Source: a virus
Taxonomy: Duplodnaviria > Heunggongvirae > Uroviricota > Caudoviricetes
DNA length: 64,000 nt
Reading direction: 5' to 3' (one strand)
IMG/VR virus record: IMGVR_UViG_3300021467_000082
Part shown: positions 1 to 64,000 of the stretch, piece after piece
Layout of the letters: every line of letters starts with the position of its first letter
How positions within the stretch are numbered: the first letter of the stretch is position 1
Made by a program: the position numbers and the translations under genes
Notes under the pieces: model-generated
What the model saw: the letters and a program-made list of their open reading frames with translations, nothing else
The model's database searches: none
Told to the model about the DNA's origin: nothing

Positions 1-106
1 TTTTATAAGTCTCTACATACGTGTATTCCATTAAGCCTTTACAATTATCCTTCGAATAATAAATGCCTCTCCAATTAGGCGTAGTCTTCTTTATGCCAGA
101 CATAAT

Positions 107-295
107 TCACCCCTTTTTTGCTAGATACCAATAATCATAATCAGACAATTCCTCAATTCGGGCCATAATACAACTTCCACACAATAAACCACTTCCTTCT
201 GGTTTCCCATCCGGTTTTATTTTATTCCATAATTCATCTGGAACAACCAGATCTACCTTGTAATATTTTCCACAGTTCTGGCACTTACAACTCAT
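107..295 (-). CDS. small Cys-rich (CxxC...CxxC) zinc-ribbon protein
   Basis: ORF track, 62 aa; CQNCGKYY...CGSC motif pair. Confidence 0.4.
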   Translation of the reverse strand: MSCKCQNCGKYYKVDLVVPDELWNKIKPDGKPEGSGLLCGSCIMARIEELSDYDYWYLAKKG

Positions 296-305
296 AATTA
301 TCTCT

Positions 306-381
306 TGGAGCCCTTGAGAGGATTCGAACCTCCAACCAGCTGATTACAAGTCAGCCACTCTGCCAGTTGAGTTACAAGGGC
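306..381 (-). tRNA. tRNA-Thr (anticodon UGU), CCA encoded
   Basis: Reverse complement folds as a cloverleaf: 7-bp acceptor GCCCTTG/CAAGGGC, D-arm ACTC/GAGT with GG loop, anticodon stem GCTGA/TCAGC with loop CTTGTAA, T-arm GGAGG-TTCGAAT-CCTCT, 3' CCA. Confidence 0.8.
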
Positions 382-557
382 TCAAGTTCTGTTATGGGTT
401 TTCTGTTTTTAAATATTTCATTCCAATACCTTAATTCGTTATCCCCACATTCAATATAATTATGACTATAGTTTACTTGGATTAAATAATCACAATCAAA
501 ACAATCAATCAGATCGATAGTTTTATCGAACCTCTTGCAGTAAACTTTATCACTCAT
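372..557 (-). CDS. hypothetical small protein
   Basis: ORF track, 61 aa; 3' end abuts/overlaps the tRNA-Thr 5' end by about 10 nt. Confidence 0.3.
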   Translation of the reverse strand: MSDKVYCKRFDKTIDLIDCFDCDYLIQVNYSHNYIECGDNELRYWNEIFKNRKPITELEPL

Positions 558-970
558 TTGAGCTCCTCTTCTTCGACAGGTTTAAGTTCTGTCAAATTAC
601 CATCGGTAAATTTTGCTTCGAATTCGTACCATTTCCTATTATCACTTCCTAATTCATATAGAGTGTAAAATCTAAACATACCATGATAATTTAAATCTTT
701 CCATCCAAAAGTTTTCCGCTTCAAAGATCCTATAAGTTGAAATAAGGGGTTTTTGTCCCATTCTTCCTTACCATAATAAGGGCGTTCTTCTTCTGGTACG
801 AATTCATATTCGGCATCTTCTATTAATAATCTGCCGTCTTGCGTTATTTTATACATATCCATTAAATTGTCAAAATCTTTTGTTTGAAACATTTTATCCT
901 GTAAAAATTCGTACCCCTCCAGTGGATATTCTACTATTATTTCGTCATACATTCCCATAATTAACTCCAT
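554..970 (-). CDS. hypothetical protein
   Basis: ORF track, 138 aa; tightly packed between tRNAs. Confidence 0.5.
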   Translation of the reverse strand: MELIMGMYDEIIVEYPLEGYEFLQDKMFQTKDFDNLMDMYKITQDGRLLIEDAEYEFVPEEERPYYGKEEWDKNPLFQLIGSLKRKTFGWKDLNYHGMFRFYTLYELGSDNRKWYEFEAKFTDGNLTELKPVEEEELK

Positions 971-986
971 TTTATAATAAATTAAT

Positions 987-1060
987 TCGGGACCGAGGGA
1001 TTCGAACCCCCGACCTCACGGTCCCAAGCCGTGAGCTCTACCAGACTGAGCTAGGCCCCG
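987..1060 (-). tRNA. tRNA-Pro (anticodon UGG)
   Basis: Reverse complement CGGGGCC-TA-GCTC-AGTCTGGTA-GAGC-T-CACGG-CTTGGGA-CCGTG-AGGTC-GGGGG-TTCGAAT-CCCTC-GGTCCCG-A; canonical cloverleaf, discriminator A, no encoded CCA. Confidence 0.85.
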
Positions 1061-1067
1061 TTTTATA

Positions 1068-1277
1068 TTAATTCCATGTTGATCCGCTATCAATATTCAC
1101 CTTTATCTTATAAATTGTATAATGCTTCAGGATTTCTTCATTATGAACAGGCGTTAGAAATTCTGCCGCTTCTTCTTTACTATTGAAAATTTTCGCTTGA
1201 TCCTTATCTTTGGTTTTGCCTCCATCATCAGCTATGAAATGTTTGCTCATGTTTTCTTGAACAATATATTTTGACAT
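1068..1277 (-). CDS. hypothetical small protein
   Basis: ORF track, 69 aa. Confidence 0.4.
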   Translation of the reverse strand: MSKYIVQENMSKHFIADDGGKTKDKDQAKIFNSKEEAAEFLTPVHNEEILKHYTIYKIKVNIDSGSTWN

Positions 1278-1291
1278 TGGCGTTCTCCTTT

Positions 1292-1365
1292 GGCAGGCCG
1301 GGGAGGATTTGAACCCCCAGTCCCGGATTTGGAGTCCGGTGGTTTACCATTAACCGATCGGCCCT
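1292..1365 (-). tRNA. tRNA-Trp (anticodon CCA), CCA encoded
   Basis: Reverse complement GGGCCGA-TC-GGTT-AATGGTA-AACC-A-CCGGA-CTCCAAA-TCCGG-GACT-GGGGG-TTCAAAT-CCTCC-CCGGCCT-G-CCA; one A:C mismatch at the base of the acceptor stem. Confidence 0.75.
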
Positions 1366-1366
1366 C

Positions 1367-1825
1367 TTAATGTACTTCTATTTCCACTACTTTCATATCA
1401 GGATCTGGCCCGACTACCAACCAATTAAATACGATGTTATCTTTTAGTGCCCTTTTACCTATAAGTATATTATTATATGTGGTAACTATTCTCTTATAAT
1501 CTTGTACTAGCGTGCCTAACGCGTCTTGATATTTATTGTATTTTAAGTCTGTTATTATATTACGATCACTAGTTGAAAGTTTTGCTTTAGTAGTATATAA
1601 ATCGATGGCGTTCCGATATTGTTCTATTCCAACTCTATATTGCTTTAGATTCAAATAAGTCTTATATGATGTACCACTTACTATGCCTATTACTATACCA
1701 AGCATAATACTTACTACAAAAGCGCAGATAAACGTATCTTTCAATCTATTTGGCATGTCTGAGTTCATATAATTGATTATAGATGCGGCCACTACAATTG
1801 CTATACAAACTAATATAAATATCAT
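1367..1825 (-). CDS. membrane protein (N-terminal TM helix), function unknown
   Basis: ORF track, 152 aa; hydrophobic N-terminus; strong SD (GGAGG) about 8 nt upstream at 1830-1838. Confidence 0.55.
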   Translation of the reverse strand: MIFILVCIAIVVAASIINYMNSDMPNRLKDTFICAFVVSIMLGIVIGIVSGTSYKTYLNLKQYRVGIEQYRNAIDLYTTKAKLSTSDRNIITDLKYNKYQDALGTLVQDYKRIVTTYNNILIGKRALKDNIVFNWLVVGPDPDMKVVEIEVH

Positions 1826-1860
1826 AATTCAACCTCCGTAATTCATTTAATGCAGTATAA

Positions 1861-1895
1861 ATAAAAAAGGGATTCAGGTTTAACCCGAATCCCTT
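1861..1895 (-). terminator. rho-independent terminator (minus strand)
   Basis: 9-bp stem AAGGGATTC/GAATCCCTT with an 11-nt loop; on the minus strand it is followed by TTTTTTAT. Confidence 0.6.
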
Positions 1896-2029
1896 GACCA
1901 ATCTTTCTTTTACATCATACAATCAAGGGATAAACGGGTGACTTTGGATTTTCATCCCAATCCACGTATAACTGTGTATGCAGTTTTTGACAGAATTTAC
2001 TTTTGCCCATTTTACCCTCGATTTATTTA

Positions 2030-2180
2030 CAGGCTAGAATTATATCCTAAAAGTAGATATTTATAAAGTTTGCTGAACCTAGCCTTTTATCTTACTTGTA
2101 CAGTTATAGTTACAGGCTGAGTTTATTTATATCCCTTAATGGATGTTTATATGATTTGCTAAACTCAACCTTATCACTTA
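2030..2180. repeat. two imperfect ~55-bp direct repeats (TTACAGGCT...TTTGCTRAAC...AGCC / ...TCAACC) between a gene stop and the terminator
   Basis: Seen in sequence at about 2030-2088 and 2110-2178. Confidence 0.5.
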
Positions 2181-2197
2181 TATTATAAAATATTTTT

Positions 2198-2446
2198 TTA
2201 ATTTTGTAAACCATTTTTTTCATCTGTGTTTAAAATCTCATCATCCTCCGTTTTTTCTTTTCTGACTGCCTTTATATCATATCCTGCTGATATTAAAACT
2301 TTCAACAATTCAAAATCGGCCTTTAATACATTTATAAATAATTCAGCCAATTCGTTATTGTTTACTCTAATAGCGTCCCGCGCATACTCCAAGCCATCTT
2401 CTATGTCTGACGTTCTCGATATTATGAACGTTGTCAACTTTTCCAT
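2198..2446 (-). CDS. hypothetical protein
   Basis: ORF track, 82 aa, helical/acidic. Confidence 0.4.
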   Translation of the reverse strand: MEKLTTFIISRTSDIEDGLEYARDAIRVNNNELAELFINVLKADFELLKVLISAGYDIKAVRKEKTEDDEILNTDEKNGLQN

Positions 2447-2456
2447 TATAACCCCC

Positions 2457-2999
2457 TCATTTCAACTTAATCCAATTATTATCTACTATTTCGCCTAGCT
2501 GCGATGTTTTATAAATTCCATCCTTACGTTTAATTACTATTCCTTCATGTCCGCGTTCCTGCGCTTCCTTTAGGATTTTGAATATTTCATTTGCATTTTT
2601 AAACGGGATTTCTTCAACTTCAATATTGAAAAAGCGTTTTAAAATTTCTAATCGTTCAATTAATGATAAGTATGGTCGAGCAGGCAGAAATATATCGAAC
2701 ATTTTTATCTCCCAAGTACCAGTTTTAATTGCCCTCTTTACTTTATGTTCAGTTTGCATTTTACTAGAAATAATCTCTCCGTCCAATTGATAGTCAAAAC
2801 CTAATACTGGATAATTGACTTTAATGTTTATTGGTTTCCCTTTTCGCGTAAAGCATTCATTATCATTTATAACTATTCGCCATCCTCTATATTTGGGTTG
2901 AATTATCCAATTTTCTGGATCAATGTTCGGCTGTAAAATAGTTGTTGGCCTTGGCGGGTACCATATTATTGCCTTCTCTCTTCTCAGACTCCACACCAT
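2457..2999 (-). CDS. ATP-dependent DNA ligase, C-terminal part of the nucleotidyltransferase domain (motifs III, IV EGIVIK, V WIKLK); ends directly after motif V with no OB domain
   Basis: Motifs FDYQLDGEII, EGIVIKRKDGIYK, NNWIKLK typical of T7/Chlorella-virus-like ligases. Confidence 0.75.
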   Translation of the reverse strand: MVWSLRREKAIIWYPPRPTTILQPNIDPENWIIQPKYRGWRIVINDNECFTRKGKPINIKVNYPVLGFDYQLDGEIISSKMQTEHKVKRAIKTGTWEIKMFDIFLPARPYLSLIERLEILKRFFNIEVEEIPFKNANEIFKILKEAQERGHEGIVIKRKDGIYKTSQLGEIVDNNWIKLK

Positions 3000-3531
3000 C
3001 GTTCTTCTCCTCTATCAATAAAAATTCACTTGCTCTGACTGTGTCTCTTATTTTCTCATATACTTTATAAACAACTCCAGAATTTAATTCTGCCCTGGTC
3101 AATTTTGATAATAGTGTTCTTATGAATAGCCTTAATTTTCTATAACCGTCTTCACCACCATTTATAATACACCTATCAATAACTTGGCTATCATATTGTT
3201 CTGGAGTTATTACCTGGCCACCAATAAACCCCCTAACTGCTCCATCCTCAGTATGAATCACATAGGTACCGATACCACAAAAATTTAATGATTCCACTGA
3301 ATCGGTGTCATAACCTTTCAATTTAAGTTGTTGTTTCTCAAATTCACTTTCAAATTTCCTATATTTCTTTCCGCCTGCTCCTTTGAAACCACGTTTGGCC
3401 GCTGCGAAAAATATGGCCCTAGATAATCCCAACGATTTCGCTTCTTCAGGATCATATCCTATTAATTCTGCTGCTTCTTTGTAGACAATAGCGCACACGG
3501 GAAATCTATTTATCCAATACTTCCTCGCCAT
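2920..3531 (-). CDS. DNA ligase N-terminal part (unknown N-domain plus motif I KNDG near the C-terminus); 80-nt overlap in another frame with 2457-2999
   Basis: LLIEEKNDGVE contains KxDG (adenylation lysine codon at 3004-3006); the ORF stops 25 codons later while motifs III-V continue in the other frame. Confidence 0.65.
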   Translation of the reverse strand: MARKYWINRFPVCAIVYKEAAELIGYDPEEAKSLGLSRAIFFAAAKRGFKGAGGKKYRKFESEFEKQQLKLKGYDTDSVESLNFCGIGTYVIHTEDGAVRGFIGGQVITPEQYDSQVIDRCIINGGEDGYRKLRLFIRTLLSKLTRAELNSGVVYKVYEKIRDTVRASEFLLIEEKNDGVESEKREGNNMVPAKANNYFTAEH

Positions 3532-3654
3532 CTTGGTCCTCCTTTTCTTCTTCTGCTATACGTTTACTTTCTTCATAAAATATTCTTCTCATATTAAAAT
3601 CTGCGTCATGAATTAATATTTGTTCAATTCCTGTATTTGACATAGACATCTCCT

Positions 3655-4182
3655 TCACATTATTTCTTCTTCTGCTGCTAATTTAACTAGCTCGGTGAGA
3701 CTACATGCAGTAATATCGTAAACGGTAAAATAAGCAATAGTCGCATCTATACCTACACTATCATCAACCAAATATTCTACCGCAAATATAAAGAAATCAC
3801 TATGATCCATAAGCCCTGTCTGTTTTAGAATAAGTTCTAATTCATTTCGTTTATCTCCTTCTTCAATAAATATAATATGTTTCAGTTTCGAAGCGTGCAT
3901 CCGTTTTATTCTATTGAATATAGTAGATGCTAATACAGCGATGTCTTCAGAAATATTTGTAAAATTGTATACACAGTAAGCAGCTGTAAATTGTAAATCC
4001 TCGTGTAATTCCCATTCTTTAAGCTTTTCTGAGTGTATCCGCATATCTACATCGATCCAGCCCGTAAATTTTAAAATATTTGCTATAGTATTGGGCACAT
4101 CGTGAAACGTATAAAATCCTTTTTTTACATTGTTCCTTTTAAAGAACTGTTGAAGCGTATCTATAGTAGACCTATAAGTCAT
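3655..4182 (-). CDS. paralog 1 of a tandem triplicated family (YCVYNF...IFxRIKxM...IEEGDKRxELELILKQ), function unknown
   Basis: Clear pairwise similarity among the three adjacent ORFs. Confidence 0.6.
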   Translation of the reverse strand: MTYRSTIDTLQQFFKRNNVKKGFYTFHDVPNTIANILKFTGWIDVDMRIHSEKLKEWELHEDLQFTAAYCVYNFTNISEDIAVLASTIFNRIKRMHASKLKHIIFIEEGDKRNELELILKQTGLMDHSDFFIFAVEYLVDDSVGIDATIAYFTVYDITACSLTELVKLAAEEEIM

Positions 4183-4237
4183 TGTCTGTCCACCTCTCTA
4201 ATTACACTACTTCTCCCACTACATCTTCTCCCCCATA

Positions 4238-4777
4238 CTAATCTAGTTTTATATTTTTCTTTGCTGCTCTTGGTAGGCCAATTAACTTAACAATATTAGA
4301 CACATCGTGGTAAACTGTGAGATAAGCAATTGTTAAGTCTTTCTCATCGTCAGTTATATGATCTGCTACAAAAGTATAGTCCATAAACTCCATTTGTTTT
4401 AATATAAGCTCTAATTTATCTCGTTCGTCGCCTTCTTCAATAAATACAATATATTTACCACGCTCATTCCTTGAAGAATACATATTCTTTATTCTACTGA
4501 ACAAAATAGTTGCTAATGTGTTAACATCATCAACAGTCTTTGTAAAATTGTATACACAATAAGTACATGCGACCCGTAATCGTCCATGTAAGTACAATTC
4601 TGTAGTCTTCCCTGGGTTTATTGACACAGACGGTCCCATATAGCCTGTTGACATTAAAATATTTGTTACTATACTGGGTACACCATGAAATATATAAGGC
4701 CCCTTTCTCACATTATACGTCGCAAAAAATTCTCTAAATTTGTCTATGATAGTTTTATAAGCCATTTTATTCACCAT
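4238..4777 (-). CDS. paralog 2 of the triplicated family
   Basis: Shared motifs CTYCVYNF, LFSRIKNMY, VFIEEGDERDKLELILKQ. Confidence 0.6.
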   Translation of the reverse strand: MVNKMAYKTIIDKFREFFATYNVRKGPYIFHGVPSIVTNILMSTGYMGPSVSINPGKTTELYLHGRLRVACTYCVYNFTKTVDDVNTLATILFSRIKNMYSSRNERGKYIVFIEEGDERDKLELILKQMEFMDYTFVADHITDDEKDLTIAYLTVYHDVSNIVKLIGLPRAAKKNIKLD

Positions 4778-4867
4778 TATCTACATAAACAATATTCCCA
4801 CCCTTATTTAACCGTAATGTGACTTTGCTTTTGTCACCCACCCTATTTTAGATTTACATGTCATAAT

Positions 4868-5602
4868 TTATTCATACAGCCTATGTACTAACTCTTTAAT
4901 GTTGGCTACATCATAACGTAAGTAAAGACATGCTATAGTTATAGCGTATTCAGAATCTTTTTCTGTAAAAAGTTTTACCTCAAAATGAGTTTTTTCATCA
5001 TCAAGTAAACCTGTTCGATTTACCAAGGCGGTCAATTCATCGCGTTTATCTCCCTCTTCAATTAATAGAATAGTCTTTACATCTTCTCCGTCATACATAT
5101 TTTTTATTCGGCCAAATAAAATGGCAGCTAATCTGTCAATATCAGTGTTATCGCCTATAAAATTATATACACAATAATTAATTGTATCGTGTAATGCCGA
5201 TTGTAAATCCCATTCTGCTATTTTATCTGGATCTATTTTATGACTATCCGCGTCTCTAACAACGAAATCTGCTGAATGTAAAGTCATATCTACATTGATG
5301 CAGCCTGTTGCTTTCAAGATCTCAATAATTTTCTGTGGTGCATCTTGAATAACATAATATCCACCAACACCATTTTTATACAAAAAATCGCCTATTTTTT
5401 TTATTAGTGTCTCTTTATTCATATCTGGTTGTTCCTTTTCATTTTTCAACATATCACCAAGATCGGAAACTACTAATCTACCATCTCCATCAATACGTAC
5501 ATTTGTGGTACAATTTACTAAAGTATAATCGTAATTCAAAGTATAATTGCAATTCGTAGTATAATGGTATTTAGTATTGTTATCAAAATAACACATACTC
5601 AT
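4868..5602 (-). CDS. paralog 3 of the triplicated family, with an N-terminal extension
   Basis: Shared motifs NYCVYNF, LFGRIKNMY, LLIEEGDKRDEL. Confidence 0.6.
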   Translation of the reverse strand: MSMCYFDNNTKYHYTTNCNYTLNYDYTLVNCTTNVRIDGDGRLVVSDLGDMLKNEKEQPDMNKETLIKKIGDFLYKNGVGGYYVIQDAPQKIIEILKATGCINVDMTLHSADFVVRDADSHKIDPDKIAEWDLQSALHDTINYCVYNFIGDNTDIDRLAAILFGRIKNMYDGEDVKTILLIEEGDKRDELTALVNRTGLLDDEKTHFEVKLFTEKDSEYAITIACLYLRYDVANIKELVHRLYE

Positions 5603-5606
5603 ATTA

Positions 5607-5933
5607 TCACCCCTTCATGGATTTCTCCATATCTTCTAATTCATAATAAAATTCGTTTTCCATGATTTCATCGCGTATTTGTTTTATCTTTTTTCTATGT
5701 TTGTGATATTCCAGCACATGTTTAATTACATATTTAAACTGTTCGGGGTACTGTGCCTTAAATGCTCGCATGTCAAAAGGGAGATCGTCGTCGCTTAGTT
5801 CTAATTCATTATCGTCGTTACCATTTTCTTTGAAAATAGAATCTTCCAGTTCTAGAGATTCTTCTGCAAATCCTATCACCCCTCCGATTTCTGCAGCCTC
5901 TAAATCTGGATTATTTCCATCAAATATACTCAT
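5607..5933 (-). CDS. acidic hypothetical protein
   Basis: ORF track, 108 aa, D/E-rich. Confidence 0.4.
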   Translation of the reverse strand: MSIFDGNNPDLEAAEIGGVIGFAEESLELEDSIFKENGNDDNELELSDDDLPFDMRAFKAQYPEQFKYVIKHVLEYHKHRKKIKQIRDEIMENEFYYELEDMEKSMKG

Positions 5934-6140
5934 AATTAACTCCTTAATAAAAAGGTTGTCTTGCTATCCGTTCGCCAATCCCGGCATCGCCCGGATTCTC
6001 AGGGTACTTAGATAGCAAGACAAAAAAGCCCTACCCGCCATAACCCACTCGATCTCGCTGCAATTTCGCATTTAGCGAGCAGCACTTCGTGCTTATTTTA
6101 CCATAAGCACGATGCATAACTACTTTAACTTTCATACAAA
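5934..6140. other. structured intergenic region with higher GC than its surroundings and multiple hairpins (possible ncRNA or 3' UTR)
   Basis: Long-range inverted repeat GTCTTGCTATC (5956-5966) / GATAGCAAGAC (6011-6021); hairpin GTGCTTAT-TTTACC-ATAAGCAC; hairpin CTCGCT...AGCGAG. Confidence 0.4.
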
Positions 6141-7511
6141 TTATTTTAGCACATTAGATAAATAATTTTTAGCTTCATCCAGTAATTTATTCTTTCTGTT
6201 TAAATTCTGATCTTCTATTACCAATCCCAAAAGATAATTCAACACGTGTCCAACAGTTGGACCAGGCTTTAAATTAAAATATTCAATTAAATCATCTCCG
6301 CTAATATCTAAGTCCTTAACACTTAGGGCCTTAGATTTCTCATAAACTTCTATAATATGCTCTTCAAACAGTTCCTGTCTATGCGATACTTCACTTAAAT
6401 TTCCACCATTTGCTAATCTATCAGCTCGACGCACTAGAAACAGTGGAAAATTTTCTAGATCTTTCAAATCTTTTTCTTTAATACCTACTTTTTTAATAAA
6501 GCGCCTTATCGCAGAATCTTTCCATTTCTTTGGATCATAATTATACATATGATTATAAACTAAATCACCAACTTCCTTAACCAATTTTGGTTCATATTTA
6601 AGTTTCCTTAAGAACCTTTTAACTATAGTTTTACCCTTAACTTCGTGATTGTAGAAAGTAATTCTACGTTCACCATTTTTCACTATCTCGGCTTGTGTGT
6701 AAGCTTTGCCGATATCATGAAATAAGGCAGCTAATTTTACTTTCAAATCAGGTACGGCATATTCACATGCTAAAACGCAATGCGTAAATACATCATACTT
6801 ATGATATTTCGGATTCTGTTTAACTCCTCTGCACATAGCCAATTCTGGCAATATAGTATATATTAATCCAGAATTCAACAATAATGTGAAATACTTGGAG
6901 GATTTCTTACTCATAACTATTTTATTAAATGCTTCCCTTATTCTATTAACAGTAGTATTATTAATATCCAAATTTTTTGAATTTGCAATTATAGCATGTA
7001 ATAATCTATTATTTAAATCATAACTTAATTCAGCGGCTAGTCCTACCGCTTCAATCATTACTACAGGATCTTTAACTATTACGTAGACAGGGTCATTAAT
7101 AATATCAATAACTTTATTTTTGATTGCTTCAGCCGCACCTGTCAAATCAATAATATTATGATTAGTTACTAATGGAATATACAATCCATGTATGGTGTAA
7201 ATTCTAGTTTGTGCATCCTCTTGCAAACTTATATAAGGATTAATATTACCGTTTAAATCCCTTGGTAATTCAAAAATTGCAATTGTATCTTCGTCTACGA
7301 CTTCTACTATACCTTGTTTCTTCCTAGATGTGACATTATTAAAATGCCTATTTAAATATTTACTAATAGACATCAAAGACAAATTTCTAACTAGGAATCT
7401 ATATTCCGTAGGCCGCTTTCGTCTAACTATATCTCTAGCACAACTACCAGAATAATAGACTTCAGCCTTAGTATCACGTATTAGTTTTCTTGCTATTTGT
7501 TTTATCTTCAT
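6141..7511 (-). CDS. HD-domain protein related to CCA-adding/poly(A) polymerase family enzymes, with a degenerate head motif (SGSCARD, no DxD)
   Basis: N-terminal YYSGSCARDIV resembles the GGxVRD head motif but lacks the catalytic DxD; central HD motif FTHC...LFHDIGKAYTQ. Confidence 0.6.
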   Translation of the reverse strand: MKIKQIARKLIRDTKAEVYYSGSCARDIVRRKRPTEYRFLVRNLSLMSISKYLNRHFNNVTSRKKQGIVEVVDEDTIAIFELPRDLNGNINPYISLQEDAQTRIYTIHGLYIPLVTNHNIIDLTGAAEAIKNKVIDIINDPVYVIVKDPVVMIEAVGLAAELSYDLNNRLLHAIIANSKNLDINNTTVNRIREAFNKIVMSKKSSKYFTLLLNSGLIYTILPELAMCRGVKQNPKYHKYDVFTHCVLACEYAVPDLKVKLAALFHDIGKAYTQAEIVKNGERRITFYNHEVKGKTIVKRFLRKLKYEPKLVKEVGDLVYNHMYNYDPKKWKDSAIRRFIKKVGIKEKDLKDLENFPLFLVRRADRLANGGNLSEVSHRQELFEEHIIEVYEKSKALSVKDLDISGDDLIEYFNLKPGPTVGHVLNYLLGLVIEDQNLNRKNKLLDEAKNYLSNVLK

Positions 7512-8334
7512 AGATTCTACGCCTCATTGCTTTATTTAATCTCTTCTTAAGTTTTCTAACTTTATTACCGACACTAACAGCAGATACACCCATCTCTTTA
7601 GATAATTCTCTTAATGAGGTCTGGTTAACGTAATATTGCCATAATAATTCAAATTCTTCGTCTGTTAATAGATCCATTAACCATTCAATATTCTTACTGG
7701 TATCTAATGAATTGACGACATAATCTTCATAGTCCTCAAATTCAATTAGATTAGCGTTTACATCTGACAATTGTAATGGTAATGGTTCAATCCGCTTTAA
7801 TAAATTATACACAGATACAGATGATCTATTAGCCAACGCCGAGAACTTCTTTGTTGTTTCTTTGATTTTCTTATCTAGTTCAGTACGAACTGTGCGTTTC
7901 TCAGCCAATTCCCATATATCGAAAATATTCAATAGATCAAGCTGTTCCCCAGCTTGACCCAGTAACTCTCTTAACATTATCAGTAATCTAATACCATCCC
8001 TAAGATATTGCGGAATTTTAAGAGAAACTTCTTGCTTAGTTAAAAATTCCCTCATAGCATTCTTTATGTAATAAATAGCAAAGATCTTAAATGATTTATC
8101 TCCAGAACTCCTAGTTTTGTCAAAAGCTCTAACCGCTCTGGCTAAACCTATTAAACCTTCTTGAAATAAATCATCTGGATCTGCACCAAATACAGTATAA
8201 TTCCGAGCTAAAAGGCTTATAATCTGACTAAATTTGTTGTAATTCTCTAAGGCTTCTTCTTCTGTATCACCTAAAAAGAACGGACAAAAATCTTCATCTT
8301 GGCGTATTGGCATCGGTAAACCTCTATACATCAA
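7474..8334 (-). CDS. sigma-70 family RNA polymerase sigma factor
   Basis: Region 2 DDLFQEGLIGLARAVRAFD...YYIKNAMREF; C-terminal region 4 HTH TSLRELSKEMGVSAVSVGNKVRKLKKRL. Confidence 0.8.
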   Translation of the reverse strand: MMYRGLPMPIRQDEDFCPFFLGDTEEEALENYNKFSQIISLLARNYTVFGADPDDLFQEGLIGLARAVRAFDKTRSSGDKSFKIFAIYYIKNAMREFLTKQEVSLKIPQYLRDGIRLLIMLRELLGQAGEQLDLLNIFDIWELAEKRTVRTELDKKIKETTKKFSALANRSSVSVYNLLKRIEPLPLQLSDVNANLIEFEDYEDYVVNSLDTSKNIEWLMDLLTDEEFELLWQYYVNQTSLRELSKEMGVSAVSVGNKVRKLKKRLNKAMRRRIYEDKTNSKKTNT

Positions 8335-9349
8335 TATAAAAATTACTGTTTTGTAATTTAATTAGCCCTCTACCAGCTAAATATTCAATTCCTTTCTCTG
8401 TTATCTCTCTGCCACGCTTTCCACGCACTATTAATCCTCTTTGGATTAAGTACGGCTCCGCAGTCTCGGCTAGAACTTTAGGAGATTCATGCAACATAGT
8501 GGCTAAATTCTCCAGTCCGACAGGGGCGTTTATTTCATATAATGCCTTAAGTAGATTAATATCAGTCTGTGTAAGCCCCGTGTCATCTATACCGGCCAGT
8601 TCAAAAACTAAATTAGCCGCTTCTAATGTAATAGTCTCCTGCTGGGACGCTATTACAAAATCTCTACAACGTTCTAATAAAGATACTAAAATTCTAGGTA
8701 CCCCCCGTCCACGAGACGCTATAACTTCTACTGCGTCTTTTTCAATAGGAATTTCTAGCCGTCTTGCGTGCAATTCTACTATTTTTTTAGACTCTTCCAA
8801 TGTATAAGTACTGAACAGAAACCTTAATTTAAACCGGTCTCTAAACGGCTTTGTCAATTTGCCATCATTTGTAGTTGCTCCAATCAAGGTGAATTCAGGG
8901 CATTTAAAGACCATCTCCTCTTTTACTTTTTTACCAACCGCTTTGATCAATTTTAAATCTTCTCTTGTCAATGGAATATAAAATTCTTCCATTAATATAC
9001 CGAGCATTTCCTGCGCTTGTACGGACAGTCCATGAATCTCATCGATGAATACTATTGTAGGACGAATATATGAAATTTTGTTTCCGTCTTTATCATAACC
9101 CTCTCTATTTAACCGTGCAGCTAACTTTAGTACATCTTTACGTTGCTTAAGAGAATCGCACGCCACGGTTCTAAATTCTGTCCTCAATATTCGTGCTATT
9201 TGTTTTGCAGTGCTCGTCTTCCCGCATCCTGCCGCACCAGCTAACAATATGTGTGGCAGAGCTCTATTTTGTTTTACTGCAGAATGCATAGCTATCGATA
9301 GTTGCTGCCATATTTCGACATTTCCAATTAAATCCATGACACCCTCCAA
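8324..9349 (-). CDS. RuvB-like AAA+ ATPase
   Basis: Walker A GAAGCGKTS, Walker B/sensor VFIDEIHGL, FTLIGATT...PFRDRF, RGVPRILVSLLERCRDFV resembling RuvB sensor-2/winged-helix region. Confidence 0.7.
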   Translation of the reverse strand: MEGVMDLIGNVEIWQQLSIAMHSAVKQNRALPHILLAGAAGCGKTSTAKQIARILRTEFRTVACDSLKQRKDVLKLAARLNREGYDKDGNKISYIRPTIVFIDEIHGLSVQAQEMLGILMEEFYIPLTREDLKLIKAVGKKVKEEMVFKCPEFTLIGATTNDGKLTKPFRDRFKLRFLFSTYTLEESKKIVELHARRLEIPIEKDAVEVIASRGRGVPRILVSLLERCRDFVIASQQETITLEAANLVFELAGIDDTGLTQTDINLLKALYEINAPVGLENLATMLHESPKVLAETAEPYLIQRGLIVRGKRGREITEKGIEYLAGRGLIKLQNSNFYIDV

Positions 9350-9394
9350 TTATAATTTAATCTACATATATTATAACACATAAATCGGAAAGTG

Positions 9395-10204
9395 TCAACA
9401 ACAAAAATATGCGGGGTTAAAATTTTCTTCATCATAGGCAGTAAGATCTGTCGACTGCTTTTTATCATCTTCTTTACTTTTCTCATCATCCTTATCTATT
9501 GGCAAAACAACGGTATATTTATTGGCCCTCAATTTCTCAATCTTTTCATTGAGTGCTTTAATAGCTTTATCCTTATCATATTTTGTTGTTCTCTCGAAAA
9601 CGGTCGTCGTAGTCCACGCGTTATTGATTTCTCCATTTTTAACTATAATTTTCTTACCAGTATTAGTATTAGTGGCAGCACCAGTTGTCGTCTTTTTCTC
9701 TCCTGATTTTGCTGGCCCATCAAGACTAAAATCCAGTGTATTATATTTTTTAAGCGCAATGTAAAGATAGTCATTTTTATGTACTTCAAATTTAGATGTA
9801 TCTATCAAATTGTTCTTTATCGTTTCCCTATTGTCTATAAAAAACTCATAAATTTTGTCCAGTAGCGCAAGAGATGCGTCTTGTTTTAAATTAAATGTGC
9901 GCTTAATAGTTGAATTAACTCCCCAACTATTTGTTCTACGTAATCCTATTGAAATTGTAGTAATATGGAAATATTCAGGATTTAACACAAATATAGCATT
10001 AGTAGCTTTCAATATCAAGTATTTATTAGCCATGCCCTTTAAATATATAGAATAGTTGGTGAAAGGTATAATACCTTTGAAGTATCCAACCAATATTTGT
10101 CTAGTTTTTGCATGGGCGACTTCGACCGCAACATAAACTATATTTTCAAATTCTTTTTCATCCAACATTGTAAGCCTCCACAGTTTTAGCCTTCGCAAAC
10201 ACAA
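9395..10204 (-). CDS. hypothetical protein with a K/D/E-rich C-terminal region
   Basis: ORF track, 269 aa. Confidence 0.5.
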   Translation of the reverse strand: MCLRRLKLWRLTMLDEKEFENIVYVAVEVAHAKTRQILVGYFKGIIPFTNYSIYLKGMANKYLILKATNAIFVLNPEYFHITTISIGLRRTNSWGVNSTIKRTFNLKQDASLALLDKIYEFFIDNRETIKNNLIDTSKFEVHKNDYLYIALKKYNTLDFSLDGPAKSGEKKTTTGAATNTNTGKKIIVKNGEINNAWTTTTVFERTTKYDKDKAIKALNEKIEKLRANKYTVVLPIDKDDEKSKEDDKKQSTDLTAYDEENFNPAYFCC

Positions 10205-10607
10205 TAAGCTTATAATTTCTATTGTAACCTCTACAATAAGCGATTGGTTCCATTCCTAATCTTAAATTATTCCTAATATTTATAGTATTAGTACTACGTA
10301 CCAAACCGTATACATACTTCGTAGGTGCAAAGTCTATACCTTTCTTTAATAATCGCTTTCCAATTCCCTGACTTCTATAATCTGGGTGAACTGCGAGATG
10401 TTTTAATTCCGTCACATACCCGTTCTTTTTTTGTACACCAATTGTACCAATCACTTTATTTCTATCCATTTCTATTATATATGTAATGTCGCTGCTTAAA
10501 ATATAGTGCGGCAATATAGTGTAATAGAATTGATCGCCGATATTTAATAAATGGGCGATCTGAGCAGCAACATCGTTTTTTGTTAAGGATAGAATGAATT
10601 TATTCAT
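10158..10607 (-). CDS. GNAT family N-acetyltransferase
   Basis: Motif A: LAVHPDYRSQGIGKRLLKKGIDFA. Confidence 0.75.
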   Translation of the reverse strand: MNKFILSLTKNDVAAQIAHLLNIGDQFYYTILPHYILSSDITYIIEMDRNKVIGTIGVQKKNGYVTELKHLAVHPDYRSQGIGKRLLKKGIDFAPTKYVYGLVRSTNTINIRNNLRLGMEPIAYCRGYNRNYKLIVFAKAKTVEAYNVG

Positions 10608-11736
10608 TTCTTCTCCTCATTAATAGATCTATTACCGCACGAGCCTCATCGTCGTTTCTCACATTACGTATTACTCTAATGAGACCTTCTTCGCCTTCGT
10701 CTACTGGCGGAAAATTTGCTGCTACTACCTGCGGTGCCTCACCATTGATATTTGCATCTAAGATATTTGCGTTTAAACCCTGATCATCTATCTGGCCACG
10801 CAAATCTACTGCTTGTGCTCCAACGGCTCTTTGTCGCCTATTCAATTCATTTAGTTTCGTATTGAACGCATTTACGTACTTATCAAAAGCCGTTCCTTGC
10901 AGGCCTGGACCGCTGTTTACTTCTATTATATATGGATTATCATTCGTATCTAATGCGCAATCTACAGCTCCAAAATCCAACCCTATTGCTGCAATCGCAT
11001 TAATAGCTGCCGTTTTCAAAGCACTCTTTACATTATTCAGGCTAACACTTCGGAATTTCCATCCTCTGCGATTACTTCTCACTATCCTGTCTGGAATTAT
11101 AACTTCCTTAGAAATTATTTCTAACACCTTATCAATTGTATAATTATCCACGTTCCATTCATTTTTATTGGCGTAATCCAAAACTTTTTCCTTACGCTGT
11201 TCGATCCAATGATTTATATCTGCATTCGGAACTTTCTTTACGGCATAAATAACCTTGCCAAAGGCTACGTGCAGTCTATATTCAGTTTTGACGTCTATAT
11301 ATTCTTGGAAATAATCCGCGCCATCTCCTATTGCATCCTTTACATGTGTCTTCGTCAAACAAACCCAGAGTCCTTTGCCACCTTGATGGAATTTTGTACG
11401 CCCAATTAACGGCAACGATATTACACCTCTGGTAATCTTACCTATAATATCATTTTCTGATCTCTCATATTTTGCAATAGTATTGACCAGATTATTATCT
11501 CGCACCATTATATCCAATGCGTTCAATTTATTTCTGTTTGCTCTAATAGCGTTTGGATGGTTGTATACTGTAATATCAGGATGTATATTAATGTCTCTAT
11601 TCGTTTTGGCACCCCATCCGATAAGCACATCCCCTGGCTGAAGCTCAGGCTTCTCACGCGTTCCATTTATGTTCAAGGTTGTTGCCAACGCTCTACCAGT
11701 TACATCAGTTGCTCCACTATACCATAAATAGATCAT
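10600..11736 (-). CDS. ATP-grasp enzyme (RimK/GshB-like)
   Basis: GRTKFHQGGKGLWVC, QEYIDVKTEYRLHVAFGKVIYAVKK, C-terminal PYIIEVNSGPGLQG. Confidence 0.8.
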   Translation of the reverse strand: MIYLWYSGATDVTGRALATTLNINGTREKPELQPGDVLIGWGAKTNRDINIHPDITVYNHPNAIRANRNKLNALDIMVRDNNLVNTIAKYERSENDIIGKITRGVISLPLIGRTKFHQGGKGLWVCLTKTHVKDAIGDGADYFQEYIDVKTEYRLHVAFGKVIYAVKKVPNADINHWIEQRKEKVLDYANKNEWNVDNYTIDKVLEIISKEVIIPDRIVRSNRRGWKFRSVSLNNVKSALKTAAINAIAAIGLDFGAVDCALDTNDNPYIIEVNSGPGLQGTAFDKYVNAFNTKLNELNRRQRAVGAQAVDLRGQIDDQGLNANILDANINGEAPQVVAANFPPVDEGEEGLIRVIRNVRNDDEARAVIDLLMRRRNE

Positions 11737-13049
11737 AATGTTTCCTCCGCAAATTTTAATTTTCTGTTATATTTCCATGCTGACTTGAAATATGGAGTTA
11801 CCCTCAATTCTTTCTCTTTTAGGCCTCTATTTACCAATTCTATGAATGTATCTATATATTTATTATATTTATTATATGTGGGCAATTCTTTAAGCTTTTG
11901 CAAAATATTTTTAACTAAACTATCATCTAATTCCCCGTGCACCTCTAATATTGGTTTAAGTCCGTCTCGGCCCAGATCTACACCAAATTCTTTACTTACA
12001 GCTAACTCTGGCAATAGATTCATATCATCGCCTAGAAAAGTGTGAGTATCCGTATATATAGGAGTAAATGCTTTAGCAATACCTTTCCTTTCGAGGTACT
12101 TATAATATGCCTCAGCTATTGCTTTAGCTGTGCCCAACACGGCTTTTGCTATTGTTGGATGCTTCAACCAGGCTCCACTAACTACTCTATATTCTAGCCT
12201 GTCTCTGTCGGTACGAAAATCACTTACTCTTCCATAATTAGATTTTCTCCGTCTATAAACTGACTTCTCTGCCCCTTCAATTATCATAAACGGAATAGCC
12301 AAAAGATAATTCAGAATATAATGCAAAACTGTAAACATCGAATATTTGGTATCGGGATCATTAATACCTTCTAATATCAATCTTGGCGTGCCTATGTGAA
12401 TATGACCGCCTATCCCATACACACAGGGCTCAATTGTATCAGGTTCAAAGAAAGGATCGGCATACCATGTGTATTTGTCAATTAACTCGACTTTTTCATC
12501 GTTGGTCAAAATAGTTTTAATATTCTCTATAAATTTGTCCACACTAATCTCTGGCTCTGGCCGTAGTTCGGCTAGTGGACCGTCATGTGCCAGTTTCCCC
12601 ATATGTCCAAGACCTTGAACATGAGAGGCATAAATAAATTGTTTAGAATTCAATAAAACGAATTCTGGATCAGCGCCAATTATTATATCGTCAATTGAAT
12701 CAGCAATCCAAATATTATCTACTTTGTTATCAGCTATATCTCCGCATAGATAATTAAACGTTTCTGAGGTTACAAAGCCAACTCTCAGGTAGTCTTCTTC
12801 TGACATTGTCTTTTTTATTTCTTTTAGGTCGGCGCTATAAGCGTGATATATATTAAGCACTAATCCTCTATTAACTCGTTTTGAAGTATCTCCATCTGGC
12901 CATAACTCAACCACTTTTTCTCTTTCCAGACCAAGATTTTCTCTAGCTTTTCTGCCAATCCTTATTAATTTGCGCTCGCTACGTTTCTCGTTTCTCCTCA
13001 CATTCCTATCCATTTTTTTAGAAACTACTAATATAATTCCGTTTTTCAT
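11733..13049 (-). CDS. amidoligase paralog A (GCS2/YbdK-like carboxylate-amine ligase family)
   Basis: ADPEFVLLN..., AELRPEP, GIGGHIHIGTP; the same motifs recur in 18222-19418 and 34397-35677. Confidence 0.6.
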   Translation of the reverse strand: MKNGIILVVSKKMDRNVRRNEKRSERKLIRIGRKARENLGLEREKVVELWPDGDTSKRVNRGLVLNIYHAYSADLKEIKKTMSEEDYLRVGFVTSETFNYLCGDIADNKVDNIWIADSIDDIIIGADPEFVLLNSKQFIYASHVQGLGHMGKLAHDGPLAELRPEPEISVDKFIENIKTILTNDEKVELIDKYTWYADPFFEPDTIEPCVYGIGGHIHIGTPRLILEGINDPDTKYSMFTVLHYILNYLLAIPFMIIEGAEKSVYRRRKSNYGRVSDFRTDRDRLEYRVVSGAWLKHPTIAKAVLGTAKAIAEAYYKYLERKGIAKAFTPIYTDTHTFLGDDMNLLPELAVSKEFGVDLGRDGLKPILEVHGELDDSLVKNILQKLKELPTYNKYNKYIDTFIELVNRGLKEKELRVTPYFKSAWKYNRKLKFAEETL

Positions 13050-14809
13050 TTTTCTACCTCGACAATTGATTTTATTTTTTCTAACTCCTCAGAATTAAAC
13101 ACCGATCGCAATTTATTAATCGTTTTATCTATATCTTCATGTTTATCATTTTTACCCTGATTAGCTATCAAATTTATTACTAGCTTCTTCAATTCATATA
13201 TATATTGACTACGTTTAGTTGACTTCTCTATCCATTTATAGTCCAGGTCTTCCATCGTTGCAGCCATAAAACCTTCTTTCCAGGCAACCTTATAGACTCT
13301 ATTCGCAATAATGGTAGGACCAAGCGAATCGAGCAAAGCCTCGCTAGTAATATCTATTCGATCCATTAATTCTTCATCACTCAAAAAACCTTTCTTATTT
13401 AATGGTAATTCCTGATACGCTAGTTCTGCTGTTTCTCTCACTTCAACAGGTATAGTATTTATATCGACTTCAACTGTTTCTACATTGTTATTGTCTGTGT
13501 CTTTAGCGTCATCCTTACCATTATTTGTTTCTTTAGCATCATCAACCGTATCTGCTTCTGCCACCGCATAGCTGGTTTTATCTTCTATAGTAACTGGTGG
13601 ACTAGCGACTTCTTCTTCAGAATCCATATCATATCCTAGATTCTCATTAGAATCGACATCAATAATCACCCCATTACTGGCAGTTAGCACCTTATCGCCG
13701 GCTTTTACAACATACTTTTTGGTGATATTATCAAATACTCTACGTGGCACTGCTTTATTTTCTTCCTTTTTAGGCTCTTCTTTGGCATTTTCTTTCTTGT
13801 CAGTTTCAGTTTTATTTTGGGCTGCTGTGTTTCTACTTGCATAACTACTTTGATATCCAGCACTACCGCCTTGATGCCTAGTGCCATAAGAATAGCCAGA
13901 CTTAGTAGTCGTTTGGGTATCAACCCATAATTTGGGATATCTAGCCATCTTCTTACTTTCACTGATATCATCTATTGTCGTATTTTCGTCTACATTAGCA
14001 TCCAAATTAAAGATAACGGCTGTATCGTCTGGCATAGTTTCTAACAACACATTATCTTTCTTGACTAGGCTGGGAAGTAATTCTTTGTCTTGATAATAAT
14101 TCGCTAGCCTTTCATATCGAGGCCATACAGCTGTCCAAAATTTACGTTCTGACATCATCAATAATATACCCAAACTTCTTATCAACACAAACTCTACAGG
14201 CCTTGCATCCCTAAACACCGGTACTTGCTTCAAGTTGTCTGCATTAAACAACACTACTGCAAACTGGCCTTGTAGCCTGGTTACAACTTCTTGAATCATA
14301 TCCAATGTAAATGGTTCAGTGCCTTTTTTCGTAAAATGGTCGAGCAATCTAAATATAGCTTCACTATCGACTTCACCATCTCTCTTGCATTTCAAGCGCT
14401 TAAAAATTTCCTCATGGTTTCTCAAAGTCCCATTATGAATGCCGACCAAATTACCTATTTTAATAGGATGATTATTTACATTTTTATAAGTATTTCCATA
14501 AGTTGCTGCTCTGCAGTGGCCTAAATATACTCTAGCGGGAGTTTCATGTTCTTTCCACACTTTGATAAGCCCGCCATAATATTCGCTTGAATTCCCAAAT
14601 TTATGTATGAAAGAACTTACTTTTTCGCCACGTTTCATACCATAGAAATTGCCATCATTGAATAAAACAGCAGCTCCTACTGCATCTTTGCCCCTTGTCT
14701 CTGTCTCCACTAGCAGCTCAGTAGTAAGAACTCTTAAAACTCTTTGTCTTGTTGCTTCTTCTTTTTTCGTTTTCTTTCCCAGTGTTAAACCAACAACTAT
14801 TCCGCACAT
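13046..14809 (-). CDS. class-II glutamine amidotransferase (Ntn, N-terminal Cys) domain protein with a low-complexity linker and C-terminal extension
   Basis: MCGIVVG..., RGKDAVG, GHCRAATYG...NNHP, GIHNGTLRNHEEI, DSEAIFRLL. Confidence 0.8.
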   Translation of the reverse strand: MCGIVVGLTLGKKTKKEEATRQRVLRVLTTELLVETETRGKDAVGAAVLFNDGNFYGMKRGEKVSSFIHKFGNSSEYYGGLIKVWKEHETPARVYLGHCRAATYGNTYKNVNNHPIKIGNLVGIHNGTLRNHEEIFKRLKCKRDGEVDSEAIFRLLDHFTKKGTEPFTLDMIQEVVTRLQGQFAVVLFNADNLKQVPVFRDARPVEFVLIRSLGILLMMSERKFWTAVWPRYERLANYYQDKELLPSLVKKDNVLLETMPDDTAVIFNLDANVDENTTIDDISESKKMARYPKLWVDTQTTTKSGYSYGTRHQGGSAGYQSSYASRNTAAQNKTETDKKENAKEEPKKEENKAVPRRVFDNITKKYVVKAGDKVLTASNGVIIDVDSNENLGYDMDSEEEVASPPVTIEDKTSYAVAEADTVDDAKETNNGKDDAKDTDNNNVETVEVDINTIPVEVRETAELAYQELPLNKKGFLSDEELMDRIDITSEALLDSLGPTIIANRVYKVAWKEGFMAATMEDLDYKWIEKSTKRSQYIYELKKLVINLIANQGKNDKHEDIDKTINKLRSVFNSEELEKIKSIVEVEK

Positions 14810-15846
14810 GATTGCATACTCCTTTCACCTTTCTTCAGAGTGAAATTCTTTAGAACTGCCCAAATAAATTTCGCTATGTCTATATGGTTCGCGACAAGCA
14901 CATTTTTCTCACCGTCTAACTCCATTAAATCGTCTTTATTGTCAGATCCTCCCAATATATAATTTAATACATAATAATTGCGAGTATAATACGATATATT
15001 ATCAAAAATACTCGATGTTAATTGAATCAAGAGACAATATATATCATCATTGATAAATGTAGGGAAAAAGTCTTCATATTTAAAATATGTTATATTAACT
15101 TTATCCACAGTTGCATAATAGGTATCATGTCCATCTGACAATAAATTTGTATATTTAAACGAACGATTAAATTCCTGAATATACTGTTCTATTATATTAA
15201 GAAGTTTCTCAATATTACTCTTGTTGACATTATTAAATGAGAAATTCACAAATCTATATTTATCCACCAATGCTCTAATATTATAAGGATTGGCTATGTT
15301 TATAGAATGTGCCAACTCCAATCTCTTATAAACATTGCCCGAGTATGTTGGTATTTGTGACAAATCTTCAACATTATTCGTTATGTCATTTTCTAATTTA
15401 ACCGGTTTAATTAAACCATCCACAAGCTCGTCCTTCTCCATGTCTATATTTACTTGTATGTGGTGATCCATAAACATAATGGGTTTATTTATTAGCTTTA
15501 AATCTTCAATCTCTCCTATCGAATGTTTACTACTAATTGTAAGTGGTATCTGTGTTAACTCAAACTTTGGAGTGTTAAATAAAAATACTGGTAAATATAG
15601 ATTGTCCCTATAATCATAATTATTTTTTACAATATTTAGTAAAATTTCTTTTGCTCGTTCAATATTAGCCAAACCTTCCCTATCGTCGGTTTTTACTTTA
15701 GCAAAAGATACGATAAACGGCACCCCTAGCATATCTAGATTCGTTTGATTAAACATCTTCATGCATAGCCGCTTTTTCGCATACGCTAAGAACGAATATT
15801 TAAATGTGATCTCGTCCTCCAATAATTTTATAAATTGTAAATCCAT
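14797..15846 (-). CDS. hypothetical protein
   Basis: ORF track, 349 aa; overlaps neighbours by a few nt (operonic). Confidence 0.5.
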   Translation of the reverse strand: MDLQFIKLLEDEITFKYSFLAYAKKRLCMKMFNQTNLDMLGVPFIVSFAKVKTDDREGLANIERAKEILLNIVKNNYDYRDNLYLPVFLFNTPKFELTQIPLTISSKHSIGEIEDLKLINKPIMFMDHHIQVNIDMEKDELVDGLIKPVKLENDITNNVEDLSQIPTYSGNVYKRLELAHSINIANPYNIRALVDKYRFVNFSFNNVNKSNIEKLLNIIEQYIQEFNRSFKYTNLLSDGHDTYYATVDKVNITYFKYEDFFPTFINDDIYCLLIQLTSSIFDNISYYTRNYYVLNYILGGSDNKDDLMELDGEKNVLVANHIDIAKFIWAVLKNFTLKKGERSMQSCAE

Positions 15847-15854
15847 AGTCTACC

Positions 15855-16628
15855 TCAACCGATAAGATTAGTTTTGAAAATTTTTCCTGTCAACACATCG
15901 ATTCTAACTATTTCGTTTTTTAATGTTATTTCACTACTTCTATTATTAGCAAATCTTCCGTAATTTTCTATTACGCCTAATATTTGAGCAGTCGATGCGA
16001 AAGTTATAACGTTTTCTTTTTTATAAATTCGCATGACTAATGGCGTATAGCTATTATCCCTAAATAGAACAACATATCTAGGATTCTTTCTATAGATAAA
16101 CGCACAGGCCATAGAACCTATGAGACGCGGTACTGTAAATTTAACGCTCTCTATCAGTGATTTACCCATTTTAAGATATTCATCTATCAATCTAAATATA
16201 ATTTCACTGTCCACCTGCCCATTGCGCTTTAACTGTGTATTAGTCTCAAATAAAACATCATCATTAGAAATTACACCATTATGAATACCTATTACATCAG
16301 ATGCTATTATAGGGTGATTGTTAAAATTATTAATAAATGGGCCTTTAGTCTGCGCTCTGGTATGCCCTAATATAGCTTTAGTCCTCGTGCCTATTTGTAT
16401 AGTATCAAATATCTTCTTTACTTCTTCATCTTCCACCAGCTTATTCGAGCGAACATAATTTTTATAAGTATATATTTTATCCTCATTCAAAACTACAATA
16501 CCACTGGCGTCAGATCCTCTAATTGCACATGCTTTAAACATATCTATAAATGAATTCTTCAATTGGTATTCTATAATTCTATTTGGAATTCTCTCTCCAC
16601 AATAGATAATTCCACATAACCCGCACAT
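15855..16628 (-). CDS. class-II glutamine amidotransferase domain protein (short)
   Basis: MCGLCGI..., RGSDASG, GHTRAQTKG...NNHP, GIHNGVISNDD, DSEIIFRLI. Confidence 0.8.
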   Translation of the reverse strand: MCGLCGIIYCGERIPNRIIEYQLKNSFIDMFKACAIRGSDASGIVVLNEDKIYTYKNYVRSNKLVEDEEVKKIFDTIQIGTRTKAILGHTRAQTKGPFINNFNNHPIIASDVIGIHNGVISNDDVLFETNTQLKRNGQVDSEIIFRLIDEYLKMGKSLIESVKFTVPRLIGSMACAFIYRKNPRYVVLFRDNSYTPLVMRIYKKENVITFASTAQILGVIENYGRFANNRSSEITLKNEIVRIDVLTGKIFKTNLIG

Positions 16629-16639
16629 ACTTTGCCTCC

Positions 16640-18259
16640 TTAAATCGAAATAATGGTTCCTAATTTAGAGGACCAGATTAAATTGCCTTCTCTAATTCCA
16701 TCTTCAATATAATTCTTGACGTCATCACTTGTTATCTTTACATCGCTAGTTTCGTTTACAATTTCAGTAACATTTCTTATCCATTCTTCTACATCTGTAC
16801 AATCATCTACTAATCTTAAATCTATAGCCTCATCTATTTTAATTTCCACTTGACTCTCTTTATTTAGTCTCACTTCTAAAGACTTTTCGATATCATCCCA
16901 CTTATCTCCTTCTATACGCCTCAACGCTACTGGCTTGTAAGCCAATTTTTCTAATACATCGTATGCAGGCCCAAGTTTAATTAAGATATTCTTCATTTGA
17001 GCCAACATATCCATAGCCTCTTCTCTAAAATATTCGGCGTGATCTAGCAATTCACTGGTATTACTGAATCTTGGTTCACTATAACTTTTGTGAGCTCCAT
17101 TCAAAATAACGTTTTTCATCTCTTTAGCTTTTGGATCATCCAATACTAATAGGCCATATCTGCTAATTTCTACTGCCTTTATTACAAAGGCGAAATGCAA
17201 ACAGGCCAGTGCCGCGTATATAGATGGACACAGCGTAGCATCTGCTTCCCTAAACTCTATATGAAATATTTCTACATCGCCATCAGGAGAAAAACGGCAA
17301 TTTTTATAATTTACAAAACCGTATTTATTACCGCCAGAATTATTTATAATCTTCTCAGATACTCTATACATCTGGCTTTTAACTGGAGATATATCTAGAA
17401 TGCTAACTCTAAACTTTTCCCATCTTGTCATGTGATTTGGATCTCCTAACGCCATTGTTATCCATGTTAATGCGTTTTGGTACTTCCTAATCAATTGATG
17501 CAAATTTGCCAGTATAATCTCTGGCATAGGCCTTTCCAATTCATTGGTGTTTTCATAGTATGATGCCAAAACATGCATGTGGGCGCCACATCGTTCATTC
17601 ACATATGCACCATGTTTCTTGGCCATATCCAGAATTTTCTTTGACATAGTATAAAATTCCCAATAGTTTACTCTCCTACCTACAGTTATAATCTCTACTC
17701 CACCGTCGTCAACCAAAGACCCATCTTTAGTAATCCGTACAACACCGCTTCCTACTTTACCATATGAACCGCTGGGTTTGAACGCATTTTTAAACTTTTT
17801 CCTCACTTCAGCAGGGGGCAAACTTTTGCGTTGATATTTTTCACATGTTTTACATGCCTTAACAAAATCTTGGCAATTCCAACACCGTGGCGCAAATTCA
17901 TTACAGCCGATTCCTATACATACAAAGCTATAATTTTCACAGTGCTGACAATTCTCAGGCTTACAATCCTCAGATCTGTTACCACACGTTTCTAGCGATG
18001 CAACGTTTCTACAATACGTCGTATTTGCACAGTCACTCCAACATTGCCTATTAGTCATATAATAGCATCCGCACTTTAAATTTCCACCAGCGCATCCATC
18101 TTTACCTTTTGGTAAATTCAACTCGAACTCAATGCCGACTTTCAAGATTCTATACAGTATATCTTTCCAATACCGTATCTCATGGGCATCAAGATGTTTG
18201 TCGATTCTAACATTTTTCTTGTCAGTTATGAATTTCCATTTGTTTCTGTTGTCTCTCAT
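16640..18259 (-). CDS. cysteine-rich protein (about 30 Cys in 110 aa), possibly a divergent amidoligase-like core (GAHMHV)
   Basis: Cys cluster CGCYYMTNRQCWSDC...CKTCEKY; later ERCGAHMHVLAS resembles the HIHIG motif of the paralogs. Confidence 0.4.
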   Translation of the reverse strand: MRDNRNKWKFITDKKNVRIDKHLDAHEIRYWKDILYRILKVGIEFELNLPKGKDGCAGGNLKCGCYYMTNRQCWSDCANTTYCRNVASLETCGNRSEDCKPENCQHCENYSFVCIGIGCNEFAPRCWNCQDFVKACKTCEKYQRKSLPPAEVRKKFKNAFKPSGSYGKVGSGVVRITKDGSLVDDGGVEIITVGRRVNYWEFYTMSKKILDMAKKHGAYVNERCGAHMHVLASYYENTNELERPMPEIILANLHQLIRKYQNALTWITMALGDPNHMTRWEKFRVSILDISPVKSQMYRVSEKIINNSGGNKYGFVNYKNCRFSPDGDVEIFHIEFREADATLCPSIYAALACLHFAFVIKAVEISRYGLLVLDDPKAKEMKNVILNGAHKSYSEPRFSNTSELLDHAEYFREEAMDMLAQMKNILIKLGPAYDVLEKLAYKPVALRRIEGDKWDDIEKSLEVRLNKESQVEIKIDEAIDLRLVDDCTDVEEWIRNVTEIVNETSDVKITSDDVKNYIEDGIREGNLIWSSKLGTIISI

Positions 18260-19418
18260 CGACTAGCCTCCAATTATACTTTAGATTAGCACTAAATTTT
18301 TTCTTACCGGTGACATTCAAAATTGCGTATTTATAATAATTCAAAATAGCTAATTTCTCCTCTTTATATTTCAACATTTTGGTCAAATCATTTACAATAT
18401 TGTTTATCATAGCAACAGCACCGTCTATCTTCTCAGATACTATTGCTTTTTTAACCTCTCCTTTATCTGGAATCGATGGATAAATCATTCTGATATCGTC
18501 ATAGTTGAACTTAAGCTCATTATTAAAATTATCACTGACATACGCTAAACGACTTAACAAATCATTCATCACTATTTTAGATATCGATAAAATTCCATGA
18601 GTATAAATAGGATGTCTTAGTAAATGTCCACCAGGTACTCTATATTCTAATGTCATTTGATCCCACCTATAATCTCCTGGTTTACCATATCTACTAAATC
18701 TTTCTGACCTTCGTACATAATCATCATTACCTTCCGGTAAAATAGCTGATACACCAACATAATAATCTAAAATATCAACTATAAAATCCAACCAATTCAA
18801 TTTTGAAGCACGTAATATTTTCTTTGGCAAACCAAAATGAATATGAAAACCAGCAGACATATTATTACAATGGGATGAACCCAACATAACAATGTCATGT
18901 TTTTTTAATATACCTCTACCAATAATATGGTTATAGACTTTCCTTAATAATACATTTATATGAGCTGTCACTTTTATAGGATTGCTAGACGGCATTGGCC
19001 TCAATTCTGCTAGTCCACAATCATTTCCTATTTCTCCATAATGAGGGAAGAAATGACTAGCTGGAATAGCAAATCCAGTTCTACCATCTACCAAATGAAA
19101 TTCTGGATCACATCCCAACATTACATCGCTAGCAGGAGCGACTGAAATAATTTTATTTCTTCTTAATAAATTATATGTATTACTGCTAACATATGCAACC
19201 TCGCTACCTCTTTCAACATCTTCCTTATACGCAATGCTAACCTGAAGTGCTATAGTATTAATCGCAGTTTTTATATCTAAAAAAAGCCCGGTCATAAGAC
19301 CGAGCTTTTCTCTATATACTTGAGGTATTCTAATTAACCTATCTTCAACTGAACCTAATGGAGATTGTTTTGTATCCATTAAACTCGACGGTCTTATTCT
19401 TAGTTTCATAAGCACCAA
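18222..19418 (-). CDS. amidoligase paralog B
   Basis: GCDPEFHLVD, CGLAELRPMP, GFHIHFGLP. Confidence 0.6.
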   Translation of the reverse strand: MVLMKLRIRPSSLMDTKQSPLGSVEDRLIRIPQVYREKLGLMTGLFLDIKTAINTIALQVSIAYKEDVERGSEVAYVSSNTYNLLRRNKIISVAPASDVMLGCDPEFHLVDGRTGFAIPASHFFPHYGEIGNDCGLAELRPMPSSNPIKVTAHINVLLRKVYNHIIGRGILKKHDIVMLGSSHCNNMSAGFHIHFGLPKKILRASKLNWLDFIVDILDYYVGVSAILPEGNDDYVRRSERFSRYGKPGDYRWDQMTLEYRVPGGHLLRHPIYTHGILSISKIVMNDLLSRLAYVSDNFNNELKFNYDDIRMIYPSIPDKGEVKKAIVSEKIDGAVAMINNIVNDLTKMLKYKEEKLAILNYYKYAILNVTGKKKFSANLKYNWRLVDERQQKQMEIHN

Positions 19419-19435
19419 CTCCTTTAATAAACATT

Positions 19436-21238
19436 TTACGCCTCCTCTATCATTGCTCCCATTTTATTATAAACTTCAACTCTATGCCAAAACTGAGCTC
19501 TCAAAATACCTATGTTCTCATCTACATAATCATATAGGATGGCTTCATCCTTACCCTCAGCCTTTCTTTGTATACGACCAAGAGCTTGTTCTGTAAATGT
19601 CTTATTTTTAAATGGCAACACCAAAAAGCCTCGGTTTAGCTTTGGGACATCAAAACCTTCGCCCAACAAATGAAACGTTGTAACTAGTACTGTTATCTCG
19701 TCATTTTCCAATCTAAGTACTTGTTCTTCATTATAGGTTTTAGAATAATCGCCAGTAGCCAATCCAGTTTTTGGCCATTTATCTTTTATTTTTCTATACA
19801 ACTCTTCACAATAATTCTTTCTTACTGATATTACTAGACAATAATTTCCTTTTCTCGCTTCAGCAATAATATCATCTATAATTCGATTGGTCCTTGCTTC
19901 ACTTTCTGTTATTGCTTGTATAGCGCGGCTATAATTATTGCCTATGTATGTTGCGTAATCCAAAGGGACTTTCTTAATGACTGTCTTATCAACAAGATTC
20001 ACGCCTGCCACTTCCCTTGGGATATGCGCAGTAATATCTCCAATAGAAGCATACATTAGATCTTCTAACCCATCTCTTCTATTTGGAGTTGCGGTCAATC
20101 CATATAAATAATAACTTGAAAAATTAGAAATCACCTCCGTAAATGTTTTACTAGGCGTATGATGACAGTTCGAACTTAATATACCATTAGCAATGAATAA
20201 ATGTTCAGTAGTGGTAAAGTCATATACTGTAGTTGGTTTATTATTTACTATTTTTCCTAAAACTGGCATGCATTTGTAATATCTACCATTATAGTTTATA
20301 TCTATACCATCATTAGTAAATTGTACGTCTACTAATAGTAAATCTCCCTCCTTTATATTACTCATAGTTCCAAATGTAACCGTTTTTATATTGATGTTTT
20401 CCATTGGAACATATGGCAATTTATGAGTTGGAGTGCCCTCTAATATACCAAAGCCACCTTGTAAAATAACCGTTTTATCTGTTTTTCTAGCAAACTTGTT
20501 TGTTACTCGACCGAATGGTGTTATATCACCGTCTTTTATATCTTCTATATTTTTTACTGAACCATCAAGCATCAAAATCTTAGTTCCAGCAACTAAACAT
20601 TCATCAACTATCACTAACCCAAATTTACGGCCTAATTCGGGTAGATATTCTCTGCGCCTAATCAGAGTTTGAACTAACGCAATCGTTATCTTGTCGCCCA
20701 GTTCAACCTCTCCACCGCCAATAAAACCTATCTTGCCGATATTTTCTAAGAACATGTTGATACGATCCATAACCTGATTAGCAAGCCTGTTGGTATGAGT
20801 TATCCACAGCATGGGCTGGAATAAAGAAGCAAATAGGTAAAGAGCCATTACTGTCTTGCCACTTCCTGGCGGCGCTAACAGTATACCATTAGGATGTTTC
20901 AATAAATTCCTTTTTGCTGCCTTTTGGTACAGAAACGGTTTAATTTTACTTTCTACTGTTATCGGCGGTAATAATATTCTGTTGTCTATTATTTCTAAAG
21001 GCACTTGTTTATATATAAGACCCTTTTCGATGACCTGTAAATACCCTCTTGGAATAATTATGCCCCCTGGCGTAGTTTGAGCCATGTAAATAAATTCGGG
21101 TATGTTGCCAACATATCGTCCATATTTAATGGCTTCATCAAATACTGGATTCCTAAATGTTAAAGCAGTAAGAAGCCAGTCTCTGAGCTCTTTGGGAACA
21201 TCTAATAATGTAATATGGTGATCAATTATTAATTTCAT
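19436..21238 (-). CDS. SF2 DNA/RNA helicase (motif I APPGSGKT, II DE-CHH, III GLTATPNRRDG) carrying a mini-intein in motif II
   Basis: Helicase motifs present; VIVDE|C...SSN|CHHTP architecture. Confidence 0.85.
   Translation of the reverse strand: MKLIIDHHITLLDVPKELRDWLLTALTFRNPVFDEAIKYGRYVGNIPEFIYMAQTTPGGIIIPRGYLQVIEKGLIYKQVPLEIIDNRILLPPITVESKIKPFLYQKAAKRNLLKHPNGILLAPPGSGKTVMALYLFASLFQPMLWITHTNRLANQVMDRINMFLENIGKIGFIGGGEVELGDKITIALVQTLIRRREYLPELGRKFGLVIVDECLVAGTKILMLDGSVKNIEDIKDGDITPFGRVTNKFARKTDKTVILQGGFGILEGTPTHKLPYVPMENINIKTVTFGTMSNIKEGDLLLVDVQFTNDGIDINYNGRYYKCMPVLGKIVNNKPTTVYDFTTTEHLFIANGILSSNCHHTPSKTFTEVISNFSSYYLYGLTATPNRRDGLEDLMYASIGDITAHIPREVAGVNLVDKTVIKKVPLDYATYIGNNYSRAIQAITESEARTNRIIDDIIAEARKGNYCLVISVRKNYCEELYRKIKDKWPKTGLATGDYSKTYNEEQVLRLENDEITVLVTTFHLLGEGFDVPKLNRGFLVLPFKNKTFTEQALGRIQRKAEGKDEAILYDYVDENIGILRAQFWHRVEVYNKMGAMIEEA
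20168..20599 (-). mobile_element. mini-intein (144 aa, residues C214-N357) inserted in helicase motif II DECHH; no homing-endonuclease domain seen
   Basis: N-terminal CLVAGTKILMLDG (Cys1 block A), C-terminal FIANGILSSN followed by the +1 Cys; the host motif reconstitutes as VIVDECHH. Confidence 0.8.
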
Positions 21239-21253
21239 AGGTACACCCTGCCA

Positions 21254-21946
21254 TCACAGGTCTAAAATCATTTCTAACTCTTTCTTCCACTCCTCATTAT
21301 CGTTGAAGAAACATGTAGTCGTAATTTTTTTATCTTTTTCATCTACTTTCTTACTTGAACTATATACAATGATTTCTCTTTTCACAGCCGTATCCGTAGC
21401 TTTTTCTTCATCCTTGCTGAACGGCATGCCTTTTTTAACTTTCTTAATTGCGCTCTTTATTCTTCTCCTAATACTTTTACGATCTTTTGGTCTTAATCTT
21501 CGTTGTAATTCTGGTAAATCAGATAAATCATAATCTATACCAATTAATCCAGGATTAATTCCAGAGTATGTTTCATAAATATGAGCTCTCGATTCTGCAT
21601 CAAGCTTTTCATTATTTTGGTTAAGAAAAGCCTCATAGCACACTATTTGATTCTTAGTAGGCAAACAGGATTCAGTGCGATGTTTACATATATCTCGACA
21701 TACAATAGCAGAAAAAGCTGAAAATGACCTCAACATAAATAACCTGTCATCAGCCAATTTCTCTAACACTAATATATAAAATAAAAACTCAGTAAATTTT
21801 TTCTCGTTACTCGTAAATAATAACCTACAGAATTCATTCTGAACCACAGTATTACATAATTTACATACATTGCGGCATATATGCTCTTTGAATAATTTTG
21901 ATTGCCCGCTTTCACTCATTTTTATTTCTTGCTGTTGTGATTGCAT
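21254..21946 (-). CDS. hypothetical protein
   Basis: ORF track, 230 aa. Confidence 0.5.
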   Translation of the reverse strand: MQSQQQEIKMSESGQSKLFKEHICRNVCKLCNTVVQNEFCRLLFTSNEKKFTEFLFYILVLEKLADDRLFMLRSFSAFSAIVCRDICKHRTESCLPTKNQIVCYEAFLNQNNEKLDAESRAHIYETYSGINPGLIGIDYDLSDLPELQRRLRPKDRKSIRRRIKSAIKKVKKGMPFSKDEEKATDTAVKREIIVYSSSKKVDEKDKKITTTCFFNDNEEWKKELEMILDL

Positions 21947-22400
21947 CTTTAAAAACCTCTTTCACAGTTTTGCCATCAGGCAATTTCCAAAAAGTCCACC
22001 CGCTTCTACGAACACCACTTACAGCTTCAGCGGCAGCAGATAGACTCTCATATCTTTTGTCTCCTATCCAGAATGCTCCATCTTTAACTTGGAGAAAATA
22101 ATTCAATCCCTTGGTAGTTCCATACAAAACTGTGCCTTCAGGAATTTCGGCCTTTCTTTCATTCTTTTTCTGCTCTATCAATTCTGCGATAATCCTATCA
22201 TGTTCTTTGTTCAAATCATCTCTCAATTCTTTTACCATTCTGAATAAATTATCCAAACCACTAGTCAAATGAAATATTCTTTGTTCAAGCTCCGATATTT
22301 TATCAGCTTTAGGCTCCTCTTCCACCTCAACTATTTCTTCTGGCTCAGCATCTAAAGCCACACATTTCAACTTATCTAATTTCATTTCTGGCATGTTCAA
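21912..22400 (-). CDS. hypothetical coiled-coil protein
   Basis: ORF track, 162 aa. Confidence 0.4.
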   Translation of the reverse strand: MNMPEMKLDKLKCVALDAEPEEIVEVEEEPKADKISELEQRIFHLTSGLDNLFRMVKELRDDLNKEHDRIIAELIEQKKNERKAEIPEGTVLYGTTKGLNYFLQVKDGAFWIGDKRYESLSAAAEAVSGVRRSGWTFWKLPDGKTVKEVFKDAITTARNKNE

Positions 22401-22965
22401 AACCCTCCATAATACTTTTTAATCTATCAAATGAAACCGGGTAAAAATCGTTATTATCTACTCCAACATCATATTGGAGTCCTTCTGGCCTCAATCTGCC
22501 ATGTGAGTGTCCATGTACTTGCCAACTTCCATAATGTGACATAGGCCATACCCTCATAGCCCAATGACATGCTATTATAAATTGATCTCTATACTTCCTC
22601 ACCTCCAAATACTCTAAATCTTTATAAATACGTTTAATAGGTGAGTCGTGATCCCCTTTTATAAAAACATGGGTCCCATTTAACTCATTAATTATTTCCT
22701 TGGTGACTCTTTTAGAGGCAAATGAGAAATCTCCAACATGAACCACTATATCTCCATTTGAGACTAGTTCATTATGCCTCCTAATCAATTCTTCAGTCAT
22801 TTCGTCTAAACTCTTAAATGGCCTATTAGAATACTTTATAATATTTTTATGATAATAATGCTCATCAGCAGTATAAAATAACATATCTGCCTCCTTACAA
22901 TTAAAAGTGGGCGCTAGGAAAATGGCTGAAAACCCGGCGCCCACATAGAGGAGGTACGTTCCCAT
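22372..22965 (-). CDS. calcineurin-like metallophosphoesterase
   Basis: VHVGDFSF, GDHD, GHSHG motifs. Confidence 0.75.
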   Translation of the reverse strand: MGTYLLYVGAGFSAIFLAPTFNCKEADMLFYTADEHYYHKNIIKYSNRPFKSLDEMTEELIRRHNELVSNGDIVVHVGDFSFASKRVTKEIINELNGTHVFIKGDHDSPIKRIYKDLEYLEVRKYRDQFIIACHWAMRVWPMSHYGSWQVHGHSHGRLRPEGLQYDVGVDNNDFYPVSFDRLKSIMEGFEHARNEIR

Positions 22966-23336
22966 TACATCGGGAAGCCTTGCTGGCTAGACTGAGGCTG
23001 CTGCGCTTCTTGCTTAGGAACGTATCCTAGTGATAATGAAATTAGCTTGAAAGCATGCTTCAAGTTTCCAGAAGCATCCTTCCAATTTTTATACTGACAT
23101 TCCAACAGCAATTCATGGCCTGGTCTAACATACTGTTCTACAACACCGGCCTGTTTACCTTGAGTATAGACAGTAATTTCCATGGGTCTGTTTGTCCACT
23201 GTCCATCAGATTGCTGTACTCTATCGTTAACGGTAAAATTTATGACGGCCTGTTTATTACCATTAGCATCAGTCGAAATTTGCGGTTGGCCATTAACTTT
23301 ACCTACAAAAATACATCTGTTATAATCCATAATCAA
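22965..23336 (-). CDS. single-stranded DNA-binding protein (OB fold), no canonical acidic tip
   Basis: Pattern IFVGKVNGQPQ...AVINFTV...MEITVYTQGKQAGVVEQYVRPGHELLLECQYKNW matches the bacterial SSB OB core. Confidence 0.65.
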   Translation of the reverse strand: MIMDYNRCIFVGKVNGQPQISTDANGNKQAVINFTVNDRVQQSDGQWTNRPMEITVYTQGKQAGVVEQYVRPGHELLLECQYKNWKDASGNLKHAFKLISLSLGYVPKQEAQQPQSSQQGFPM

Positions 23337-23368
23337 TCTCCTTTCATTCTATTTAAATCATTTCATTA

Positions 23369-24871
23369 TTAGATTTCTTCACCAGTTCTTGGATCTATAA
23401 TTATATATTTCTCCAATGTCCTATCCATCACCGCAATAGGAGATAAATCCTCTCCGGAGAAAATACTTGCTAGAATTGATGGGCTAAACCCAGACACCAA
23501 AGCTGTTTTCGTCTTATAAGCTAATGCTGGTGAACCAGCATAACCAGCTGTATTCCAATAGACTATCTTTGGAGGAATATAGCCAGCTTCTTCAAATTTC
23601 GCTAAACACCTCTCGACCGGTGTACGCCCTTTTTCAATTCTAACAGGGACGTATGCAGCAGCCGTGAATTGCATATCAGATATTATTAATAGTGTAGTAG
23701 GCATTTGTTCTTGTTTCAAATTGAAAAATTTGGCGACTTTCAATATGGACATTAATGCTTTATCAATTCTAGTAGCTCCAACCGCGCCATCAAAAATCGC
23801 TTCATTTCTCACCGCTTGTGCGAATGTCATGCCTGACCAATCTTTAAACTCACTTTCACTACAGAAAGCTATGAATTTTCTATAAAATGGATTATCTTTG
23901 CCGATTTTATCTGAACAATATAGTGCCATGCCAATGGAAACATGTACCGCTTCTACAGACCCACCAATTATAGATCCCATTGATGCCGACGTATCTGCTA
24001 TGACAATTATCTTTTCATTGGTGCCCTCTAAAAAATTTGGTAACGCTTCAAATTGGGCATTAGCTATTTCATCATCACCGTGCATAACAGTCCTTACACA
24101 ATCATGCGGAAATAGCGCATCAGAATGTACTTTTGCCTCACCCTTTACAAGCGCTTCTTTGTATTTCTCAAATCTTTCAGCATCATGTCTATTAAAAGCG
24201 TTGGTATAACGTGCCATTGCTACAGAAGGCACGGTTTCATAATTTATTTCTTTCCACATGTTATGGCACATTTTGTGCTCAACTATATGGTCCTTTCTTA
24301 TATCGGCCAAGAACCGTCTAAAATTCGCTATTGTCATTCCCAAGGCCTTTCTAAGTGGAGCATACTCTCGTTTTGCCCATTTCGCAGCTAATACCGTTTT
24401 AGATTTCAAAGCGTTGGCCCATAATTCTACCGCAGCCCTTTCTGCTTTTGTATTAAATAATGCTTTAAGATCGTCCCATCTACCAACAACAGGCAACCAT
24501 CCGATATTCGCAGTAATCCATTCTGGTGCATTATCTCCTAACCAGTTATAAATGGACCTGGCTCCGCTGCGATTGCCAGCCCCTCCTCTACAATCGCGTA
24601 GCCACAACAATAGTTTCATTGATGTCACAGGATCTACTACCCATACTTTTTGGAATAATCCCAAAGCAGATTCTTCTTGGCCATAAAAACTTCGTCTGTT
24701 TTCGAATAAAGACCCAGCTTTACTGAAAAATTCTATTGCGTGATCCATACTAAATTCATACTGCAAAGCACCTTCGTTTGTCCTTTTCATATTAAATCCT
24801 CCTTTCAGGCTGATATTTTGGAGGCCAGCTGTTGGTTTGCTGTAATCAGCCTTTCCATAATTATAGCACAA
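23369..24871 (-). CDS. vWA-domain protein with a long N-terminal helical domain; possibly TROVE/Ro60-like
   Basis: C-terminal MIDAS IIVIADTSASMGS with a classic vWA fold; size and architecture (about 300-aa N-domain plus vWA) fit Ro60/Rsr; RNA-repair genes nearby. Confidence 0.55.
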   Translation of the reverse strand: MCYNYGKADYSKPTAGLQNISLKGGFNMKRTNEGALQYEFSMDHAIEFFSKAGSLFENRRSFYGQEESALGLFQKVWVVDPVTSMKLLLWLRDCRGGAGNRSGARSIYNWLGDNAPEWITANIGWLPVVGRWDDLKALFNTKAERAAVELWANALKSKTVLAAKWAKREYAPLRKALGMTIANFRRFLADIRKDHIVEHKMCHNMWKEINYETVPSVAMARYTNAFNRHDAERFEKYKEALVKGEAKVHSDALFPHDCVRTVMHGDDEIANAQFEALPNFLEGTNEKIIVIADTSASMGSIIGGSVEAVHVSIGMALYCSDKIGKDNPFYRKFIAFCSESEFKDWSGMTFAQAVRNEAIFDGAVGATRIDKALMSILKVAKFFNLKQEQMPTTLLIISDMQFTAAAYVPVRIEKGRTPVERCLAKFEEAGYIPPKIVYWNTAGYAGSPALAYKTKTALVSGFSPSILASIFSGEDLSPIAVMDRTLEKYIIIDPRTGEEI

Positions 24872-24895
24872 AAATCAACTTTTGTTAACTTATTT

Positions 24896-27800
24896 TTAAC
24901 ATCCTATTGCATTTTGTTGATTTGGAACAACCAGTTTATCAATATAATCGGATAACAATCTATACACATCTCTCATTTTCGTCGTTGTTAGAATATCCTT
25001 AACCTTCATCTTCTCGGCTTTGAGCCGCTCTAGCTTGTCTTCTATACTCTCAGTTTGTGTTTGCAGCAATCTTTTCAACATAAAGCTTGGCAGATCAGCT
25101 GCGCTGTCTTGCAGATGATCCAACAATCCAAATGGGCCAAGGCTAGCTCTAGTTGCAAAATAAATTCTATTTCTTTTTCTCACTATGAAGTTAATTATTT
25201 TACTTCCTCCTCTGGCCTTTGCTCTAGCATGAAATTCTTTTAGATTCTGTATACCCAGCTTTGCCGCTTCAGATTTAATCAAATTACACAACAACTCGCT
25301 AGGACGCCTGTCAAATCCCAGACTGACCATGGCATCTACGTCAGCTACACATATTGCATCAGTAGCTTCTTCTTGCAGAGATTTGATTCCATGCTTCTGC
25401 TTAAAAACAGTATTGCCAAGAAAATCCAGCAACAGCTCTAGATGAGCATGTTCTTCAGTTTCAGAATATGGTACATTTCTTTCTACTATTCTCATTAGAT
25501 TATATGCCAACGCAATTACTGGTCCAGTATGACTTTTAACACCAGTTGCTTTTCGTACCAACTCTGCATGTTCTTCATTAGTCGGTTTTGGAAAATAGCA
25601 TATATTGAAATCATCAAACGTCATTTCCTGTATCCTTGGAACTTTCTTACTATTCATTTTATTTATAGCATCAATACATACTTTATTTGGATTATGAAAC
25701 TCCTTTCTCAAAGCTTCTCTTGCCTCTGCAGTATGAAACGATGCCAAGAACAAAGTATCTCCATCAAAATCTAAACTTAAACTTACCAGACTATTTCCAC
25801 TTACTCGAATAACATATCTACACAGTGGATCATCGGTTATTTGCACTTTCTGGGGCCTAATAGACATAAATCCCAAGCAGGGAAATCTTTCTACCAATAC
25901 AATATCCCCAGTCTTCACGTTCAATTGCTGCGCCATATCTCTATGAATCTCAATCGTATTTGGCGGTAGATTATCAGCCAGCGCAGCTACTCCATGCGCA
26001 GAATAAGGATACCTTATAGCCATTCCATATGTGCTCAATTCTCCTCTCTTTGTTCCCATGCTCCTGGCAACTACCCTAAAATACTGCGAAACAGCCCTCA
26101 TAAGTTCATTTTGATTGATTATACTTTTGTCCTCTACAAATTCATGGGTTAGTTGAACAATCCTATTTACCAAAATTCCTACTTGGCTTAGTCCCCACTT
26201 TCCAGATGGATGCCGCCAGCATCTGCGCAGTAGAGCATTTGGAATAAATATTTGATTATATCGATAGACATCATATGTATTTGTATCAACATCATCATCT
26301 GGCAATCCCATAGAAAAATCTTCTTTATCCTGTTTATTAACAACAGCTTGAAAATAACAAGGCAGCCGCATTATAAACCCATCAGCAAAAAATTCTTCAT
26401 CTACAATTGTTCCTTTTATTTCATCAATTGTATGAAGAAAACCTCGGCGCAAATCAACGAATCTAATATCTTCAGCATCAATAATTGGATAGTTAGTGTC
26501 TACTTCTCCTTTAGCAGAATGTAGAATCCTAATTTCGTCTTTAATAATTTCTACTCCTTGTGCATGAGACATTACTTCTTTTATTATAGGGTTGCCAGGA
26601 CCGAACCTAGTTACTAGCGCTTTAATTTCAACATGACTAAATTTCAACCCAGAAGTTCGCAGCTCTCTATTATTCGTAATCCATGCCTTCTTATCGTCCC
26701 ATATTTGATCTTCTGGATCTTTGGTTACGCCCCAAAACATCTTACCTACAACTGCCTGGAATTCTCCACAATATGTTCTAATCATCCAAGAACCATCTTC
26801 TGGAAATCCCTTGGCTTTTAACGCAGCCTTAATTTTACCTTTAGTAACTATATATTCATCGTCTATAACTATTGGATCATCGCCTTCATTCAGATTATTA
26901 GCGAGCATTTCCAATAGTTGGCCAAAATTCTTTCTTTTATTAATAGACGTTCCAGATATGATAACATCGATAGGCACTTCCTCACCGGTTTTTGGATTAA
27001 TGGCTACACCAAGATCCATAAACTTAACAATGCCTTTATTTGCGTGCAGATTGGAAAATTTACTACCGTCTTTCAAAAACCTCTTTCCTTCAACAGTGAT
27101 AATCGTTGCTTTAATTGGCATATTATCCAATTCAACCACAACTCCATTAATGGTCAAGATTTTACCCTCATCACAGCGAAGATCCATTATAACTGGCTTG
27201 CCATCCGGAGAGAAACCTAACTTATCTCCGAATCTTATATTGTCGCCTTCCTCAACTAGGATCTTATCGCCATATATTGTAAACTTCTTATTTACTGTAT
27301 GCGATAGACTCAATAGTCGTTTATCAACCAAAATCTGATCTTCAAAAGTCAAAGGCGTATCCAAAATTGCAGTCGTAAGATTCCAACCCCTTCTTTCAAA
27401 CCCCTTGTCTATAAGTTTCTGCATACTCTTGGTTCTTATCCTAGGCAGCTCATCGCCTTGCATACACAGAGTGGAATATAGATTTCTTTGTGGATTGTGG
27501 AACATTCCAAATGGGGTTATCCTCCGCATATCTAGATCCAGCAGATAATTCTTATCAGCTAATACACCGTCGCTTAAGCCTATTGCAGTCCAGCCAAACT
27601 TTTGATAATATTTTCTATTTTTTTCTACTTGATACTCCAGCCTTTTATTTGGATCTTGAAGTCTATTAAATTCAGGATCTATTATGATGATCCTATGATT
27701 CATGGCCCATGTATTCATGTCAGTTTCATGAATTGGCATTGTATTTACTATTTCATCTATCAATCTCTGAGTACTCATTACCATATAACTGACTTGATTA

Positions 27801-28174
27801 TTCTTGAAGGACCTTGCAATTTTCGCTACCATTGGGGTTCCACTTTCAATATGTGGAAAGATTACATTTACATCGTCCAATAGTAGTTTTTCAATAACTT
27901 GCAAATAAGACAATTCTTCTTGCTTCTCTTCTAGCCAATACCTAGATACTGCTCTCTTAATCCCATTTCTAATTATGAATACCAGGCCATTTTCTATTAC
28001 AGGGAGTGGTATTTCCAAAGCTTTGCTTATTTCTGCATTTTCAAATATAAACCATAAACTATGCTCTACAATTTTAGTTTTTATGTTAGCCGTTACTTTT
28101 GCAAAAGTTTTGTTTCTGTTAAACTCATTCTTCACCCTTTCGGCCAAGATTATGGCCTCATCCATCGGCTCCAT
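24896..28174 (-). CDS. multisubunit RNA polymerase subunit: beta C-terminal half fused to beta-prime N-terminal half
   Basis: Beta motifs SKFSNLHANKGIV (GNKGV), SINKRKNFGQLLE (PSRMNxGQ-like), HVEIKALVTRFG (GEMEVWAL-like), followed by the beta-prime catalytic SLDFDGDTLF (NADFDGD). Confidence 0.8.
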   Translation of the reverse strand: MEPMDEAIILAERVKNEFNRNKTFAKVTANIKTKIVEHSLWFIFENAEISKALEIPLPVIENGLVFIIRNGIKRAVSRYWLEEKQEELSYLQVIEKLLLDDVNVIFPHIESGTPMVAKIARSFKNNQVSYMVMSTQRLIDEIVNTMPIHETDMNTWAMNHRIIIIDPEFNRLQDPNKRLEYQVEKNRKYYQKFGWTAIGLSDGVLADKNYLLDLDMRRITPFGMFHNPQRNLYSTLCMQGDELPRIRTKSMQKLIDKGFERRGWNLTTAILDTPLTFEDQILVDKRLLSLSHTVNKKFTIYGDKILVEEGDNIRFGDKLGFSPDGKPVIMDLRCDEGKILTINGVVVELDNMPIKATIITVEGKRFLKDGSKFSNLHANKGIVKFMDLGVAINPKTGEEVPIDVIISGTSINKRKNFGQLLEMLANNLNEGDDPIVIDDEYIVTKGKIKAALKAKGFPEDGSWMIRTYCGEFQAVVGKMFWGVTKDPEDQIWDDKKAWITNNRELRTSGLKFSHVEIKALVTRFGPGNPIIKEVMSHAQGVEIIKDEIRILHSAKGEVDTNYPIIDAEDIRFVDLRRGFLHTIDEIKGTIVDEEFFADGFIMRLPCYFQAVVNKQDKEDFSMGLPDDDVDTNTYDVYRYNQIFIPNALLRRCWRHPSGKWGLSQVGILVNRIVQLTHEFVEDKSIINQNELMRAVSQYFRVVARSMGTKRGELSTYGMAIRYPYSAHGVAALADNLPPNTIEIHRDMAQQLNVKTGDIVLVERFPCLGFMSIRPQKVQITDDPLCRYVIRVSGNSLVSLSLDFDGDTLFLASFHTAEAREALRKEFHNPNKVCIDAINKMNSKKVPRIQEMTFDDFNICYFPKPTNEEHAELVRKATGVKSHTGPVIALAYNLMRIVERNVPYSETEEHAHLELLLDFLGNTVFKQKHGIKSLQEEATDAICVADVDAMVSLGFDRRPSELLCNLIKSEAAKLGIQNLKEFHARAKARGGSKIINFIVRKRNRIYFATRASLGPFGLLDHLQDSAADLPSFMLKRLLQTQTESIEDKLERLKAEKMKVKDILTTTKMRDVYRLLSDYIDKLVVPNQQNAIGC

Positions 28175-28217
28175 ACCTCCTCCTTTTATGAGTTATGAGT
28201 TACAAGATCAGTATTGT

Positions 28218-29417
28218 CTATATAACCTCATACAAACGGGAAAGAGCCGCTTTATCAAATTTTCTCATTGTCCTAAATTCCTCCATAAACTTCTTTAGTT
28301 CACTGTCATTTAAACTATTTTTGTACCCTAATGTACGCAATAACATTTTGCTCACCTCTATGGGTATAAGATTGCTACATACAGCGGCACTGATTACTGT
28401 AAACACTGAATAGGCTTGGTGGTAATATTTCTCGAATAATTGAATATTATTGTTATGTTCTGATAATGGCACACGACGTAAATGTTTTACATCATCTATT
28501 ATATTTTCTACATTGGAATTATTTATGCACCTTACTATATAAATATGTTCAATAAGCCTATCAATCATAATTTTGCTAAGCGTAGTGTAGAATTTTGCTT
28601 TAAATGTTTGTATATTTTCACATATCCTTAACCTATCTACTCTAGAGAAATTGTAAGCGTCTGCAACTAGTAATCTGGGAGATCGTAAACGTTGCATAAA
28701 GACATTTACATCATTTGCATCGTTATCAGCATCAACAACTGGTACAAAATCAGCATCAACAACTGGTACAAAGCCATCACAAAGCTGAATACCTGGATGA
28801 ATAAGATATGTCGTTAATAACGACGCAATAAAAGCGTTATACTGTGCTTTTGTTATCATTGCATAATAGCGCCCGTACGGATAGTTAAGATTGTCATCAG
28901 CAAATTGTCTAACATTCCCATCAGAAATTAGAGATAGATAAGCAAAGTTCTTAAACGTATTGTTTAAACCATAGATCATTGCTACAAGCCATGCTAAAAA
29001 TTCATCGCGGCTTTTCAGTACATTGCTAGGCTCTTTTCTAATGAATACAATTGGTAAAACATATTTCTCCCTCTTTAGTAATATGTCTAATTCATGGCCA
29101 CATAATACACACGGTGCAGATAAATTGATTAAAAGTGCATCAAGTGATTGTAAACCATGTCTGCTACCGTTAAAAACATTCACGCCACTTAGTATAGCAT
29201 GCTTAACATTTCGTGCTAAATTAATATTTAACAACATGAATTTACGTTCCGGCTTCGGAGCCACCATTATAACGTCTAATAATATACATTGCATAGTAGG
29301 TTGTAAGAAAGCACTTATCACATAACCTGCTCTACCAGCTACAACTGAGCCTCGCTTTCTAGAACTTTTGGTTATATATATTCTATCCCCTAAATTAAGC
29401 ATATTGCACCTCACCAA
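28218..29417 (-). CDS. hypothetical protein containing an in-frame duplicated octapeptide (DFVPVVDA x2)
   Basis: ORF track, 399 aa; 24-bp tandem duplication at 28725-28772. Confidence 0.5.
   Translation of the reverse strand: MVRCNMLNLGDRIYITKSSRKRGSVVAGRAGYVISAFLQPTMQCILLDVIMVAPKPERKFMLLNINLARNVKHAILSGVNVFNGSRHGLQSLDALLINLSAPCVLCGHELDILLKREKYVLPIVFIRKEPSNVLKSRDEFLAWLVAMIYGLNNTFKNFAYLSLISDGNVRQFADDNLNYPYGRYYAMITKAQYNAFIASLLTTYLIHPGIQLCDGFVPVVDADFVPVVDADNDANDVNVFMQRLRSPRLLVADAYNFSRVDRLRICENIQTFKAKFYTTLSKIMIDRLIEHIYIVRCINNSNVENIIDDVKHLRRVPLSEHNNNIQLFEKYYHQAYSVFTVISAAVCSNLIPIEVSKMLLRTLGYKNSLNDSELKKFMEEFRTMRKFDKAALSRLYEVI
28725..28772. repeat. 24-bp perfect tandem duplication (ATCAGCATCAACAACTGGTACAAA x2) inside a CDS
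   Basis: Seen directly in sequence. Confidence 0.85.
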
Positions 29418-30183
29418 ATGGAAATCTCTCGCCTATAACTTCGTCAAGAACCGAAAGTACAGATACAAAAAACTCATTGTTGCCAGAGTTTAGCCCGCCG
29501 CGTCCGAATTCATTGATAACCTCTCGTATATTTCTACGAACCATTTGTATATAGCTGCGTATAATATTCGCCTTCTCTGCAAACGCATAGTGTAACTCAA
29601 ACAATTCATTAGCTCTATATGCTTCATGGTCGGGGCCTTCGTAATGGGATCTGAGTAGTTCCCTTATATCTTTATCTGTCTCGCCAAAATTTATAAGTCT
29701 AACTATATTATCTAAATAAGCACTTACATGTATTTCGCCACGCAAATGGCGAGTTAACGGTCGTCCTTCTTTAACATCTTGTATGAGACGATCCAATCTA
29801 GCAGGCCTATGGCCATAATTATTGCCCGCCACTCGATAGGCATTAACCATAGCTACCAAATACGCCATGAACACTATATAATCGCATTCTAGCAAATTTG
29901 TTTTTGGCAGCTTTGTTACGGTATGAGAATGAGTTAAGAAGTCATTCTTTATACCTTCCGCTAAAGCTGTTTCTGGATCTATAATCGGAAGTCTTAATTT
30001 AGCACCCATTATCCTTGGTTTGCCAGTCTTACCGACTCTGTAAAAAATACAGTCATATAACCATCCGATACTTTGAGTAACGGAAGGGAAATATGCTATA
30101 AAACCAAGCGATCCTGGCAAAATTTTTGATCTTGTAAGTTTGTCTTCTACTTTAATAGCTTCGCCACAAAGATAAAAATGCAT
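29395..30183 (-). CDS. hypothetical protein
   Basis: ORF track, 262 aa. Confidence 0.5.
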   Translation of the reverse strand: MHFYLCGEAIKVEDKLTRSKILPGSLGFIAYFPSVTQSIGWLYDCIFYRVGKTGKPRIMGAKLRLPIIDPETALAEGIKNDFLTHSHTVTKLPKTNLLECDYIVFMAYLVAMVNAYRVAGNNYGHRPARLDRLIQDVKEGRPLTRHLRGEIHVSAYLDNIVRLINFGETDKDIRELLRSHYEGPDHEAYRANELFELHYAFAEKANIIRSYIQMVRRNIREVINEFGRGGLNSGNNEFFVSVLSVLDEVIGERFPFGEVQYA

Positions 30184-30199
30184 TGTATGTCTCCTCCAC

Positions 30200-30553
30200 T
30201 TATGTTACTATATGATATTCGTCACCACACACAGTTTTATAACAAAATACTGTCTCCTTTGCTTTATAATGAATGGTAGTAAATAATATCTCAGGAGTAA
30301 TAATTATTACTCGTTTGTTCTTCTTTAATTGAGTAGAAGCAAATATCAACCTTGTATTATTACACTGTACAGATACAGGTTCTATGCTAGCAGAAGTAAA
30401 CACTGCTTTAGCTGCACCTTTAGTATTCAAAACGGCCTCTGCTTCTCTGCGGGTTACCATTCCTACCAGTCTACCCTTAAACGAAATCTCCTCTTTCTTC
30501 TTGCGATTTATATATCTTATCTCCTTAATATCAGCCATCTTCCTCTTCCCCAT
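30200..30553 (-). CDS. hypothetical protein
   Basis: ORF track, 117 aa. Confidence 0.4.
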   Translation of the reverse strand: MGKRKMADIKEIRYINRKKKEEISFKGRLVGMVTRREAEAVLNTKGAAKAVFTSASIEPVSVQCNNTRLIFASTQLKKNKRVIIITPEILFTTIHYKAKETVFCYKTVCGDEYHIVT

Positions 30554-31019
30554 ACACCTTTTTGCAATCTATAGGAATTGTGGTAGCAGTAATTTGAATG
30601 CTAGGAGTTAGCGGCGCTCCTAATATAATCGCAAAATCATCTATCGCAAAATCGTCTCCAATCATATTTTCTATTTCCTCTGTTAACTCTTCTACAGTGT
30701 CATACGGTGTGCAATCTACCGTGTTTCCGAACCCTTCACTAAGTAAATATAGGCCCATTTTGCTGAACTTAAACGGTATCTCATATGGTAATTCCTTAGG
30801 ATCTAAAACTAGGCCATAAAAAATAGATGTTGGATCATCTAAAGAGAAAATAAGATTATCAAATTCACTTTGAGGCATTTTCCTAAGTTCGCCATTAATT
30901 TCCGCTTTTGTAGTGGATGCTATAAATAAGCCTGGCGTGCTAACTACATAGACATTAGTTCCAATATAATCTTTGAATTGACTTATAGATCTAATAAGAG
31001 CCATAACTCGCCTCCACAA
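30531..31019 (-). CDS. hypothetical protein
   Basis: ORF track, 162 aa. Confidence 0.45.
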   Translation of the reverse strand: MWRRVMALIRSISQFKDYIGTNVYVVSTPGLFIASTTKAEINGELRKMPQSEFDNLIFSLDDPTSIFYGLVLDPKELPYEIPFKFSKMGLYLLSEGFGNTVDCTPYDTVEELTEEIENMIGDDFAIDDFAIILGAPLTPSIQITATTIPIDCKKVYGEEEDG

Positions 31020-31539
31020 TATCTTTATTATATGTAAGGAATATATTTAATAAAAATTTGAACGCTGGCGAATATTTGTTTGGATTATCAGCGATATCTT
31101 CTATAAGTTCGCCTAACGGTAGAATTATAATACCATCAAGCTCTTCCTCATTGATTGTAATGACTTCCTTGGTCGGATCTAGCAAGTACGAATATAATTT
31201 TACAAACTCGTTATTAGTTACACCACAAGCACTGACATATGCTATTTCCTCAAGCTCCTCTGATTCAACATCCAGCCCAAGCTCTTCCTTTGTTTCCCTA
31301 ATAGCTGCTTCGAGATATGACTCGCCGTATCTTACGTGACCTGATACTGACGAGCTCAATAACCCACCATTCTCTGTGTGTTTGGCTTTTTGTTGAACAA
31401 TAAAATATCCGCCAAACACCTCTATGAAAACATGGACAGCCCTATGGAAAAATCCGTTCTCATGTAAATAATCTTTCCCATATACTATACGTAAGGGAAC
31501 ATCATGTTCATCAACTACCCAAAAAATTTCGTCATGCAT
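30991..31539 (-). CDS. Nudix hydrolase
   Basis: Nudix box GHVRYGESYLEAAIRETKEELGL. Confidence 0.8.
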   Translation of the reverse strand: MHDEIFWVVDEHDVPLRIVYGKDYLHENGFFHRAVHVFIEVFGGYFIVQQKAKHTENGGLLSSSVSGHVRYGESYLEAAIRETKEELGLDVESEELEEIAYVSACGVTNNEFVKLYSYLLDPTKEVITINEEELDGIIILPLGELIEDIADNPNKYSPAFKFLLNIFLTYNKDIVEASYGSY

Positions 31540-31990
31540 TTTGTGCCCCCAGAACCTTGCTGTTATATAATATTCTTTCTATAATCCTATGCTGCTGAGT
31601 TGTCGACAATTCACTACCTATCAATACTGCAAAATTCTCAATATCTTCGTTAAGACTTTGCATTTGCTCTTCTATATATCCTACACAACCATCCATTGTT
31701 TCAAAATCTGCAAAATCATAATCATCTGCGATTACGTAAGCCACTTCGTCCATATCTAAATCATATGGCAACTCTTCAGCTTTGTAGGCATATCCTCTTA
31801 ATAACATGGTTTTTGTAAGACTTAAGCGAGACTGAAGGTTATGACTCCGTACATATTTTATAATGTTTAAGATAGTAGTAGACGCTACATACTCGATTAT
31901 TGAGTCAGTTACGTCAAATAGCAAGAAATAGACTTCTTCGCCTTCAAACTCTCGCAAGGCGTGCACAGTGGTAGCAACCTTATCTTTCAT
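31532..31990 (-). CDS. hypothetical protein
   Basis: ORF track, 152 aa. Confidence 0.45.
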   Translation of the reverse strand: MKDKVATTVHALREFEGEEVYFLLFDVTDSIIEYVASTTILNIIKYVRSHNLQSRLSLTKTMLLRGYAYKAEELPYDLDMDEVAYVIADDYDFADFETMDGCVGYIEEQMQSLNEDIENFAVLIGSELSTTQQHRIIERILYNSKVLGAQNA

Positions 31991-32747
31991 CGTTTCCCCC
32001 TACTAATTCTACATCTTCAGCATAATCTACTCTTTCATGGTAATTACTAGCAACATCTGCTATAATTGCTTCTTGAATAGATTTTAAGTTACCCAATACC
32101 ACAGTTACATTGTCAAATTGACCATCTAAATGCAGTTTATTATAAATATTAGACACTATGGCTCGTGGATCATGCTTTGCTTTGGAATCTCTATATATAG
32201 CTCTAGAAGCAGCTTCTACTTGATCACAAAACATTAGAATTAAAGATTCCAAAGTATTCGGACGTTGAGTCTTATATCTAAACTCATCTATTCGATCAAT
32301 CTCCACTTTTTCAGCTATTGACTTCAACACACATGTACCATGATGCTGGCTGGCTATTTTAATTACCTCCATAGGAAAATCGTTTGCTACCAAAATTGCT
32401 ACCGTATCAGATACATGTCTTGTTATTAATTGGTAGCTAATTTCCGGTGTTAACTCATCATGTATGTTTTTGCCTTCTCTTTGATTTTCAGTAAATATTT
32501 CCGGGTTCCACATTTTACCTATGTCATGATACATCGCCGCTATCTTTAATGTCTCCGATTCCATTCCAACACTAGCACAAACATTCTCTATCATTCCTAC
32601 TAATGATTGTGCATGCTTATAGCTGCCTGGCGCTTTCTCTCTGAATTCTTTTAGCAGCGGAAAGTTAGAATCCAAATAACCTAATTCTTTTTCTTCTTTC
32701 TTCACTGCTTCTTTGGTTTCCTCAATCAACTCGACATTCTCCGACAT
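31980..32747 (-). CDS. HD/HDIG-domain phosphohydrolase
   Basis: H...AAMYHDIGK...D motif arrangement. Confidence 0.7.
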   Translation of the reverse strand: MSENVELIEETKEAVKKEEKELGYLDSNFPLLKEFREKAPGSYKHAQSLVGMIENVCASVGMESETLKIAAMYHDIGKMWNPEIFTENQREGKNIHDELTPEISYQLITRHVSDTVAILVANDFPMEVIKIASQHHGTCVLKSIAEKVEIDRIDEFRYKTQRPNTLESLILMFCDQVEAASRAIYRDSKAKHDPRAIVSNIYNKLHLDGQFDNVTVVLGNLKSIQEAIIADVASNYHERVDYAEDVELVGGNDER

Positions 32748-33457
32748 TTGCTGCCTCCAATTTTATCCTTATATAAGGTAACGAATTTTTCAAAATCATA
32801 TTTCAGAAAATCTCTCATTATGCATTGATAAGCAACTACACCAGGATCTGTTATTCTCATTATTTCGGGATGAAATTGTACGCCAAAACCATTAATATTG
32901 GTAAAGATAGCGCCTTCAACTTCTTGCACATCATCATCTACCTGTCTACAGTTCTCATCGAAATAAAGCCGGGCAATGCTTGGCTCAGTCCAAATTAATG
33001 GTATTGCTTTATTATTTACCTTTACCAACTGATGGTGTGTGCTAGATACCAAGTATTGACTCTTAAACGGTGCAAAGTACGCATTGTGATATGGAGGATG
33101 CCTCGCTATATGTTGATACATCTTACCACCAGCCATCACATTGATAAATTGGAATCCTCGGCAAATGCCACTTACTTTAACACTATGTTTTAGACATACA
33201 TCGAAGATTTCTTGTTCAAGGCGGTCTCGTTTATGGTTAACATAACTCATACCGTCAATCTTCCCGCCATAGAATCCTGGAGATACATCTTCTCCACCAG
33301 TAAACAATACCATATCTATATCTGTATAGTGCATTTCGATAATATCTGTTATCCGTTTAGCGTCATGTATGATATCCTCAGTAGAGTACAATATTCTAAC
33401 AAAACCTTGAATTGGAAATGAATAGACTGAAGGCCCTACCACTACGATGTTATGCAT
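32726..33457 (-). CDS. class-I glutamine amidotransferase-like protein (peptidase C26/gamma-glutamyl hydrolase-like)
   Basis: Nucleophile elbow GICRGFQ and VQFHPE (His-Glu of the triad). Confidence 0.7.
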   Translation of the reverse strand: MHNIVVVGPSVYSFPIQGFVRILYSTEDIIHDAKRITDIIEMHYTDIDMVLFTGGEDVSPGFYGGKIDGMSYVNHKRDRLEQEIFDVCLKHSVKVSGICRGFQFINVMAGGKMYQHIARHPPYHNAYFAPFKSQYLVSSTHHQLVKVNNKAIPLIWTEPSIARLYFDENCRQVDDDVQEVEGAIFTNINGFGVQFHPEIMRITDPGVVAYQCIMRDFLKYDFEKFVTLYKDKIGGSKCRRMSS

Positions 33458-34382
33458 TTGCAGCCCCCTTTTTCGCTTTTTTACTCTCCTTTTTCTTATC
33501 CCTTGGAATGATAAATTTGTATTTACCCTTATTCGTATTATACAGCTCTAAATAACAATCCATTTCCTTTTTTGTCTCTGCATTTACCAAGTTTTTTAAC
33601 TCACCTGTAAACAATTCTTTAAGTGTTACTTCAGTCTTTACAGAATCTATTTGACTACAAATTTCGTTTATAGCCGACATGCATGTGAATTTACCTTCAT
33701 AAACGTCGGTTTTATCATATTTATGGAAATCGCTTACAAATAATTTCAACGCTATAGGAACTGCTAATGGGAGCACACAATTATACAAGTCCTTATGTGT
33801 ACGAGTACGTTCTCCATAATATCTCGTAACATTTATTATGTGATGGACAGTATTGTCTACGGTCAATCTTGATGCCGCTACAAAAGCACTATAAAACGGT
33901 AGCCCTACGTCGTAAAATGTTAATATAGTCCGCACGAACGTAGGCCATTCGACCAAATATCTTATAGCTGATACATAGACATACAATTGATTTTTTGTAT
34001 AATTGTCAAACTTTATTATAACATATGGATGTTGAGCACCAAATTTAATTGATACGTCTTCTCCTATTAATTTAAATTTTTTACATAGCTTTAACCACTT
34101 CTTAATTTCTGCAGCCGTTAAATAATGTAATTGCTGCAAATTAATATCAGTTAAGCAATAAGCTAAAGCGTTATATGCTTTTGGTATACCATATCTAATC
34201 TTCGAAAAACAAACTTCTCCTGACAAAGATTGTTTCTTTTTAAGATTTTCAACATAGTTTAATGTGATATACTTTGTTGCTTTATTAGTGCGAAATAAGT
34301 GATATTTTACATCATAAGGCCGTACTCTTTCTGCTAAGTCCAATATGAATTGATTGTCAAATTGTGGTAATACTAAATTCAT
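33450..34382 (-). CDS. hypothetical protein
   Basis: ORF track, 310 aa. Confidence 0.5.
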   Translation of the reverse strand: MNLVLPQFDNQFILDLAERVRPYDVKYHLFRTNKATKYITLNYVENLKKKQSLSGEVCFSKIRYGIPKAYNALAYCLTDINLQQLHYLTAAEIKKWLKLCKKFKLIGEDVSIKFGAQHPYVIIKFDNYTKNQLYVYVSAIRYLVEWPTFVRTILTFYDVGLPFYSAFVAASRLTVDNTVHHIINVTRYYGERTRTHKDLYNCVLPLAVPIALKLFVSDFHKYDKTDVYEGKFTCMSAINEICSQIDSVKTEVTLKELFTGELKNLVNAETKKEMDCYLELYNTNKGKYKFIIPRDKKKESKKAKKGAANA

Positions 34383-34396
34383 TGTTCCCTCCTCAA

Positions 34397-35677
34397 TTAA
34401 CCTAGTGATCTAACAAGCGATTCCTCATAACGCAAAGCTTTCTTAACACCAAGCAATCGCGTCAAACGTCTCCTTGTACCAGATAGAAAACTATTGCTAT
34501 TTCCCCAATTGTAATAGTACGTAGATCTATTACCATGTAATGCCCATTCTTCATACATATTGCTGCTTATAAGTTCATCTGTTCCATTCATTATGAGATA
34601 ATCAAAAAGAGTTATTGGATTTAAACCGACATAATCATCTGAATACACATGAGGTTTTCTAGAATAGTTAGAATACAAAAAATTTGTCGATTTACTAAGA
34701 GAACCTATCAATGCTCTGACCGAACGCCAAACTTTCTTAGCATATACAACGTCTGATTCATTTATTGCGCCCCTTACATCTTCTTCACTTATATTAATAG
34801 TTTGCAATAATTTTTCATAACCGTACTTCCTATACGCAAAAGCCGTCCCTAAGCTGGCCAGGCCTAACACCATAGAGACAAAAATTGGAGATTTAAGCCA
34901 CCAACAGCTTAGACTACGATATTCAATTCCATATGGCGTAGGCCTAAAACACCCGGCTTTGCCATACTTGGATCTTCGCCTTTTAGCGGCTGGCGAATTA
35001 TCAAATGGTAACGTCAATAAATTAACGAAGAAATCCAGAGACTTAACCCATCTAATATGCTCTTTTTCACTTGTGATCATCTCACGTTGCCTAGAATAGT
35101 AGGGATCAGCGAGTCCGCCACCATATTCAATACCTACTAAACCTATATGAATGTGGCCTCCCGCGTATCTATATGGATGTTTTTCCGCGTTCATCTCTGG
35201 CGTATTCACAGTGAGCGTATAGGCATTGTAATCTGGCATACACCCAAAGATCTTTGCGTCGTCATGGGCTTGATCCAATATTCGCTTTTGTACTTTAACA
35301 GACGGCTTTAGCGTAATTCTATTTCCTTCTATCATATCAGCAGCTGTAGTTAAAATACGTTTTGTTCTCATGATAAAGTACACTCTACAATAAGTCGGCG
35401 TGATCCCAAATTCAGCTTGAATGCCATCAAAATATAATTTACCAATCGCCTCTCCTACACCTAACCACCTGTCATCAGGTTCTTGCTTTATAATAAGTGG
35501 TTTAGTTTTATGGGGAAAAAATTTATCTGAGTTTAGAATTGTGCCTTTCTTATTTGCTACGAAAAACTCAGGGTCCGCCCCAAAATAGAGAGTCGGTTTT
35601 AGCCCACAGCTTAATTTTCTTTTCATACCGGTTGTTATTTCAGACAACTTAATCCGCTTCATCACTGGACCTCCCAT
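34397..35677 (-). CDS. amidoligase paralog C
   Basis: GADPEFFVAN, GGHIHIGLVG. Confidence 0.6.
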   Translation of the reverse strand: MGGPVMKRIKLSEITTGMKRKLSCGLKPTLYFGADPEFFVANKKGTILNSDKFFPHKTKPLIIKQEPDDRWLGVGEAIGKLYFDGIQAEFGITPTYCRVYFIMRTKRILTTAADMIEGNRITLKPSVKVQKRILDQAHDDAKIFGCMPDYNAYTLTVNTPEMNAEKHPYRYAGGHIHIGLVGIEYGGGLADPYYSRQREMITSEKEHIRWVKSLDFFVNLLTLPFDNSPAAKRRRSKYGKAGCFRPTPYGIEYRSLSCWWLKSPIFVSMVLGLASLGTAFAYRKYGYEKLLQTINISEEDVRGAINESDVVYAKKVWRSVRALIGSLSKSTNFLYSNYSRKPHVYSDDYVGLNPITLFDYLIMNGTDELISSNMYEEWALHGNRSTYYYNWGNSNSFLSGTRRRLTRLLGVKKALRYEESLVRSLG

Positions 35678-36395
35678 TTATATATAAGTATTTTTCCACA
35701 ATCCCTCTGTACTTTTCTGTTGTAAAATCAGCTTCGTAATCAACGGCAAAATATGACACGTCATTAATGTTTAACTCTTTATATATGAATGTACCATTTT
35801 TATAAACAGCATCTAACTCATGCCAATCTATTCCTCTCTCTTGCAACATATTAAGCATATCAGAGACCTTTTTATTTTGGAGTTCTTTTTGAGAGAAAAC
35901 AGACCTGGCTAACATATGAACAGAATTTCTTATCCAGTCTTTTTGCCGCCATATAAAATAATTACAGACCTCCTCTTTTGGAATGTTAAACGCACGGCAA
36001 TCGAATACTGCATAATTAATTTCAAACATTTGTGATAGCCACCTAGAAAAGTTTACAGACATCATAGCAGCGGCAACAGATACGAGTTTTTGTAGGTTAT
36101 AATCGAACCAAGCTGAAGTGTTCAATTGATCGAAATCTGTCAGTAGAATTGACACTTCATCTGATTGAATATAGGCACATTTCGCACCTTGTATTTCCTC
36201 ACATACGTTTCCAGCAGCATAAACCATTCCCTTTATAAATGTTTCATCAAAAGGTTTCTGCATACACTTACATAATGTGTGGAAAGCTTTTCCATCTAAT
36301 CGTAAAATAACTGGAGTTCTACGAGTCAGTTTTACTCTGTATCTGCTCTCGTAGTTTTCTTTCATCCTATCTCCAATAGACGTTCTATTCTTCAT
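35649..36395 (-). CDS. Thg1-like protein (tRNA-His guanylyltransferase/3'-5' polymerase family)
   Basis: ILRLDGKAFH and IQSDEVSILL match Thg1 VVRLDGRNFH / GQSDEYSFVF; 29-nt overlap with the upstream amidoligase. Confidence 0.75.
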   Translation of the reverse strand: MKNRTSIGDRMKENYESRYRVKLTRRTPVILRLDGKAFHTLCKCMQKPFDETFIKGMVYAAGNVCEEIQGAKCAYIQSDEVSILLTDFDQLNTSAWFDYNLQKLVSVAAAMMSVNFSRWLSQMFEINYAVFDCRAFNIPKEEVCNYFIWRQKDWIRNSVHMLARSVFSQKELQNKKVSDMLNMLQERGIDWHELDAVYKNGTFIYKELNINDVSYFAVDYEADFTTEKYRGIVEKYLYINGRSSDEAD

Positions 36396-36480
36396 TTTTC
36401 TCTCCTATTTTTCAAGGACCGCTATGTTTACTATTAGATCTTAAGCCTTTATAAGATTTTTATTCTTCATAGCACCCTCC

Positions 36481-37200
36481 TCAATTAATATTTATATTTC
36501 TCTCTAATTGTTGTAGATTATAATATCTTATCAAGATATTAGTAACATATCTTAGTTCATAACTTTTACCTTTTGGCTTTGTCAATCCGGTGTGATACCT
36601 ATTAAGAGCCACAACTATATTTCCTTTTGCCTCTTTAATATACTTACTTAATATTTTCACACCGCATTTTATATTATTATCTATCCAAAACAATTTATTT
36701 TTCACGCTTACTCCATTATCTTTCAAAATAGGATGTTCTTTCCACGTAGAAAATCTTACCTGCATCAAACCTACAGCTCCAGCTTTGCTTTGTACCAACG
36801 GCCTAAAGTTCGATTCTTCATAAATTAGGGAGACCACTAATAGTGGATCAACATTTTGCTCTTCACATACTTCCAATATAGTCTTTGCTATCAGTTTACG
36901 TAGAGGTTCAGATAATTTGGGCTGTAAATGTTCAATTATACCACTTAATTGATCCACACTGATATCGCATTTATTATCATTAACCTCTATAACCTTAACA
37001 GGTTGCACAGATTGCTTCGAGCTCAAACATTCCTGCAATTTGTCATTTAACTCTTCGTTGATATTAGTAAGTTGTTGGACAGTTTTACTATATTTTGTAA
37101 TATTTGTTACAGCAGTATACCATGCAAAACCTTGTGCAATAATTAAAACTAAAACAAAAGCGACTAATATATACTTATACAATTTTGACATTTTTATCAC
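36481..37200 (-). CDS. lytic transglycosylase (SLT domain) with an N-terminal membrane anchor
   Basis: LLVVSLIYEESNFRPLVQSKAGAVGLMQV (ES...AxGLMQ) plus an N-terminal TM helix. Confidence 0.8.
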   Translation of the reverse strand: MIKMSKLYKYILVAFVLVLIIAQGFAWYTAVTNITKYSKTVQQLTNINEELNDKLQECLSSKQSVQPVKVIEVNDNKCDISVDQLSGIIEHLQPKLSEPLRKLIAKTILEVCEEQNVDPLLVVSLIYEESNFRPLVQSKAGAVGLMQVRFSTWKEHPILKDNGVSVKNKLFWIDNNIKCGVKILSKYIKEAKGNIVVALNRYHTGLTKPKGKSYELRYVTNILIRYYNLQQLERNININ

Positions 37201-37205
37201 CTTTA

Positions 37206-37451
37206 TTATGGATCTACTCTCTCCACTACCTTATCTATGAAATTTTGTAATGCTCGTGTAGCGTGAATAGAATCCACTACTATATTCTTTTTAGTGGAAA
37301 ATAGAGGTACTTTCGTTTTCTTGTTATATTTTACTGCAACCACTTTGTTTTCATCAGAGTCATGTTTAAATACTGCAACGATATCATTGTCAGATATTGA
37401 AAGAGCCTCAAAATCAAAACGTGATAGATCAACAGTGTTAATGGTTTCCAT
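37206..37451 (-). CDS. hypothetical small protein
   Basis: ORF track, 81 aa. Confidence 0.4.
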   Translation of the reverse strand: METINTVDLSRFDFEALSISDNDIVAVFKHDSDENKVVAVKYNKKTKVPLFSTKKNIVVDSIHATRALQNFIDKVVERVDP

Positions 37452-38829
37452 TTTGTTCCTCCTTTTCCAATTCGTTATAAGCTTGTAGTATTAAGTCATG
37501 GAGTTGACTTTTGTAATCAGAAATAGATTCATCCATTATTTTATCAGCAACCATTCTTTTTATTTTACCAACTAGAGGAGATGGTTTGATATTGCATAAT
37601 TTCATTATCAAATTACCATCTATTAAATCGACCAACGGTCTGTTATATGCTAATTGTTTCTGCCTTTCAATAATCTCATTTATTTTTTCTAATTTTCGAT
37701 CAAAGCTACCATAATGCATGAATTCTTCGCCTCGCGAAAACTCATCTGCCCACGCCACCTCTACTAATGTATCAAAGTATGGACTTTCTGCTATTCTTGC
37801 TATTTTAGATGGGCGCATATTTAATATATGATTGAACTTCATGTGATTTCTTACGGCGAATAATATACGATCTTTTTCCATATTTGAGAATTTTAATCGA
37901 GTTAATATATGCTCGGCTATATCTGTACCTGCCACCTCATGTCTATAATAGTGAACACCCTTCTCATCTTCGCTAAAGGTAACCCCTTTACCAATATCAT
38001 GAAGCAATATTGCCATCAGCGTAGTGAAATCATTTGTTCTAGCTATCTCCAAGCACTTTATAACATGATCAAATACCGTTGTTCCTTCTGGATGATGTCT
38101 CATATTATGTTTGTAGTATTTTAAAATAGACACTTCAGGAATGATTTTGGACAATAGACCAAAATAATCGCTCAATTTAATAAAATTAGTAAATTCTTTT
38201 ACTCCATATTTGCTGGCCTTATAAAACTCTCCCCTAATTCTTTCCGGGGCTATTTTAATTATCTTACTATTATATCTCCTTATGGCCATTCTAGTTTTAT
38301 TTTCGATGTTGAATCCAAGCGCTGCAAACCTTATTGCTCTAAGCATTCTTAAATAATCTTCTGAGAATCTCTCTGACGGATCTCCTACCGTTCTTAGTAT
38401 CTTATTTTCAAGATCTTCCTTACCACCGACCTTATCTATAATATTGCCATGTTTATCCATAGCCATGGCATTTATAGTGAAGTCCCGACGCATAATATCT
38501 TCATCTAACGATACGCCTATCTTAACAGACTCTGGCCTCCTCCCATCCAGATATTTTCCATCAGATCTAAACTGTGCGATTTCAAAATACATGTCTTTAT
38601 AACATATTAAGCATATGCCAAAATCTTTTGATTGGCCTATATTATAAGTATCGAAAATCTCTTCCAAAATTTTGAGCGGGCAATTTGTAGTGATATCAAC
38701 GTCTTCAGCTCTGCGCCCGCTCAAAATATCCCTTACAGTGCCGCCTACTATATACGCTTCATATCCTAATGCTTCTATTTCACTTAGCAGCTTCATAGCT
38801 ACAAGTACATTTTTAGACAACATTGCCAT
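37438..38829 (-). CDS. cca: CCA-adding enzyme (tRNA nucleotidyltransferase, class II with HD domain)
   Basis: Head IVGGTVRDILSG...EDVDITT, neck RLRAIRFAA, HD motif LLHDIGK. Confidence 0.85.
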   Translation of the reverse strand: MAMLSKNVLVAMKLLSEIEALGYEAYIVGGTVRDILSGRRAEDVDITTNCPLKILEEIFDTYNIGQSKDFGICLICYKDMYFEIAQFRSDGKYLDGRRPESVKIGVSLDEDIMRRDFTINAMAMDKHGNIIDKVGGKEDLENKILRTVGDPSERFSEDYLRMLRAIRFAALGFNIENKTRMAIRRYNSKIIKIAPERIRGEFYKASKYGVKEFTNFIKLSDYFGLLSKIIPEVSILKYYKHNMRHHPEGTTVFDHVIKCLEIARTNDFTTLMAILLHDIGKGVTFSEDEKGVHYYRHEVAGTDIAEHILTRLKFSNMEKDRILFAVRNHMKFNHILNMRPSKIARIAESPYFDTLVEVAWADEFSRGEEFMHYGSFDRKLEKINEIIERQKQLAYNRPLVDLIDGNLIMKLCNIKPSPLVGKIKRMVADKIMDESISDYKSQLHDLILQAYNELEKEEQNGNH

Positions 38830-38842
38830 ACCCCAATTATAC

Positions 38843-40177
38843 TTAGTCTTTCAAATTTATAATAGGCTTTATTACATCAACAATTTCAGCTGTAGGCGCA
38901 ATGGCTTCTTTAATGATGTTTGAATCTTTGTATGCGTTTTTAGTTTCATCAGCAGGTATTGAAGAAGCAAATATACCTGCCGCTCTCATTCTTTCAGCCG
39001 CCTTTTCTACATCCACTAATTCTTTTGCCTTGTTTCGAGATAACATACGCCCAGCACCATGAGGAGCCGAATAATTCCATTCTTGGTTAGCTAACCCCTT
39101 GCATATTAATGTTCCATCTTCCATGTTAAGTGGAATTAGGATGAATTTAGTATATGCTGATATTGCGCCTTTACGAATTATAAAATCGGAAAAATCGATG
39201 TAATTATGAACAGATTCTATTTCATAAGGTTGAGGATCATGTAGACCCATAACGTTTTCAGATACGATCTTACCAATCAACCTTCGATTTTCCTTGGCAT
39301 ATACAGTAGTGAAAATCATGTCATGCAAATAACCATATGCGTCTTCCCCTTCCAAATACTCAAGGCCTTTAGCAACTTTGTTATCCATCTCCAAATAAGC
39401 TCTCAACTGTTTTATGGCTTCTGGTATTAACTTACGCTGGGCTTTTGTAGTGTGTGTACGTTTAATTTCTTCTAGCCCCGCTTTAAATTTTTCTTGCTTC
39501 TTCTCATTCATCTTCCTAATTGGAGTACCCTGCCAATATTCACATATCTTTTTACCGAAATTTCTAGATCCACTATGGATTGTCAGCCAAAGAGATCCAG
39601 TGCTATCTCTTCCTACCTCAATGAAATGGTTTCCGCCTCCAACGGTGCCTAAACTATTAACTGCTCGCCCAGCGTCGATTCCAATGATCTCACATTTTGA
39701 TATGAACCAATCGTAATCATAGGAAATTGGTTCCACATTCGTAGAAAAAGTCTTATTAAATTTTGACCAAAAGGTTCTGGCAATCTTTCTAACTTCTTCC
39801 CAGGGGAAATCTTTCTCCATATTAATTATTGGATTTTCATGTATTTCGTATCCGAAGGGCACTTTTGCTCTGATAGAAATGTCCAACTGCTCTAAATTTT
39901 TTATATCTCTTATAGGAAGTTTTCTCGCATAGACACCGCACCCAATATCTACTCCAACAACATTCGGCACTAGTTTGGTCGTCAGAGGCATAGTAAATCC
40001 AATAACAGCCCCTTTTCCAGCATGACAGTCCGGCATAATTGCCACTGGGTTGGTAAAGGCAGGATTATTAAGAAAGGACACTATCTGTGATAATGTAGTT
40101 TCATCTACATTGTCTATCATAATTTTGGCCTTAGTATATTTACCTACCATTTCAAACACGGCACTGTCCTCCATCAA
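38843..40177 (-). CDS. rtcB: RtcB RNA ligase (3'-phosphate/5'-OH)
   Basis: MPDCHAGKGAVIGF, GGGNHFIEV, HSGSRNFG, SAPHGAGRM. Confidence 0.9.
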   Translation of the reverse strand: MMEDSAVFEMVGKYTKAKIMIDNVDETTLSQIVSFLNNPAFTNPVAIMPDCHAGKGAVIGFTMPLTTKLVPNVVGVDIGCGVYARKLPIRDIKNLEQLDISIRAKVPFGYEIHENPIINMEKDFPWEEVRKIARTFWSKFNKTFSTNVEPISYDYDWFISKCEIIGIDAGRAVNSLGTVGGGNHFIEVGRDSTGSLWLTIHSGSRNFGKKICEYWQGTPIRKMNEKKQEKFKAGLEEIKRTHTTKAQRKLIPEAIKQLRAYLEMDNKVAKGLEYLEGEDAYGYLHDMIFTTVYAKENRRLIGKIVSENVMGLHDPQPYEIESVHNYIDFSDFIIRKGAISAYTKFILIPLNMEDGTLICKGLANQEWNYSAPHGAGRMLSRNKAKELVDVEKAAERMRAAGIFASSIPADETKNAYKDSNIIKEAIAPTAEIVDVIKPIINLKD

Positions 40178-40196
40178 AGTTTAATTTTGTTTACCC

Positions 40197-40919
40197 TCAT
40201 AGCTTCCTCATTTTTTTCTTCTTTATTAATTCTACCAATACATCGCCATGGCAGGGCAAAGGTTTACAATAACAACCAAGCCTCTTTCCTTCTAATTCAT
40301 CTAATGCGGCCAACAAATCAGGTCTAGTTAACACGTAATTTCTGTATTTTTCTATTACCTCTTCACGTGTCCCATCTATACCAATTCTAAATGGGTTTCC
40401 CCATTTGCTTCCCCTTCCAATATAGACATCGTAGGGTTCATGTTTGAGGTTGACTACCCTTGTCTTTGGTTTGTATTCTGGTATTATAGTATTTACTTTG
40501 GTTATTTTATCATTTACGACAAGAATTATTATGATTGGAATATTATATTTTTTGATGGCAAGATCTATCATATGCTTTGTACCTGTGGATTTACCATCCC
40601 ATATGGCAACTACTACGTCTTTTTGTGTCAACATTTTAATCATTTCTTCGTTTCGTTTCATACCGGCTAAGGCGTTATATTCTTTGCCAAATCTATTGCA
40701 CTTTCTCACAACTGGAGGACTCACGTCCTCCCACCTTGCCTGCACCTCAAACAATTTAACCTCATTAGCCAATGCCCACTTTCGGGCCAGCGAATCAACT
40801 CCGCCGGCCCCACCTTCAATTACTGCTGTGGCTGTACTTGAAAACTTGTCAAGTATCTGCTTGACTATATCATAGTTAGTAATACTCCTACTTCCAGATA
40901 CTAATATCTTCATTTTCAT
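40197..40919 (-). CDS. two-domain protein: N-terminal SLOG/DUF2493-like (VSGSRS...EGGAGGVDSLA) plus C-terminal DUF4326-like (GSKWGNPF...CYCKP.PCHGDVL); paralog of 50951-51670
   Basis: Shared architecture and motifs between the two ORFs. Confidence 0.5.
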   Translation of the reverse strand: MKMKILVSGSRSITNYDIVKQILDKFSSTATAVIEGGAGGVDSLARKWALANEVKLFEVQARWEDVSPPVVRKCNRFGKEYNALAGMKRNEEMIKMLTQKDVVVAIWDGKSTGTKHMIDLAIKKYNIPIIIILVVNDKITKVNTIIPEYKPKTRVVNLKHEPYDVYIGRGSKWGNPFRIGIDGTREEVIEKYRNYVLTRPDLLAALDELEGKRLGCYCKPLPCHGDVLVELIKKKKMRKL

Positions 40920-41082
40920 ATACCTTTACATCTTCTGGTTCCATATTCCATTTAACGGACGCCCAGCATTTTGCACAAATGAACCCAGTCCCTTCGAATG
41001 GGTTCCCGCAAATTGCACAATTGTCTAGTGTATTTGGGTCTATAGTTTTTGGAACGAAATTTATTTTATCCCTCATGTCCAT
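40888..41082 (-). CDS. small zinc-ribbon protein
   Basis: CAICGNPFEGTGFICAKC. Confidence 0.4.
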   Translation of the reverse strand: MDMRDKINFVPKTIDPNTLDNCAICGNPFEGTGFICAKCWASVKWNMEPEDVKVYENEDISIWK

Positions 41083-41098
41083 TTTTGCACCTCTACTG

Positions 41099-41569
41099 CT
41101 AATTTATATCTAGAGGAGGGACATAATCTCTCCATGACACACCCTTTTCGACTTCCTGCTTCAATCTGTTTTGTGTTATTTCAAGTGAGGCTTCTTCTAT
41201 AATGCTCTTCAACCAATCGCTTGATATATCTACAATTTTAGAATCGTCACCGATCAATAACCCCATAATTTCTTTACCAGCTTTACTCTTAACAAATTTT
41301 AACGCTTCTTGAAGTTCTTCAACTTCAAATTTGTCTTCATAAAGTTTCGTTAGTCTATTTATCAATTCTTCACTATTAGCTTCCGCTTTATCGTACACAA
41401 GCTGTCTAAAATTGGAATCTAAACTGCCCATAATATATAGGTAATCTAGGCCCATAATAACCCTGTCCTTTACATTCAACTCGGCCAATAATTCTTTAAT
41501 TAGATCTTGTTTAACCATTGATTTCCACCTCTTCGAGTTTTTCGAGCTTTTCAGCTGCTTCTTCATCAA
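41099..41569 (-). CDS. hypothetical protein
   Basis: ORF track, 156 aa. Confidence 0.45.
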   Translation of the reverse strand: MMKKQLKSSKNSKRWKSMVKQDLIKELLAELNVKDRVIMGLDYLYIMGSLDSNFRQLVYDKAEANSEELINRLTKLYEDKFEVEELQEALKFVKSKAGKEIMGLLIGDDSKIVDISSDWLKSIIEEASLEITQNRLKQEVEKGVSWRDYVPPLDIN

Positions 41570-41693
41570 TAAAATTTCGCCAATCTTTTTCTTTTTTTCT
41601 GTTATACTCTTTTCTTACCTTCTTCGTTTTGTTAGGAGTGACAGCTTTACCAACCTGATATTTGTATTTCATATCTTTTAGAGTCTTTCCCAT
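41511..41693 (-). CDS. small basic protein
   Basis: ORF track, 60 aa. Confidence 0.3.
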   Translation of the reverse strand: MGKTLKDMKYKYQVGKAVTPNKTKKVRKEYNRKKEKDWRNFIDEEAAEKLEKLEEVEING

Positions 41694-41878
41694 TGTTTAC
41701 TCCTTACTAATCTTCTTCAATATACACAATCTTAAACTAAGGGATAACCACTGCTTTACTTGATGTATAAACGATAATTGGTCTTTAGCTATATGGTAAC
41801 TTATACTATTCAATTTTTCAACGCGTATAAATTCCATATTTTTAAACTTCCCGACCTGTGTTGCGGGCTTTAGCTATA

Positions 41879-42076
41879 TTAACCATTTGTATCTTCAACA
41901 CATTTTTTCAACTCTTCCAAAAGGATTTTAGCACCATAGGCAAATTCAATAGCCTTGTGACACCATGAATCACTGTTCTCTGGCCCAATTGTAATGTCTT
42001 CACAGTAATTATATTCGTCCATGTATGGGCAATTAACTACTGCAAAATCATCTACGAACAAACATTTTCTATTCAT
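41879..42076 (-). CDS. hypothetical small Cys-containing protein
   Basis: ORF track, 65 aa. Confidence 0.35.
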   Translation of the reverse strand: MNRKCLFVDDFAVVNCPYMDEYNYCEDITIGPENSDSWCHKAIEFAYGAKILLEELKKCVEDTNG

Positions 42077-42106
42077 GACACCTCCTATTGAAACGGGAAA
42101 AGCCGC

Positions 42107-42499
42107 CTATGTATTTGCTACGGCCTCACGCACCTTCCAATCTTTGATTACTGGGTATAGCCTTGATACTCGGTCGAAATAAACATCATTCATTACATAT
42201 ATCAAAACTTTTTTACCATCAATTTTTATGTATTTACGTTTGTAGTACCCATACTGCACGCCTTCCAATTGATCCAAGAGTTTTAACAGCTCTTTTTCAT
42301 TACCTTTAAAATCCAAGAGTTCAACGACAATTTCATCGTTTTCATCTCCCGTTTCAAAGGCTGCTGGATAGTCGCCCAGATCGAACATTTTGAAGCCTCT
42401 TAGAGTTTTTATTTTTCTACTCGTAATTTTTCCAAACTCTTTAAAAGCACCTGCTCTACTTTCTCCTTCTCTTAACGTACCATATACAGCAATACGCAT
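42107..42499 (-). CDS. gamma-glutamyl cyclotransferase-like (AIG2/GGCT fold) protein
   Basis: N-terminal IAVYGTLREGE (YGTL..G motif) and size about 130 aa. Confidence 0.6.
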   Translation of the reverse strand: MRIAVYGTLREGESRAGAFKEFGKITSRKIKTLRGFKMFDLGDYPAAFETGDENDEIVVELLDFKGNEKELLKLLDQLEGVQYGYYKRKYIKIDGKKVLIYVMNDVYFDRVSRLYPVIKDWKVREAVANT

Positions 42500-42527
42500 T
42501 ATAAATCTCCCTGTTATAAAATTTATA

Positions 42528-42551
42528 CGGGCGGCGAATTATCGCCGCCCG
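42528..42551. terminator. strong GC hairpin (10-bp perfect stem CGGGCGGCGA/TCGCCGCCCG, loop ATTA); likely minus-strand terminator
   Basis: Seen in sequence; on the minus strand it is followed by A/T-rich TATAAATTTTAT. Confidence 0.45.
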
Positions 42552-42811
42552 ATAGGCCTATAATAGCATGAATTTAATGGCAGTTACTTTCAGCAAGGTT
42601 TATCTTCGTAACCTGCATGGCCTTCAACAATACCAGTACCACCAGCATCAATGTCTCCACGATCTCCGTCCAACACAATTGATCGTTGAAATTTAACTCT
42701 CTCGTTGATTTTCCAATACCAACAATTGAGTTCTCTGGTAAGCAGCCAAACTGCAAATATTATAGCCTCAAATGCAATGGCTCTGGTGCGTTTGGTGCCA
42801 TAAGTTACCTC

Positions 42812-43321
42812 CTAAAGCGATTGCTTTCCTATCTTTCCCTCTATTTCCTGGCCAATATCTGCAATACCTTTTAACGTTCCGATGAGCACAGTTAGATCGT
42901 CTGGAGTGGCAATTATAACATTAGTGCCATTTTCCCATACAAATCTAATTTTGTTCTTTACCAACATAACCTGTGGCTTACCGTATCTCTTAAATTGATC
43001 CATCATTTCAGCGAAAATTTTTATGTTTTTACAATAAAAAGCCAAACATTTAAATTGGTTTTGATAGAACAATAGAAATACACCAATGGTACTATTGTAT
43101 GGCCAATTTTCTGCATACACCTCAACTTTGCCTAATTTCATAACGATGAATATTGAATCGCCGAATTCGTTAGGGCTAGCTCCCCAAGGTATGCCTTTCC
43201 ATCCTTCTGGCAGAGTGCTATTTCCATATGGAGTGTTGCTTTTATTTCCATTAGTGAGTCCAAAGGCTAAAGCCGGCAACACCAAAAGCATTATAAGGCT
43301 AATAAGAACGGCTTTCTTCAT
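42812..43321 (-). CDS. secreted protein with a signal peptide
   Basis: MKKAVLISLIMLLVLPALAFG N-terminus. Confidence 0.5.
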   Translation of the reverse strand: MKKAVLISLIMLLVLPALAFGLTNGNKSNTPYGNSTLPEGWKGIPWGASPNEFGDSIFIVMKLGKVEVYAENWPYNSTIGVFLLFYQNQFKCLAFYCKNIKIFAEMMDQFKRYGKPQVMLVKNKIRFVWENGTNVIIATPDDLTVLIGTLKGIADIGQEIEGKIGKQSL

Positions 43322-43563
43322 GATTGATTCTCCCTTCGTCTCATAAGCTCATGTTTATATCGGCCAAGTCGGTTTGCTACTATACCCAATATCATATGAT
43401 CGACTTCTAACCTATTGTTCCTTTGCTTTATAATCTCTAACGCTTCATTATGGACATCAATAGATTCTTGATCAATATTATCATTCATTATACCGTCAAT
43501 TATGGCCGTGACATGAAAAAGTACGGCTTTACGATCATTTGCGTCCATCGTTAACTCCATCAT
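43318..43563 (-). CDS. hypothetical small protein
   Basis: ORF track, 81 aa. Confidence 0.35.
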   Translation of the reverse strand: MMELTMDANDRKAVLFHVTAIIDGIMNDNIDQESIDVHNEALEIIKQRNNRLEVDHMILGIVANRLGRYKHELMRRRENQS

Positions 43564-43892
43564 TTAAACTCCGGTGGCAGATCGAAAGCTGATTTATCTA
43601 CTGGCGACTCAGTTTTTTCTTGCTTATTCTTCAATAATCCTTTTAATAACGTAACAAGCATATCCATCGCCGATACATCACTTCCTACAGCTTTTACTAC
43701 CGCCTCTCTGTTGACTGCATCTTCCATCAGTTCCTTAAACAACTGGTTATGGGCCTCCTCTCGATCGACCTCATCAGGGATATCTGCTTCCATACCAAGC
43801 TCGAACCTGAAAAATTCATAGTCTTTTCCAAATTTTATGGTCCGGCCTACAGAAGCAGATATCCTCCTATTTTTAAATTCAATAGTAGACAT
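43560..43892 (-). CDS. hypothetical protein
   Basis: ORF track, 110 aa. Confidence 0.4.
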   Translation of the reverse strand: MSTIEFKNRRISASVGRTIKFGKDYEFFRFELGMEADIPDEVDREEAHNQLFKELMEDAVNREAVVKAVGSDVSAMDMLVTLLKGLLKNKQEKTESPVDKSAFDLPPEFK

Positions 43893-43907
43893 TCATTATG
43901 CTCCTTA

Positions 43908-44180
43908 TTACAACACGATATTAACAAGAACACTCTTATCTTTGTAATATCTGGTAGCTCTGGCGATAAAGCCTTCTAAATCCTTTTTAATAGATTTTGG
44001 AGCAGTAATTGAACGATTACATAAGGCTCTTTCTATAGCTATCTTTTTACCAAAATCTTTATCAAATTTGTCCCTCCGATGGCACATAGACCATCCGAAT
44101 TTAACCTTATCCTCATTTACTGGCACTGCAACCACGACACCCTTCTTCTTTTTGCCCTTCCTAATGTACTTGATTAACAT
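43908..44180 (-). CDS. small basic protein
   Basis: ORF track, 90 aa. Confidence 0.35.
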   Translation of the reverse strand: MLIKYIRKGKKKKGVVVAVPVNEDKVKFGWSMCHRRDKFDKDFGKKIAIERALCNRSITAPKSIKKDLEGFIARATRYYKDKSVLVNIVL

Positions 44181-44201
44181 GATAATACCTCCTTTTTGTG
44201 A

Positions 44202-44516
44202 TTATGAATTAAAAGATTCAACGGGGATAAATTCCCCACGCTCTGATATTAATATATCAGATAACGGCTCCCTTAAAAACTTATTTTTCCTGTTTTTGCC
44301 ATCAAAAAATGATACAGCGGTAGGGTAATCTTCCATTATTACATGTATAAATTCCATGAGAGATTCATCATTTTCAAACTTTAGAGTACCACATTTTTTG
44401 TTGTCACTAAACAACACCAACACACTAAACCCATCCCTATCTCTTATCAGTTTGGCACCGTCTAGCGGGCTTTTTAGTTCATAATAATAGGTAGTCATGT
44501 TATTATTCCTCCTCAC
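44202..44516 (-). CDS. hypothetical protein
   Basis: ORF track, 104 aa. Confidence 0.4.
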   Translation of the reverse strand: MRRNNNMTTYYYELKSPLDGAKLIRDRDGFSVLVLFSDNKKCGTLKFENDESLMEFIHVIMEDYPTAVSFFDGKNRKNKFLREPLSDILISERGEFIPVESFNS

Positions 44517-44856
44517 TAGGCATGATTAAACCAAAAGGCCCTTTAATAGAAAAAGGCGCTATGATTGCCCATAACCTATCTTTCAATGTCAATTTTTTCA
44601 TAAAGAAAAACACTTCTCCATTAGTTACAAATGCTTCAATCATAAGATTCTTGACCTCATCATATAGTATTGGATTTCTTTCTTTTGTTTCCTCAATAAA
44701 CTTCCTCCTTTCTCTATACAAATAAGTCTCTTTGTATCTCTGGTAGGCTAAATTCAACAAAGCCATACTCCACGGGTTGTATGGCGACCATTTTATTTTG
44801 ACCCAAACAGTGTATATTTTGATTAACCAATTGGAAATAGTTGTTTTAATACTCAC
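44503..44856 (-). CDS. hypothetical protein
   Basis: ORF track, 117 aa. Confidence 0.4.
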   Translation of the reverse strand: MSIKTTISNWLIKIYTVWVKIKWSPYNPWSMALLNLAYQRYKETYLYRERRKFIEETKERNPILYDEVKNLMIEAFVTNGEVFFFMKKLTLKDRLWAIIAPFSIKGPFGLIMPSEEE

Positions 44857-44858
44857 AT

Positions 44859-45212
44859 TTATCCTCCTATCATTATCAAGCCAATAATGCTATAACACAC
44901 AACAATAAAATATACAGAGGCTATAGCATATAGACTGATTATTAAAGTTTTGTTAAAATAAATTAAACGAAACAATCTCTTTATACCCACAAAACATATC
45001 AGTAATAACGATACTGCCTGTTTTACGAAAAACAGTCCATCAATCCCATGCGTTTCTATTATAGCTCCTAGCAAAGGGTTCAACTCTATAATTACACCTT
45101 TATCCAGAAGCAAAGAAGTAATGAGAAAATCAAGTGAGTTTAGTGTTATTAATACTAACATTACAAAAAGACTCACTCGCTCTCTATCAAATTGTTCTAT
45201 ATTGATCTTCAT
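44859..45212 (-). CDS. multi-pass membrane protein (holin-like candidate)
   Basis: Three hydrophobic segments in 117 aa. Confidence 0.4.
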   Translation of the reverse strand: MKINIEQFDRERVSLFVMLVLITLNSLDFLITSLLLDKGVIIELNPLLGAIIETHGIDGLFFVKQAVSLLLICFVGIKRLFRLIYFNKTLIISLYAIASVYFIVVCYSIIGLIMIGG

Positions 45213-45498
45213 CTGCTACTCCATCATTCTCTAAAGAGCCATTAAAATAAGTTTATGGAATAACTAATTTGACCAGCCTTCCTTCACATTTATGACAAAT
45301 ATAGTTTTCTAGTTGATCATAAAGATACGATGCCCTATGCTTGGCCTTAACAGGACTTATGACTACATCTCCCTTACCATATTATTTCTCTCCCAATTCC
45401 TGAATTCTTCAAGTTCTAATTTCTTTCTGAAATGTCTTATACACCTCCTACCTGATATATGCGAACTATGAATGAGCACAAATAGGAGGCCTACCTTT

Positions 45499-46017
45499 TT
45501 ACATTACCTTCTCTTTTTGGCTTCGCGACACTTTTTCATTGTTTGTCACCGTTTTTTTCTCAGTTGTATTTGCACCTTCTGTTTCCATGTTTGCCGTCCG
45601 TATCCTTTCCATTACATCATCTAATAGCGACAAAAACTCTTCCCTACTGAACTTGTATACTTCACCTACCGCCTCTCCTGCGGCTTTAAGATTATTAGGA
45701 GTTATATATTTACTAGCCAACATAGCAATAAATAAATTACGATTAGGGAAGATAATAGCAACAAAAAGACATATTGTACCAATTATACACAATCTTTTTG
45801 TAAGCCTTGAAAGATTCTTTACCACCTTACGCGTATACAATCTCGCAGGCCTACGATGAATAGTTTCATCCAACAAGTCGCTGCGCATACAACCGACTAT
45901 AATTCTTATAACGATAGCAGCTATAATTGCAATAGCCCCACCAATTATACCTGTTGCAATAAAAGTATTTAACTTATATACTATATAAATTAGCCAAGGG
46001 CTTATTATCGGTTCCAT
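45499..46017 (-). CDS. membrane protein
   Basis: Two or three TM segments and a charged C-terminus. Confidence 0.45.
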   Translation of the reverse strand: MEPIISPWLIYIVYKLNTFIATGIIGGAIAIIAAIVIRIIVGCMRSDLLDETIHRRPARLYTRKVVKNLSRLTKRLCIIGTICLFVAIIFPNRNLFIAMLASKYITPNNLKAAGEAVGEVYKFSREEFLSLLDDVMERIRTANMETEGANTTEKKTVTNNEKVSRSQKEKVM

Positions 46018-46282
46018 TATTACTTACCCCCTGCTGTGAAATTATTCAATGTTTCCCTAAACCCCACAAATTGTTCATAAAGTAATGTTTACGCTAACAT
46101 CAGTCTATTGTTTTTGCTGAAAGCTTCTTTCATGACTTTATTCCATCTGGCTTGAAGTTTTGGAGCTGAAGTTGATATTCTTCAGGTGCATTATCAATGA
46201 AATCTTTTACTATTTTTCTTTGTTTTAACCTCGAAAAGAAATCGGTTCTTCTTGTATAGTTTACATAATTTATCATAAGACT

Positions 46283-46507
46283 TCATAACAGATTCCTATC
46301 AACTTTATCTTGGCCAAAGTCTTTTACAACTTTTCCATCAATAACTGCTACCTCCCTAATATGTAAGCGTTGTTCTTTCAATAGATCGCGTAGTCTATGT
46401 AATTTACAACGCTCAAAATAAACATCCGTCGCAGGATCTTCTGTATAGATGACGAGATAATCCTTATCTTTGTCCTTCGATTTTTTCATCAATGCCTCCT
46501 TTACCAA
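46283..46507 (-). CDS. small protein, tandem paralog 1
   Basis: Similar to 46501-46710 (YLVIYTEDP...ERCKLHRLRDLLKEQRLH..AVIDG.VVKDF). Confidence 0.45.
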   Translation of the reverse strand: MVKEALMKKSKDKDKDYLVIYTEDPATDVYFERCKLHRLRDLLKEQRLHIREVAVIDGKVVKDFGQDKVDRNLL

Positions 46508-46710
46508 TCCTTATCGAAACCTTTTACAAGTGTTCCTTCGATAATTGCAATGTCTCTGTAATGTAAACGATATTTTTCCAGTAAATTTCGTATTTCATTT
46601 GACTTGCAGTATTCGATACAGATATCACCATCAGCTTCTTTTTGGTAAACGACAATATATCGTTTACCATCATTTTTCGTTTTTTTCATTGGTGCTCTCC
46701 TAACAAACAT
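46501..46710 (-). CDS. small protein, tandem paralog 2
   Basis: YIVVYQKEADGDICIEYCKSNEIRNLLEKYRLHYRDIAIIEGTLVKGF. Confidence 0.45.
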   Translation of the reverse strand: MFVRRAPMKKTKNDGKRYIVVYQKEADGDICIEYCKSNEIRNLLEKYRLHYRDIAIIEGTLVKGFDKDW

Positions 46711-46731
46711 TATCGAACCTCTCTACTAGGC

Positions 46732-46962
46732 TTACATAATATTTTCCATCTGATCTATCCATAATTTTTTTAAACTCATAACTGAACATATGAAAGCACT
46801 GCACGTTAATCTTCTACCTTCATTTACAACACAAGCGCTTGGACTTGCTTCATAACATTCGAGACAGCACATCCCCATGCAAATGTGTGAACAGAAATCT
46901 CTCAAACCAGATTTCACCATAAAATTTTCTATAAGATTTAGCGCTTCTTCATAGTTTAACAT
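46732..46962 (-). CDS. small Cys-rich protein
   Basis: 10 Cys in 76 aa. Confidence 0.35.
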   Translation of the reverse strand: MLNYEEALNLIENFMVKSGLRDFCSHICMGMCCLECYEASPSACVVNEGRRLTCSAFICSVMSLKKLWIDQMENIM

Positions 46963-46997
46963 TGTTCGTATTTCCTATCAATTAATTCATGAAAAAT

Positions 46998-47237
46998 TTA
47001 CAGCTCGCTCCCCTTTTTCCTACCTAATACACAGCCAAATCCATCCTGTATGTACAATTTATCCAACCATATCAGTTTAGAATTATCAAGCTGTAGAACC
47101 TTCAATAATCTCTCACAATGGCCTCCCATCTGAGGGCCTTCATCAGGATCTACAGCCTTATGCCACTTCCCGCGTTCGAAATATTTACACTCTTTACACT
47201 TAATCATTGACCACCTCCTCCTTTTTGTAACCATCAT
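46998..47237 (-). CDS. small zinc-finger protein
   Basis: CKECKYF...GGHCERLL. Confidence 0.35.
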   Translation of the reverse strand: MMVTKRRRWSMIKCKECKYFERGKWHKAVDPDEGPQMGGHCERLLKVLQLDNSKLIWLDKLYIQDGFGCVLGRKKGSEL

Positions 47238-47446
47238 TTCTTTTTGCGCCTGTTTACACGCCTACTTTGACGCTGTGTTTTTCTTTTCCTTTTCTTCTTA
47301 GATCGTTTCTTACCCACGGCTTTTGTCATAGGGTTGACATTAGATGCTGGTTTCACTGTGGGATTGAGAAGGGGAGATCTATTCATGGCAAGTAATCCCT
47401 GCGCTGCCAAGGATAAGTAAAGATCTATTTTCGATTTGGAAGACAT
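47234..47446 (-). CDS. small protein with an extremely basic C-terminus (KKRSKKKRKRKTQRQSRRVNRRKKK)
   Basis: ORF track, 70 aa. Confidence 0.4.
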   Translation of the reverse strand: MSSKSKIDLYLSLAAQGLLAMNRSPLLNPTVKPASNVNPMTKAVGKKRSKKKRKRKTQRQSRRVNRRKKK

Positions 47447-47663
47447 TACTTACTCCTCTTATACATATTTTACGCGCCTTCTGTACTTACTACCAAGTAC
47501 TCATATGGGCATGAAGAAATCTCATTTATTATTCTCCAAAATGCACCATAATCAATTATTACCTTATCATTTTTGTAATCTACCGAAAATTCTATCTTTT
47601 TTATCTCATCACCATTTTTAAAAATCAAGAATCTTCTCAAACTCATTTTTATTCCTCCTTTTA

Positions 47664-48026
47664 TTACCTCGCAAAATAGTAATAGGCTATAAATAATACC
47701 GCATAATGAAGAGCTTGATCAATACATATTACATCCGCACATCTGCGTAACTTGCCTTTTCCGTAGAAATAGTGAGATATATTAGATGATAACAAGTCTA
47801 TAATGAAATGAGATGAGAACACAACAGCTATAAACGGCAAATTCCAAAAAACGACTGCAAACGGTACAGTGTAAAGCAAACAATGTAAGACCAGCACCGA
47901 CTTACGCTCGTGCTTTGCCGTTGAAATACTTTCTGGTTGCAAAACAAGATCGCTATACAAATGCAAACCCATCAATACCAATAATTCAACAATTAATTCC
48001 ATAATTCCCCTTTTTTTAAAAAACAA
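47664..48026 (-). CDS. membrane protein
   Basis: Multiple hydrophobic segments. Confidence 0.4.
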   Translation of the reverse strand: MFFKKRGIMELIVELLVLMGLHLYSDLVLQPESISTAKHERKSVLVLHCLLYTVPFAVVFWNLPFIAVVFSSHFIIDLLSSNISHYFYGKGKLRRCADVICIDQALHYAVLFIAYYYFAR

Positions 48027-48070
48027 ACGGGCACTACGGTATTAACCATAGCACCCGTAAAAAATTATAA

Positions 48071-48949
48071 TTACTTAGAATTTACAAACGGCGTTACATT
48101 CTGGCCTTCAGTTACAATAACCTTGTCTCCTTCGCCTGCTCGTTCATATAACTTCAGTCTAGCCTCAATCTCTCTCATCTTCAGGTATTTATCATTCAAG
48201 GCGTTACCCAAAATCTTGATATAAGCGGCCTCTGCTTCGGCTTCAGCTACGCGGACTATTTTCATTTTTTGTGCAATTTTTAACCTATTTTCAGCCTTTA
48301 ACAACTCCATTGCCTGTTTAGCTTTCTCTTCTTGGATTTCTATCTCTCTTCTTCGCTTCTTTTCAACCGCTTTTGTTATCACATCTGGGTAATCGAAGTT
48401 AGAAGTGGCCAACATCCGCAATTCCATAGGAGTATTTCCTAACGCCTTTTCTAACCGAATTTGAATGGCTTTTGTAATTGCTTCCCTATTATCCCTTATC
48501 TGAGTGGTTTCATATTTGGAAACTATTGTTCTCGCAATAGAACGTGCTACTGGTTTTACATAAGTGTTGTACAAAACGGTATAAGGAAGTTTACCAACTT
48601 TTCCATCGTATTTAATTCTAGCGCCCTGTAAGCTTAACAAGTCATATAGGTCTTTATCAGTCTTAATCCTAGGTCTTACGCGAACTTTCAAATCAAATTT
48701 GAAATTTAAATCGTCTTTACACAACACGCTCAATCTTTCAACACCCACATAGTCATTGATAGGGACGAGAATAAGCTTATCCCTACCCCAGCACGCATGT
48801 CTGCCCGGCTGTAACGCCTTACCATCGAGTCCACTTGGTTGTAGCCTCATCCCTACATAACCAGGTGGAACTTCGCCACTACAGCCAATCATGGAAAACG
48901 CAAACACTACCAGAATCAAACTGAGCAATTTTCCTTTTAAATTTTTCAT
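48071..48949 (-). CDS. SPFH/band-7 domain protein with a lipoprotein-like signal
   Basis: Signal with Cys (FSMIGCSG); band-7-like core and C-terminal coiled coil EKKRRREIEIQEEKAKQAMELLKAE. Confidence 0.65.
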   Translation of the reverse strand: MKNLKGKLLSLILVVFAFSMIGCSGEVPPGYVGMRLQPSGLDGKALQPGRHACWGRDKLILVPINDYVGVERLSVLCKDDLNFKFDLKVRVRPRIKTDKDLYDLLSLQGARIKYDGKVGKLPYTVLYNTYVKPVARSIARTIVSKYETTQIRDNREAITKAIQIRLEKALGNTPMELRMLATSNFDYPDVITKAVEKKRRREIEIQEEKAKQAMELLKAENRLKIAQKMKIVRVAEAEAEAAYIKILGNALNDKYLKMREIEARLKLYERAGEGDKVIVTEGQNVTPFVNSK

Positions 48950-48963
48950 AACAAATCCTCCTT

Positions 48964-49377
48964 TTAATTAGTCTTTGCTTTTTTTAATGCTTCCTCAATA
49001 TATTTATCGGCTTCTTCCTTATCCTTGACAAAAGATTCATTTTGACGTTTCAGTTCCATAGGTTTTTTCTCTTCTGCCTCCTTAGCTAATTCCTCTTCTG
49101 ATTTCTCATCCGGCATTTCACTTACTATTTTATACATGCCTTCTGTCTCAGATGGTGGTAACGATGTAGGTTTGCCAGGCCCAAATGAAACAAAGAATAA
49201 TAATGTTAGTACTATGATAATCCCAGCTACACTAACTGCTTGGAGAAACACAATTTTACTTTGTGTATTCATATACTTTATGATCCGTTCTATAAATATT
49301 ACGACAAAACCTGTCAATATTAACGCGATTCCAAAATATACCCAAATACTTAAATCTCCTCCAAAATTGAATTGCAT
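48964..49377 (-). CDS. membrane protein with an acidic tail (possible SPFH partner)
   Basis: Two TM segments plus an E/K-rich tail; adjacent to the SPFH gene. Confidence 0.4.
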   Translation of the reverse strand: MQFNFGGDLSIWVYFGIALILTGFVVIFIERIIKYMNTQSKIVFLQAVSVAGIIIVLTLLFFVSFGPGKPTSLPPSETEGMYKIVSEMPDEKSEEELAKEAEEKKPMELKRQNESFVKDKEEADKYIEEALKKAKTN

Positions 49378-49489
49378 TTTTGACCTCCGTTTATCTCTTT
49401 TCGTTTAGCAAACTGGCAATTTTTCCAATTCATAAACAACTTCACTAAGACCGCCACGATGTCCTCTTTCCCACGCCAAATCAAACGCT

Positions 49490-49780
49490 TTATCGGCGTC
49501 GGAGGTGGTCTGCTAACCCACAGTGTTCTAAAGCGTCTCTCTTAAATATCTGATTTACCTTAGATCGAGCCTTATAATATGTTTTTAATGCAGCAGCGTA
49601 CTCATCAAGCCTTTTTGCATGTTCTTCTTTAACTGGTACACCGTATTCAAGACAAAAATTTGGAACGTTATTAACGATAAAAAGGAAATAATGGCCGTTC
49701 TTACATCTATTAGCAGGCCTTTTTGGTTTTGTGAGGTATCTATAGTTACCTTTTTCTATTTTAGCATAAATAGAGCTCAT
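49490..49780 (-). CDS. hypothetical protein
   Basis: ORF track, 96 aa. Confidence 0.35.
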   Translation of the reverse strand: MSSIYAKIEKGNYRYLTKPKRPANRCKNGHYFLFIVNNVPNFCLEYGVPVKEEHAKRLDEYAAALKTYYKARSKVNQIFKRDALEHCGLADHLRRR

Positions 49781-49838
49781 TGAATAAGCAACCCCCTTTT
49801 ATGAAATTGCTACATTGAATTTTTTAGTAATTTTAAAA

Positions 49839-50567
49839 TCAAAGCTTAAGCTGTATCACGTCGTCTTCCGGCCAGCATAATTTAGACCATGTAAGAACGC
49901 CAAATTTGTTATAAATTGATGCATACCAATAGATTTTTCCATTAATAGTAAGTTGAAGCACTTGGTTAGGCTTTTGAGGTGTGTATTTATAAAGAAAATT
50001 ATTAATCGCTTCTTCTAAGACGACACGGAATTTATATACAAAAGACGCATATCGTGTTACCTGTCTTTCGACTTCATAATATCGTTGGCCAAGCTTAAGG
50101 TTTTTAGGGTGTTTAGGCTTAGGCACCCATTCAAACGAAACATATTTGCTTGATGATGTACATCCGTTGTCCTTCACTGTATAAAACCACCATAATCCTT
50201 CTGGGTTATTCTTTACGTGGACCGGCTGAACGTGACAGCCGCCAGTTCTTAATACTGCGTCATTAATAGGTTTCCATTTCTTATCTATAAATTTTAACCA
50301 GCGAGATCGCACGACCGAATACCTAGCTTCTAATTTATCAATATCATCTAAAACTGATTTCCGCACTCTAACATTATTAACGGTAATAAACCACTTCTTC
50401 ACTTTCTTGCTGTCTTTATATATCCATCCATCTTTTTTAAACTTATATTGATCGGATATCTCTTTATTGGCACCAACAATCGACAATACACTCCTGTCAG
50501 TTGGTATCTCAATATACATATTGCCAATGATAACTTTATTTTCGTGCCTTTCCATCAGAATAGCCAT
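49839..50567 (-). CDS. hypothetical protein
   Basis: ORF track, 242 aa. Confidence 0.5.
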   Translation of the reverse strand: MAILMERHENKVIIGNMYIEIPTDRSVLSIVGANKEISDQYKFKKDGWIYKDSKKVKKWFITVNNVRVRKSVLDDIDKLEARYSVVRSRWLKFIDKKWKPINDAVLRTGGCHVQPVHVKNNPEGLWWFYTVKDNGCTSSSKYVSFEWVPKPKHPKNLKLGQRYYEVERQVTRYASFVYKFRVVLEEAINNFLYKYTPQKPNQVLQLTINGKIYWYASIYNKFGVLTWSKLCWPEDDVIQLKL

Positions 50568-50950
50568 TATTTACCCCCATTCATGGTACAAGTGATAATA
50601 CCGTGTTATGTGTCTGAAAATCACTTTGGTTCTCCCCGTATATAATCACGCACTTCCATTAATATTTTACCTAGTTTGTTACAGCCTCCCATGTAAACTG
50701 CTTGATAGTATTCATGTTCTGACCCTTTCAATTGTGTAATATACAGTTAAGATGCTTTTAAGTTATTCAAAAGCTTGACAGCTTCAAATAAACTTTCTTA
50801 CCCTTTCTATTTTTTATAAGTATGCTATCATTAGTGCTATTGCTATAGCCATACACACAGATGCCGTAGTCTCTGTATTCCACCTTTTCATTCTCTTACC
50901 CCTTTTAGGATTGAATGGTTCTGGATCAATATTTAAACTGATTTAGTTTC

Positions 50951-51670
50951 TTATTTTAATCTATTTTCTAATAATTCTACTAACACATCACCATGACATG
51001 GCTCAGGCTTGCAATAACAACCTAAACGTTTGCCTCTTAACTCCTCCAAATCATTCAGCAAATCCGGCCTACTCATTATATATTGTTTATACTTCTCTAT
51101 CACCTCCTCGCGGGTACCATCTACTCCGATTTTAAACGGGTTTCCCCATTTACTACCTTGGCCAATATAAACATCATATTTTTCATGGCGTAAATTTACT
51201 ACTTTGGCTTCGCTGGCTGGTTTCATATTTATCACGTCTATCTTATCTCCGTTTACCAATATCAAAATTACATTTCGTCCATAACTTTTAGCTGTTTCAA
51301 TCATGTGGTTTGTACCTGGTGAATGCCCGTCCCAAAATGCTAAAAGAGTATCGCCTAATTTTACCATTTCTTCATTTCTTTTGAAGCCGGCCAAGGCGTT
51401 GTATTCCTTGCCGTATCTATTATATTTCTTCTTGACTGGCGGGCTCATATTATCCCACTTAGCAAGCACTTCGATACATTTTATATTATTTTCCAAAGCC
51501 CACTTTTTTGCCAATGAGTCTACTCCTCTAGCGCCTCCTTCTATTATACATTCTATATCTCTCATACTGTTTAATACTGCCGATACTAATTCATAATTTG
51601 TTATAGATCTACTACCGGACACTATTAATTTCATAATCACCTCATCTAATGGTGCCCAGCGGGCAGCCAA
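50951..51670 (-). CDS. SLOG/DUF2493-like plus DUF4326-like two-domain protein (paralog of 40197-40919)
   Basis: IVSGSRSITNY...IEGGARGVDSLAKKWA; GSKWGNPF...CYCKPEPCHGDVL. Confidence 0.5.
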   Translation of the reverse strand: MAARWAPLDEVIMKLIVSGSRSITNYELVSAVLNSMRDIECIIEGGARGVDSLAKKWALENNIKCIEVLAKWDNMSPPVKKKYNRYGKEYNALAGFKRNEEMVKLGDTLLAFWDGHSPGTNHMIETAKSYGRNVILILVNGDKIDVINMKPASEAKVVNLRHEKYDVYIGQGSKWGNPFKIGVDGTREEVIEKYKQYIMSRPDLLNDLEELRGKRLGCYCKPEPCHGDVLVELLENRLK

Positions 51671-51675
51671 TCCTT

Positions 51676-51867
51676 TTATAGAAAATTAATACCTCTATAA
51701 TATAATAATATTAAAAGTGTGATTCCTAAACTTATTGTTAATAGACAAGCACATAATGATATAACGAAATCTTTTGTCTTATACCCACATACAAACTTTG
51801 CTCTGTATATAAAAGCCACTACTACTAAACACAAAAGTATAAACGTAGCTATAATATAAAAACACAT
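51676..51867 (-). CDS. small membrane protein
   Basis: ORF track, 63 aa, hydrophobic. Confidence 0.35.
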   Translation of the reverse strand: MCFYIIATFILLCLVVVAFIYRAKFVCGYKTKDFVISLCACLLTISLGITLLILLYYRGINFL

Positions 51868-51914
51868 ACTTAATCCTCCATAGTCAAATTACATGTTATT
51901 CTAACGACTATCTC

Positions 51915-52259
51915 TTATGTATTCTCATTCAACATTTCCCCCCTGTTAGATATAGTCACTGCATATACACTAATAGTGGCATCTTTAAATTTACCTTTTC
52001 CTATATTATCATCGCCACAAGTGTTTTCGAAAACGTACTCCATGTATTCCTTATTATCAAATAGTAAAAATACATACGGACTTTGTAACCAGATATCCAA
52101 AACTTCAGACTTATCTTTAGTCCACGCGAGGCTTTTACCTAATTCATCAACTTCACAATTTTCTGGGACGTGTAAAAATATACCATATTTCTTTTTGTCG
52201 GCGCAAACGTGCCGCATAGCATCGATGATTGAAACCTTCTCATATGTTATAGGCTTCAT
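51915..52259 (-). CDS. hypothetical protein
   Basis: ORF track, 114 aa. Confidence 0.4.
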   Translation of the reverse strand: MKPITYEKVSIIDAMRHVCADKKKYGIFLHVPENCEVDELGKSLAWTKDKSEVLDIWLQSPYVFLLFDNKEYMEYVFENTCGDDNIGKGKFKDATISVYAVTISNRGEMLNENT

Positions 52260-52270
52260 ACTATCCTCCT

Positions 52271-52525
52271 TTATTCAATTATATCTAATTGAACAACTTC
52301 CATTTCTCCATTTACCAACTTTAATGGTGTTGCTAAGATATATGTTTCTAATTTTATGATACCTCCTTTATAGGACAATTTATTATCTATATCAATATAT
52401 CCTCTTAACCTGATAGCTGTTCCATCAGTGAAGATTATAACAGAATTTGGCCAATCGTTGTTTATTTCTTTAATAGTTTTACCTACCATAAATTTCTTTA
52501 TTCTTTTTTGAGTAAGCCAGCCCAT
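52271..52525 (-). CDS. hypothetical protein
   Basis: ORF track, 84 aa. Confidence 0.35.
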   Translation of the reverse strand: MGWLTQKRIKKFMVGKTIKEINNDWPNSVIIFTDGTAIRLRGYIDIDNKLSYKGGIIKLETYILATPLKLVNGEMEVVQLDIIE

Positions 52526-52719
52526 TTTATCCCCTATTATTTCAGACCTACAATTTTATACTCAAATGGATACATCGAAATTTTATCCAATAGATCTTGT
52601 AGAGCACCGAAGTCAATTATAGCTTTATCATTTCTAAGATCCAAATCAAATTCCAATTCCTTCCTCCTATCATCAATATTAAATATTAGGAATCTTTTCA
52701 AAGCACCCATTTCTTCCTC

Positions 52720-53070
52720 CTATAAATTGCGCAATACTTTATCTTCATCCCACAGTGTCTCTTTAATCCAATTACCGTCTTCATCAACCAATGCCGTAAA
52801 AATATTCGGGCCGCTAGACCAGGGATCTAATTGCACTTTTTCATACACTTTGGAACCGTCCTTCAGAAAATACACATTAAGAGGGTACTTACCACCGAAC
52901 ATAGAATGCCAATGATAACGATCTCCTTTTTCGGATTTGTATGCCTCAATTTCTGAAATAGGTTTGTTATTCTCATCGTAAGTAATCTGTTTGAGTTTTA
53001 TACATTTCTCATCCAAAAACTTGCGAGCAGCCTCGCTTAGACCAATAAACCAATCTGTTCTACTCATCAC
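52720..53070 (-). CDS. hypothetical protein
   Basis: ORF track, 116 aa. Confidence 0.4.
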   Translation of the reverse strand: MMSRTDWFIGLSEAARKFLDEKCIKLKQITYDENNKPISEIEAYKSEKGDRYHWHSMFGGKYPLNVYFLKDGSKVYEKVQLDPWSSGPNIFTALVDEDGNWIKETLWDEDKVLRNL

Positions 53071-53268
53071 TACCTCCTTATATTAACTGATTCGCCCATT
53101 TTAGAGCTAGGGTAGAATTTTTGAAACACATAATCCCCAATGTCTATGATAGAGCTTCAACTACTTCATCCTCTGGATAATAAAGTTAATATGTAGGATT
53201 GTAAACTATTGCGCTTTCCCTATTTATCGTAACAACTTTATAAGCTATCATTTAAACTCTTCAAGCCA

Positions 53269-54096
53269 CTATGAATCTCCCAGTATTATATTGTTATACA
53301 AATCAAATACAATGTTTTCCCATAATTGTACAATTACATCCACATCAAGGCTTAAGTTTTTCGGGCATTTGTGTTTATATTCACAATCCTCACATGACAT
53401 AAATCTCACACTATGCAATAACACACAATAAGGATGAACTTCCTTCAATGCGACTTTATTCCAGTTAGCTACTAACAAATTGTCAAATGCTAACATTAAA
53501 TTGCGTTGTATTTTAGTGAATAATAAACTGACATCACCATCATCAAGAGTGACAATTTGTTTAATAGCTATATCAGATTCTCTCTCTAACATAGTATTTA
53601 ATACAATTGTAAATTGACGTAATGCTTTCCTAGCTAATTGTATACTAAATATTGGTTTATAAATTACTCCACCAGACAATTTATGTTTTGCTTTCAACAT
53701 ATGCCAGATGCTTTTTATCAAATTTTCGCCTACAATAGAAATTATAGATGTAAACTCTTCCGTTATTTTATCATAGGTGGAACCATCCTTGTGACATATA
53801 CCATGTTCTTTAGCATAGAGGCATTTTTCGCATCCTTTTTCACCGACATCGTAGCAATAAGGACATATACTGTAATCAAACATTTCGAGTGTAGAGCAGA
53901 TAGATAGATCAAGTTGATCAAACATTTTTTCAGCTCTATCAAGAGCTATGTTTGATAGTATTTCTTCGTCCTTTTTCGTAAAGAATTCTTTGCCTACCTC
54001 GCCCAAAAGAGAGGCTTTATATCGCATAAATTCAACTAGTACTTTGCGTTTTGCTATACGCTTGTCTTTCATTTGACCCCCCTTTCTCTGAATCAA
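53269..54096 (-). CDS. Cys-rich hypothetical protein
   Basis: CPYCYDVGEKGCEKC...HGICHKDG and CEDCEYKHKC clusters. Confidence 0.5.
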   Translation of the reverse strand: MIQRKGGQMKDKRIAKRKVLVEFMRYKASLLGEVGKEFFTKKDEEILSNIALDRAEKMFDQLDLSICSTLEMFDYSICPYCYDVGEKGCEKCLYAKEHGICHKDGSTYDKITEEFTSIISIVGENLIKSIWHMLKAKHKLSGGVIYKPIFSIQLARKALRQFTIVLNTMLERESDIAIKQIVTLDDGDVSLLFTKIQRNLMLAFDNLLVANWNKVALKEVHPYCVLLHSVRFMSCEDCEYKHKCPKNLSLDVDVIVQLWENIVFDLYNNIILGDS

Positions 54097-54310
54097 AAAG
54101 CTCTATAGCTTGGATGCATTTCTCTCTCCTTCCGTTCTCTATGGTACTGAGAGCGGCGGCGCAAAGCAATTCTGCATTAGGATTATTATTGACAAGCGTT
54201 TCATATAATTTTTTATACCTTTCCGGATTTGGAACCTTGCTTAGGAATCTACTCATATTTTTTCTATACATAATCATCTTCTTTGAAAAAGATTTTACAG
54301 TAAAAATCAA
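54032..54310 (-). CDS. hypothetical protein
   Basis: ORF track, 92 aa. Confidence 0.35.
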   Translation of the reverse strand: MIFTVKSFSKKMIMYRKNMSRFLSKVPNPERYKKLYETLVNNNPNAELLCAAALSTIENGRREKCIQAIELFDSEKGGSNERQAYSKTQSTS

Positions 54311-54383
54311 AAGAAGCGCAGCAGCATGTTTATGTATGATTTCCTCCTACTCATTTTGCGCCCCGTATTGGGCGCAGTTTTAA

Positions 54384-54551
54384 TTAGCCTTTTGATCTGA
54401 AAATAACCAGAAGTATGGCAATTCCAACCAAGGCTACCCAAAGAGGCCAAAGTTTAACCAACAGAATAAAATCATCCACCGTAGCAACAATAACAACTTT
54501 GTACCAAGGCAAATTCCAAATAGCTTCTAAAACTTCTCCTAATGTTGTCAT
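54384..54551 (-). CDS. small (~55 aa) hydrophobic peptide, not in the ORF track
   Basis: Manual read of the minus strand: SD AAGGAGGG 8 nt upstream of ATG (revcomp of 54549-54551); MTTLGEVLEAIWNLPWYKVVIVATV... Confidence 0.4.
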   Translation of the reverse strand: MTTLGEVLEAIWNLPWYKVVIVATVDDFILLVKLWPLWVALVGIAILLVIFRSKG

Positions 54552-55093
54552 AATAAACCCTCCTTATTTTTTATTGATTACAAATGTAATTCCTTTGTGA
54601 TAACACATACTTACACCACATAATCCCTAAGTTCATGAAATTCTTTTCAATTTTTGATTTGATATGTAGTACGCACTTCATCATTACAGATAGTATTAAT
54701 AATCTTCTATATTTATATGAATATTTAATCATTTCAATAATTTATATCACCACCTCTCTTATACTCATCAAAACGGGCCAGCGCCGCGCCGGGGCTAGAA
54801 CAAAAGTGTCAAAACCGCAATAAATATATATAACACAACCAACAAATCCTACTAATATATAAGTAATAAACATACCATCTGAATTAACCAGCAATTTTGA
54901 TTAGTTATTTCATCATGATCCAGTTATTATCCATGCGACGCTTCTATTAATCATCACTAGCTCAATTTACCATAGCGAATTGACTTCCTAATTGGTACTA
55001 CAAATTGATACAAATCACCCAATGAATTGACAATTAATTGATGATAAACTATTGATTTTATTAATTAATAGTTGAATCGTTGCAGTTCATTTT

Positions 55094-55117
55094 ATTGGTA
55101 TTTTATTGGTATTTACG
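55094..55117. repeat. 11-bp tandem repeat (ATTTTATTGGT x2)
   Basis: Seen in sequence. Confidence 0.6.
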
Positions 55118-55208
55118 TTATTATATTATGTTATGCTTAATTATATCATACTAACTGGTCATTGTTCAATAATTCATAATATTTTCAATAGTTTATTGCA
55201 TCAATCGT

Positions 55209-55357
55209 CGATGAATTGTCATTGATTATTAAGATGCATAGTTGATATAGTTATATATATTTGATGAATTGTACAATATTTCTATTAATTTTAATATGTT
55301 ATGGCACTATGACTCAACTAATTTCAATATATTATAGCATTATATCTTGATGAATTG
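55209..55357. repeat. three dispersed ~19-bp direct repeats (TGATGAATTGTnnnnnATT) at about 55209, 55262 and 55339
   Basis: Seen in sequence. Confidence 0.6.
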
Positions 55358-55384
55358 TATGATATTATATTGTGTCTTTATATT

Positions 55385-55420
55385 GTTTCAATATTTTCAA
55401 TATTTTCAATATTTTCAATA
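55385..55420. repeat. 9-bp tandem repeat (CAATATTTT x3.5); the TATTTTCAATAGTTTATTG element also occurs at 55182-55200
   Basis: Seen in sequence. Confidence 0.8.
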
Positions 55421-55486
55421 GTTTATTGATGATCTTATGTAATGTTTTATGTAATACTTTATTATATTTTTTTATTAAATTGTGTA

Positions 55487-55550
55487 GTCGATCGATCACA
55501 CTTTCGACGTCGAAAATTTTTGAAATCGATTTCACACTTCGCGTCGATCG
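55487..55550. repeat. palindromic ATCGATCGA-containing elements (TCGATCGATCACACTTTCGACGTCGAAA ... CGCGTCGATCGAT); similar TCGATCGATTGATCGATCGA at 56250-56280
   Basis: Seen in sequence. Confidence 0.6.
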
Positions 55551-55588
55551 ATAAAATAAATAGATAATTCAATAACTTATTATATCAA

Positions 55589-55702
55589 TCAAATAGGCAA
55601 AATACCACAAATAATCGCAAGAATATTAATAACTATTAATGCCAATAGCGTAATAAAATACCAATCACTGAATAATTCTCTAAATTTTGCTCCAAAGTCC
55701 AT
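55589..55702 (-). CDS. tiny (37 aa) hydrophobic peptide with a strong SD, not in the ORF track
   Basis: Minus strand GGAGGATTGACA-ATG; MDFGAKFRELFSDWYFITLLALIVINILAIICGILPI. Confidence 0.35.
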   Translation of the reverse strand: MDFGAKFRELFSDWYFITLLALIVINILAIICGILPI

Positions 55703-55714
55703 TGTCAATCCTCC

Positions 55715-55750
55715 AATTATATAATAATATCAAATTATATAATAATATCA
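55715..55750. repeat. 18-bp tandem repeat TTATATAATAATATCAA x2 (TATAAT-like -10 elements on the minus strand); a related copy lies at 55855-55875
   Basis: Seen in sequence; each copy sits immediately upstream of a tiny peptide gene. Confidence 0.6.
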
Positions 55751-55755
55751 ATTAA

Positions 55756-55842
55756 TTAAATTGACCTGAATAGGGTAAAGAGCGCCAGTCCTATTAAGAT
55801 CCATAATATAACGGCAATCCAATCGTCAAACATATCCTTCAT
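55756..55842 (-). CDS. tiny (28 aa) hydrophobic peptide with an SD, not in the ORF track
   Basis: Minus strand GGAGACCAAA-ATG; MKDMFDDWIAVILWILIGLALFTLFRSI. Confidence 0.3.
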   Translation of the reverse strand: MKDMFDDWIAVILWILIGLALFTLFRSI

Positions 55843-55919
55843 TTTGGTCTCCAATTGTATAATAATATTAATATGTTATAGCACATCCAATGAACACAAA
55901 GCATACAAAAATAATTGCA

Positions 55920-56189
55920 CTATTCTCTCTCCATCTCATTTTGTTCCATTAGCATTAATTGTTTAAATGCTGCTCTTTCAGAACAAGATTCTTTTGTAGC
56001 CGCCGACCATTCCTCTCGGCAAACTTTAAAGAATTTCAACCAGTTAGCTTTGAGCCGGTCAAACTTAAACGCCACAACTAATGCGAAATGCAGTGCTGCC
56101 CAATAGAAAATAGTTAATATGATTAATAGCTTTATTAACAATTCCACCATATAGGATCTACTAAATTCTTTAAACCATAACCAATTCAT
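55920..56189 (-). CDS. small membrane protein
   Basis: ORF track, 89 aa; SD GGAGGT 7 nt upstream; hydrophobic segment LIKLLIILTIFYWAALHFALVVAF. Confidence 0.5.
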   Translation of the reverse strand: MNWLWFKEFSRSYMVELLIKLLIILTIFYWAALHFALVVAFKFDRLKANWLKFFKVCREEWSAATKESCSERAAFKQLMLMEQNEMERE

Positions 56190-56369
56190 TTTTCTACCTC
56201 CAATATCAAATTGTTAATAAATTCAATACCTTATTATTAATTTGCCATCGATCAATACATCGATCGATTGATCGATCGACAATAGGCCAAAAAATTAAAT
56301 ATAATAATTTCAGTATGTTAGTTTACTTTTCCCTATATAGGGTATATAAAATTTAATACCACCAAATGT

Positions 56370-56490
56370 CTATAAACTCAATGTATAAACTTAATATATA
56401 AACTTAGTATATATACTGAGTTTATAAACTCAGTGTATAAATTTAGTATACAAATTCAGTTCATATACTCAGTTCACAAACTGAGTATAT
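56370..56490. repeat. iteron-like array: about 8 imperfect 13-bp direct repeats (CTCAGTGTATAAA / CTGAGTTTATAAA / TTAGTATATA...)
   Basis: Seen in sequence, immediately upstream of the only plus-strand gene and at the strand-switch point. Confidence 0.65.
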
Positions 56491-56591
56491 AAATTTACCA
56501 TTTTTTTCATGTTTATCACTTTTTAGTTTACAAACTCTATTTTTTGTGCTATAATATATAAAGGTACAAGTAAATCTGTGCCAAATTCAAT

Positions 56592-56597
56592 AGGAGG
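56592..56597 (+). promoter_or_regulatory. Shine-Dalgarno AGGAGG for the 56606 plus-strand gene
   Basis: AGGAGG 8 nt upstream of ATG. Confidence 0.7.
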
Positions 56598-56605
56598 TAT
56601 AGATT

Positions 56606-57076
56606 ATGATATTCGTATTTTACAATGAAGAATATGATGCGTACAAATTTATGTTTAATACTAATGGCGTATTAAATACGGTGGCTAATGAGAAATTAGT
56701 TAGTGTCATTGAAGGGGATAGGAATGATTTAAAAACTATTAAAAAGCTTCTCCAAACTCCTAGCGGCTGGGCGCCGGCTAGTGAACAGGTAAAAAAATTC
56801 ATATTTAATAGAGAAATGGATGTAACTGTTACAATTGCTATGTACAAAGATAGAATGTTCATTTCTTTATCTGATATTGCACAAACAAAACGTTACTTGC
56901 GTAGGGAATTGTATTATGATGTTAAGACGGATTATATTGAATATTGTCTTTCATCGCATAAATTTGCCGAAATGATTAATTCCTTGGAGAGATTTCATAT
57001 TAAGCACTCCGTTTATCAATTAAATGATGAATCAAGGCAAATTTTAGCCGGTTTTGAGGAGTACAAAAAACCTTAA
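56606..57076 (+). CDS. hypothetical protein; the only convincing plus-strand gene in the window
   Basis: ORF track, 156 aa; strong RBS; low-GC codon usage like the rest of the window. Confidence 0.65.
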   Translation: MIFVFYNEEYDAYKFMFNTNGVLNTVANEKLVSVIEGDRNDLKTIKKLLQTPSGWAPASEQVKKFIFNREMDVTVTIAMYKDRMFISLSDIAQTKRYLRRELYYDVKTDYIEYCLSSHKFAEMINSLERFHIKHSVYQLNDESRQILAGFEEYKKP

Positions 57077-57199
57077 TTTTGTTATAAAAATTAGCCAATT
57101 TCACATCAATTTTTTGAATTTTGTTTCCAAAGAATAGTGTATTCGACATGAAATCAGCCGTTTTGTTACGTAAATTTAAACGGGTTAAGCGTAAATTTT

Positions 57200-57439
57200 T
57201 CATTTTGTTTTTACCATATTTTCCAGGACAAATTCCAACGTTTTATCCGCCAAGACGGTCATTTCAGATAATGTCTTGGATAAATAGGATGTCCATTCAT
57301 CTATTTGTTCTTTTGGTATTTCTATATCATTTTGAACTATAGCCCCGGCCATGGCAATCTTATTCCCTATTTGACGCCATGTTTTAAACAGCCTTTCCCT
57401 CATTACAGTCTTCTCATCTAATTCCTTATGTATTTCCAT
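57200..57439 (-). CDS. hypothetical protein
   Basis: ORF track, 79 aa. Confidence 0.4.
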   Translation of the reverse strand: MEIHKELDEKTVMRERLFKTWRQIGNKIAMAGAIVQNDIEIPKEQIDEWTSYLSKTLSEMTVLADKTLEFVLENMVKTK

Positions 57440-57780
57440 TACTTCACCCCCTCTGTATCTAGTCTTTTCTTATATTTCTTTACTATTTTCTCTAACTTCT
57501 CCTTTTCTCTTTTCATTATATGTTTTATTCTGTATTCCGGTTTCAAAGAACTTTCTACTTCTTCTTCATAATACTTTTCTTGTGGTGTTTTATATTCATC
57601 TGGATCAATTTCCAATGGTTCTACTTTAGGCTTTTTCACTTGACTTGATTTACTTTCCTTTCCAAAGCGATAACCAATCCAGCCCGCCAAAAGAGATACT
57701 AGGGTTATGCAAAATAATTCGGGTGAATACAAAATACTAAACAATAATAAAAATAATACTATATAGCCCATATCCATCAC
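57439..57780 (-). CDS. membrane protein (N-terminal TM) with a K/E-rich tail
   Basis: ORF track, 113 aa; SD GAGGTG upstream. Confidence 0.5.
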   Translation of the reverse strand: MMDMGYIVLFLLLFSILYSPELFCITLVSLLAGWIGYRFGKESKSSQVKKPKVEPLEIDPDEYKTPQEKYYEEEVESSLKPEYRIKHIMKREKEKLEKIVKKYKKRLDTEGVK

Positions 57781-57850
57781 CTCATACTCTGCAATTGGAT
57801 TTGTGTGGATGATAAATTTAAACGGGTTTGATGTAAATTTTTTTGTTTAT

Positions 57851-57887
57851 GATTAAAAAATGGGGAATCCCCATATGGGGACTCCCC
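57851..57887 (-). terminator. 26-bp near-perfect palindrome GGGGAATCCCCATATGGGGACTCCCC, followed on the minus strand by ATTTTTTAAT; rho-independent terminator of the high-GC block
   Basis: Seen in sequence; lies exactly at the compositional boundary. Confidence 0.6.
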
Positions 57888-57926
57888 TGGTTTAGGCGTG
57901 CTACTTAGTAGTACGAAAGTTGAAAC

Positions 57927-58652
57927 TTACATAGCGAATGGATCGGGCGTTGCTACTGCTTGGCCCTGAGTGTTTACAGGCGCTGTTTGGCCTTGGTTGG
58001 CCTGGGCGAGCTGTTCCTGCAATGCCCTAATCTGCGCTTCCAGTGCATTCAGTGCTTCATTGCCTTGAGCTGTGGGCGCAGCGGGTGCTCCAGGCTGTGT
58101 CATGGTCTGTGGCCCTAGGAATCCCTGGCCTTTGATGAAGACCCTGGCATTTCCATACATGCCGGTCTGGGCAACCACAGCAGGATTATAATCCACGAAC
58201 GGCTGCGCATCGACATGCAGCAAGTATTCAGCTGTGACAGTGCAATTAGGCGGCAATAGGCCTTCCGCCTTGGCACGCTGAATATTGGCATTGATCCTGG
58301 CACTCAGCTCTTTCATCGAATCTCTACCGAATTCGAACTTATCGACATGAACGGTAGTAATTCGATATATTTCTCTTTTACCATTGGCCTTTACCCTGCC
58401 GGTGTCGATGGAGTGGGATTTCAGTCTACCCATTACATTGATGCAGCGGCCTTTCTTCAGATATAGTGCAGCCATTTGGGCATACTTACCCCAGAATACC
58501 AGGGTATATTCATCCCTTATATCCCGGCCATCTCTTGTCTTGCTATTGTGGATAGCAGTGAGAATGGTCCTATGCTTGCTGGGATCATTGTGAGGGAAGA
58601 AAGTAGGATTACCGGCCACATAAACGTTGGACAATTGTACGATATTACTCAT
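57927..58652 (-). CDS. ssb: single-stranded DNA-binding protein with Q/A/P-rich linker and a C-terminal ...TPDPFAM tip
   Basis: OB core EYTLVFWGKYAQMAALYLKKGRCINVMGRLKSH...YRITTVHVDKFEF closely parallels the bacterial SSB consensus. Confidence 0.8.
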   Translation of the reverse strand: MSNIVQLSNVYVAGNPTFFPHNDPSKHRTILTAIHNSKTRDGRDIRDEYTLVFWGKYAQMAALYLKKGRCINVMGRLKSHSIDTGRVKANGKREIYRITTVHVDKFEFGRDSMKELSARINANIQRAKAEGLLPPNCTVTAEYLLHVDAQPFVDYNPAVVAQTGMYGNARVFIKGQGFLGPQTMTQPGAPAAPTAQGNEALNALEAQIRALQEQLAQANQGQTAPVNTQGQAVATPDPFAM

Positions 58653-58742
58653 TTGGAACCTCCTTTTAATGTAATGTTTGTTTATGGTTGAAATGCTTTT
58701 CTTTTGGCTACAATGTTTGTTGTAGCACGCCTAAACTCCTCA

Positions 58743-59222
58743 TCAATCGGTCTGAGCCGCTATTAGCGGGTCTATCATTTGAACAACCCACTCTTCTTCA
58801 GACTCTTCGTTGCGACAGACCGAAAACTGTACTTCCTGACGCGTAATAGGTATGGACAGATCCTCTCCGGATTCATTTTGAATGCAGAAGTCAACGTCCC
58901 ACTTTGCTTTCTTTTTGTTTCTTGCGATAACTACGCTGAGTCCATATACGCATCCTACCATTGGCAGTAAATATTCATGTTCCTGTAGCCATTCGCTGAA
59001 TTTGGCGTGATCGAACATGAATGTGAATTCGTATAAATATCTATTATTGTCGATGTCTATTACTTTTATTTTACTCTCAATCACCACTCCAATCGGTCTC
59101 TCCGAACGGAGGGTCGAGTCCGAGGAAATCGTACCATTCTTCAGCATCTTCTCTAAATTCGATGCCGCTTTGATCAATGTCTTCCTCAGGTACACATCCG
59201 ATATATTCTTCGTAATCATCAT
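58743..59222 (-). CDS. hypothetical protein (true start may be an internal Met; overlaps the next ORF)
   Basis: ORF track, 159 aa; high GC. Confidence 0.4.
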   Translation of the reverse strand: MMITKNISDVYLRKTLIKAASNLEKMLKNGTISSDSTLRSERPIGVVIESKIKVIDIDNNRYLYEFTFMFDHAKFSEWLQEHEYLLPMVGCVYGLSVVIARNKKKAKWDVDFCIQNESGEDLSIPITRQEVQFSVCRNEESEEEWVVQMIDPLIAAQTD

Positions 59223-59511
59223 TCACCTCCTTTATTTCTTCGATTGGTTCATATTCGTCCATCAGTGCCAATTGGTGCATTTGCTCTTCGATCATTGCTA
59301 TTTTCATCAGAGCTACATCTTTTGGCAATATTCTTAATGGTTTATTGGAACTTGGGTCGAGAATGAACATGACTTCATCCCCGACCCGGAATCCTTCATT
59401 GTCAAAGGTAGCGACTCCACCTGGGATCTTCGCTTTTATCTTGGTTTTATCTTTGCTTACCCATATCACGGTTCCGGAATAAGCTTTAGTCCAATCCATC
59501 TGTACCTCCAA
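59077..59511 (-). CDS. acidic hypothetical protein
   Basis: ORF track, 144 aa. Confidence 0.45.
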   Translation of the reverse strand: MEVQMDWTKAYSGTVIWVSKDKTKIKAKIPGGVATFDNEGFRVGDEVMFILDPSSNKPLRILPKDVALMKIAMIEEQMHQLALMDEYEPIEEIKEVNDDYEEYIGCVPEEDIDQSGIEFREDAEEWYDFLGLDPPFGETDWSGD

Positions 59512-60037
59512 AGTAATTCAATACGAAATCTGGAATTCCAGCTTGGTCAACTTCTGGAATTTCCATGTCATCAGTTTGAGACGCCGCCTGCGTTTGTGCA
59601 AACTGATTCATTTGAGGAGTAGGCTGATATTGCTGCGTAGCAGGCTGGGTAGGCTGGGCTGGACGATAAGCTGGCGTTCTGGCTGGATAAAATTGACCAT
59701 CTTGAATGCGGCCTGTGAACTGGTCCAGAGCGGTGTTTATGATCCATGCAATCTTGGAACCGGCTCTCGCCATTTTGGCATATTCACTGCCTTTATTTGG
59801 ATTTTGCTCAAGAATCCTGATGGTTATTGTCTGACCATTGATCATCAGGGGAATATCAAATCCTCTCAATGTAGCCTGGCCAGTTACAGAGTTCTTAAAC
59901 CAACGGCCACGACATCTACCATTGATAATTGCCGGATGGACCAATTCTACCGTAGTAATGTCGCTATTGACGGCCTTGCTCTCAAAAATCAGAGCCCACG
60001 CCTTCTTAACCAATGCCATTTTTTCTTGATTTGTCAT
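59486..60037 (-). CDS. hypothetical protein with a Q/P-rich linker and acidic ...DDMEIPEVDQAGIPDF segment
   Basis: ORF track, 183 aa. Confidence 0.5.
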   Translation of the reverse strand: MTNQEKMALVKKAWALIFESKAVNSDITTVELVHPAIINGRCRGRWFKNSVTGQATLRGFDIPLMINGQTITIRILEQNPNKGSEYAKMARAGSKIAWIINTALDQFTGRIQDGQFYPARTPAYRPAQPTQPATQQYQPTPQMNQFAQTQAASQTDDMEIPEVDQAGIPDFVLNYFGGTDGLD

Positions 60038-60055
60038 CTTGTACCTCCTCTGTTT

Positions 60056-60817
60056 TTATTTACAATCAAACGCTTCATAGGCCGTGAGATAATATTTATT
60101 ATCTACCTTTTGGCCTATTACGCCTTCGTCAATTCGGGCCATGAGCCGCTCTATCTCGTCTATCTCAATTTCTTTGGTCAGCGCTGCGATGGTTGATAAT
60201 TCTGCCGCGGCGTTGGTGCCATTCAGTTGTAGCTCTTCTTTCACTTTGTTTGGCATTTTAGGCATAATGTGTTGAAAGACGTTTAGTATTAATTGGCCCA
60301 GATAACCCATTTCTTCTATTCTTGGCAGATTGTGATGTGCTAGATAATCTGCCATTAGGGCTAGGCCGTTTTCAGTGGCTTGTACCTCATATTCTCTTGG
60401 CAGCTCGTCTAGTTGTGCCAATTGTGGTTCTTCTTTCAATTGCCATGCATGAATCAGTTCATGATAGAGTCCATAAACTAGGGACATCCAGACGGCAGCA
60501 CTTAGTCTGATGCCTCTTCTAATCCACGTCGCGTCAGTAATTACTGCGTCCATATTAATTAGTATTGTCTTGGACTTAGGGGCAAATCCAGCAAACCCTC
60601 CCATATCCTTCAATTGAATTTCTCTTCCTTCCTTCAATTTAAATTTGTCTGTAGCCTTGCCGATTAGAATTTCATCAACAAGGCTTTCGTCTATGGATTG
60701 GGTTAGTTCTGTAAACTGCTTGGGCAATTCTACTGTTGTCAATATTACCATTTCTACACCTCCTTTTTTATTATTATCGTTAATTCGGGATGAGCCGATA
60801 TTGGCGAGTTGATTCAT
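60056..60817 (-). CDS. putative zinc metallopeptidase (HExxH)
   Basis: YHELIHAW (HELIH motif). Confidence 0.5.
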   Translation of the reverse strand: MNQLANIGSSRINDNNKKGGVEMVILTTVELPKQFTELTQSIDESLVDEILIGKATDKFKLKEGREIQLKDMGGFAGFAPKSKTILINMDAVITDATWIRRGIRLSAAVWMSLVYGLYHELIHAWQLKEEPQLAQLDELPREYEVQATENGLALMADYLAHHNLPRIEEMGYLGQLILNVFQHIMPKMPNKVKEELQLNGTNAAAELSTIAALTKEIEIDEIERLMARIDEGVIGQKVDNKYYLTAYEAFDCK

Positions 60818-60888
60818 TTGTCTGTGGCGTACCTATTCATTTGGTAGGTAGCCACAGACGTAGATCTTCACCGGGACGCTGACCCTTC

Positions 60889-61398
60889 TTATTTATGGCA
60901 GACTATAAACCTGTCGTCCAGGATTGGTTCTAATATTGGCTTCACCTCCCTTCTCCAGTCTAATTCTCCGGCCCCGCAACCAGGTCGAGGCATATACACT
61001 TCTGTAATTCCGAATTTATCAATCATCATCCTCAATTCAATTGTACTTTTGCGGATTATGTCAATATCCGCTCTGGCGGCCCAACCAGGAACTGTATCAC
61101 CTAATCTAAACTTGGCCGCCATATGCCTCACTACATTATTACCATTGTTAATAACTTTATCTGGTTTAACGGGAAATGAAATTAAGTGTTTACCGTCTAA
61201 TTGTTTGCCTAAGTAAATGACTCTATTACCATAGCGCTTAATAGCTTGGCCTAATGTATAGGCTATTCGAGGATAACGCTGTGTGGCCTCTTTTGCGCAT
61301 CCCCGACCCATAACACATTGGCCATTTGTTTTAACGAATCCATTTGTGGTTATTACAACTGTTCTACCATCCCATATATCACCTTGTCGTTCTATCAC
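60889..61398 (-). CDS. macro-domain-like protein
   Basis: GDIWDGRTVVITTNGFVKTNGQCVMGRGCAKEA and VYMPRPGCGAGELDW resemble macro-domain ADP-ribose-binding loops. Confidence 0.5.
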   Translation of the reverse strand: MIERQGDIWDGRTVVITTNGFVKTNGQCVMGRGCAKEATQRYPRIAYTLGQAIKRYGNRVIYLGKQLDGKHLISFPVKPDKVINNGNNVVRHMAAKFRLGDTVPGWAARADIDIIRKSTIELRMMIDKFGITEVYMPRPGCGAGELDWRREVKPILEPILDDRFIVCHK

Positions 61399-61933
61399 TT
61401 TTACACCTCCTTTCTCTATTCAACCTATTCATATTTTTCAGTGTTATTATGCCTCCCAGTATGAACTGCTCTGGCTCTGTTACTTTTTTGTTAACAAATG
61501 TTATGAAGTCATTTACCGACATTAGATCGACGGTTAACAAATGTTTCTCGCCTTTCCTATCGGTTCCGACTTGATATATTTTACCTTCGTGCATTGTGAA
61601 TGTCACTCCATCTATTTTAACGTCAATGCCATTCCATAATGCTTTTAGGACTGTTACTATTGGCGGAATATTCATTTGACACCCCTTTTCATATAAATGA
61701 ATTAATGGTTTCAAGTAGCGAGCGGAGCGGGGTAGCAGAGCACTTCGGCGGGTGGGTCGCACTTGTGCGGATGAGCCGTACACCCATGGTTTTTTCACCA
61801 CCGATTTGCCCACCCTAAGTGCTCTGCTATTATTCATGTTCACCTCCTTTCGTTTAGAATGGTTAGAATGGGCAGTCATCATCATCCACAACAGCATTGG
61901 CAAATAGATCAAGCGGCACCGCCTCGCCATCAT
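61379..61933 (-). CDS. hypothetical protein
   Basis: ORF track, 184 aa. Confidence 0.45.
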   Translation of the reverse strand: MMARRCRLIYLPMLLWMMMTAHSNHSKRKEVNMNNSRALRVGKSVVKKPWVYGSSAQVRPTRRSALLPRSARYLKPLIHLYEKGCQMNIPPIVTVLKALWNGIDVKIDGVTFTMHEGKIYQVGTDRKGEKHLLTVDLMSVNDFITFVNKKVTEPEQFILGGIITLKNMNRLNRERRCKSDRTTR

Positions 61934-62621
61934 CTGACTTGACCGATGCTCCGGCGCCTGGTTGGGCCACAGGGCTAGATTGCGGAGGTCGCTGCATCAA
62001 CGAGTTTACCACTTGTTGCAGCTGGATAAGCTGCGCCTGCAAAGCCTGAATGTCCGCTGTGGGTTGCTGTGGCTCAGGCGCTGTGCCCACTTCAGCCACT
62101 TTGCGAGGATGGGAGATTATTTTGATGGAATCGCCGTATTCCGTGAATACAGATAGGGATATCTCTACGGCGGCCTCCCCTGCCCTGGTTTGGAAGGGAA
62201 TCAGTATTGGCTGATGATTCATAACAATTATCTCTACCAACGCGCCCTTCCTCATGTTCTCATGTTCGGTTGGGATTTCCGGAGGAGTGTGGATGCTAGC
62301 CCCAAAACCAAACACCTTAAATCGATAATACGGCCTGAGGCCGCCAGTGGAGGCCCTATGCTTCTCATACCTCTCCTTTTCCTTATCAGTTAGCATTGGA
62401 TAAATGGTTCCCTCAGAAATAGCCATTGTTTTCTGGCCATCCCTGGTAGTCAACCACTGAAGTGGGCTATGGCACTGTGGACATGTACTATGGGTGAAAT
62501 GCGAGTACATCTTTCCACATTGCGGACACTTCATATCCCATAGATAATTATCATGCCCCAAATACCCTCTAATCTTCATTGCGAAATTCACATGCATCTT
62601 CTGGTCCTGTCTTGTTGCCAT
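61863..62621 (-). CDS. zinc-ribbon protein with a Q-rich linker and canonical SSB-like acidic C-terminus (DDDDCPF)
   Basis: CPQCGKMY...CPQCH ribbon; QALQAQLIQLQQ linker; terminal DDDDCPF. Confidence 0.5.
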   Translation of the reverse strand: MATRQDQKMHVNFAMKIRGYLGHDNYLWDMKCPQCGKMYSHFTHSTCPQCHSPLQWLTTRDGQKTMAISEGTIYPMLTDKEKERYEKHRASTGGLRPYYRFKVFGFGASIHTPPEIPTEHENMRKGALVEIIVMNHQPILIPFQTRAGEAAVEISLSVFTEYGDSIKIISHPRKVAEVGTAPEPQQPTADIQALQAQLIQLQQVVNSLMQRPPQSSPVAQPGAGASVKSDDGEAVPLDLFANAVVDDDDCPF

Positions 62622-62986
62622 GATAACTCCCCCTTTCTCTTATCTATAGATTTGGTCAACCTCTTCAAATGACCCCGTCAATTCTGCCAATTCTAAACAA
62701 TACTCGTATTGGCAGTCCAAACACTCCTTACATTCAGTTGGTGTGTTATCACAATATTCACACCATGGGATTGCAGGGATTGGAGCGTTGTGGTACTCTA
62801 TTTCAGCCATTTTTCTCCTCCTTTCGAGATTTATAGGTATTATATGCCCTAAGTGCCTTATCCTCTATCTCCCCGTCTGAAAACACCTCCTCTCTATCGG
62901 GTTTGGCCGTTACGACACCCGTAAAACTCCTATTAACTATTTCTTGGATTTTTTCTAGTGGGAATAAGTTTTTCATGCTCCACCTC

Positions 62987-63370
62987 CTATTTTATTAGTT
63001 GGAATGTAAATACGGACAATCTGTTAGTTTTTCGCTTATCGACCTCTGACACCTTATAACCACGATTGATTAAAATGCGCCTCATCCTCCATAGTGCCAG
63101 AGCAATACCGTCCTTAGGAGTGCAGAAGCGCTCCGGTCTTTTCACCCTTTGCCAGGTTTTCCCATTGTCAAGGGATCTAGACGGAATAGACCAGCGTTTG
63201 AAAACACGATTGTAAGTCTGTCGATAAATAACTCTCATGATTATACCTCCTTTCCTAGGCCCGAAGATCAACTGGCCTGCCCTCCTTTGTGTGTGGCAGG
63301 TAGAGTACTGGCCGCTCCTCTGGTTTTTCGGTCTTGGAACAGTGCGCCAACCTAAAATACTTAGCCCCAA
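62987..63370 (-). CDS. basic hypothetical protein
   Basis: ORF track, 127 aa. Confidence 0.4.
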   Translation of the reverse strand: MGLSILGWRTVPRPKNQRSGQYSTCHTQRRAGQLIFGPRKGGIIMRVIYRQTYNRVFKRWSIPSRSLDNGKTWQRVKRPERFCTPKDGIALALWRMRRILINRGYKVSEVDKRKTNRLSVFTFQLIK

Positions 63371-63441
63371 TTAATATCTCCTTATGTCTATGCATGTGAC
63401 CACCTCCTCCTCGGTTGTCTCATTGGTTATAAATAAGTCGA

Positions 63442-63633
63442 TTATAAGTTTTTAACGTTAATCTTCACCTCCTTTCCGTCTACCACTTCAAAGTGGCCGT
63501 ATTGAACATCCTTGTAGCCGGCCCGGCGCAGGCTCAAGATATCACCAAGAATATCCTTACCCCTGCCGGATATACTCAAATAGTTCCATGGTGAATTAGC
63601 ATCTTCCCTATATCTTACATTATAAATTCTCAT
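63442..63633 (-). CDS. hypothetical small protein
   Basis: ORF track, 63 aa. Confidence 0.35.
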   Translation of the reverse strand: MRIYNVRYREDANSPWNYLSISGRGKDILGDILSLRRAGYKDVQYGHFEVVDGKEVKINVKNL

Positions 63634-63736
63634 AACAACCTCCTAACCAAGTAATCTATTAGATATCATTATATAAAACATGACAACCGCGAAATACTCC
63701 GTTAATGTCAAGCCTTGACAAACCTCAATTTGGGCA

Positions 63737-63949
63737 TTAATGAATTCTGTCATTACCTCCATAGAACCCTCCTTGCCCTCTGGCCTTGACTCCGACGTAT
63801 TCTCCACCATAGTTTATCTCCCCTTTGAAACTGAATTGTCCATCATGCAGAAATAACTTAGACAATGCCCAATTAGCGAATTTCCTCATTATTTGCCTCC
63901 TTTTCTTCTTCAGGGTGAAATACACCACATTGCGCACAATGGCCGACAT
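63737..63949 (-). CDS. hypothetical small protein
   Basis: ORF track, 70 aa. Confidence 0.35.
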   Translation of the reverse strand: MSAIVRNVVYFTLKKKRRQIMRKFANWALSKLFLHDGQFSFKGEINYGGEYVGVKARGQGGFYGGNDRIH

Positions 63950-63962
63950 CTCTTAGGTCATA

Positions 63963-63991
63963 AGGTAGGCGTACCCCCCCCCCGCCTACAT
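63963..63991. repeat. inverted repeat GTAGGCG ... CGCCTAC flanking a 10-C homopolymer
   Basis: Seen in sequence near the window end. Confidence 0.5.
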
Positions 63992-64000
63992 CACTTGCAA

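What the first reader, a model, noticed from the sequence alone, without database searches (positions are those of the whole stretch)
2457..3531. ATP-dependent DNA ligase split across two frames, and apparently lacking an OB domain
Motif I (KNDG, lysine codon at 3004-3006) lies near the C-terminus of ORF 2920-3531, which stops 25 codons later. Motifs III, IV (EGIVIK) and V (WIKLK) lie in ORF 2457-2999, in a different frame, with an 80-nt overlap. The two are related by a single +1/-1 shift somewhere in 2920-2999. Three explanations are possible: a sequencing indel, a programmed frameshift, or a genuinely split two-chain ligase. The coding region also ends right after motif V, so the usual OB domain and motif VI are missing. 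The 170 aa upstream of motif I form an unrecognised N-terminal domain. A ligase with an NTase domain only would be unusual. Given the RNA-repair gene context it might act on pre-adenylated or RNA-containing nicks.
Basis: seen in the sequence. Interest (0 to 1): 0.6.

Follow-up and report, generated by a model that had tools for sequence, protein, structure and literature searches.

The report
OB-less mini DNA ligase with partner
The ligase gene is not broken: it is a complete, unusually small DNA-ligase catalytic domain with no OB domain, and in phage-type contigs it almost always follows an uncharacterised partner gene, which suggests an undescribed two-protein DNA ligase.

Summary
The "motif I" (KNDG, 3004-3006) is a chance match. 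It lies in a non-conserved, predicted-disordered tail created by a window-specific 30-nt insertion.

The real motif I is K36-Y-R-G-W-R (2877-2894), inside ORF 2457-2999. [quoted passage not shown] Three independent assemblies carry the same sequence with no indels. The frame offset between the two genes is 0, 1 or 2 in different clades. This rules out a sequencing error and a conserved frameshift.

The missing OB domain is real and conserved. About 50 of the top 150 clusters at 50% identity end within 30 aa of motif V. By sequence and predicted fold the protein groups with ATP-dependent DNA ligases, not RNA ligases.

ORF 2920-3531 is a separate conserved protein with a confident predicted structure, not an OB fold and not assignable to any known family. 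In phage-type loci the mini ligase lies directly downstream in 10 of 10 IMG/VR loci and 24 of 26 metagenome loci. Neighbours in relatives are clamp loader, 5'-3' exonuclease, Fpg, mini PolX and RNase H-like genes.

Best reading: a two-subunit DNA nick-sealing ligase in which the partner replaces the OB or DNA-binding domain. This is inferred, not shown.

The parts
2457..2999 (-). [quoted passage not shown]
   Evidence: Pfam PF01068 E=6.6e-12. phrog_114 ATP-dependent DNA ligase E=8e-18. AF2 model pLDDT 87.9. The top 50 Foldseek PDB hits are all ATP-dependent DNA ligases, TMq 0.61-0.76. Homologues are 169-192 aa and all end at motif V.
2920..3531 (-). Partner gene: 203 aa with a conserved core at residues 1-172 (3016-3531) and no recognisable family. 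The tail, residues 173-203, is not conserved and is predicted disordered.
2920..2999 (-). 80-nt overlap between the partner tail and the ligase start; the two genes are translationally coupled
   Evidence: In relatives the same junction overlaps by 8-50 nt or is separated by a gap of up to about 24 nt.
2877..2894 (-). True motif I, K36-Y-R-G-W-R. The Lys nucleophile codon is 2892-2894. Arg replaces the canonical Asp.
   Evidence: Aligned to KLDGVR of 8u6x. K36 is nearly invariant (at least 90%) and G39 is invariant in the family. The third residue is R, D or N depending on the clade.
2775..2783 (-). Motif III, D73-G74-E75
   Evidence: E75 is nearly invariant.
2688..2699 (-). Motif IIIa region, F101-D102-I103-F104
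   Evidence: D102 is invariant.
2529..2546 (-). Motif IV, E152-G-I-V-I-K157
   Evidence: G153 and K157 are invariant.
2460..2474 (-). Motif V, W176-I-K-L-K180, followed directly by the stop codon at 2457-2459
   Evidence: W176 is invariant and K178 nearly invariant. The ORF ends here in the closest relatives.
2995..3006 (-).
2967..2996 (-). Window-specific 30-nt in-frame insertion (approximate limits). It adds 10 aa to the ligase N-terminus and creates KNDG in the other frame.
   Evidence: DNA alignment with L001 and L002.
3007..3012 (-). Shine-Dalgarno-like GAGGAG, 7 nt upstream of the ligase ATG at 2997-2999
   Evidence: Read from the sequence. L001 has GAGGAA at the equivalent place.
3538..3543 (-). 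Shine-Dalgarno-like AGGAGG, 6 nt upstream of the partner ATG at 3529-3531
   Evidence: Read from the sequence.

Best explanation
Two adjacent, translationally coupled genes encode a two-protein polynucleotide ligase. [quoted passage not shown] ORF 2920-3531 encodes a basic protein of about 170 aa with no recognisable relatives.

I infer that this partner binds the mini ligase and supplies in trans what the OB domain or DNA-binding domain normally supplies. That means closing over the ATP site for self-adenylylation (step 1) and/or clamping the nicked duplex for AMP transfer (step 2). The most likely substrate is nicked DNA during phage replication and repair, for example Okazaki-fragment or base-excision gap sealing.

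Shown: the gene structure, motif content, fold class, absence of an OB domain, conservation and genomic linkage. Inferred: physical complex formation, the partner's role, and the substrate.
For: Catalytic domain:
- The NTase motifs are complete and conserved.
- Sequence profile and predicted fold match ATP-dependent DNA ligases first. PDB profile hits to DNA ligases reach E=4e-14, against 5e-3 for NgrRnl. The top 50 Foldseek hits are all DNA ligases.

OB-less state:
- It is conserved. About 50 of the top 150 clusters at 50% identity end within 30 aa of motif V.
- All linked ligases end 0-8 aa after the profile end.

Linkage with the partner:
- A search seeded only with the partner found the mini ligase directly downstream in 10 of 10 IMG/VR loci.
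- The same holds in 24 of 26 phage-type metagenome loci that have enough downstream sequence, and in L017, L019, L020, L022 and L026.
- Searching from the ligase side, the one new mini ligase found (L043) has the partner upstream, separated only by an inserted HNH gene. Two full-length NT+OB ligases (L044, L045) have no partner.
- Junctions overlap by 8-50 nt or are separated by up to about 24 nt, which suggests translational coupling.

Other support:
- Both proteins are basic, median pI about 8.7.
- Context in relatives: gp44-like clamp loader, 5'-3' exonuclease and Fpg; mini PolX; RNase H-like.
- Literature: in ATP-dependent DNA ligases the OB domain is required for step 1 (PMC1807946) and NT+OB is considered the minimal scaffold (PMC7470946). 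An OB-less enzyme therefore plausibly needs a helper.
- Precedent for an accessory domain supplied in trans: trypanosome REL1 with KREPA2 (PMC4366279).
Against: - No direct evidence of interaction or activity exists. I could not model the complex.
- The partner is not an OB fold and has no detectable similarity to ligase DNA-binding domains. Its proposed role rests on linkage alone.
- Distant partner homologues occur alone in a TM6 bacterium and in Thermoplasmata and Nitrososphaerales MAGs. One phage-type locus (L050) has no ligase nearby. The partner therefore has, or can have, a ligase-independent function.
- The motif I Asp is replaced by Arg in this clade. By my recollection of the ligase literature this Asp matters for catalysis, so the substitution could mean altered or reduced activity.
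- At least one related contig also encodes a canonical NAD-dependent LigA. The module is therefore not necessarily the replicative ligase.
- The window itself is rich in RNA-repair genes.
Confidence: 0.55

Rival explanations
1. The mini ligase works alone as a stand-alone NTase. For example, it might seal pre-adenylylated nicks, or self-adenylylate without an accessory domain. The partner would then be a functionally related but separate factor, such as a DNA-end binder, a clamp or replisome adaptor, or a regulator.
For: T4 Rnl2 forms ligase-AMP without its C domain, and DraRnl lacking its N domain still seals pre-adenylylated nicks (PMC1807946). Partner homologues exist without any ligase in archaea, a TM6 bacterium and L050. 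The partner has no similarity to any known ligase accessory domain.
Against: In ATP-dependent DNA ligases, the clade this NTase belongs to, the OB domain is required for step 1 (PMC1807946), and OB-deleted mutants do not support catalysis (PMC7470946). The near-obligate, coupled gene pairing holds across clades that share less than 30% ligase identity.
Confidence: 0.2
2. The module is an RNA or RNA/DNA-hybrid ligase that serves the phage's RNA-repair system.
For: The window encodes RtcB, two CCA-adding or poly(A)-polymerase-like enzymes and a Thg1-like protein. Pfam also gives a sub-threshold RNA_ligase match, E=1.8e-5. The non-Asp residue in motif I recalls KxHG in DraRnl (PMC1807946) and, by my recollection, in T4 Rnl2. 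Ending right after motif V with a module encoded upstream mimics the Rnl5 layout (PMC1807946).
Against: Sequence and fold rank DNA ligases far above RNA ligases. The RNA-repair genes lie 3-36 kb from the module and do not travel with it. The recurrent neighbours in other phages are DNA replication and repair genes.
Confidence: 0.15
3. One reading: a single ordinary ligase gene broken by a sequencing indel, or rejoined by programmed ribosomal frameshifting.
For: Two overlapping ORFs in different frames, and a KxDG tetrapeptide near the end of the upstream ORF.
Against: Three independent assemblies carry the same sequence with no indels. The true motif I is inside the downstream ORF. KNDG is not conserved. 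Frame offsets of 0, 1 and 2 occur across clades, each with its own start codon. No fused homologue appears among the proteins retrieved.
Confidence: 0.02
4. The mini ligase is a catalytically degenerate or non-ligase NTase. It might be a decoy, a protein or nucleotide AMPylase, or part of a conflict system, with the partner as its target or regulator.
For: The motif I Asp is replaced by Arg or Asn in many members, and the motif I Arg is variable. There is no OB domain. L043 and a few other members carry substitutions of key lysines.
Against: The Lys nucleophile, the motif III Glu, the motif IV Lys and the motif V Lys are invariant or nearly so. There are no PADLOC hits. The genomic context is replication and repair.
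Confidence: 0.08

Closest known systems
Minimal ATP-dependent DNA ligases (Chlorella virus PBCV-1 ligase, bacterial Lig E)
   Same: The NTase fold and motifs I-V match. They are among the best structural and sequence matches: 1fvi, 6gdr, 4d05 and 8u6x. The best NCBIfam model is the Lig E-type PRK09125. These ligases also have no extra DNA-binding domain.
   Different: They keep the OB domain with motif VI, and NT+OB is described as the minimal scaffold (PMC7470946). The family here stops at motif V, and in phage-type loci it almost always follows an unrelated partner gene. The motif I Asp is Arg in this clade.
Kinetoplastid RNA-editing ligases REL1/REL2 with KREPA2/KREPA1
   Same: A catalytic-domain-only ligase receives the missing substrate-binding domain in trans from a separate protein that stimulates adenylylation and ligation (PMC4366279). 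This is the closest precedent for the proposed mechanism.
   Different: Those ligases are eukaryotic Rnl2-type RNA ligases with their own helical C-terminal region, and the trans factor is an OB fold. Here the NTase is of the DNA-ligase type, and the partner's model shows helices plus only three strands, which I judge incompatible with an OB fold.
Rnl5 clade RNA ligases (DraRnl, NgrRnl)
   Same: The NTase ends shortly after motif V with no C-terminal domain. The accessory module lies N-terminal, that is upstream, and is needed for adenylylation and nick sealing (PMC1807946).
   Different: In Rnl5 the module is fused and is a putative OB fold. NgrRnl is only a weak sequence match, E about 5e-3, against 4e-14 for DNA ligases.
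Bacteriophage T5 NAD-dependent DNA ligase subunits A and B
   Same: A phage DNA ligase annotated as two adjacent genes (PMC3632103).
   Different: It is an NAD-dependent enzyme, described only as ligase subunits A and B. By my recollection it is a canonical multidomain ligase cut in two. Here the second protein has no detectable homology to any ligase domain.
Stand-alone alpha-helical ligase DNA-binding domain reported in jumbo phages (Iyer et al. 2021, PMC7824862)
   Same: A small stand-alone protein proposed to work with a ligase encoded elsewhere.
   Different: That protein is reported as a homologue of the ATP-dependent ligase DNA-binding domain in phages that lack a ligase. The partner here shows no detectable similarity to ligase DNA-binding domains. 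It has no tblastn match in the 50,697 GenBank phage records.

Membership tests
ATP-dependent DNA ligase / covalent nucleotidyltransferase superfamily | Motif I lysine nucleophile in a KxDGxR context | tested here: met
   K36-Y-R-G-W-R aligns to KLDGVR of 8u6x. K36 is nearly invariant (at least 90%), G39 is invariant, and the protein has R41.
ATP-dependent DNA ligase / covalent nucleotidyltransferase superfamily | Asp at the third position of motif I (KxDG) | tested here: not met
   Arg in the window and its clade. Asp or Asn in more distant mini ligases.
ATP-dependent DNA ligase / covalent nucleotidyltransferase superfamily | Motifs III, IIIa, IV and V in order with canonical spacing | tested here: met
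   DGE (73-75), FD (101-102), EGIVIK (152-157) and WIKLK (176-180), with the key residues invariant or nearly so. PF01068 is above its cutoff.
ATP-dependent DNA ligase / covalent nucleotidyltransferase superfamily | NTase (adenylation domain) fold | tested here: met
   AF2 pLDDT 87.9. The top 50 Foldseek PDB hits are all DNA ligases, probability 1.00, TMq 0.61-0.76.
ATP-dependent DNA ligase / covalent nucleotidyltransferase superfamily | C-terminal OB domain carrying motif VI | tested here: not met
   The ORF stops directly after motif V. The same is true in the linked homologues. No OB-family match was found for the partner or the downstream 82-aa ORF, and the partner model does not look like an OB fold.
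ATP-dependent DNA ligase / covalent nucleotidyltransferase superfamily | ATP-dependent self-adenylylation and nick sealing | not testable with these tools
   Needs biochemistry.
Rnl5 (DraRnl/NgrRnl) RNA ligases | Fused N-terminal OB-like module, and closest sequence affinity to Rnl5 NTase domains | tested here: not met
   The two proteins are separate. The partner is not OB-like. NgrRnl scores E about 5e-3 against 4e-14 for DNA ligases.
Ligase with accessory domain in trans (REL1/KREPA2 type) | The accessory protein is an OB fold that binds and stimulates the ligase | tested here: not met
   The OB fold is not met. Binding and stimulation cannot be tested here. The module is proposed to work like this system, not to belong to it.
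Programmed-frameshift gene | Conserved frame relation and slip site, with the fused product being the conserved unit | tested here: not met
   The frame offset is 0, 1 or 2 in different clades, each downstream gene has its own ATG, and no fused homologues were found.
Known anti-phage defence systems (PADLOC) | Match to a defence-system protein model | tested here: not met
   No hits for either protein.

The most novel reading that the evidence does not exclude
The pair is a genuine heterodimeric DNA ligase. The catalytic subunit is a bare 170-180-aa NTase domain, the smallest DNA-ligase catalytic unit known. A protein of novel fold, not an OB domain, provides both the step-1 (adenylylation) and DNA-clamping functions. 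In this clade an arginine replaces the motif I aspartate, which by my recollection of ligase structures helps position the catalytic metal; the substitution may change metal or cofactor use. This would overturn the view that NT+OB is the minimal DNA-ligase scaffold, and it would define a new accessory-domain class. That class also exists as a stand-alone protein in archaea and TM6 bacteria.
Probability: 0.4. Interest if true: 0.8.

Novelty: new variant of a known kind. Interest (0 to 1): 0.62.

Why it matters
Reviews state that a DNA ligase needs at least an NTase domain and an OB domain, and that the OB domain is required for self-adenylylation (PMC7470946, PMC1807946). This window belongs to a family with dozens of clusters at 50% identity, found in large uncultured phages and at least one bacterial MAG. 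The family has dispensed with the OB domain, and in nearly every phage-type locus examined its gene sits next to one uncharacterised gene.

If the pair is an active ligase, three things follow:
- It shows a second way to build a DNA ligase.
- It assigns a function to a protein family with no annotation.
- It offers a very small, two-part ligase scaffold for enzymology and biotechnology.

There is also an annotation problem. Public gene calls truncate this ligase to 100 aa because of the gene overlap.

Tried and rejected
- Megablast of the region and tblastn of both proteins against 50,697 GenBank phage records gave nothing, apart from one marginal ligase hit. No cultured relative is known.
- The partner was searched against Pfam, PHROGs, NCBIfam, PADLOC and PDB sequence profiles, with no hit.
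- AFDB50 Foldseek was unavailable.
- I looked for a fusion of partner and ligase among 231 retrieved proteins and found none.
- I considered the 82-aa downstream ORF as the missing OB domain and rejected it. It has no family hit, I aligned it only with the two closest relatives, and the more distant loci carry different downstream genes.
- I considered a resemblance between the partner's N-terminal NRFPxC and ligase motif VI (RFPRF...RxDK). I rejected it as unsupported, because the RxDK part does not align and the fold differs.
- Reverse locus search from the ligase side: A5 was too divergent to seed patterns. A1 and A8 gave few new loci.
- A third protein search with A5 added little.
- A phrase search of the literature for OB-less ligases returned only irrelevant papers, because of prefix matching.
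- I could not model the heterodimer.

Full report
OBSERVATION

On the minus strand there are two ORFs: 2920-3531 (203 aa) and 2457-2999 (180 aa). They lie in different frames and overlap by 80 nt. The tetrapeptide KNDG, with its Lys codon at 3004-3006, lies 25 codons before the stop of the upstream ORF. DGEI, EGIVIK and WIKLK lie in the downstream ORF, which stops immediately after WIKLK.

Pfam matches the C-terminal half of PF01068 to residues 77-180 of the 180-aa ORF. A PDB sequence search aligns residues 28-167 to the Lig E-type ligase 8u6x, and this places K36-Y-R-G-W-R on KLDGVR. K36 lies 39 residues before the motif III glutamate E75; by my recollection that is about the spacing seen in Chlorella virus ligase.

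All seven close homologues are 169-192 aa, apart from one truncated gene call. They carry K[YW]RGWR at this position and end at motif V. In a 35-sequence family alignment G39, D102, R116, G153, K157 and W176 are invariant. K36, E75 and K178 are nearly invariant.

KNDG, by contrast, has several marks of a chance match:
- It is absent from the nearest relatives. L001 reads EKKNDVV there.
- It lies within a 30-nt in-frame insertion specific to the window.
- It sits in a tail that is not conserved across 43 family members and has pLDDT below 50.
- KxDG occurs 8 times in about 22,000 residues of long ORFs in this window.

The ligase catalytic domain is therefore entire and lies within one ORF. It probably starts at ATG 2997-2999, which is preceded by GAGGAG at 3007-3012.

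NO ARTEFACT AND NO FRAMESHIFT

Three contigs from other samples and assemblers (L023-L025) carry the same 1201 nt with 2-3 substitutions and no indels. Across the family the downstream gene lies in frame offset 0, 1 or 2 relative to the upstream gene. It always has its own ATG at the start of the conserved YPPxP N-terminus. Junctions range from a 50-nt overlap to a gap of about 24 nt. No fused protein appears among the 231 retrieved sequences. These are two polypeptides that are probably translationally coupled.

THE OB-LESS STATE IS REAL AND IS A FAMILY TRAIT

A full HMMER scan of 1.84 billion cluster representatives found 31 hits at E<=1e-10, almost all 170-200 aa. Of the top 150 representatives, about 50 are complete NTase domains that end within 30 aa of motif V. 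All ligases found next to a partner end 0-8 aa after the profile end.

The AF2 model is confident, with pLDDT 87.9. Its 50 best Foldseek PDB matches are all ATP-dependent DNA ligases: ASFV, archaeal, Lig IV, Chlorella virus, Lig E, LigD, T4 and T7, with TMq 0.61-0.76. A family profile hits DNA ligases at up to E=4e-14. RNA ligases score far lower: Rnl3 PAB1020 at 5e-6 and NgrRnl at 5e-3.

The third residue of motif I is Arg in the window's clade and Asp or Asn in more distant clades.

THE UPSTREAM ORF IS A SEPARATE, CONSERVED, UNCLASSIFIED PROTEIN

- A profile search found 74 homologues of 104-287 aa at E<=1e-3. The 50 strongest (E<=1e-26) are 147-249 aa. None has a Pfam domain or an informative name.
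- Pfam, PHROGs, NCBIfam, PADLOC and PDB profiles give no match.
- The AF2 model has pLDDT 85.6, with the core mostly above 90. It shows two N-terminal helices, a clade-specific low-confidence helix, three strands at 74-103, a long helix at 110-141 and short C-terminal helices.
- It is not an OB fold.
- Invariant residues are S33, R38, F41, F42, A45, F84, G86, Y158, R162, D163 and R166. N8, R9, P11, C13 and K46 are nearly invariant.
- Both proteins are basic, with a median pI of about 8.7.

LINKAGE

I searched collections with the partner alone.
- In 10 of 10 IMG/VR loci the mini ligase lies immediately downstream.
- In the metagenome scan, 24 of the 26 phage-type loci with enough downstream sequence have it.
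- The exceptions are L050, whose partner has a long C-terminal extension and has no ligase within 2.2 kb, and a TM6 bacterial contig.

From the ligase side:
- L022 has the partner directly upstream.
- L043 has the partner upstream with an HNH/AP2 gene inserted between the two.
- Two full-length NT+OB ligases picked up in the same scan have no partner.

A bacterial MAG carries the pair (L017, L026) among housekeeping genes. Distant partner homologues (E 1e-10 to 1e-17) occur alone, without conserved neighbours, in Thermoplasmata, Nitrososphaerales and one other high-GC MAG (Candidatus Fervidifonticultor quartus).

CONTEXT

In relatives the module is flanked by:
- a gp44-like clamp loader, a 5'-3' exonuclease and Fpg;
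- a 166-261-aa PolX-like polymerase;
- an RNase H-like protein.

One contig also encodes an NAD-dependent LigA.

In the window the nearest recognisable genes are a CCA-adding-like enzyme, a sigma factor and RuvB. RtcB, a second CCA-like enzyme and a Thg1-like protein lie further away. No other DNA-ligase or ligase-OB Pfam family was found among the window's ORFs of 150 aa or more.

The recurrent context across genomes is therefore DNA replication and repair. The RNA-repair flavour is specific to this window.

MECHANISM

What is shown:
- a complete DNA-ligase-type NTase with an intact Lys nucleophile;
- no OB domain and no motif VI;
- near-obligate coupling to a basic partner protein.

From the literature:
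- The OB domain is required for step 1 in ATP-dependent DNA ligases, whereas some RNA ligases adenylylate without their accessory domain (PMC1807946).
- NT+OB is regarded as the minimal scaffold, and OB-deleted mutants are inactive (PMC7470946).
- Trypanosome editing ligases receive an OB domain in trans from KREPA2/KREPA1 (PMC4366279).
- T5 encodes a two-gene NAD-dependent ligase (PMC3632103).

My inference is that the partner binds the mini ligase and substitutes for the OB or DNA-binding domain, in adenylylation, in nick clamping or in both, so that the two form a two-subunit DNA nick-sealing ligase. I give this about 0.55.

Rivals:
- The ligase acts alone and the partner is a separate factor (0.2).
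- An RNA or hybrid ligase (0.15).
- A degenerate or non-ligase NTase (0.08).

NOVELTY

I found no description of this pairing in the searchable literature. I found no family model for the partner and no cultured phage carrying either gene.

A stand-alone ligase DNA-binding domain reported in some jumbo phages (PMC7824862) appears to be a different protein.

I classify the module as a new variant of a known kind: an ATP-dependent DNA-ligase NTase in a new two-protein architecture.

VERDICT

Its second point, no OB domain, is right and turns out to be the interesting part. Interest 0.62.

Noticed in passing
window 2935-2961 (-): A 27-nt block, GTACCCGCCAAGGCCAACAACTATTTT, inside the partner/ligase overlap is identical in the window and L001 and has one mismatch in L002. 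In the rest of the ligase gene only about 35% of same-amino-acid codons are identical across the three sequences. This suggests that both overlapping frames (partner tail VPAKANNYF and ligase WYPPRPTTIL), or an RNA-level signal, are constrained in this clade.
   Followed up: partly
window 3655-4182, 4238-4777, 4868-5602 (-): Three tandem paralogous genes (175, 179 and 244 aa) lie directly upstream of the module. None has a significant Pfam match.
   Followed up: no
window 38843-40177, 37438-38829, 6141-7511 (-), plus one unlocated ORF: An RNA-repair gene set: RtcB, two CCA-adding or poly(A)-polymerase-like proteins with HD domains, and a Thg1-like tRNA-His guanylyltransferase. The last hit came from a batch scan, so its coordinates were not resolved.
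   Followed up: partly
window 24896-28174 (-): A 1092-aa ORF with weak matches to both RNA polymerase Rpb2 domain 6 and Rpb1 domain 2. This suggests a fused or compact two-barrel RNA polymerase subunit. A sigma-70-like gene lies at 7474-8334.
   Followed up: no
window 10600-19418 and 34397-35677 (-): A cluster of phiEco32-like COOH-NH2 ligases (three copies), glutamine amidotransferase domains (two copies) and a RimK-like ATP-grasp protein. This looks like a peptide or amidoligase modification system.
   Followed up: no
L019 9000-9500; L005 4023-4526; L022 3867-4652: Very small PolX-like polymerases (166-261 aa, palm and thumb) lie directly or nearly directly downstream of the partner/mini-ligase pair. 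Together they may form a miniature gap-filling and sealing module, reminiscent by my recollection of the very small ASFV Pol X and its ligase.
   Followed up: partly
L043 2012-2992: An HNH/AP2-type endonuclease gene is inserted between the partner and mini-ligase genes in a GC-rich 230-kb viral contig. The ligase there has WLRML in place of the motif V lysines.
   Followed up: no
L027 2992-3507; L028 2995-3531; L034 2980-3489; L075-L085: Partner-family proteins occur without any mini ligase in a TM6 (Dependentiae) MAG and, more distantly, in Thermoplasmata and Nitrososphaerales MAGs. Their neighbours vary: acyl-CoA dehydrogenase, amidohydrolase and metallophosphatase.
   Followed up: partly
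L017 8001-9042 (contig Ga0233411_10000002, 271 kb): The partner and mini ligase (motif I KFDGWR) sit among bacterial housekeeping genes (TGT, SpoU, GidA, LGT, MraY-like) in an unclassified bacterial MAG. The module is therefore not restricted to phages.
   Followed up: partly
window 2457-2999; P0003; L023-L025: Public gene calls for this exact sequence truncate the ligase to its last 100 aa, starting at M83, presumably because of the 80-nt overlap with the upstream ORF. Catalogues therefore under-report this family.
   Followed up: yes
window 3506-3658 (-); L001 5360-5497; L023 2117-2254: A small ORF of about 45-50 aa that overlaps the start of the partner gene is also called in related contigs. 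I did not examine its conservation.
   Followed up: no

Follow-up and report, generated by a model that had tools for sequence, protein, structure and literature searches.

Results

A compact cluster of ligase and amidotransferase genes

The window analysed here, a stretch of 64,000 nucleotides from a virus (IMGVR_UViG_3300021467_000082), comes from an uncultivated giant phage and contains a gene cluster with three carboxylate-amine ligases, two glutamine amidotransferases (GATases), one ATP-grasp ligase and one GNAT. The features of the cluster and of its downstream edge are, in minus-strand order:

18222-19418, minus strand: Lig2a, N-terminal double-psi β-barrel plus phiEco32-like COOH-NH2 ligase (PF14395, Pfam E-value 4.7e-22)
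16640-18259, minus strand: CysLig, carboxylate-amine ligase of the GS/GCS2 fold, a divergent sister of Amidoligase_2
15855-16628, minus strand: GATshort, stand-alone class-II (Ntn) glutamine amidotransferase/amidohydrolase domain (GATase_6 1.4e-13, GATase_7 4.7e-7)
14797-15846, minus strand: Slot protein, 349 aa, fast-evolving and positionally conserved, between the two GATases
13046-14809, minus strand: GATlong, class-II GATase domain, variable linker and C-terminal helical domain (GATase_6 3.8e-14)
11733-13049, minus strand: Lig2b, Cdc48/VAT-N-type double-psi β-barrel (residues about 5-116) plus PF14395 COOH-NH2 ligase
10600-11736, minus strand: RimK-like ATP-grasp ligase, extended by about 80 aa at its C-terminus (PF08443 1.1e-8, PHROG 2599 8e-30)
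10158-10607, minus strand: small GNAT N-acetyltransferase (PF00583 9e-13, 48.9 bits against a cut-off of 20.7)
9395-10168, minus strand: Next ORF, fast-evolving, positionally conserved, of no family (called at 257 aa in the related loci L003 and L004)
9370-9398, minus strand: perfect sigma-70 consensus (TTGACA-17-TATAAT with extended TG), past the Next ORF and ahead of the RuvB-like gene

Positions 10158-19418 hold eight intact, abutting genes, all on the minus strand, with junctions of -38 to +11 bp and a GGAG/GAGG Shine-Dalgarno-like motif upstream of every gene. The first-pass annotation had spoken of nine genes while listing eight: those eight are confirmed at the coordinates it gave, and the ninth and last gene of the unit is probably the Next ORF, which overlaps the GNAT gene by 11 bp. 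Tight packing and Shine-Dalgarno motifs run through the cluster, and a consensus promoter appears only past this ninth ORF, where the sigma-70 site is the sole 12/12 match within 6000-23000. Since promoter-like matches occur overall at chance level (82 vs 78±8), this site is the only noteworthy one, and it marks the downstream boundary of what is a putative single minus-strand transcription unit of about 9395-19409. The cluster is flanked by a helicase on one side and by a RuvB-like ATPase on the other.

The cluster is conserved across related phages

Nine complete, independent loci, on contigs of one clade of 140-330 kb phages, were compared. The seven enzymes occur in identical order in all nine, at protein identities of 34-54%, and the catalytic residues of all seven are kept in every paralog, an arrangement that we judge to be far beyond chance. 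The paralogs are about 28-29% identical to each other, so the duplications are old and maintained. The flanks are always the helicase and RuvB/sigma, and the surroundings are replication and transcription genes, not metabolic ones; this flanking synteny reflects genome-wide conservation in one phage clade and not independent linkage.

Three carboxylate-amine ligases

The amidoligases of the cluster had been described as GCS2/YbdK-like, which is right as to the superfamily but not as to the family: PF14395 (phiEco32-type) is a phage-specific family of the same superfamily, not GCS2/YbdK itself, and the two cluster ligases match it with Pfam E-values of 5e-27 and 5e-22 (Lig2a scores 78.9 bits, the cut-off being 25). 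The Lig2a ORF is real, but its true start is probably the ATG at 19409 (395 aa) and not, as first drawn, the TTG at 19418; the ortholog in locus L003 is called at 395 aa, and a Shine-Dalgarno motif lies upstream of Lig2a. Its D-P-E, E-x-R-P, H-x-H and E-x-R motifs are kept in nine loci. In hhalign, Lig2a matches the Lig2b family at 99.7%, beginning at residue 6, and the barrel is therefore common to both; its best matches, by structure as well as by sequence motif, are of the Cdc48/VAT-N type and not of the RlpA/expansin type. Canonical PF14395 proteins of small phages (about 265-270 aa) lack this barrel, which is thus dispensable for the basic chemistry of the module.

CysLig had been noticed as a Cys-rich protein with an HxHxG-like core. 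The Cys-richness stands, with 16 Cys in an insert at residues 56-139, about 85 aa long, that probably binds Zn; what had been missed is that the protein is a true third carboxylate-amine ligase of the cluster, linked to Amidoligase_2 and too divergent from that family for Pfam to detect. It ends in a winged-helix-like domain.

The GATases, the ATP-grasp and the GNAT

In each of the nine loci, both GATases start with Met-Cys and retain the H-x-R, NNHP, HNG and D-S/T-E motifs. In GATlong, the GATase domain occupies residues 1 to about 295 and is followed by a low-complexity linker and a helical domain of about 140 aa; an alignment of five orthologs shows C2, R100, N113-H114-P115, H125-N126-G127 and D148-S149-E150 to be invariant, the linker hypervariable and the C-terminal domain weakly conserved. 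Its counterparts in the cultured phages UFV-P2 (486 aa; PMC3890496) and LAh_9 (846 aa) are also long. The nearest NCBIfam domains to GATshort, all sub-threshold, are GlmS-N, PurF and EgtC.

The ATP-grasp scores 35.4 bits against PF08443 RimK (cut-off 21), over its C-terminal half, and also weakly matches R2K_2 in Pfam. PHROG labels its family 'ribosomal protein S6 glutaminyl transferase', whereas in NCBIfam it reaches only 23.7 of the 331 bits that the S6-ligase equivalog requires and 30.9 of the 143 required by the RimK family model. In tblastn it is 24-29% identical to ATP-grasp genes of phiEco32-like, HP1, CW02, CVT22 and LAh_9 phages. Its E-V-N-x-x-P-G motif is kept in nine loci, as is the acetyl-CoA loop of the GNAT, R/Q-x-x-G-x-G/A (RSQGIG); the nearest NCBIfam model to the latter is RimI, with a score far under the cut-off.

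Pfam profile searches thus recovered the families predicted in the first-pass annotation (amidoligase, class-II GATase, ATP-grasp and GNAT), with the N-terminal Cys nucleophile present, the active sites intact and the ORFs undisrupted.

Two fast-evolving proteins

The Slot protein had been recorded as unknown, and it has indeed no match in Pfam, PHROG, NCBIfam, PADLOC or PDB; it is, however, a member of a fast-diverging family, which led us to reject the idea of a one-off ORFan. Only two word-indexed homologs exist, and the positional homologs are joined by weak similarity and, in L010, L012, L013 and L015, by a family HMM with E-values between 1e-9 and 1e-12. Between loci the protein is about 20-22% identical, where the enzymes reach 34-54%, and the gene is missing in L002 and L011. 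It may serve as an adaptor, as a specificity factor or as an acceptor. The Next ORF, without a match in Pfam, PADLOC or PDB, is found in all complete loci (family HMM E 5e-20 to 4e-34) at 24-29% identity.

Related genes elsewhere in the window

Three further genes, of the kinds named in the first-pass annotation, lie outside the cluster:

32726-33457, minus strand: Peptidase_C26/class-I GATase-like gamma-glutamyl hydrolase, one gene from Lig2c (PF07722 4.1e-21)
34397-35677, minus strand: Lig2c, third PF14395 ligase, without N-terminal barrel (PF14395 1.1e-12)
42107-42499, minus strand: GGACT/AIG2-like gamma-glutamyl(amine) cyclotransferase (PF06094 5e-14, 53.3 bits vs 22.8)

Lig2c is part of the same enzyme repertoire as the cluster ligases; by BLAST, its residues 30-285 align to residues 122-318 of Lig2b with 29% identity. 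PF14395 ligases and Cys-nucleophile amidohydrolases thereby stand at 3:3 in the window. The nearest NCBIfam models to the Peptidase_C26 gene, all sub-threshold, are gamma-glutamyl-CDP-amidate hydrolase and PuuD. The window also carries an SLT lytic transglycosylase gene (36481-37200) and has an abundance of genes for tRNA and its repair (two CCA-adding enzymes, Thg1, RtcB and three tRNAs).

Discussion

The first-pass annotation had suspected that this gene association was already on record, and a collinear module is in fact annotated in many cultured phages. Iyer, Abhiman, Burroughs & Aravind (2009, Mol Biosyst 5:1636) defined the phage amidoligase module on computational grounds and, as cited in PMC10580990, PMC11318856 and PMC4431377, predicted that it makes peptide-like adducts; no experimental characterisation of it was found in the literature searched. 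Judged by its sequence, the cluster is an enlarged jumbo-phage variant of this phiEco32/LUZ24-type module, and we are highly confident that it represents an active member of the class. The module of phiEco32, LUZ24, PaP3, HP1, CW02 and LAh_9 and the cluster have in common PF14395, Amidoligase_2 (PF12224), GAT-II, ATP-grasp and AIG2/GGCT components, and the order PF14395, Amidoligase_2-type ligase, GAT-II with a long C-terminal extension, ATP-grasp; the modules annotated in HP1 and LAh_9 are collinear with the cluster, as is that of UFV-P2/LUZ24-like phages (PMC3890496), the fold of the CW02 PF14395 protein matches that of the cluster ligases, and both sets lie in an early or non-structural genome region. 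There are also clear differences: (i) PF14395 and GAT-II are each duplicated in the cluster, with a third PF14395 elsewhere. (ii) Both cluster PF14395 ligases carry the double-psi barrel that the canonical proteins lack. (iii) The Amidoligase_2 counterpart is invisible to Pfam and bears the 16-Cys insert and the winged helix. (iv) A GNAT and two fast-evolving proteins are added. (v) The cyclotransferase, which is the fifth component of the canonical module, is unlinked here, about 23 kb off. (vi) The carriers are uncultivated phages of 140-330 kb, as opposed to cultured phages of 45-100 kb.

We propose that these enzymes, catalytically intact by their motifs, would build an amide-linked adduct derived from glutamate or glutamine in steps that spend ATP. 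By analogy with the chemistry of the superfamily, each ligase would phosphorylate a carboxylate and then couple it to an amine. In GshA, YbdK and PafA the carboxylate used is typically the gamma-carboxylate of Glu. The ATP-grasp may append further residues in the manner of RimK or GshB, the GNAT may cap the free amine, and the unlinked GGACT and Peptidase_C26 could strip gamma-glutamyl groups. The GAT-II domains would partner the PF14395 ligases 1:1, because the two were duplicated together and the third PF14395 adjoins a class-I GATase-like hydrolase; they would either pass glutamine ammonia to the acyl-phosphate (carboxylate amidation, MurT/GatD-like) or deamidate and trim gamma-glutamyl amides (Dop-, EgtC- or PuuD-like). 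The toolkit of ligation, glutamine hydrolysis, acetylation and gamma-glutamyl removal read from the genes at first pass agrees with this domain content and with the reading of the homologous module credited to Iyer et al. (2009). When a Pseudomonas phage was put through directed evolution, its amidoligase and GAT-II genes acquired missense mutations in parallel (PMC11450229), which shows that selection acts on the module during infection.

The acceptor would be macromolecular and most probably a protein of host or phage, modified in the early or middle phase, because the ligases carry recognition-type domains absent from their metabolic homologues (the barrel on both cluster PF14395 ligases, the multi-Cys insert and winged helix on CysLig) and because the unit holds two fast-evolving non-enzymatic proteins, possible adaptors or acceptors. 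A protein acceptor taken by itself is a tentative choice, somewhat short of an even chance; class membership and protein acceptor blended into one overall figure come out slightly on the favourable side. Were it correct, the cluster would be a tagging system resembling pupylation or RimK, and not a part of small-molecule metabolism. As in pupylation (PafA/Dop), a deamidating activity would be coupled with a gamma-glutamyl-to-amine ligase acting on proteins; here, however, deamidation would fall to Ntn (GAT-II) enzymes and not to a ligase paralog, neither a proteasome nor an Mpa context is present, the sequences are about 9-11% identical, and no Pup-like small ORF lies within or beside the cluster. 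The nearest characterised relatives of the ATP-grasp, all sub-threshold (RimK, R2K and a graspetide maturase), act on proteins or peptides; it passes the Pfam threshold of RimK, the S6 poly-glutamate ligase, but differs from RimK in its C-terminal tail, and nothing in this analysis shows S6 to be its target. For the R2K ATP-grasps of phages, host proteins have been predicted as the targets of modification (Burroughs et al. 2015, PMC4431377), and roles in peptide ligation or modification have been given to the module and to these ATP-grasps (PMC4431377, PMC10580990).

Against a protein acceptor stands the likeness to small-molecule pathways, in which the product, made and recycled, would be a gamma-glutamyl peptide or amide in free form (such as a glutathione-like thiol, gamma-glutamyl-polyamine, peptide antibiotic or signal), or in which nitrogen or amino-acid metabolism would be supplemented. 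A GCS-fold ligase with an ATP-grasp and a gamma-glutamyl cyclotransferase mirrors GshA (or YbdK), GshB and GGCT, a ligase with Peptidase_C26 mirrors PuuA/PuuD, and a ligase with GAT-II mirrors EgtA/EgtC; GGACT, Peptidase_C26 and the EgtC-like GAT-II would be the gamma-glutamyl-removing enzymes. These parallels are established pathway knowledge, and genes of the window show sub-threshold similarities to EgtC, PuuD and GlmS-N; NCBIfam gave no equivalog-level match to glutathione, Puu or Egt enzymes, all equivalog scores being far under their cut-offs, and no specific reaction can therefore be transferred by homology. Homologous genes of phage ZRK32 have been read as auxiliary nitrogen-metabolism genes (PMC10945688), on growth-promotion evidence that is indirect, and Iyer et al. 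(2009), as cited in PMC4431377, also weighed peptide-derived metabolites. Unlike those pathways, the cluster has a phage setting, three ligases and two glutaminases per operon, and barrel, multi-Cys and winged-helix additions on three ligases that GshA, YbdK and PuuA do not show; its two fast-evolving proteins suit a host interface better than core metabolism, and its neighbours serve replication and transcription. We therefore consider a metabolite acceptor unlikely, while giving it real weight.

The function usually quoted for phiEco32, which PMC10580990 and PMC11318856 ascribe to Iyer et al. (2009), is amidation or extension of peptidoglycan stem peptides or another surface peptide, blocking superinfection by competitors through changed receptors or wall chemistry. 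The MurT/GatD ligase-glutaminase pair, which amidates peptidoglycan, is an established precedent (PMC3267633), and the SLT gene of the window would fit. However, none of the eight cluster proteins has a signal peptide, a membrane-type annotation or a Mur-ligase domain in Pfam, the barrel is not of the RlpA/expansin type, and no experimental test of the prediction was found in the literature searched; we regard this function as improbable here.

Marginally less probable again is that an amino-acid-derived group is attached or matured on phage DNA bases or tRNA. Known DNA hypermodification clusters have as hallmark partners a 5-hmdU source, a P-loop kinase and an amino-acid:DNA transferase, and these are adjacent in 0/9 loci; moreover, we know of no PF14395, PF12224 or RimK-like family member that acts on nucleic acids. 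The winged helix and probable zinc insert of CysLig, both frequent in nucleic-acid binders, and the abundance of tRNA-related genes speak for such a target, as do GATases among the thymidine-hypermodification machinery (bioRxiv 10.1101/2025.08.14.668559). The position between helicase and RuvB-like ATPase does so too, but it reflects clade-wide synteny, and in cultured phages the neighbours are others, namely NAD-salvage and early genes (PMC3890496).

That the extra ligase and GATase copies are mere leftovers, redundant and with no joint function, as the low identity between paralogs and the dispensability of the Slot gene in 2/9 loci might suggest, is effectively refuted by the intact ORFs, by the catalytic residues that every paralog keeps in nine loci and by an order and content that stay invariant at 34-54% identity.

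Organization of the cluster

The kind of system encoded here is already known from comparative genomics, in the form of the phiEco32/LUZ24-type amidoligase module (Iyer et al. 2009), and the conjugation pathway proposed in the first-pass annotation is essentially the standard interpretation of that module. What is new is the form that it takes: (i) an expanded nine-gene version is conserved in a sizeable clade of uncultivated phages of 140-330 kb; (ii) a barrel is fused to both PF14395 ligases of the cluster; (iii) a predicted third ligase, Amidoligase_2-like and missed by Pfam, combines a winged helix with an insert rich in cysteines; (iv) ligases and amidohydrolases are co-duplicated; and (v) two fast-evolving partners lie inside the operon.

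Genes of the cluster and related genes of the window
9395-10168, minus strand: ninth ORF ('next'), annotated with 257 aa in L003 and L004, two identical contigs; overlaps the GNAT gene by 11 bp
10158-10607, minus strand: GNAT acetyltransferase; Acetyltransf_1 (PF00583), 9e-13, 48.9 bits against a cut-off of 20.7
10600-11736, minus strand: ATP-grasp ligase; RimK ATP-grasp, 1e-8; PHROG 2599, 8e-30
11733-13049, minus strand: Lig2b; PF14395 ('phage phiEco32-like COOH.NH2 ligase type 2'), 5e-27, 95.1 bits against a cut-off of 25
13046-14809, minus strand: GATlong, 587 aa; GATase_6, 4e-14, above cut-off
14797-15846, minus strand: slot protein, 349 aa
15855-16628, minus strand: GATshort, 257 aa; GATase_6, 1e-13, above cut-off
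16640-18259, minus strand: CysLig, the Cys-rich protein
18222-19418, minus strand: Lig2a; PF14395, 5e-22, 78.9 bits against a cut-off of 25
34397-35677, minus strand: Lig2c, third PF14395 copy, outside the cluster; 48.2 bits
42107-42499, minus strand: GGACT; 5e-14; about 23 kb from the cluster

The window, a phage segment of about 35% GC, is AT-rich and has nearly all its genes on the minus strand. The first-pass annotation spoke of nine genes and listed eight, all of which are found where it placed them. Adjacent genes overlap by as much as 38 bp or lie up to 11 bp apart, and a GGAG/GAGG Shine-Dalgarno-like motif precedes every one of the eight. A sigma-70 consensus (TTGACA-17-TATAAT with TG, 9398..9370) lies directly after the next ORF and is the sole perfect one in the 17 kb scanned; promoter-like sites in this region are as numerous as in shuffled sequence, and only this single perfect consensus was retained. 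Since the next ORF overlaps the GNAT gene and is directly followed by this site, the transcription unit is most likely 9395-19409, with Lig2a probably starting at the ATG at 19409, not at the TTG at 19418.

Family assignments and active sites

Two proteins of the cluster had no family match in Pfam. Against NCBIfam the enzymes showed domain-level similarity only, all of it below threshold (GlmS-N, PurF, EgtC, RimK, RimI), so that no reaction can be transferred to them, and a PADLOC search of the cluster gave no defence-system match. Both GATase paralogs have the hallmarks of class-II (Ntn) enzymes, an N-terminal catalytic Cys and the glutamine-binding Arg, Asn-Gly and Asp, and Met-Cys, H-x-R, NNHP, HNG and D-S/T-E are kept in both in 9/9 loci. 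Neither has a fused synthase domain in Pfam, and a partnership with the PF14395 ligases is predicted from co-duplication and adjacency alone. The acetyl-CoA pyrophosphate-binding loop of the GNAT (R/Q-x-x-G-x-G/A; RSQGIG at residues 78-83) is kept in nine loci, as are D-P-E, E-x-R-P, H-x-H and E-x-R in every ligase paralog and E-V-N-x-x-P-G in the ATP-grasp enzyme. The latter passes RimK only at the level of the Pfam domain (residues 232-289) and scores far below the family thresholds (30.9 bits against 143.4 for TIGR00768; 23.7 against 331 for PRK10446); by sequence, it resembles ATP-grasp peptide ligases and is not a RimK equivalog. The enzyme genes thus belong to assignable families with undisrupted active sites, as their profile matches and conserved catalytic residues attest, and on this point the earlier reading holds.

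Relationship to the module of cultured phages

The cluster is collinear with the canonical module and shares with it a stand-alone class-II GATase with a long C-terminal extension (total protein length 587 aa here, 486 in UFV-P2, 846 in LAh_9).

Gene orders in cultured phages
Aeromonas phage LAh_9: GGCT … PF14395, hypothetical, Amidoligase_2, GAT-II (846 aa), 73-aa ORF, ATP-grasp
Pseudoalteromonas phage HP1: GGCT, GAT-II, PF14395, …, Amidoligase_2, ATP-grasp
LUZ24-like phage UFV-P2 (PMC3890496): PF14395, hypothetical, Amidoligase_2, [HNH], GATase_6 (486 aa), 72-aa ORF, ATP-grasp, AIG2

However, the cluster differs from the canonical module in that PF14395 and GAT-II are each duplicated and that a GNAT and two uncharacterised proteins have been added. 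Furthermore, the cyclotransferase gene lies within a few kb of the module in HP1, LAh_9 and UFV-P2, whereas the GGACT gene of the window is some 23 kb away.

Whole-cluster megablast and tblastn with Lig2b and the Cys-rich ligase gave no match in 50,697 GenBank phage records. With the ATP-grasp protein, tblastn retrieved 108 phage records (alignments covering about 75% of the protein at 24-29% identity), the nearest cultured relatives being phiEco32-like Escherichia phages, Pseudoalteromonas HP1, Salinivibrio CW02, Citrobacter CVT22 and the Aeromonas LAh phages. Judged from these searches, the clade is without a cultured or deposited relative, and the ATP-grasp enzyme is the only cluster protein whose similarity reaches cultured phages.

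Conservation across the phage clade

The loci compared include contigs of 329.8 kb (L007), 270 kb (L009) and 141 kb (L008), four MAG contigs (L010-L013) and the 64.6-kb Logan contig L002, a protein of which is also found on a 327-kb contig. Everywhere the order is helicase, Lig2a, CysLig, GATshort, (slot), GATlong, Lig2b, ATP-grasp, GNAT, next, RuvB-like, sigma factor and CCA-adding enzyme, and the seven enzymes occur in identical order in 9/9 complete loci, the window included. The paralogs are only 28-29% identical to each other, indicating that the duplications are old and have been maintained. A scan of viral contigs with Lig2b found a single distant locus (L001), with a GATase and an ATP-grasp gene. 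Seven matches in genome contigs proved to be MAG contigs labelled Muribaculaceae, Patescibacteria, Woesearchaeota, Stahlbacteria and Desulfobacteraceae, from which no host can be inferred; the labels across L010-L016, which also include Deltaproteobacteria, are mutually incompatible and point to mis-binned phage DNA in public MAGs.

In L002, a Cys-rich ORF with an HNH-like motif sits on the opposite strand between Lig2b and the ATP-grasp gene (15759-16598) and looks like a homing-endonuclease-type insertion; an HNH gene also lies within the UFV-P2 module (PMC3890496). L016, whose 35% identity to CysLig makes it the most divergent relative, has an extra Lig2a-like gene of PF14395 type (4519-5643) upstream of the helicase, so ligase copy number varies in the wider clade.

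Additional domains and partners

In a model of Lig2b built with 39 homologs (pLDDT 89.9), the N-terminal domain has the double-psi barrel topology and the psi-loop motif G-x-x-R-h-x-x-x-x-R-x-x-L-G-h that define the Cdc48/VAT-N type. In an independent profile search of PDB sequences, VCP-derived double-psi barrels ranked first, at an E-value of only 0.05. The barrel recurs in Lig2a (99.7% by hhalign, starting at residue 6) and is missing from Lig2c and from the 265-270-aa PF14395 proteins of cultured phages.

Over 540 full-length homologs of CysLig occur in metagenomes, and Pfam recognises no domain in any of them. The first-pass annotation had described a Cys-rich protein with an HxHxG-like core; Cys-rich it is, and its likely identity as a ligase had been missed. 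In an alignment of 32 sequences we found G-x-E-F-E-x-N, DGSL…G-x-E-x-x-T, NER-x-x-H-x-H and F-H-x-E-x-R, hallmarks of the glutamine-synthetase-like carboxylate-amine ligase fold. An insert of about 85 residues, which holds 16 cysteines (15 of them invariant), separates these motifs. An exhaustive profile search yielded 246 representative clusters only, among them a subfamily whose proteins measure about 430 aa and lack the Cys insert. None of 52 subfamily members passes Amidoligase_2 in Pfam; the subfamily profile nonetheless matches the PF12224-positive amidoligase of phage LAh_9 (96.8% probability, E 2e-10), whereas the Cys-rich family itself aligns weakly to single Amidoligase_2 sequences (12-22%). 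The match to LAh_9 covers all catalytic motifs, and on this basis we class CysLig as a predicted third carboxylate-amine ligase, a divergent sister of Amidoligase_2.

The slot protein had only two relatives by word-indexed search. We considered a lineage-specific ORFan insertion and rejected it when positional homologs were found: a gene of 260-386 aa, linked through a chain of weak similarities, fills the same place in L007, L008 and L009, and the family HMM detects it in L010, L012, L013 and L015 (E 1e-9 to 1e-12). L002 and L011 lack it. Identity to the window copy is about 20-22%, against 34-54% for the enzymes of the same genomes, and the next ORF behaves much alike (24-29%). A sub-threshold, SHOCT-like match of one homolog to PF22746 was set aside as trivial. 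When the slot and next proteins, the Cys insert and the C-terminal domain of GATlong were compared with PDB sequences, no significant match emerged.

Proposed mechanism and acceptor

The enzyme repertoire, intact active sites, operon-like packing and long-term co-conservation of the cluster are direct observations. From the chemistry of their superfamilies, the three GS-fold ligases would turn carboxylates into acyl-phosphates and join these to amines, the ATP-grasp enzyme would extend the ligase product and the GNAT would cap an amine. The GAT-II domains could either supply ammonia to a carboxylate that a ligase has activated or act as hydrolases of Gln or gamma-glutamyl amides, and gamma-glutamyl groups would be removed by GGACT and by Peptidase_C26 (32726-33457). 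PF14395 ligases and Cys-nucleophile amidohydrolases are equal in number, two and two in the cluster (in the order Lig-…-GAT / GAT-Lig), with Lig2c one gene away from Peptidase_C26; these matched copy numbers and the joint duplication suggest that the two kinds of enzyme function as pairs.

Tentatively, we favour a macromolecule, most likely a protein, as acceptor. In favour are the Cdc48/VAT-N-type barrel, winged helix and multi-Cys insert gained by ligases of this clade, the presence of Dop and PafA among their best structural matches, the two fast-evolving non-enzymatic proteins of the unit, and the nearest characterised relatives of the ATP-grasp enzyme, which work on proteins or peptides. 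A bolder and rather doubtful extension is that the cluster could serve the phage to tag proteins, as a viral counterpart of pupylation or polyglutamylation used in host takeover or anti-defence. The barrel-bearing ligases would then recognise specific host or phage proteins, with translation or transcription components as candidates, since the ATP-grasp and GNAT pair has affinities to RimK and RimI and the neighbourhood is rich in translation genes. On these targets a short, amidated, N-acetyl-capped gamma-glutamyl peptide would be built, the slot and next proteins acting as host-specific adaptors, and GGACT and Peptidase_C26 as erasers. A search of small ORFs at the cluster found no Pup-like small disordered tag ending in Gln or Glu.

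Among the alternatives, a free gamma-glutamyl metabolite comes first, as possible if somewhat unlikely: the enzymes follow the same logic as the glutathione/gamma-glutamyl cycle, PuuA/PuuD and EgtA/EgtC. Homologous phage genes have also been interpreted, speculatively, as nitrogen-metabolism AMGs (PMC10945688). Next, and improbable in our view, is modification of the envelope or peptidoglycan; PMC4431377, PMC10580990 and PMC11318856 cite Iyer et al. 2009 for predicted peptide ligation/modification and for superinfection-blocking cell-wall modification. Nucleic-acid hypermodification is the least probable of the three: GATases do occur within thymidine-hypermodification clusters, but there alongside a P-loop 5-hmdU kinase and an amino-acid:DNA transferase (AADT / aGPT-Pplase) (bioRxiv 10.1101/2025.08.14.668559), both absent in and beside the cluster at nine loci in a search that covered about 64 kb of a genome of at least 140 kb and all cluster proteins other than the unclassified slot and next.

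The module is carried by Pseudomonas LUZ24-like phages, Kuraviruses, marine Zobellviridae and Aeromonas phages, and takes up at least 10% of some small genomes. Seventeen years after the prediction, we found in the literature searched no experimental characterisation or test of the module, its product or its target, the only functional hint coming from directed evolution of a Pseudomonas phage, during which its amidoligase and GAT-II genes gained missense mutations in parallel (PMC11450229). Our results overturn nothing and sharpen this open question. The jumbo-phage clade has the most elaborate form of the module and adds three kinds of information beyond the small-phage versions: the joint duplication, which argues for working pairs; the domains acquired by the ligases, which argue for a macromolecular acceptor; and the two rapidly evolving operon partners, natural candidates for a host interface. 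Protein tagging, if true, would constitute a new class of viral post-translational modification, and the small-molecule reading a widespread phage-made metabolite; either answer would bring annotation to thousands of phage genes.

Other features of the window

The SF2 helicase upstream of the cluster (19436-21238, minus strand) has an insertion of about 135 aa exactly within motif II (VIVDE|C…SSN|CHH), missing from four orthologs; Cys at its start and Asn then Cys at its end are the mark of a mini-intein lodged in the DECH box. A possible second small module of overlapping or abutting genes (30991-35677, minus strand) consists of a NUDIX gene (30991-31539), a 152-aa uncharacterised protein, an HD phosphohydrolase (31980-32747), Peptidase_C26/GATase-I, a 310-aa protein (33450-34382) and Lig2c.

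A tRNA and RNA-repair set (306-1364, 6141-7511, 35649-36395, 37438-38829 and 38843-40177) comprises tRNA-Thr, -Pro and -Trp, an RtcB RNA ligase, two paralogous CCA-adding enzymes (PolyA_pol + HD) and a Thg1-like tRNA-His guanylyltransferase, and suggests heavy investment against host tRNA-targeting defences. At 23369-24871 (minus strand) lies a 500-aa protein with DUF2828 and DUF7788, a pair that may correspond to Ro/TROVE-like RNA-binding proteins. Such proteins are mentioned beside RNA-repair systems in a review of jumbo phages (PMC7824862).

A single 1092-aa ORF (24896-28174, minus strand), kept in the relatives L002 and L003, has weak matches to RNA polymerase Rpb2 domain 6 (β) and Rpb1 domain 2 (β'), which point to a putative fused minimal multisubunit-type RNA polymerase; a sigma-70-like factor is also phage-encoded (7474-8334, minus strand). 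Two paralogs 10 kb apart (40197-40919 and 50951-51670, both minus strand) each combine an N-terminal SLOG domain (YAcAr/DprA-like) with a C-terminal DUF4326. In the last 6 kb (58001-64000) GC rises from about 30-35% to 43-45%, and the ORFs there have no Pfam match except one weak SSB-like hit (57927-58652); this stretch could be a module of other origin or of another expression class. Finally, the overlapping ORFs 2457-2999 and 2920-3531 (minus strand), the first of which matches only the C-terminal part of an ATP-dependent DNA/RNA ligase adenylation domain, may together be one ligase gene that a frameshift or programmed recoding has divided.

Follow-up and report, generated by a model that had tools for sequence, protein, structure and literature searches.

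The question raised by this locus is why a gene for a superfamily 2 (SF2) helicase should carry 144 additional residues inside an essential catalytic motif, and what those residues are. An earlier note, made from the sequence alone, had proposed that they form a mini-intein. The analysis set out below leads us to consider it highly probable that motif II of this phage SF2 helicase is interrupted by a class 1 mini-intein, one which is very probably competent to splice. The window, by which we mean the whole stretch of 64,000 nucleotides analysed, seems to come from a large uncultured phage. Of its open reading frames (ORFs) of at least 100 amino acids nearly all lie on the minus strand, its GC content is 36%, and it encodes three tRNAs. 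Among its gene products are a fused, RNAP-like protein of 1092 amino acids, amidoligases of the phiEco32 type, enzymes of the CCA-adding type and RtcB. Neither megablast with 24 kb of the window nor tblastn with the RNAP-like protein found a match among 50,697 deposited phage records.

The ORF, its VIVDE strand, the 144-residue segment and the CHH that follows lie exactly where the earlier note had placed them, except that the strand, which is minus, was missing from that description (Table 1). The protein reads ...FGLVIVDE213, continues from C214 with LVAGTKILMLDGS, and leaves the insert through LFIANGILSSN357 to resume with C358HHTPSK. As previously claimed, the insert parts the DE of motif II from its CHH; it follows immediately on the motif II strand. 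In-silico excision of C214-N357 yields a 456-amino acid helicase in which LVIVDECHHTPSK is restored (LVIVDECHH), with a predicted junction peptide of ...FGLVIVDECHHTPSK.... The computed masses of the spliced helicase and the excised intein are 52.0 kDa and 15.9 kDa, in agreement with the values of about 52 and 16 kDa first suggested. A protein identical to the precursor (P0001) occurs in public metagenomes.

Table 1. Positions, in the window, of the helicase gene and of the features of its probable mini-intein.
Feature	Position	Strand	Basis or remark
Helicase precursor ORF (N-extein, intein, C-extein)	19436..21238	-	SF2; ResIII and Helicase_C; 600 aa
N-extein, residues 1-213	20600..21238	-	
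Motif I, APPGSGKT	20852-20875	-	
Motif II beta-strand VIVDE, end of N-extein	20600-20614	-	Strand E208-212 in precursor model
Probable mini-intein C214-N357, 144 aa	20168..20599	-	HINT fold, without endonuclease domain; AF2, Foldseek, TIGR01443, family comparison
Block A, CLVAGTKILMLDG, with putative Cys1 nucleophile C214	20561..20599	-	C1, L2 and G13 invariant (40 sequences); weak Hom_end_hint match
Block B, GTPTH; intein T56..H59 as TxxH	20423..20437	-	G55 and H59 invariant; T56 in at least 90%
Linker DVQFTNDGID, presumed deletion scar	20300..20329	-	Aligned where full-length relatives have a LAGLIDADG endonuclease of about 200 aa
Blocks F and G, VYDFTTTEHLFIANGILSSN	20168..20227	-	Asp127, His133, penultimate Ser143, terminal Asn144 (N357); TIGR01443 match
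CHH at start of C-extein	20159..20167	-	Putative +1 Cys nucleophile C358 (20165-20167) and HH of the DExH box
C-extein, residues 358-600 and stop	19436..20167	-	Motif III GLTATP; RecA2/Helicase_C; motif VI QALGRIQR

The host protein is indeed an SF2 helicase, as originally read. It matches the Pfam domains ResIII (1.4e-19), DEAD and Helicase_C (8.8e-7), is a member of PHROG 16 ('DNA helicase'), and has the features expected of a DExH protein, namely motifs I (GSGKT), II (DExH), III (TAT) and VI (QxxGRxxR) and two RecA-like domains. It resembles helicases of the RadD/XPB type and is an ortholog of neither, because the NCBIfam RadD and XPB models match it partially and with scores far under their equivalog cutoffs. 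Its best relatives among deposited phages are just 25-31% identical, and the gene order around it is kept in relatives. When the entire precursor is modelled with AlphaFold2 (AF2; pLDDT 86.1), a beta-module folds apart from the helicase core, and the insert starts straight after the motif II strand; pLDDT falls below 50 only at the two junctions, in segments 214-218 and 358-362. Since the insert parts DE from HH and shifts motif III 144 residues away, the unspliced precursor is presumably dead as an ATPase.

Sequence models recognise the insert to differing degrees. Pfam Hom_end_hint matches residues 1-25 (E=0.0056) and Intein_splicing residues 118-144 (E=0.19), both under their gathering scores, and nine mini-inteins of the family gave sub-threshold matches only in a Pfam scan. 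PF05203 (17.1 bits, gathering score 32.1) and PF14890 (11.9 bits, gathering score 35.8) fell short, whereas the NCBIfam model TIGR01443 (intein_Cterm) was passed by residues 125-144 (17.4 bits, cutoff 15.6). Searches of PDB sequences with phmmer and with a profile returned nothing convincing, the PRP8 intein scoring E ~0.9 and Tetrahymena BIL2 E=0.0017. As these Pfam and PDB sequence searches are weak, it was structure that proved decisive, with Foldseek needed to settle the question. The AF2 model of the insert, built for the 144 residues from a 40-sequence alignment, is all-beta with a pLDDT of 96.7 and a pTM of 0.89, and has 55 matches in the PDB at E<=1e-3; all 50 of the 50 listed are HINT domains, from Hedgehog (Hog), bacterial intein-like (BIL) or intein proteins. 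E values against known HINT domains run from 2e-8, for Hedgehog Hog as the best match, to 1e-6, and the matches include the BIL domains of Tetrahymena and Clostridium and the inteins Mtu RecA, gp41-1, Prp8 (TM 0.76), Npu DnaB, Mxe GyrA and Ssp DnaB. Moreover, phmmer with the insert alone found 102 proteins at E<=1e-3 among 1.84 billion cluster representatives, some of which match Pfam Intein_splicing above its gathering score (for example P0128, E=2.4e-11). Resemblance of this degree goes far beyond chance.

The remote relatives of the insert fall into two groups. One consists of inteins situated at ...DE / C...(T/S)HN / CHH... in many diverged ResIII/Helicase_C/ERCC3_RAD25_C helicases of 600-1354 amino acids, mostly with LAGLIDADG_3 and the canonical His-Asn ending. 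The other is BIL-like, being made up of tandem Hint repeats (...VHNK / CF.AGT...) that have no +1 nucleophile. The size of this second group, the presence of Hog and BIL domains among the top Foldseek matches, and the standing of Tetrahymena BIL2 as best PDB profile match could all be taken to mean that the insert is a BIL or another non-intein HINT domain, which processes itself but does not ligate its flanks. We regard this as very improbable, as BILs occupy variable regions of non-essential proteins without a conserved +1 nucleophile (PMC4031507), whereas the insert lies in an invariant catalytic motif, is followed by an invariant +1 Cys, and restores the motif exactly when excised; in addition, sister alleles bear a LAGLIDADG homing endonuclease.

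Those alleles emerged when the full helicase protein was compared with its 120 best homologs. Motif II is read through in 75 of them, mostly about 452-474 amino acids long, which we call empty. Ten others, of 593-625 amino acids, hold a mini-insert of 142-166 residues, and 31, of 774-834 amino acids, hold an insert of 351-360 residues with Pfam LAGLIDADG_3 (PF14528); a motif scan left four homologs outside the three classes. The insertion point is identical in 41/41 inserts (DE / C...SSN / CHH), and the mini-inserts align with the two ends of the long inserts (the first ~100 and the last ~45 residues), the central endonuclease being absent. Among close relatives, no part of the mini-intein varies as much as the linker. 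When spliced in silico, the extein is 60% identical to its nearest empty homolog, P0016, and the alignment runs through the junction ungapped (FGLVIVDECHHTPSKTF vs FGLVIVDEVHHCPSTTF).

These comparisons also bear on the reading that the segment is an ordinary lineage-specific insertion domain with junction residues that are alike by chance. The Pfam scores under threshold might speak for it, but the HINT fold and its high pLDDT, the pass in the curated TIGR01443, the 102 significant relatives containing Hint or intein domains, and an exact presence/absence polymorphism at the site together refute it, and we give it practically no probability. The comparison with intein-less homologs, which had been proposed as a check, points the same way. 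Such homologs simply do not have the 144 residues, and no homolog contains them without the splice-junction residues; the objection that this is a normal insertion domain therefore has nothing to rest on, homologs either lacking the whole insert or keeping its junctions.

Block A with its nucleophile, the block B TxxH, the Asp and His of block F and the terminal Asn are defined intein motifs (PMC4031507), and all of them are conserved here. Invariant in 40 sequences are C1, L2, G13, T27, G30, K35, F36, R38, G55, H59 and L89 in the first part of the intein, and Y108, D127, F128, T129, H133, F135, L141, S142, S143 and N144 in the last; T56 is kept in at least 90% of them. Block F reads VYD127FTTTEH133LF, with both the Asp and the His invariant. 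Cys1 and the terminal Asn are each present in 41/41 inteins, so that the block A Cys, block G Asn and +1 Cys picked out in the earlier note hold across 40-41 relatives, in a segment modelled as a HINT fold. An internal cysteine, Cys110, is kept in at least 90% of the family. At the +1 position, Cys is found in all 41 intein alleles, whereas the 75 empty alleles have Ala (51), Cys (9), Val (7), Ser (4) or Thr (4), an enrichment with a Fisher p of 6e-23 when phylogeny is not accounted for. With Cys in 41/41 intein alleles against 9/75 empty ones, the residue is required by the intein and not by the helicase, and an A/V-to-C change at +1 apparently accompanies invasion by the intein.

No LAGLIDADG or HNH domain was detected in the 144 residues, in line with the original description of the intein as endonuclease-free. 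Some actinophage 'mini-inteins' have been described with an endonuclease in another frame or strand (bioRxiv 10.1101/2025.01.02.630785). A hidden endonuclease of this kind was looked for over the insert in the other frames and in antisense and is rejected, as no overlapping ORF exceeds 81 amino acids. Class 3 inteins are recognised by Trp at B:12, Cys at F:4 and Thr at G:5 and usually have no Cys1 nucleophile (PMC4031507); the insert has Leu, Asp and Ser at these three positions and does have Cys1, and class 3 was rejected.

What the earlier reading did not record is that the penultimate intein residue is Ser143, where the canonical residue is His. The SSN ending is fixed across the 40 sequences of the family, endonuclease-bearing members included. 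Some other residue takes the penultimate place in about 5% of functional inteins, and Asn cyclisation can be aided by the His of block F (PMC4031507). The penultimate Ser is thus a minority state and no bar to a class 1 intein, and it is the sole departure of this intein from the norm.

The constraint on the intein was measured by the Nei-Gojobori method on the DNA of two relatives from the clade of the window, P0002 on metagenome contig L001 and P0004 on L003. In the intein, pN is 0.19-0.26 against a pS of 0.57-0.72, and the ratio comes to about 0.1-0.25, although with pS close to saturation or past it dN/dS is approximate; pN of the extein is about 0.12. The central linker region has taken most of the substitutions in the intein, and there is almost no change in blocks A, B, F and G. 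The intein is clearly under purifying selection, which is looser than that on the helicase.

The missing penultimate His, the loss of the endonuclease, which would place the element at the decaying stage of its homing cycle, and the faster evolution of the intein than of the extein within the clade (60-67% vs 78-80% identity) might be held to indicate a degenerate or exapted intein, which does not splice or only cleaves and stays as a permanent insert in a helicase that is a pseudogene or has altered its function. Yet the catalytic positions are all invariant over about 40 diverged sequences, the 31 endonuclease-bearing relatives end in SSN too, the +1 Cys is found in 41/41, and pN in the intein is far under pS. 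Furthermore, a permanent insert of 144 residues within the DExH box should kill ATPase activity, whereas the extein is strongly constrained. We therefore think degeneration quite unlikely, and from the conserved catalytic residues and the purifying selection we infer that the intein splices, by the chemistry set out below.

As to the origin of the intein, the suggestion that it might be a remnant of homing is directly supported by the 31 relatives that carry LAGLIDADG_3 at the same site. In a neighbour-joining tree of the exteins the presence of the intein is patchy. Full-length inteins adjoin empty sisters (P0007/P0069, P0013/P0080, P0009/P0096, P0010/P0083 and P0005/P0021), and mini-inteins stand at six or more separate places, often with a full-length intein as sister (P0011/P0014, P0018/P0019 and P0037/P0045). 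With at least six places in the tree, deletion end-points that vary among the mini-inteins, and a closest intein that for every mini-intein belongs to the closest extein, the endonuclease was lost in situ and independently in at least six lineages. Family-wide, the inteins are on average 54% identical and their hosts 47%, and the two identities correlate weakly (Spearman 0.34), a pattern consistent with horizontal spread through homing. In the clade of the window (P0001-P0004) the intein is less alike than the extein and the deletion boundaries are shared, which fits an old loss of the endonuclease followed by vertical inheritance. One helicase site thus shows all stages of the classical homing cycle. 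The base composition of the intein (GC 30.8%, against 35.9 +/- 4.3% in the window) was uninformative as to a foreign origin, since 9% of windows of the same size are as low or lower, and a family HMM run over all six-frame ORFs of the window found no second intein of the family.

We propose the following scheme. The helicase would be translated as a 600-amino acid precursor in which the 144-residue HINT domain, right behind the Walker B beta-strand, separates the Asp-Glu of motif II from its Cys-His-His. Splicing would begin with an N-to-S acyl shift at Cys214, assisted by the Thr and His of block B. The resulting thioester would be attacked by Cys358 at +1 to give a branched intermediate, and cyclisation of Asn357, assisted by the block F Asp and His, which would have to make up for the absent penultimate His, would free the 15.9-kDa intein. 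An S-to-N shift would finally create the Glu213-Cys358 peptide bond and with it a 52-kDa helicase with its VIVDECHH box intact. The ancestor of the intein would have been a LAGLIDADG-bearing homing intein specific to the exact motif II site of this phage helicase family. Its endonuclease domain was probably deleted ahead of the divergence of the four known members of the clade, after which the intein would have been immobile and vertically inherited, with selection maintaining its ability to splice and nothing else.

A further reading is that the mini-intein serves as a post-translational switch, timing helicase activation during infection, for example through the redox state of Cys1, Cys+1 or Cys110. 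This overlaps with the scheme above, as the intein would splice in both. It draws on the position of the insert in an essential catalytic motif, on the two junction cysteines and the third, internal one kept in at least 90% of the family, on the long persistence of the intein in the clade of the window without an endonuclease, and on the redox-responsive splicing demonstrated for a DnaB helicase intein (PMC6195587). However, the difficulty of achieving a precise deletion explains persistence equally well, and empty alleles are the majority (75/120), which implies that the helicase has no need of the intein; we consider such a switch unlikely. The same judgement, that the odds are well against it, applies to a broader form of the idea, in which SSN inteins at helicase motif II would be a distinct divergent clade, missed by Pfam models and splicing without the penultimate His, whose endonuclease-free form would be kept, in lineages like the present one, as a conditional helicase switch responding, for example, to redox or stage, and not just for want of an easy deletion.

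On our preferred reading, that of a class 1 mini-intein, the consequences are mainly for annotation. The gene should be labelled as encoding an intein-containing precursor, as pipelines based on Pfam would label it DEAD/ResIII/Helicase_C only. In the helicase family the homing cycle can be followed cleanly at one site, as a natural series of empty alleles, endonuclease-bearing alleles and at least six independent losses of the endonuclease. A compact 144-residue intein with Cys1, Cys+1 and a Ser-Asn ending could be of minor use in protein engineering, and could help in the study of Asn cyclisation without a penultimate His. It illustrates the homing cycle neatly, but leaves the current understanding of inteins unchanged and would not surprise a specialist.

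The intein is a further example of a well-known kind of element and not something new. With class 1 mini-inteins such as the Mtu RecA splicing domain, Ssp and Npu DnaB and the phage-derived gp41-1 it shares the HINT fold (Foldseek TM 0.68-0.76), Cys1, TxxH, the block F Asp and His, the terminal Asn, the +1 Cys and the absence of an endonuclease, and its 144 residues are within the range of natural mini-inteins, which go down to 134 (PMC4031507). It differs from them in the penultimate Ser of its family in place of their His, and its identity to solved inteins is only 12-25%, so low that sequence search barely finds them. Type A BILs have the HINT fold and a block A (CF.AGT) akin to that of the insert, and are among its best structural and sequence matches, but they occur in tandem in variable proteins, mainly cleave, and have no +1 nucleophile (PMC4031507), whereas the insert occupies a conserved catalytic motif before an invariant +1 Cys; they also end in His-Asn and the insert in Ser-Asn.

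Inteins in phage helicases and in the Walker A and B motifs of ATPases are documented (PMC7344957, PMC5050341, PMC4760082), and a literature search for inteins in XPB/RAD25-type helicases found nothing relevant. The putative helicase CB7_80 of Pectobacterium phage CB7 (PMC7344957) and mycobacteriophage HEL (PMC5050341) contain inteins. We found two further mini-inserts that Pfam-based annotation has missed, in the helicases lb338_phage_136 of Lactobacillus phage Lb338-1 (FIADE / CLVPNT...MSHN / CHHSRAD) and VPHK453_0081 of Vibrio phage K453 (FQDE / CFPAGT...VVHN / CHHVLRD), both at the identical point of motif II (DE / C...HN / CHH). All four are, like the present case, inteins of phage SF2 helicases, but these other phage inteins belong to different helicase families (25-27% identity) and have the canonical His-Asn ending. 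The closest counterparts are the LAGLIDADG inteins of the same helicase family, which come from metagenomes (P0005-P0116). They occupy the same DE / CHH site, have the same SSN / C ending and are 50-58% identical to the insert over the splicing regions, and they keep, between the splicing halves, a LAGLIDADG_3 domain of about 200 amino acids where the insert has a linker of about ten residues.

Upstream of the gene for the SF2 helicase precursor lies the gene for an RNA polymerase-like protein, an arrangement kept in the relatives L001-L004. Its product carries a match to RNA_pol_Rpb2_6 (residues 332-463) and another to Rpb1_2 (residues 748-820) in a single chain of 1092 aa, and so has the appearance of an RNA polymerase whose two barrels are fused. 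At a threshold of 1e-5, a tblastn search across 50,697 deposited phage genomes returned no match to this protein.

Features located in the window
Feature	Coordinates	Strand	Remarks
tRNA-related set	306-1364, 6141-7511, 37438-40177	(-)	
RimK-like ATP-grasp	10600-11736	(-)	
phiEco32-like COOH-NH2 ligase 1	11733-13049	(-)	
Glutamine amidotransferase	13046-14809	(-)	
phiEco32-like COOH-NH2 ligase 2	18222-19418	(-)	
Intein Cys110 (protein C323)	20270-20272	(-)	Conserved in at least 90% of 40 aligned family members
RNA polymerase-like protein	24896-28174	(-)	1092 aa, one polypeptide; RNA_pol_Rpb2_6 and Rpb1_2 matches
phiEco32-like COOH-NH2 ligase 3	34397-35677	(-)	

Enzymes that form peptide or amide bonds are clustered on the minus strand at 10600-19418 and 34397-35677, together with ORFs of unknown function, and this cluster suggests a modification or metabolite pathway encoded by the phage. 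The tRNA-related set comprises genes for tRNA-Thr, tRNA-Pro and tRNA-Trp, two PolyA_pol/CCA-adding-type proteins with HD domains and an RtcB RNA ligase, which together could be a tRNA repair module. Between 41000 and 57000 the ORFs are mostly short, and coding density (100-aa threshold) is below that of the remaining window.

Within the helicase intein, Cys110 is an internal residue of the C-terminal splicing half that matches no known catalytic block position; it may have a structural role or one linked to redox state. Two hits of the representative search, P0123 and P0213 (744 and 907 aa), contain 5-7 tandem repeats that match the middle of the intein (residues ~35-90); these repeats lack junction motifs and are a repeated beta-module.

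Inteins were also seen in other helicases. The metagenomic helicase P0187 (1342 aa) has two, of which one occupies the motif II site, and contains two Intein_splicing and two LAGLIDADG_3 stretches. Lactobacillus phage Lb338-1 (NC_012530.1, lb338_phage_136) and Vibrio phage K453 (OZ196068.1, VPHK453_0081), whose deposited records carry no intein annotation for these genes, each have a ~145-aa mini-intein at DE|CHH of motif II, ending SHN|C and VHN|C, respectively, and inserted at a site identical to that of the intein described here.
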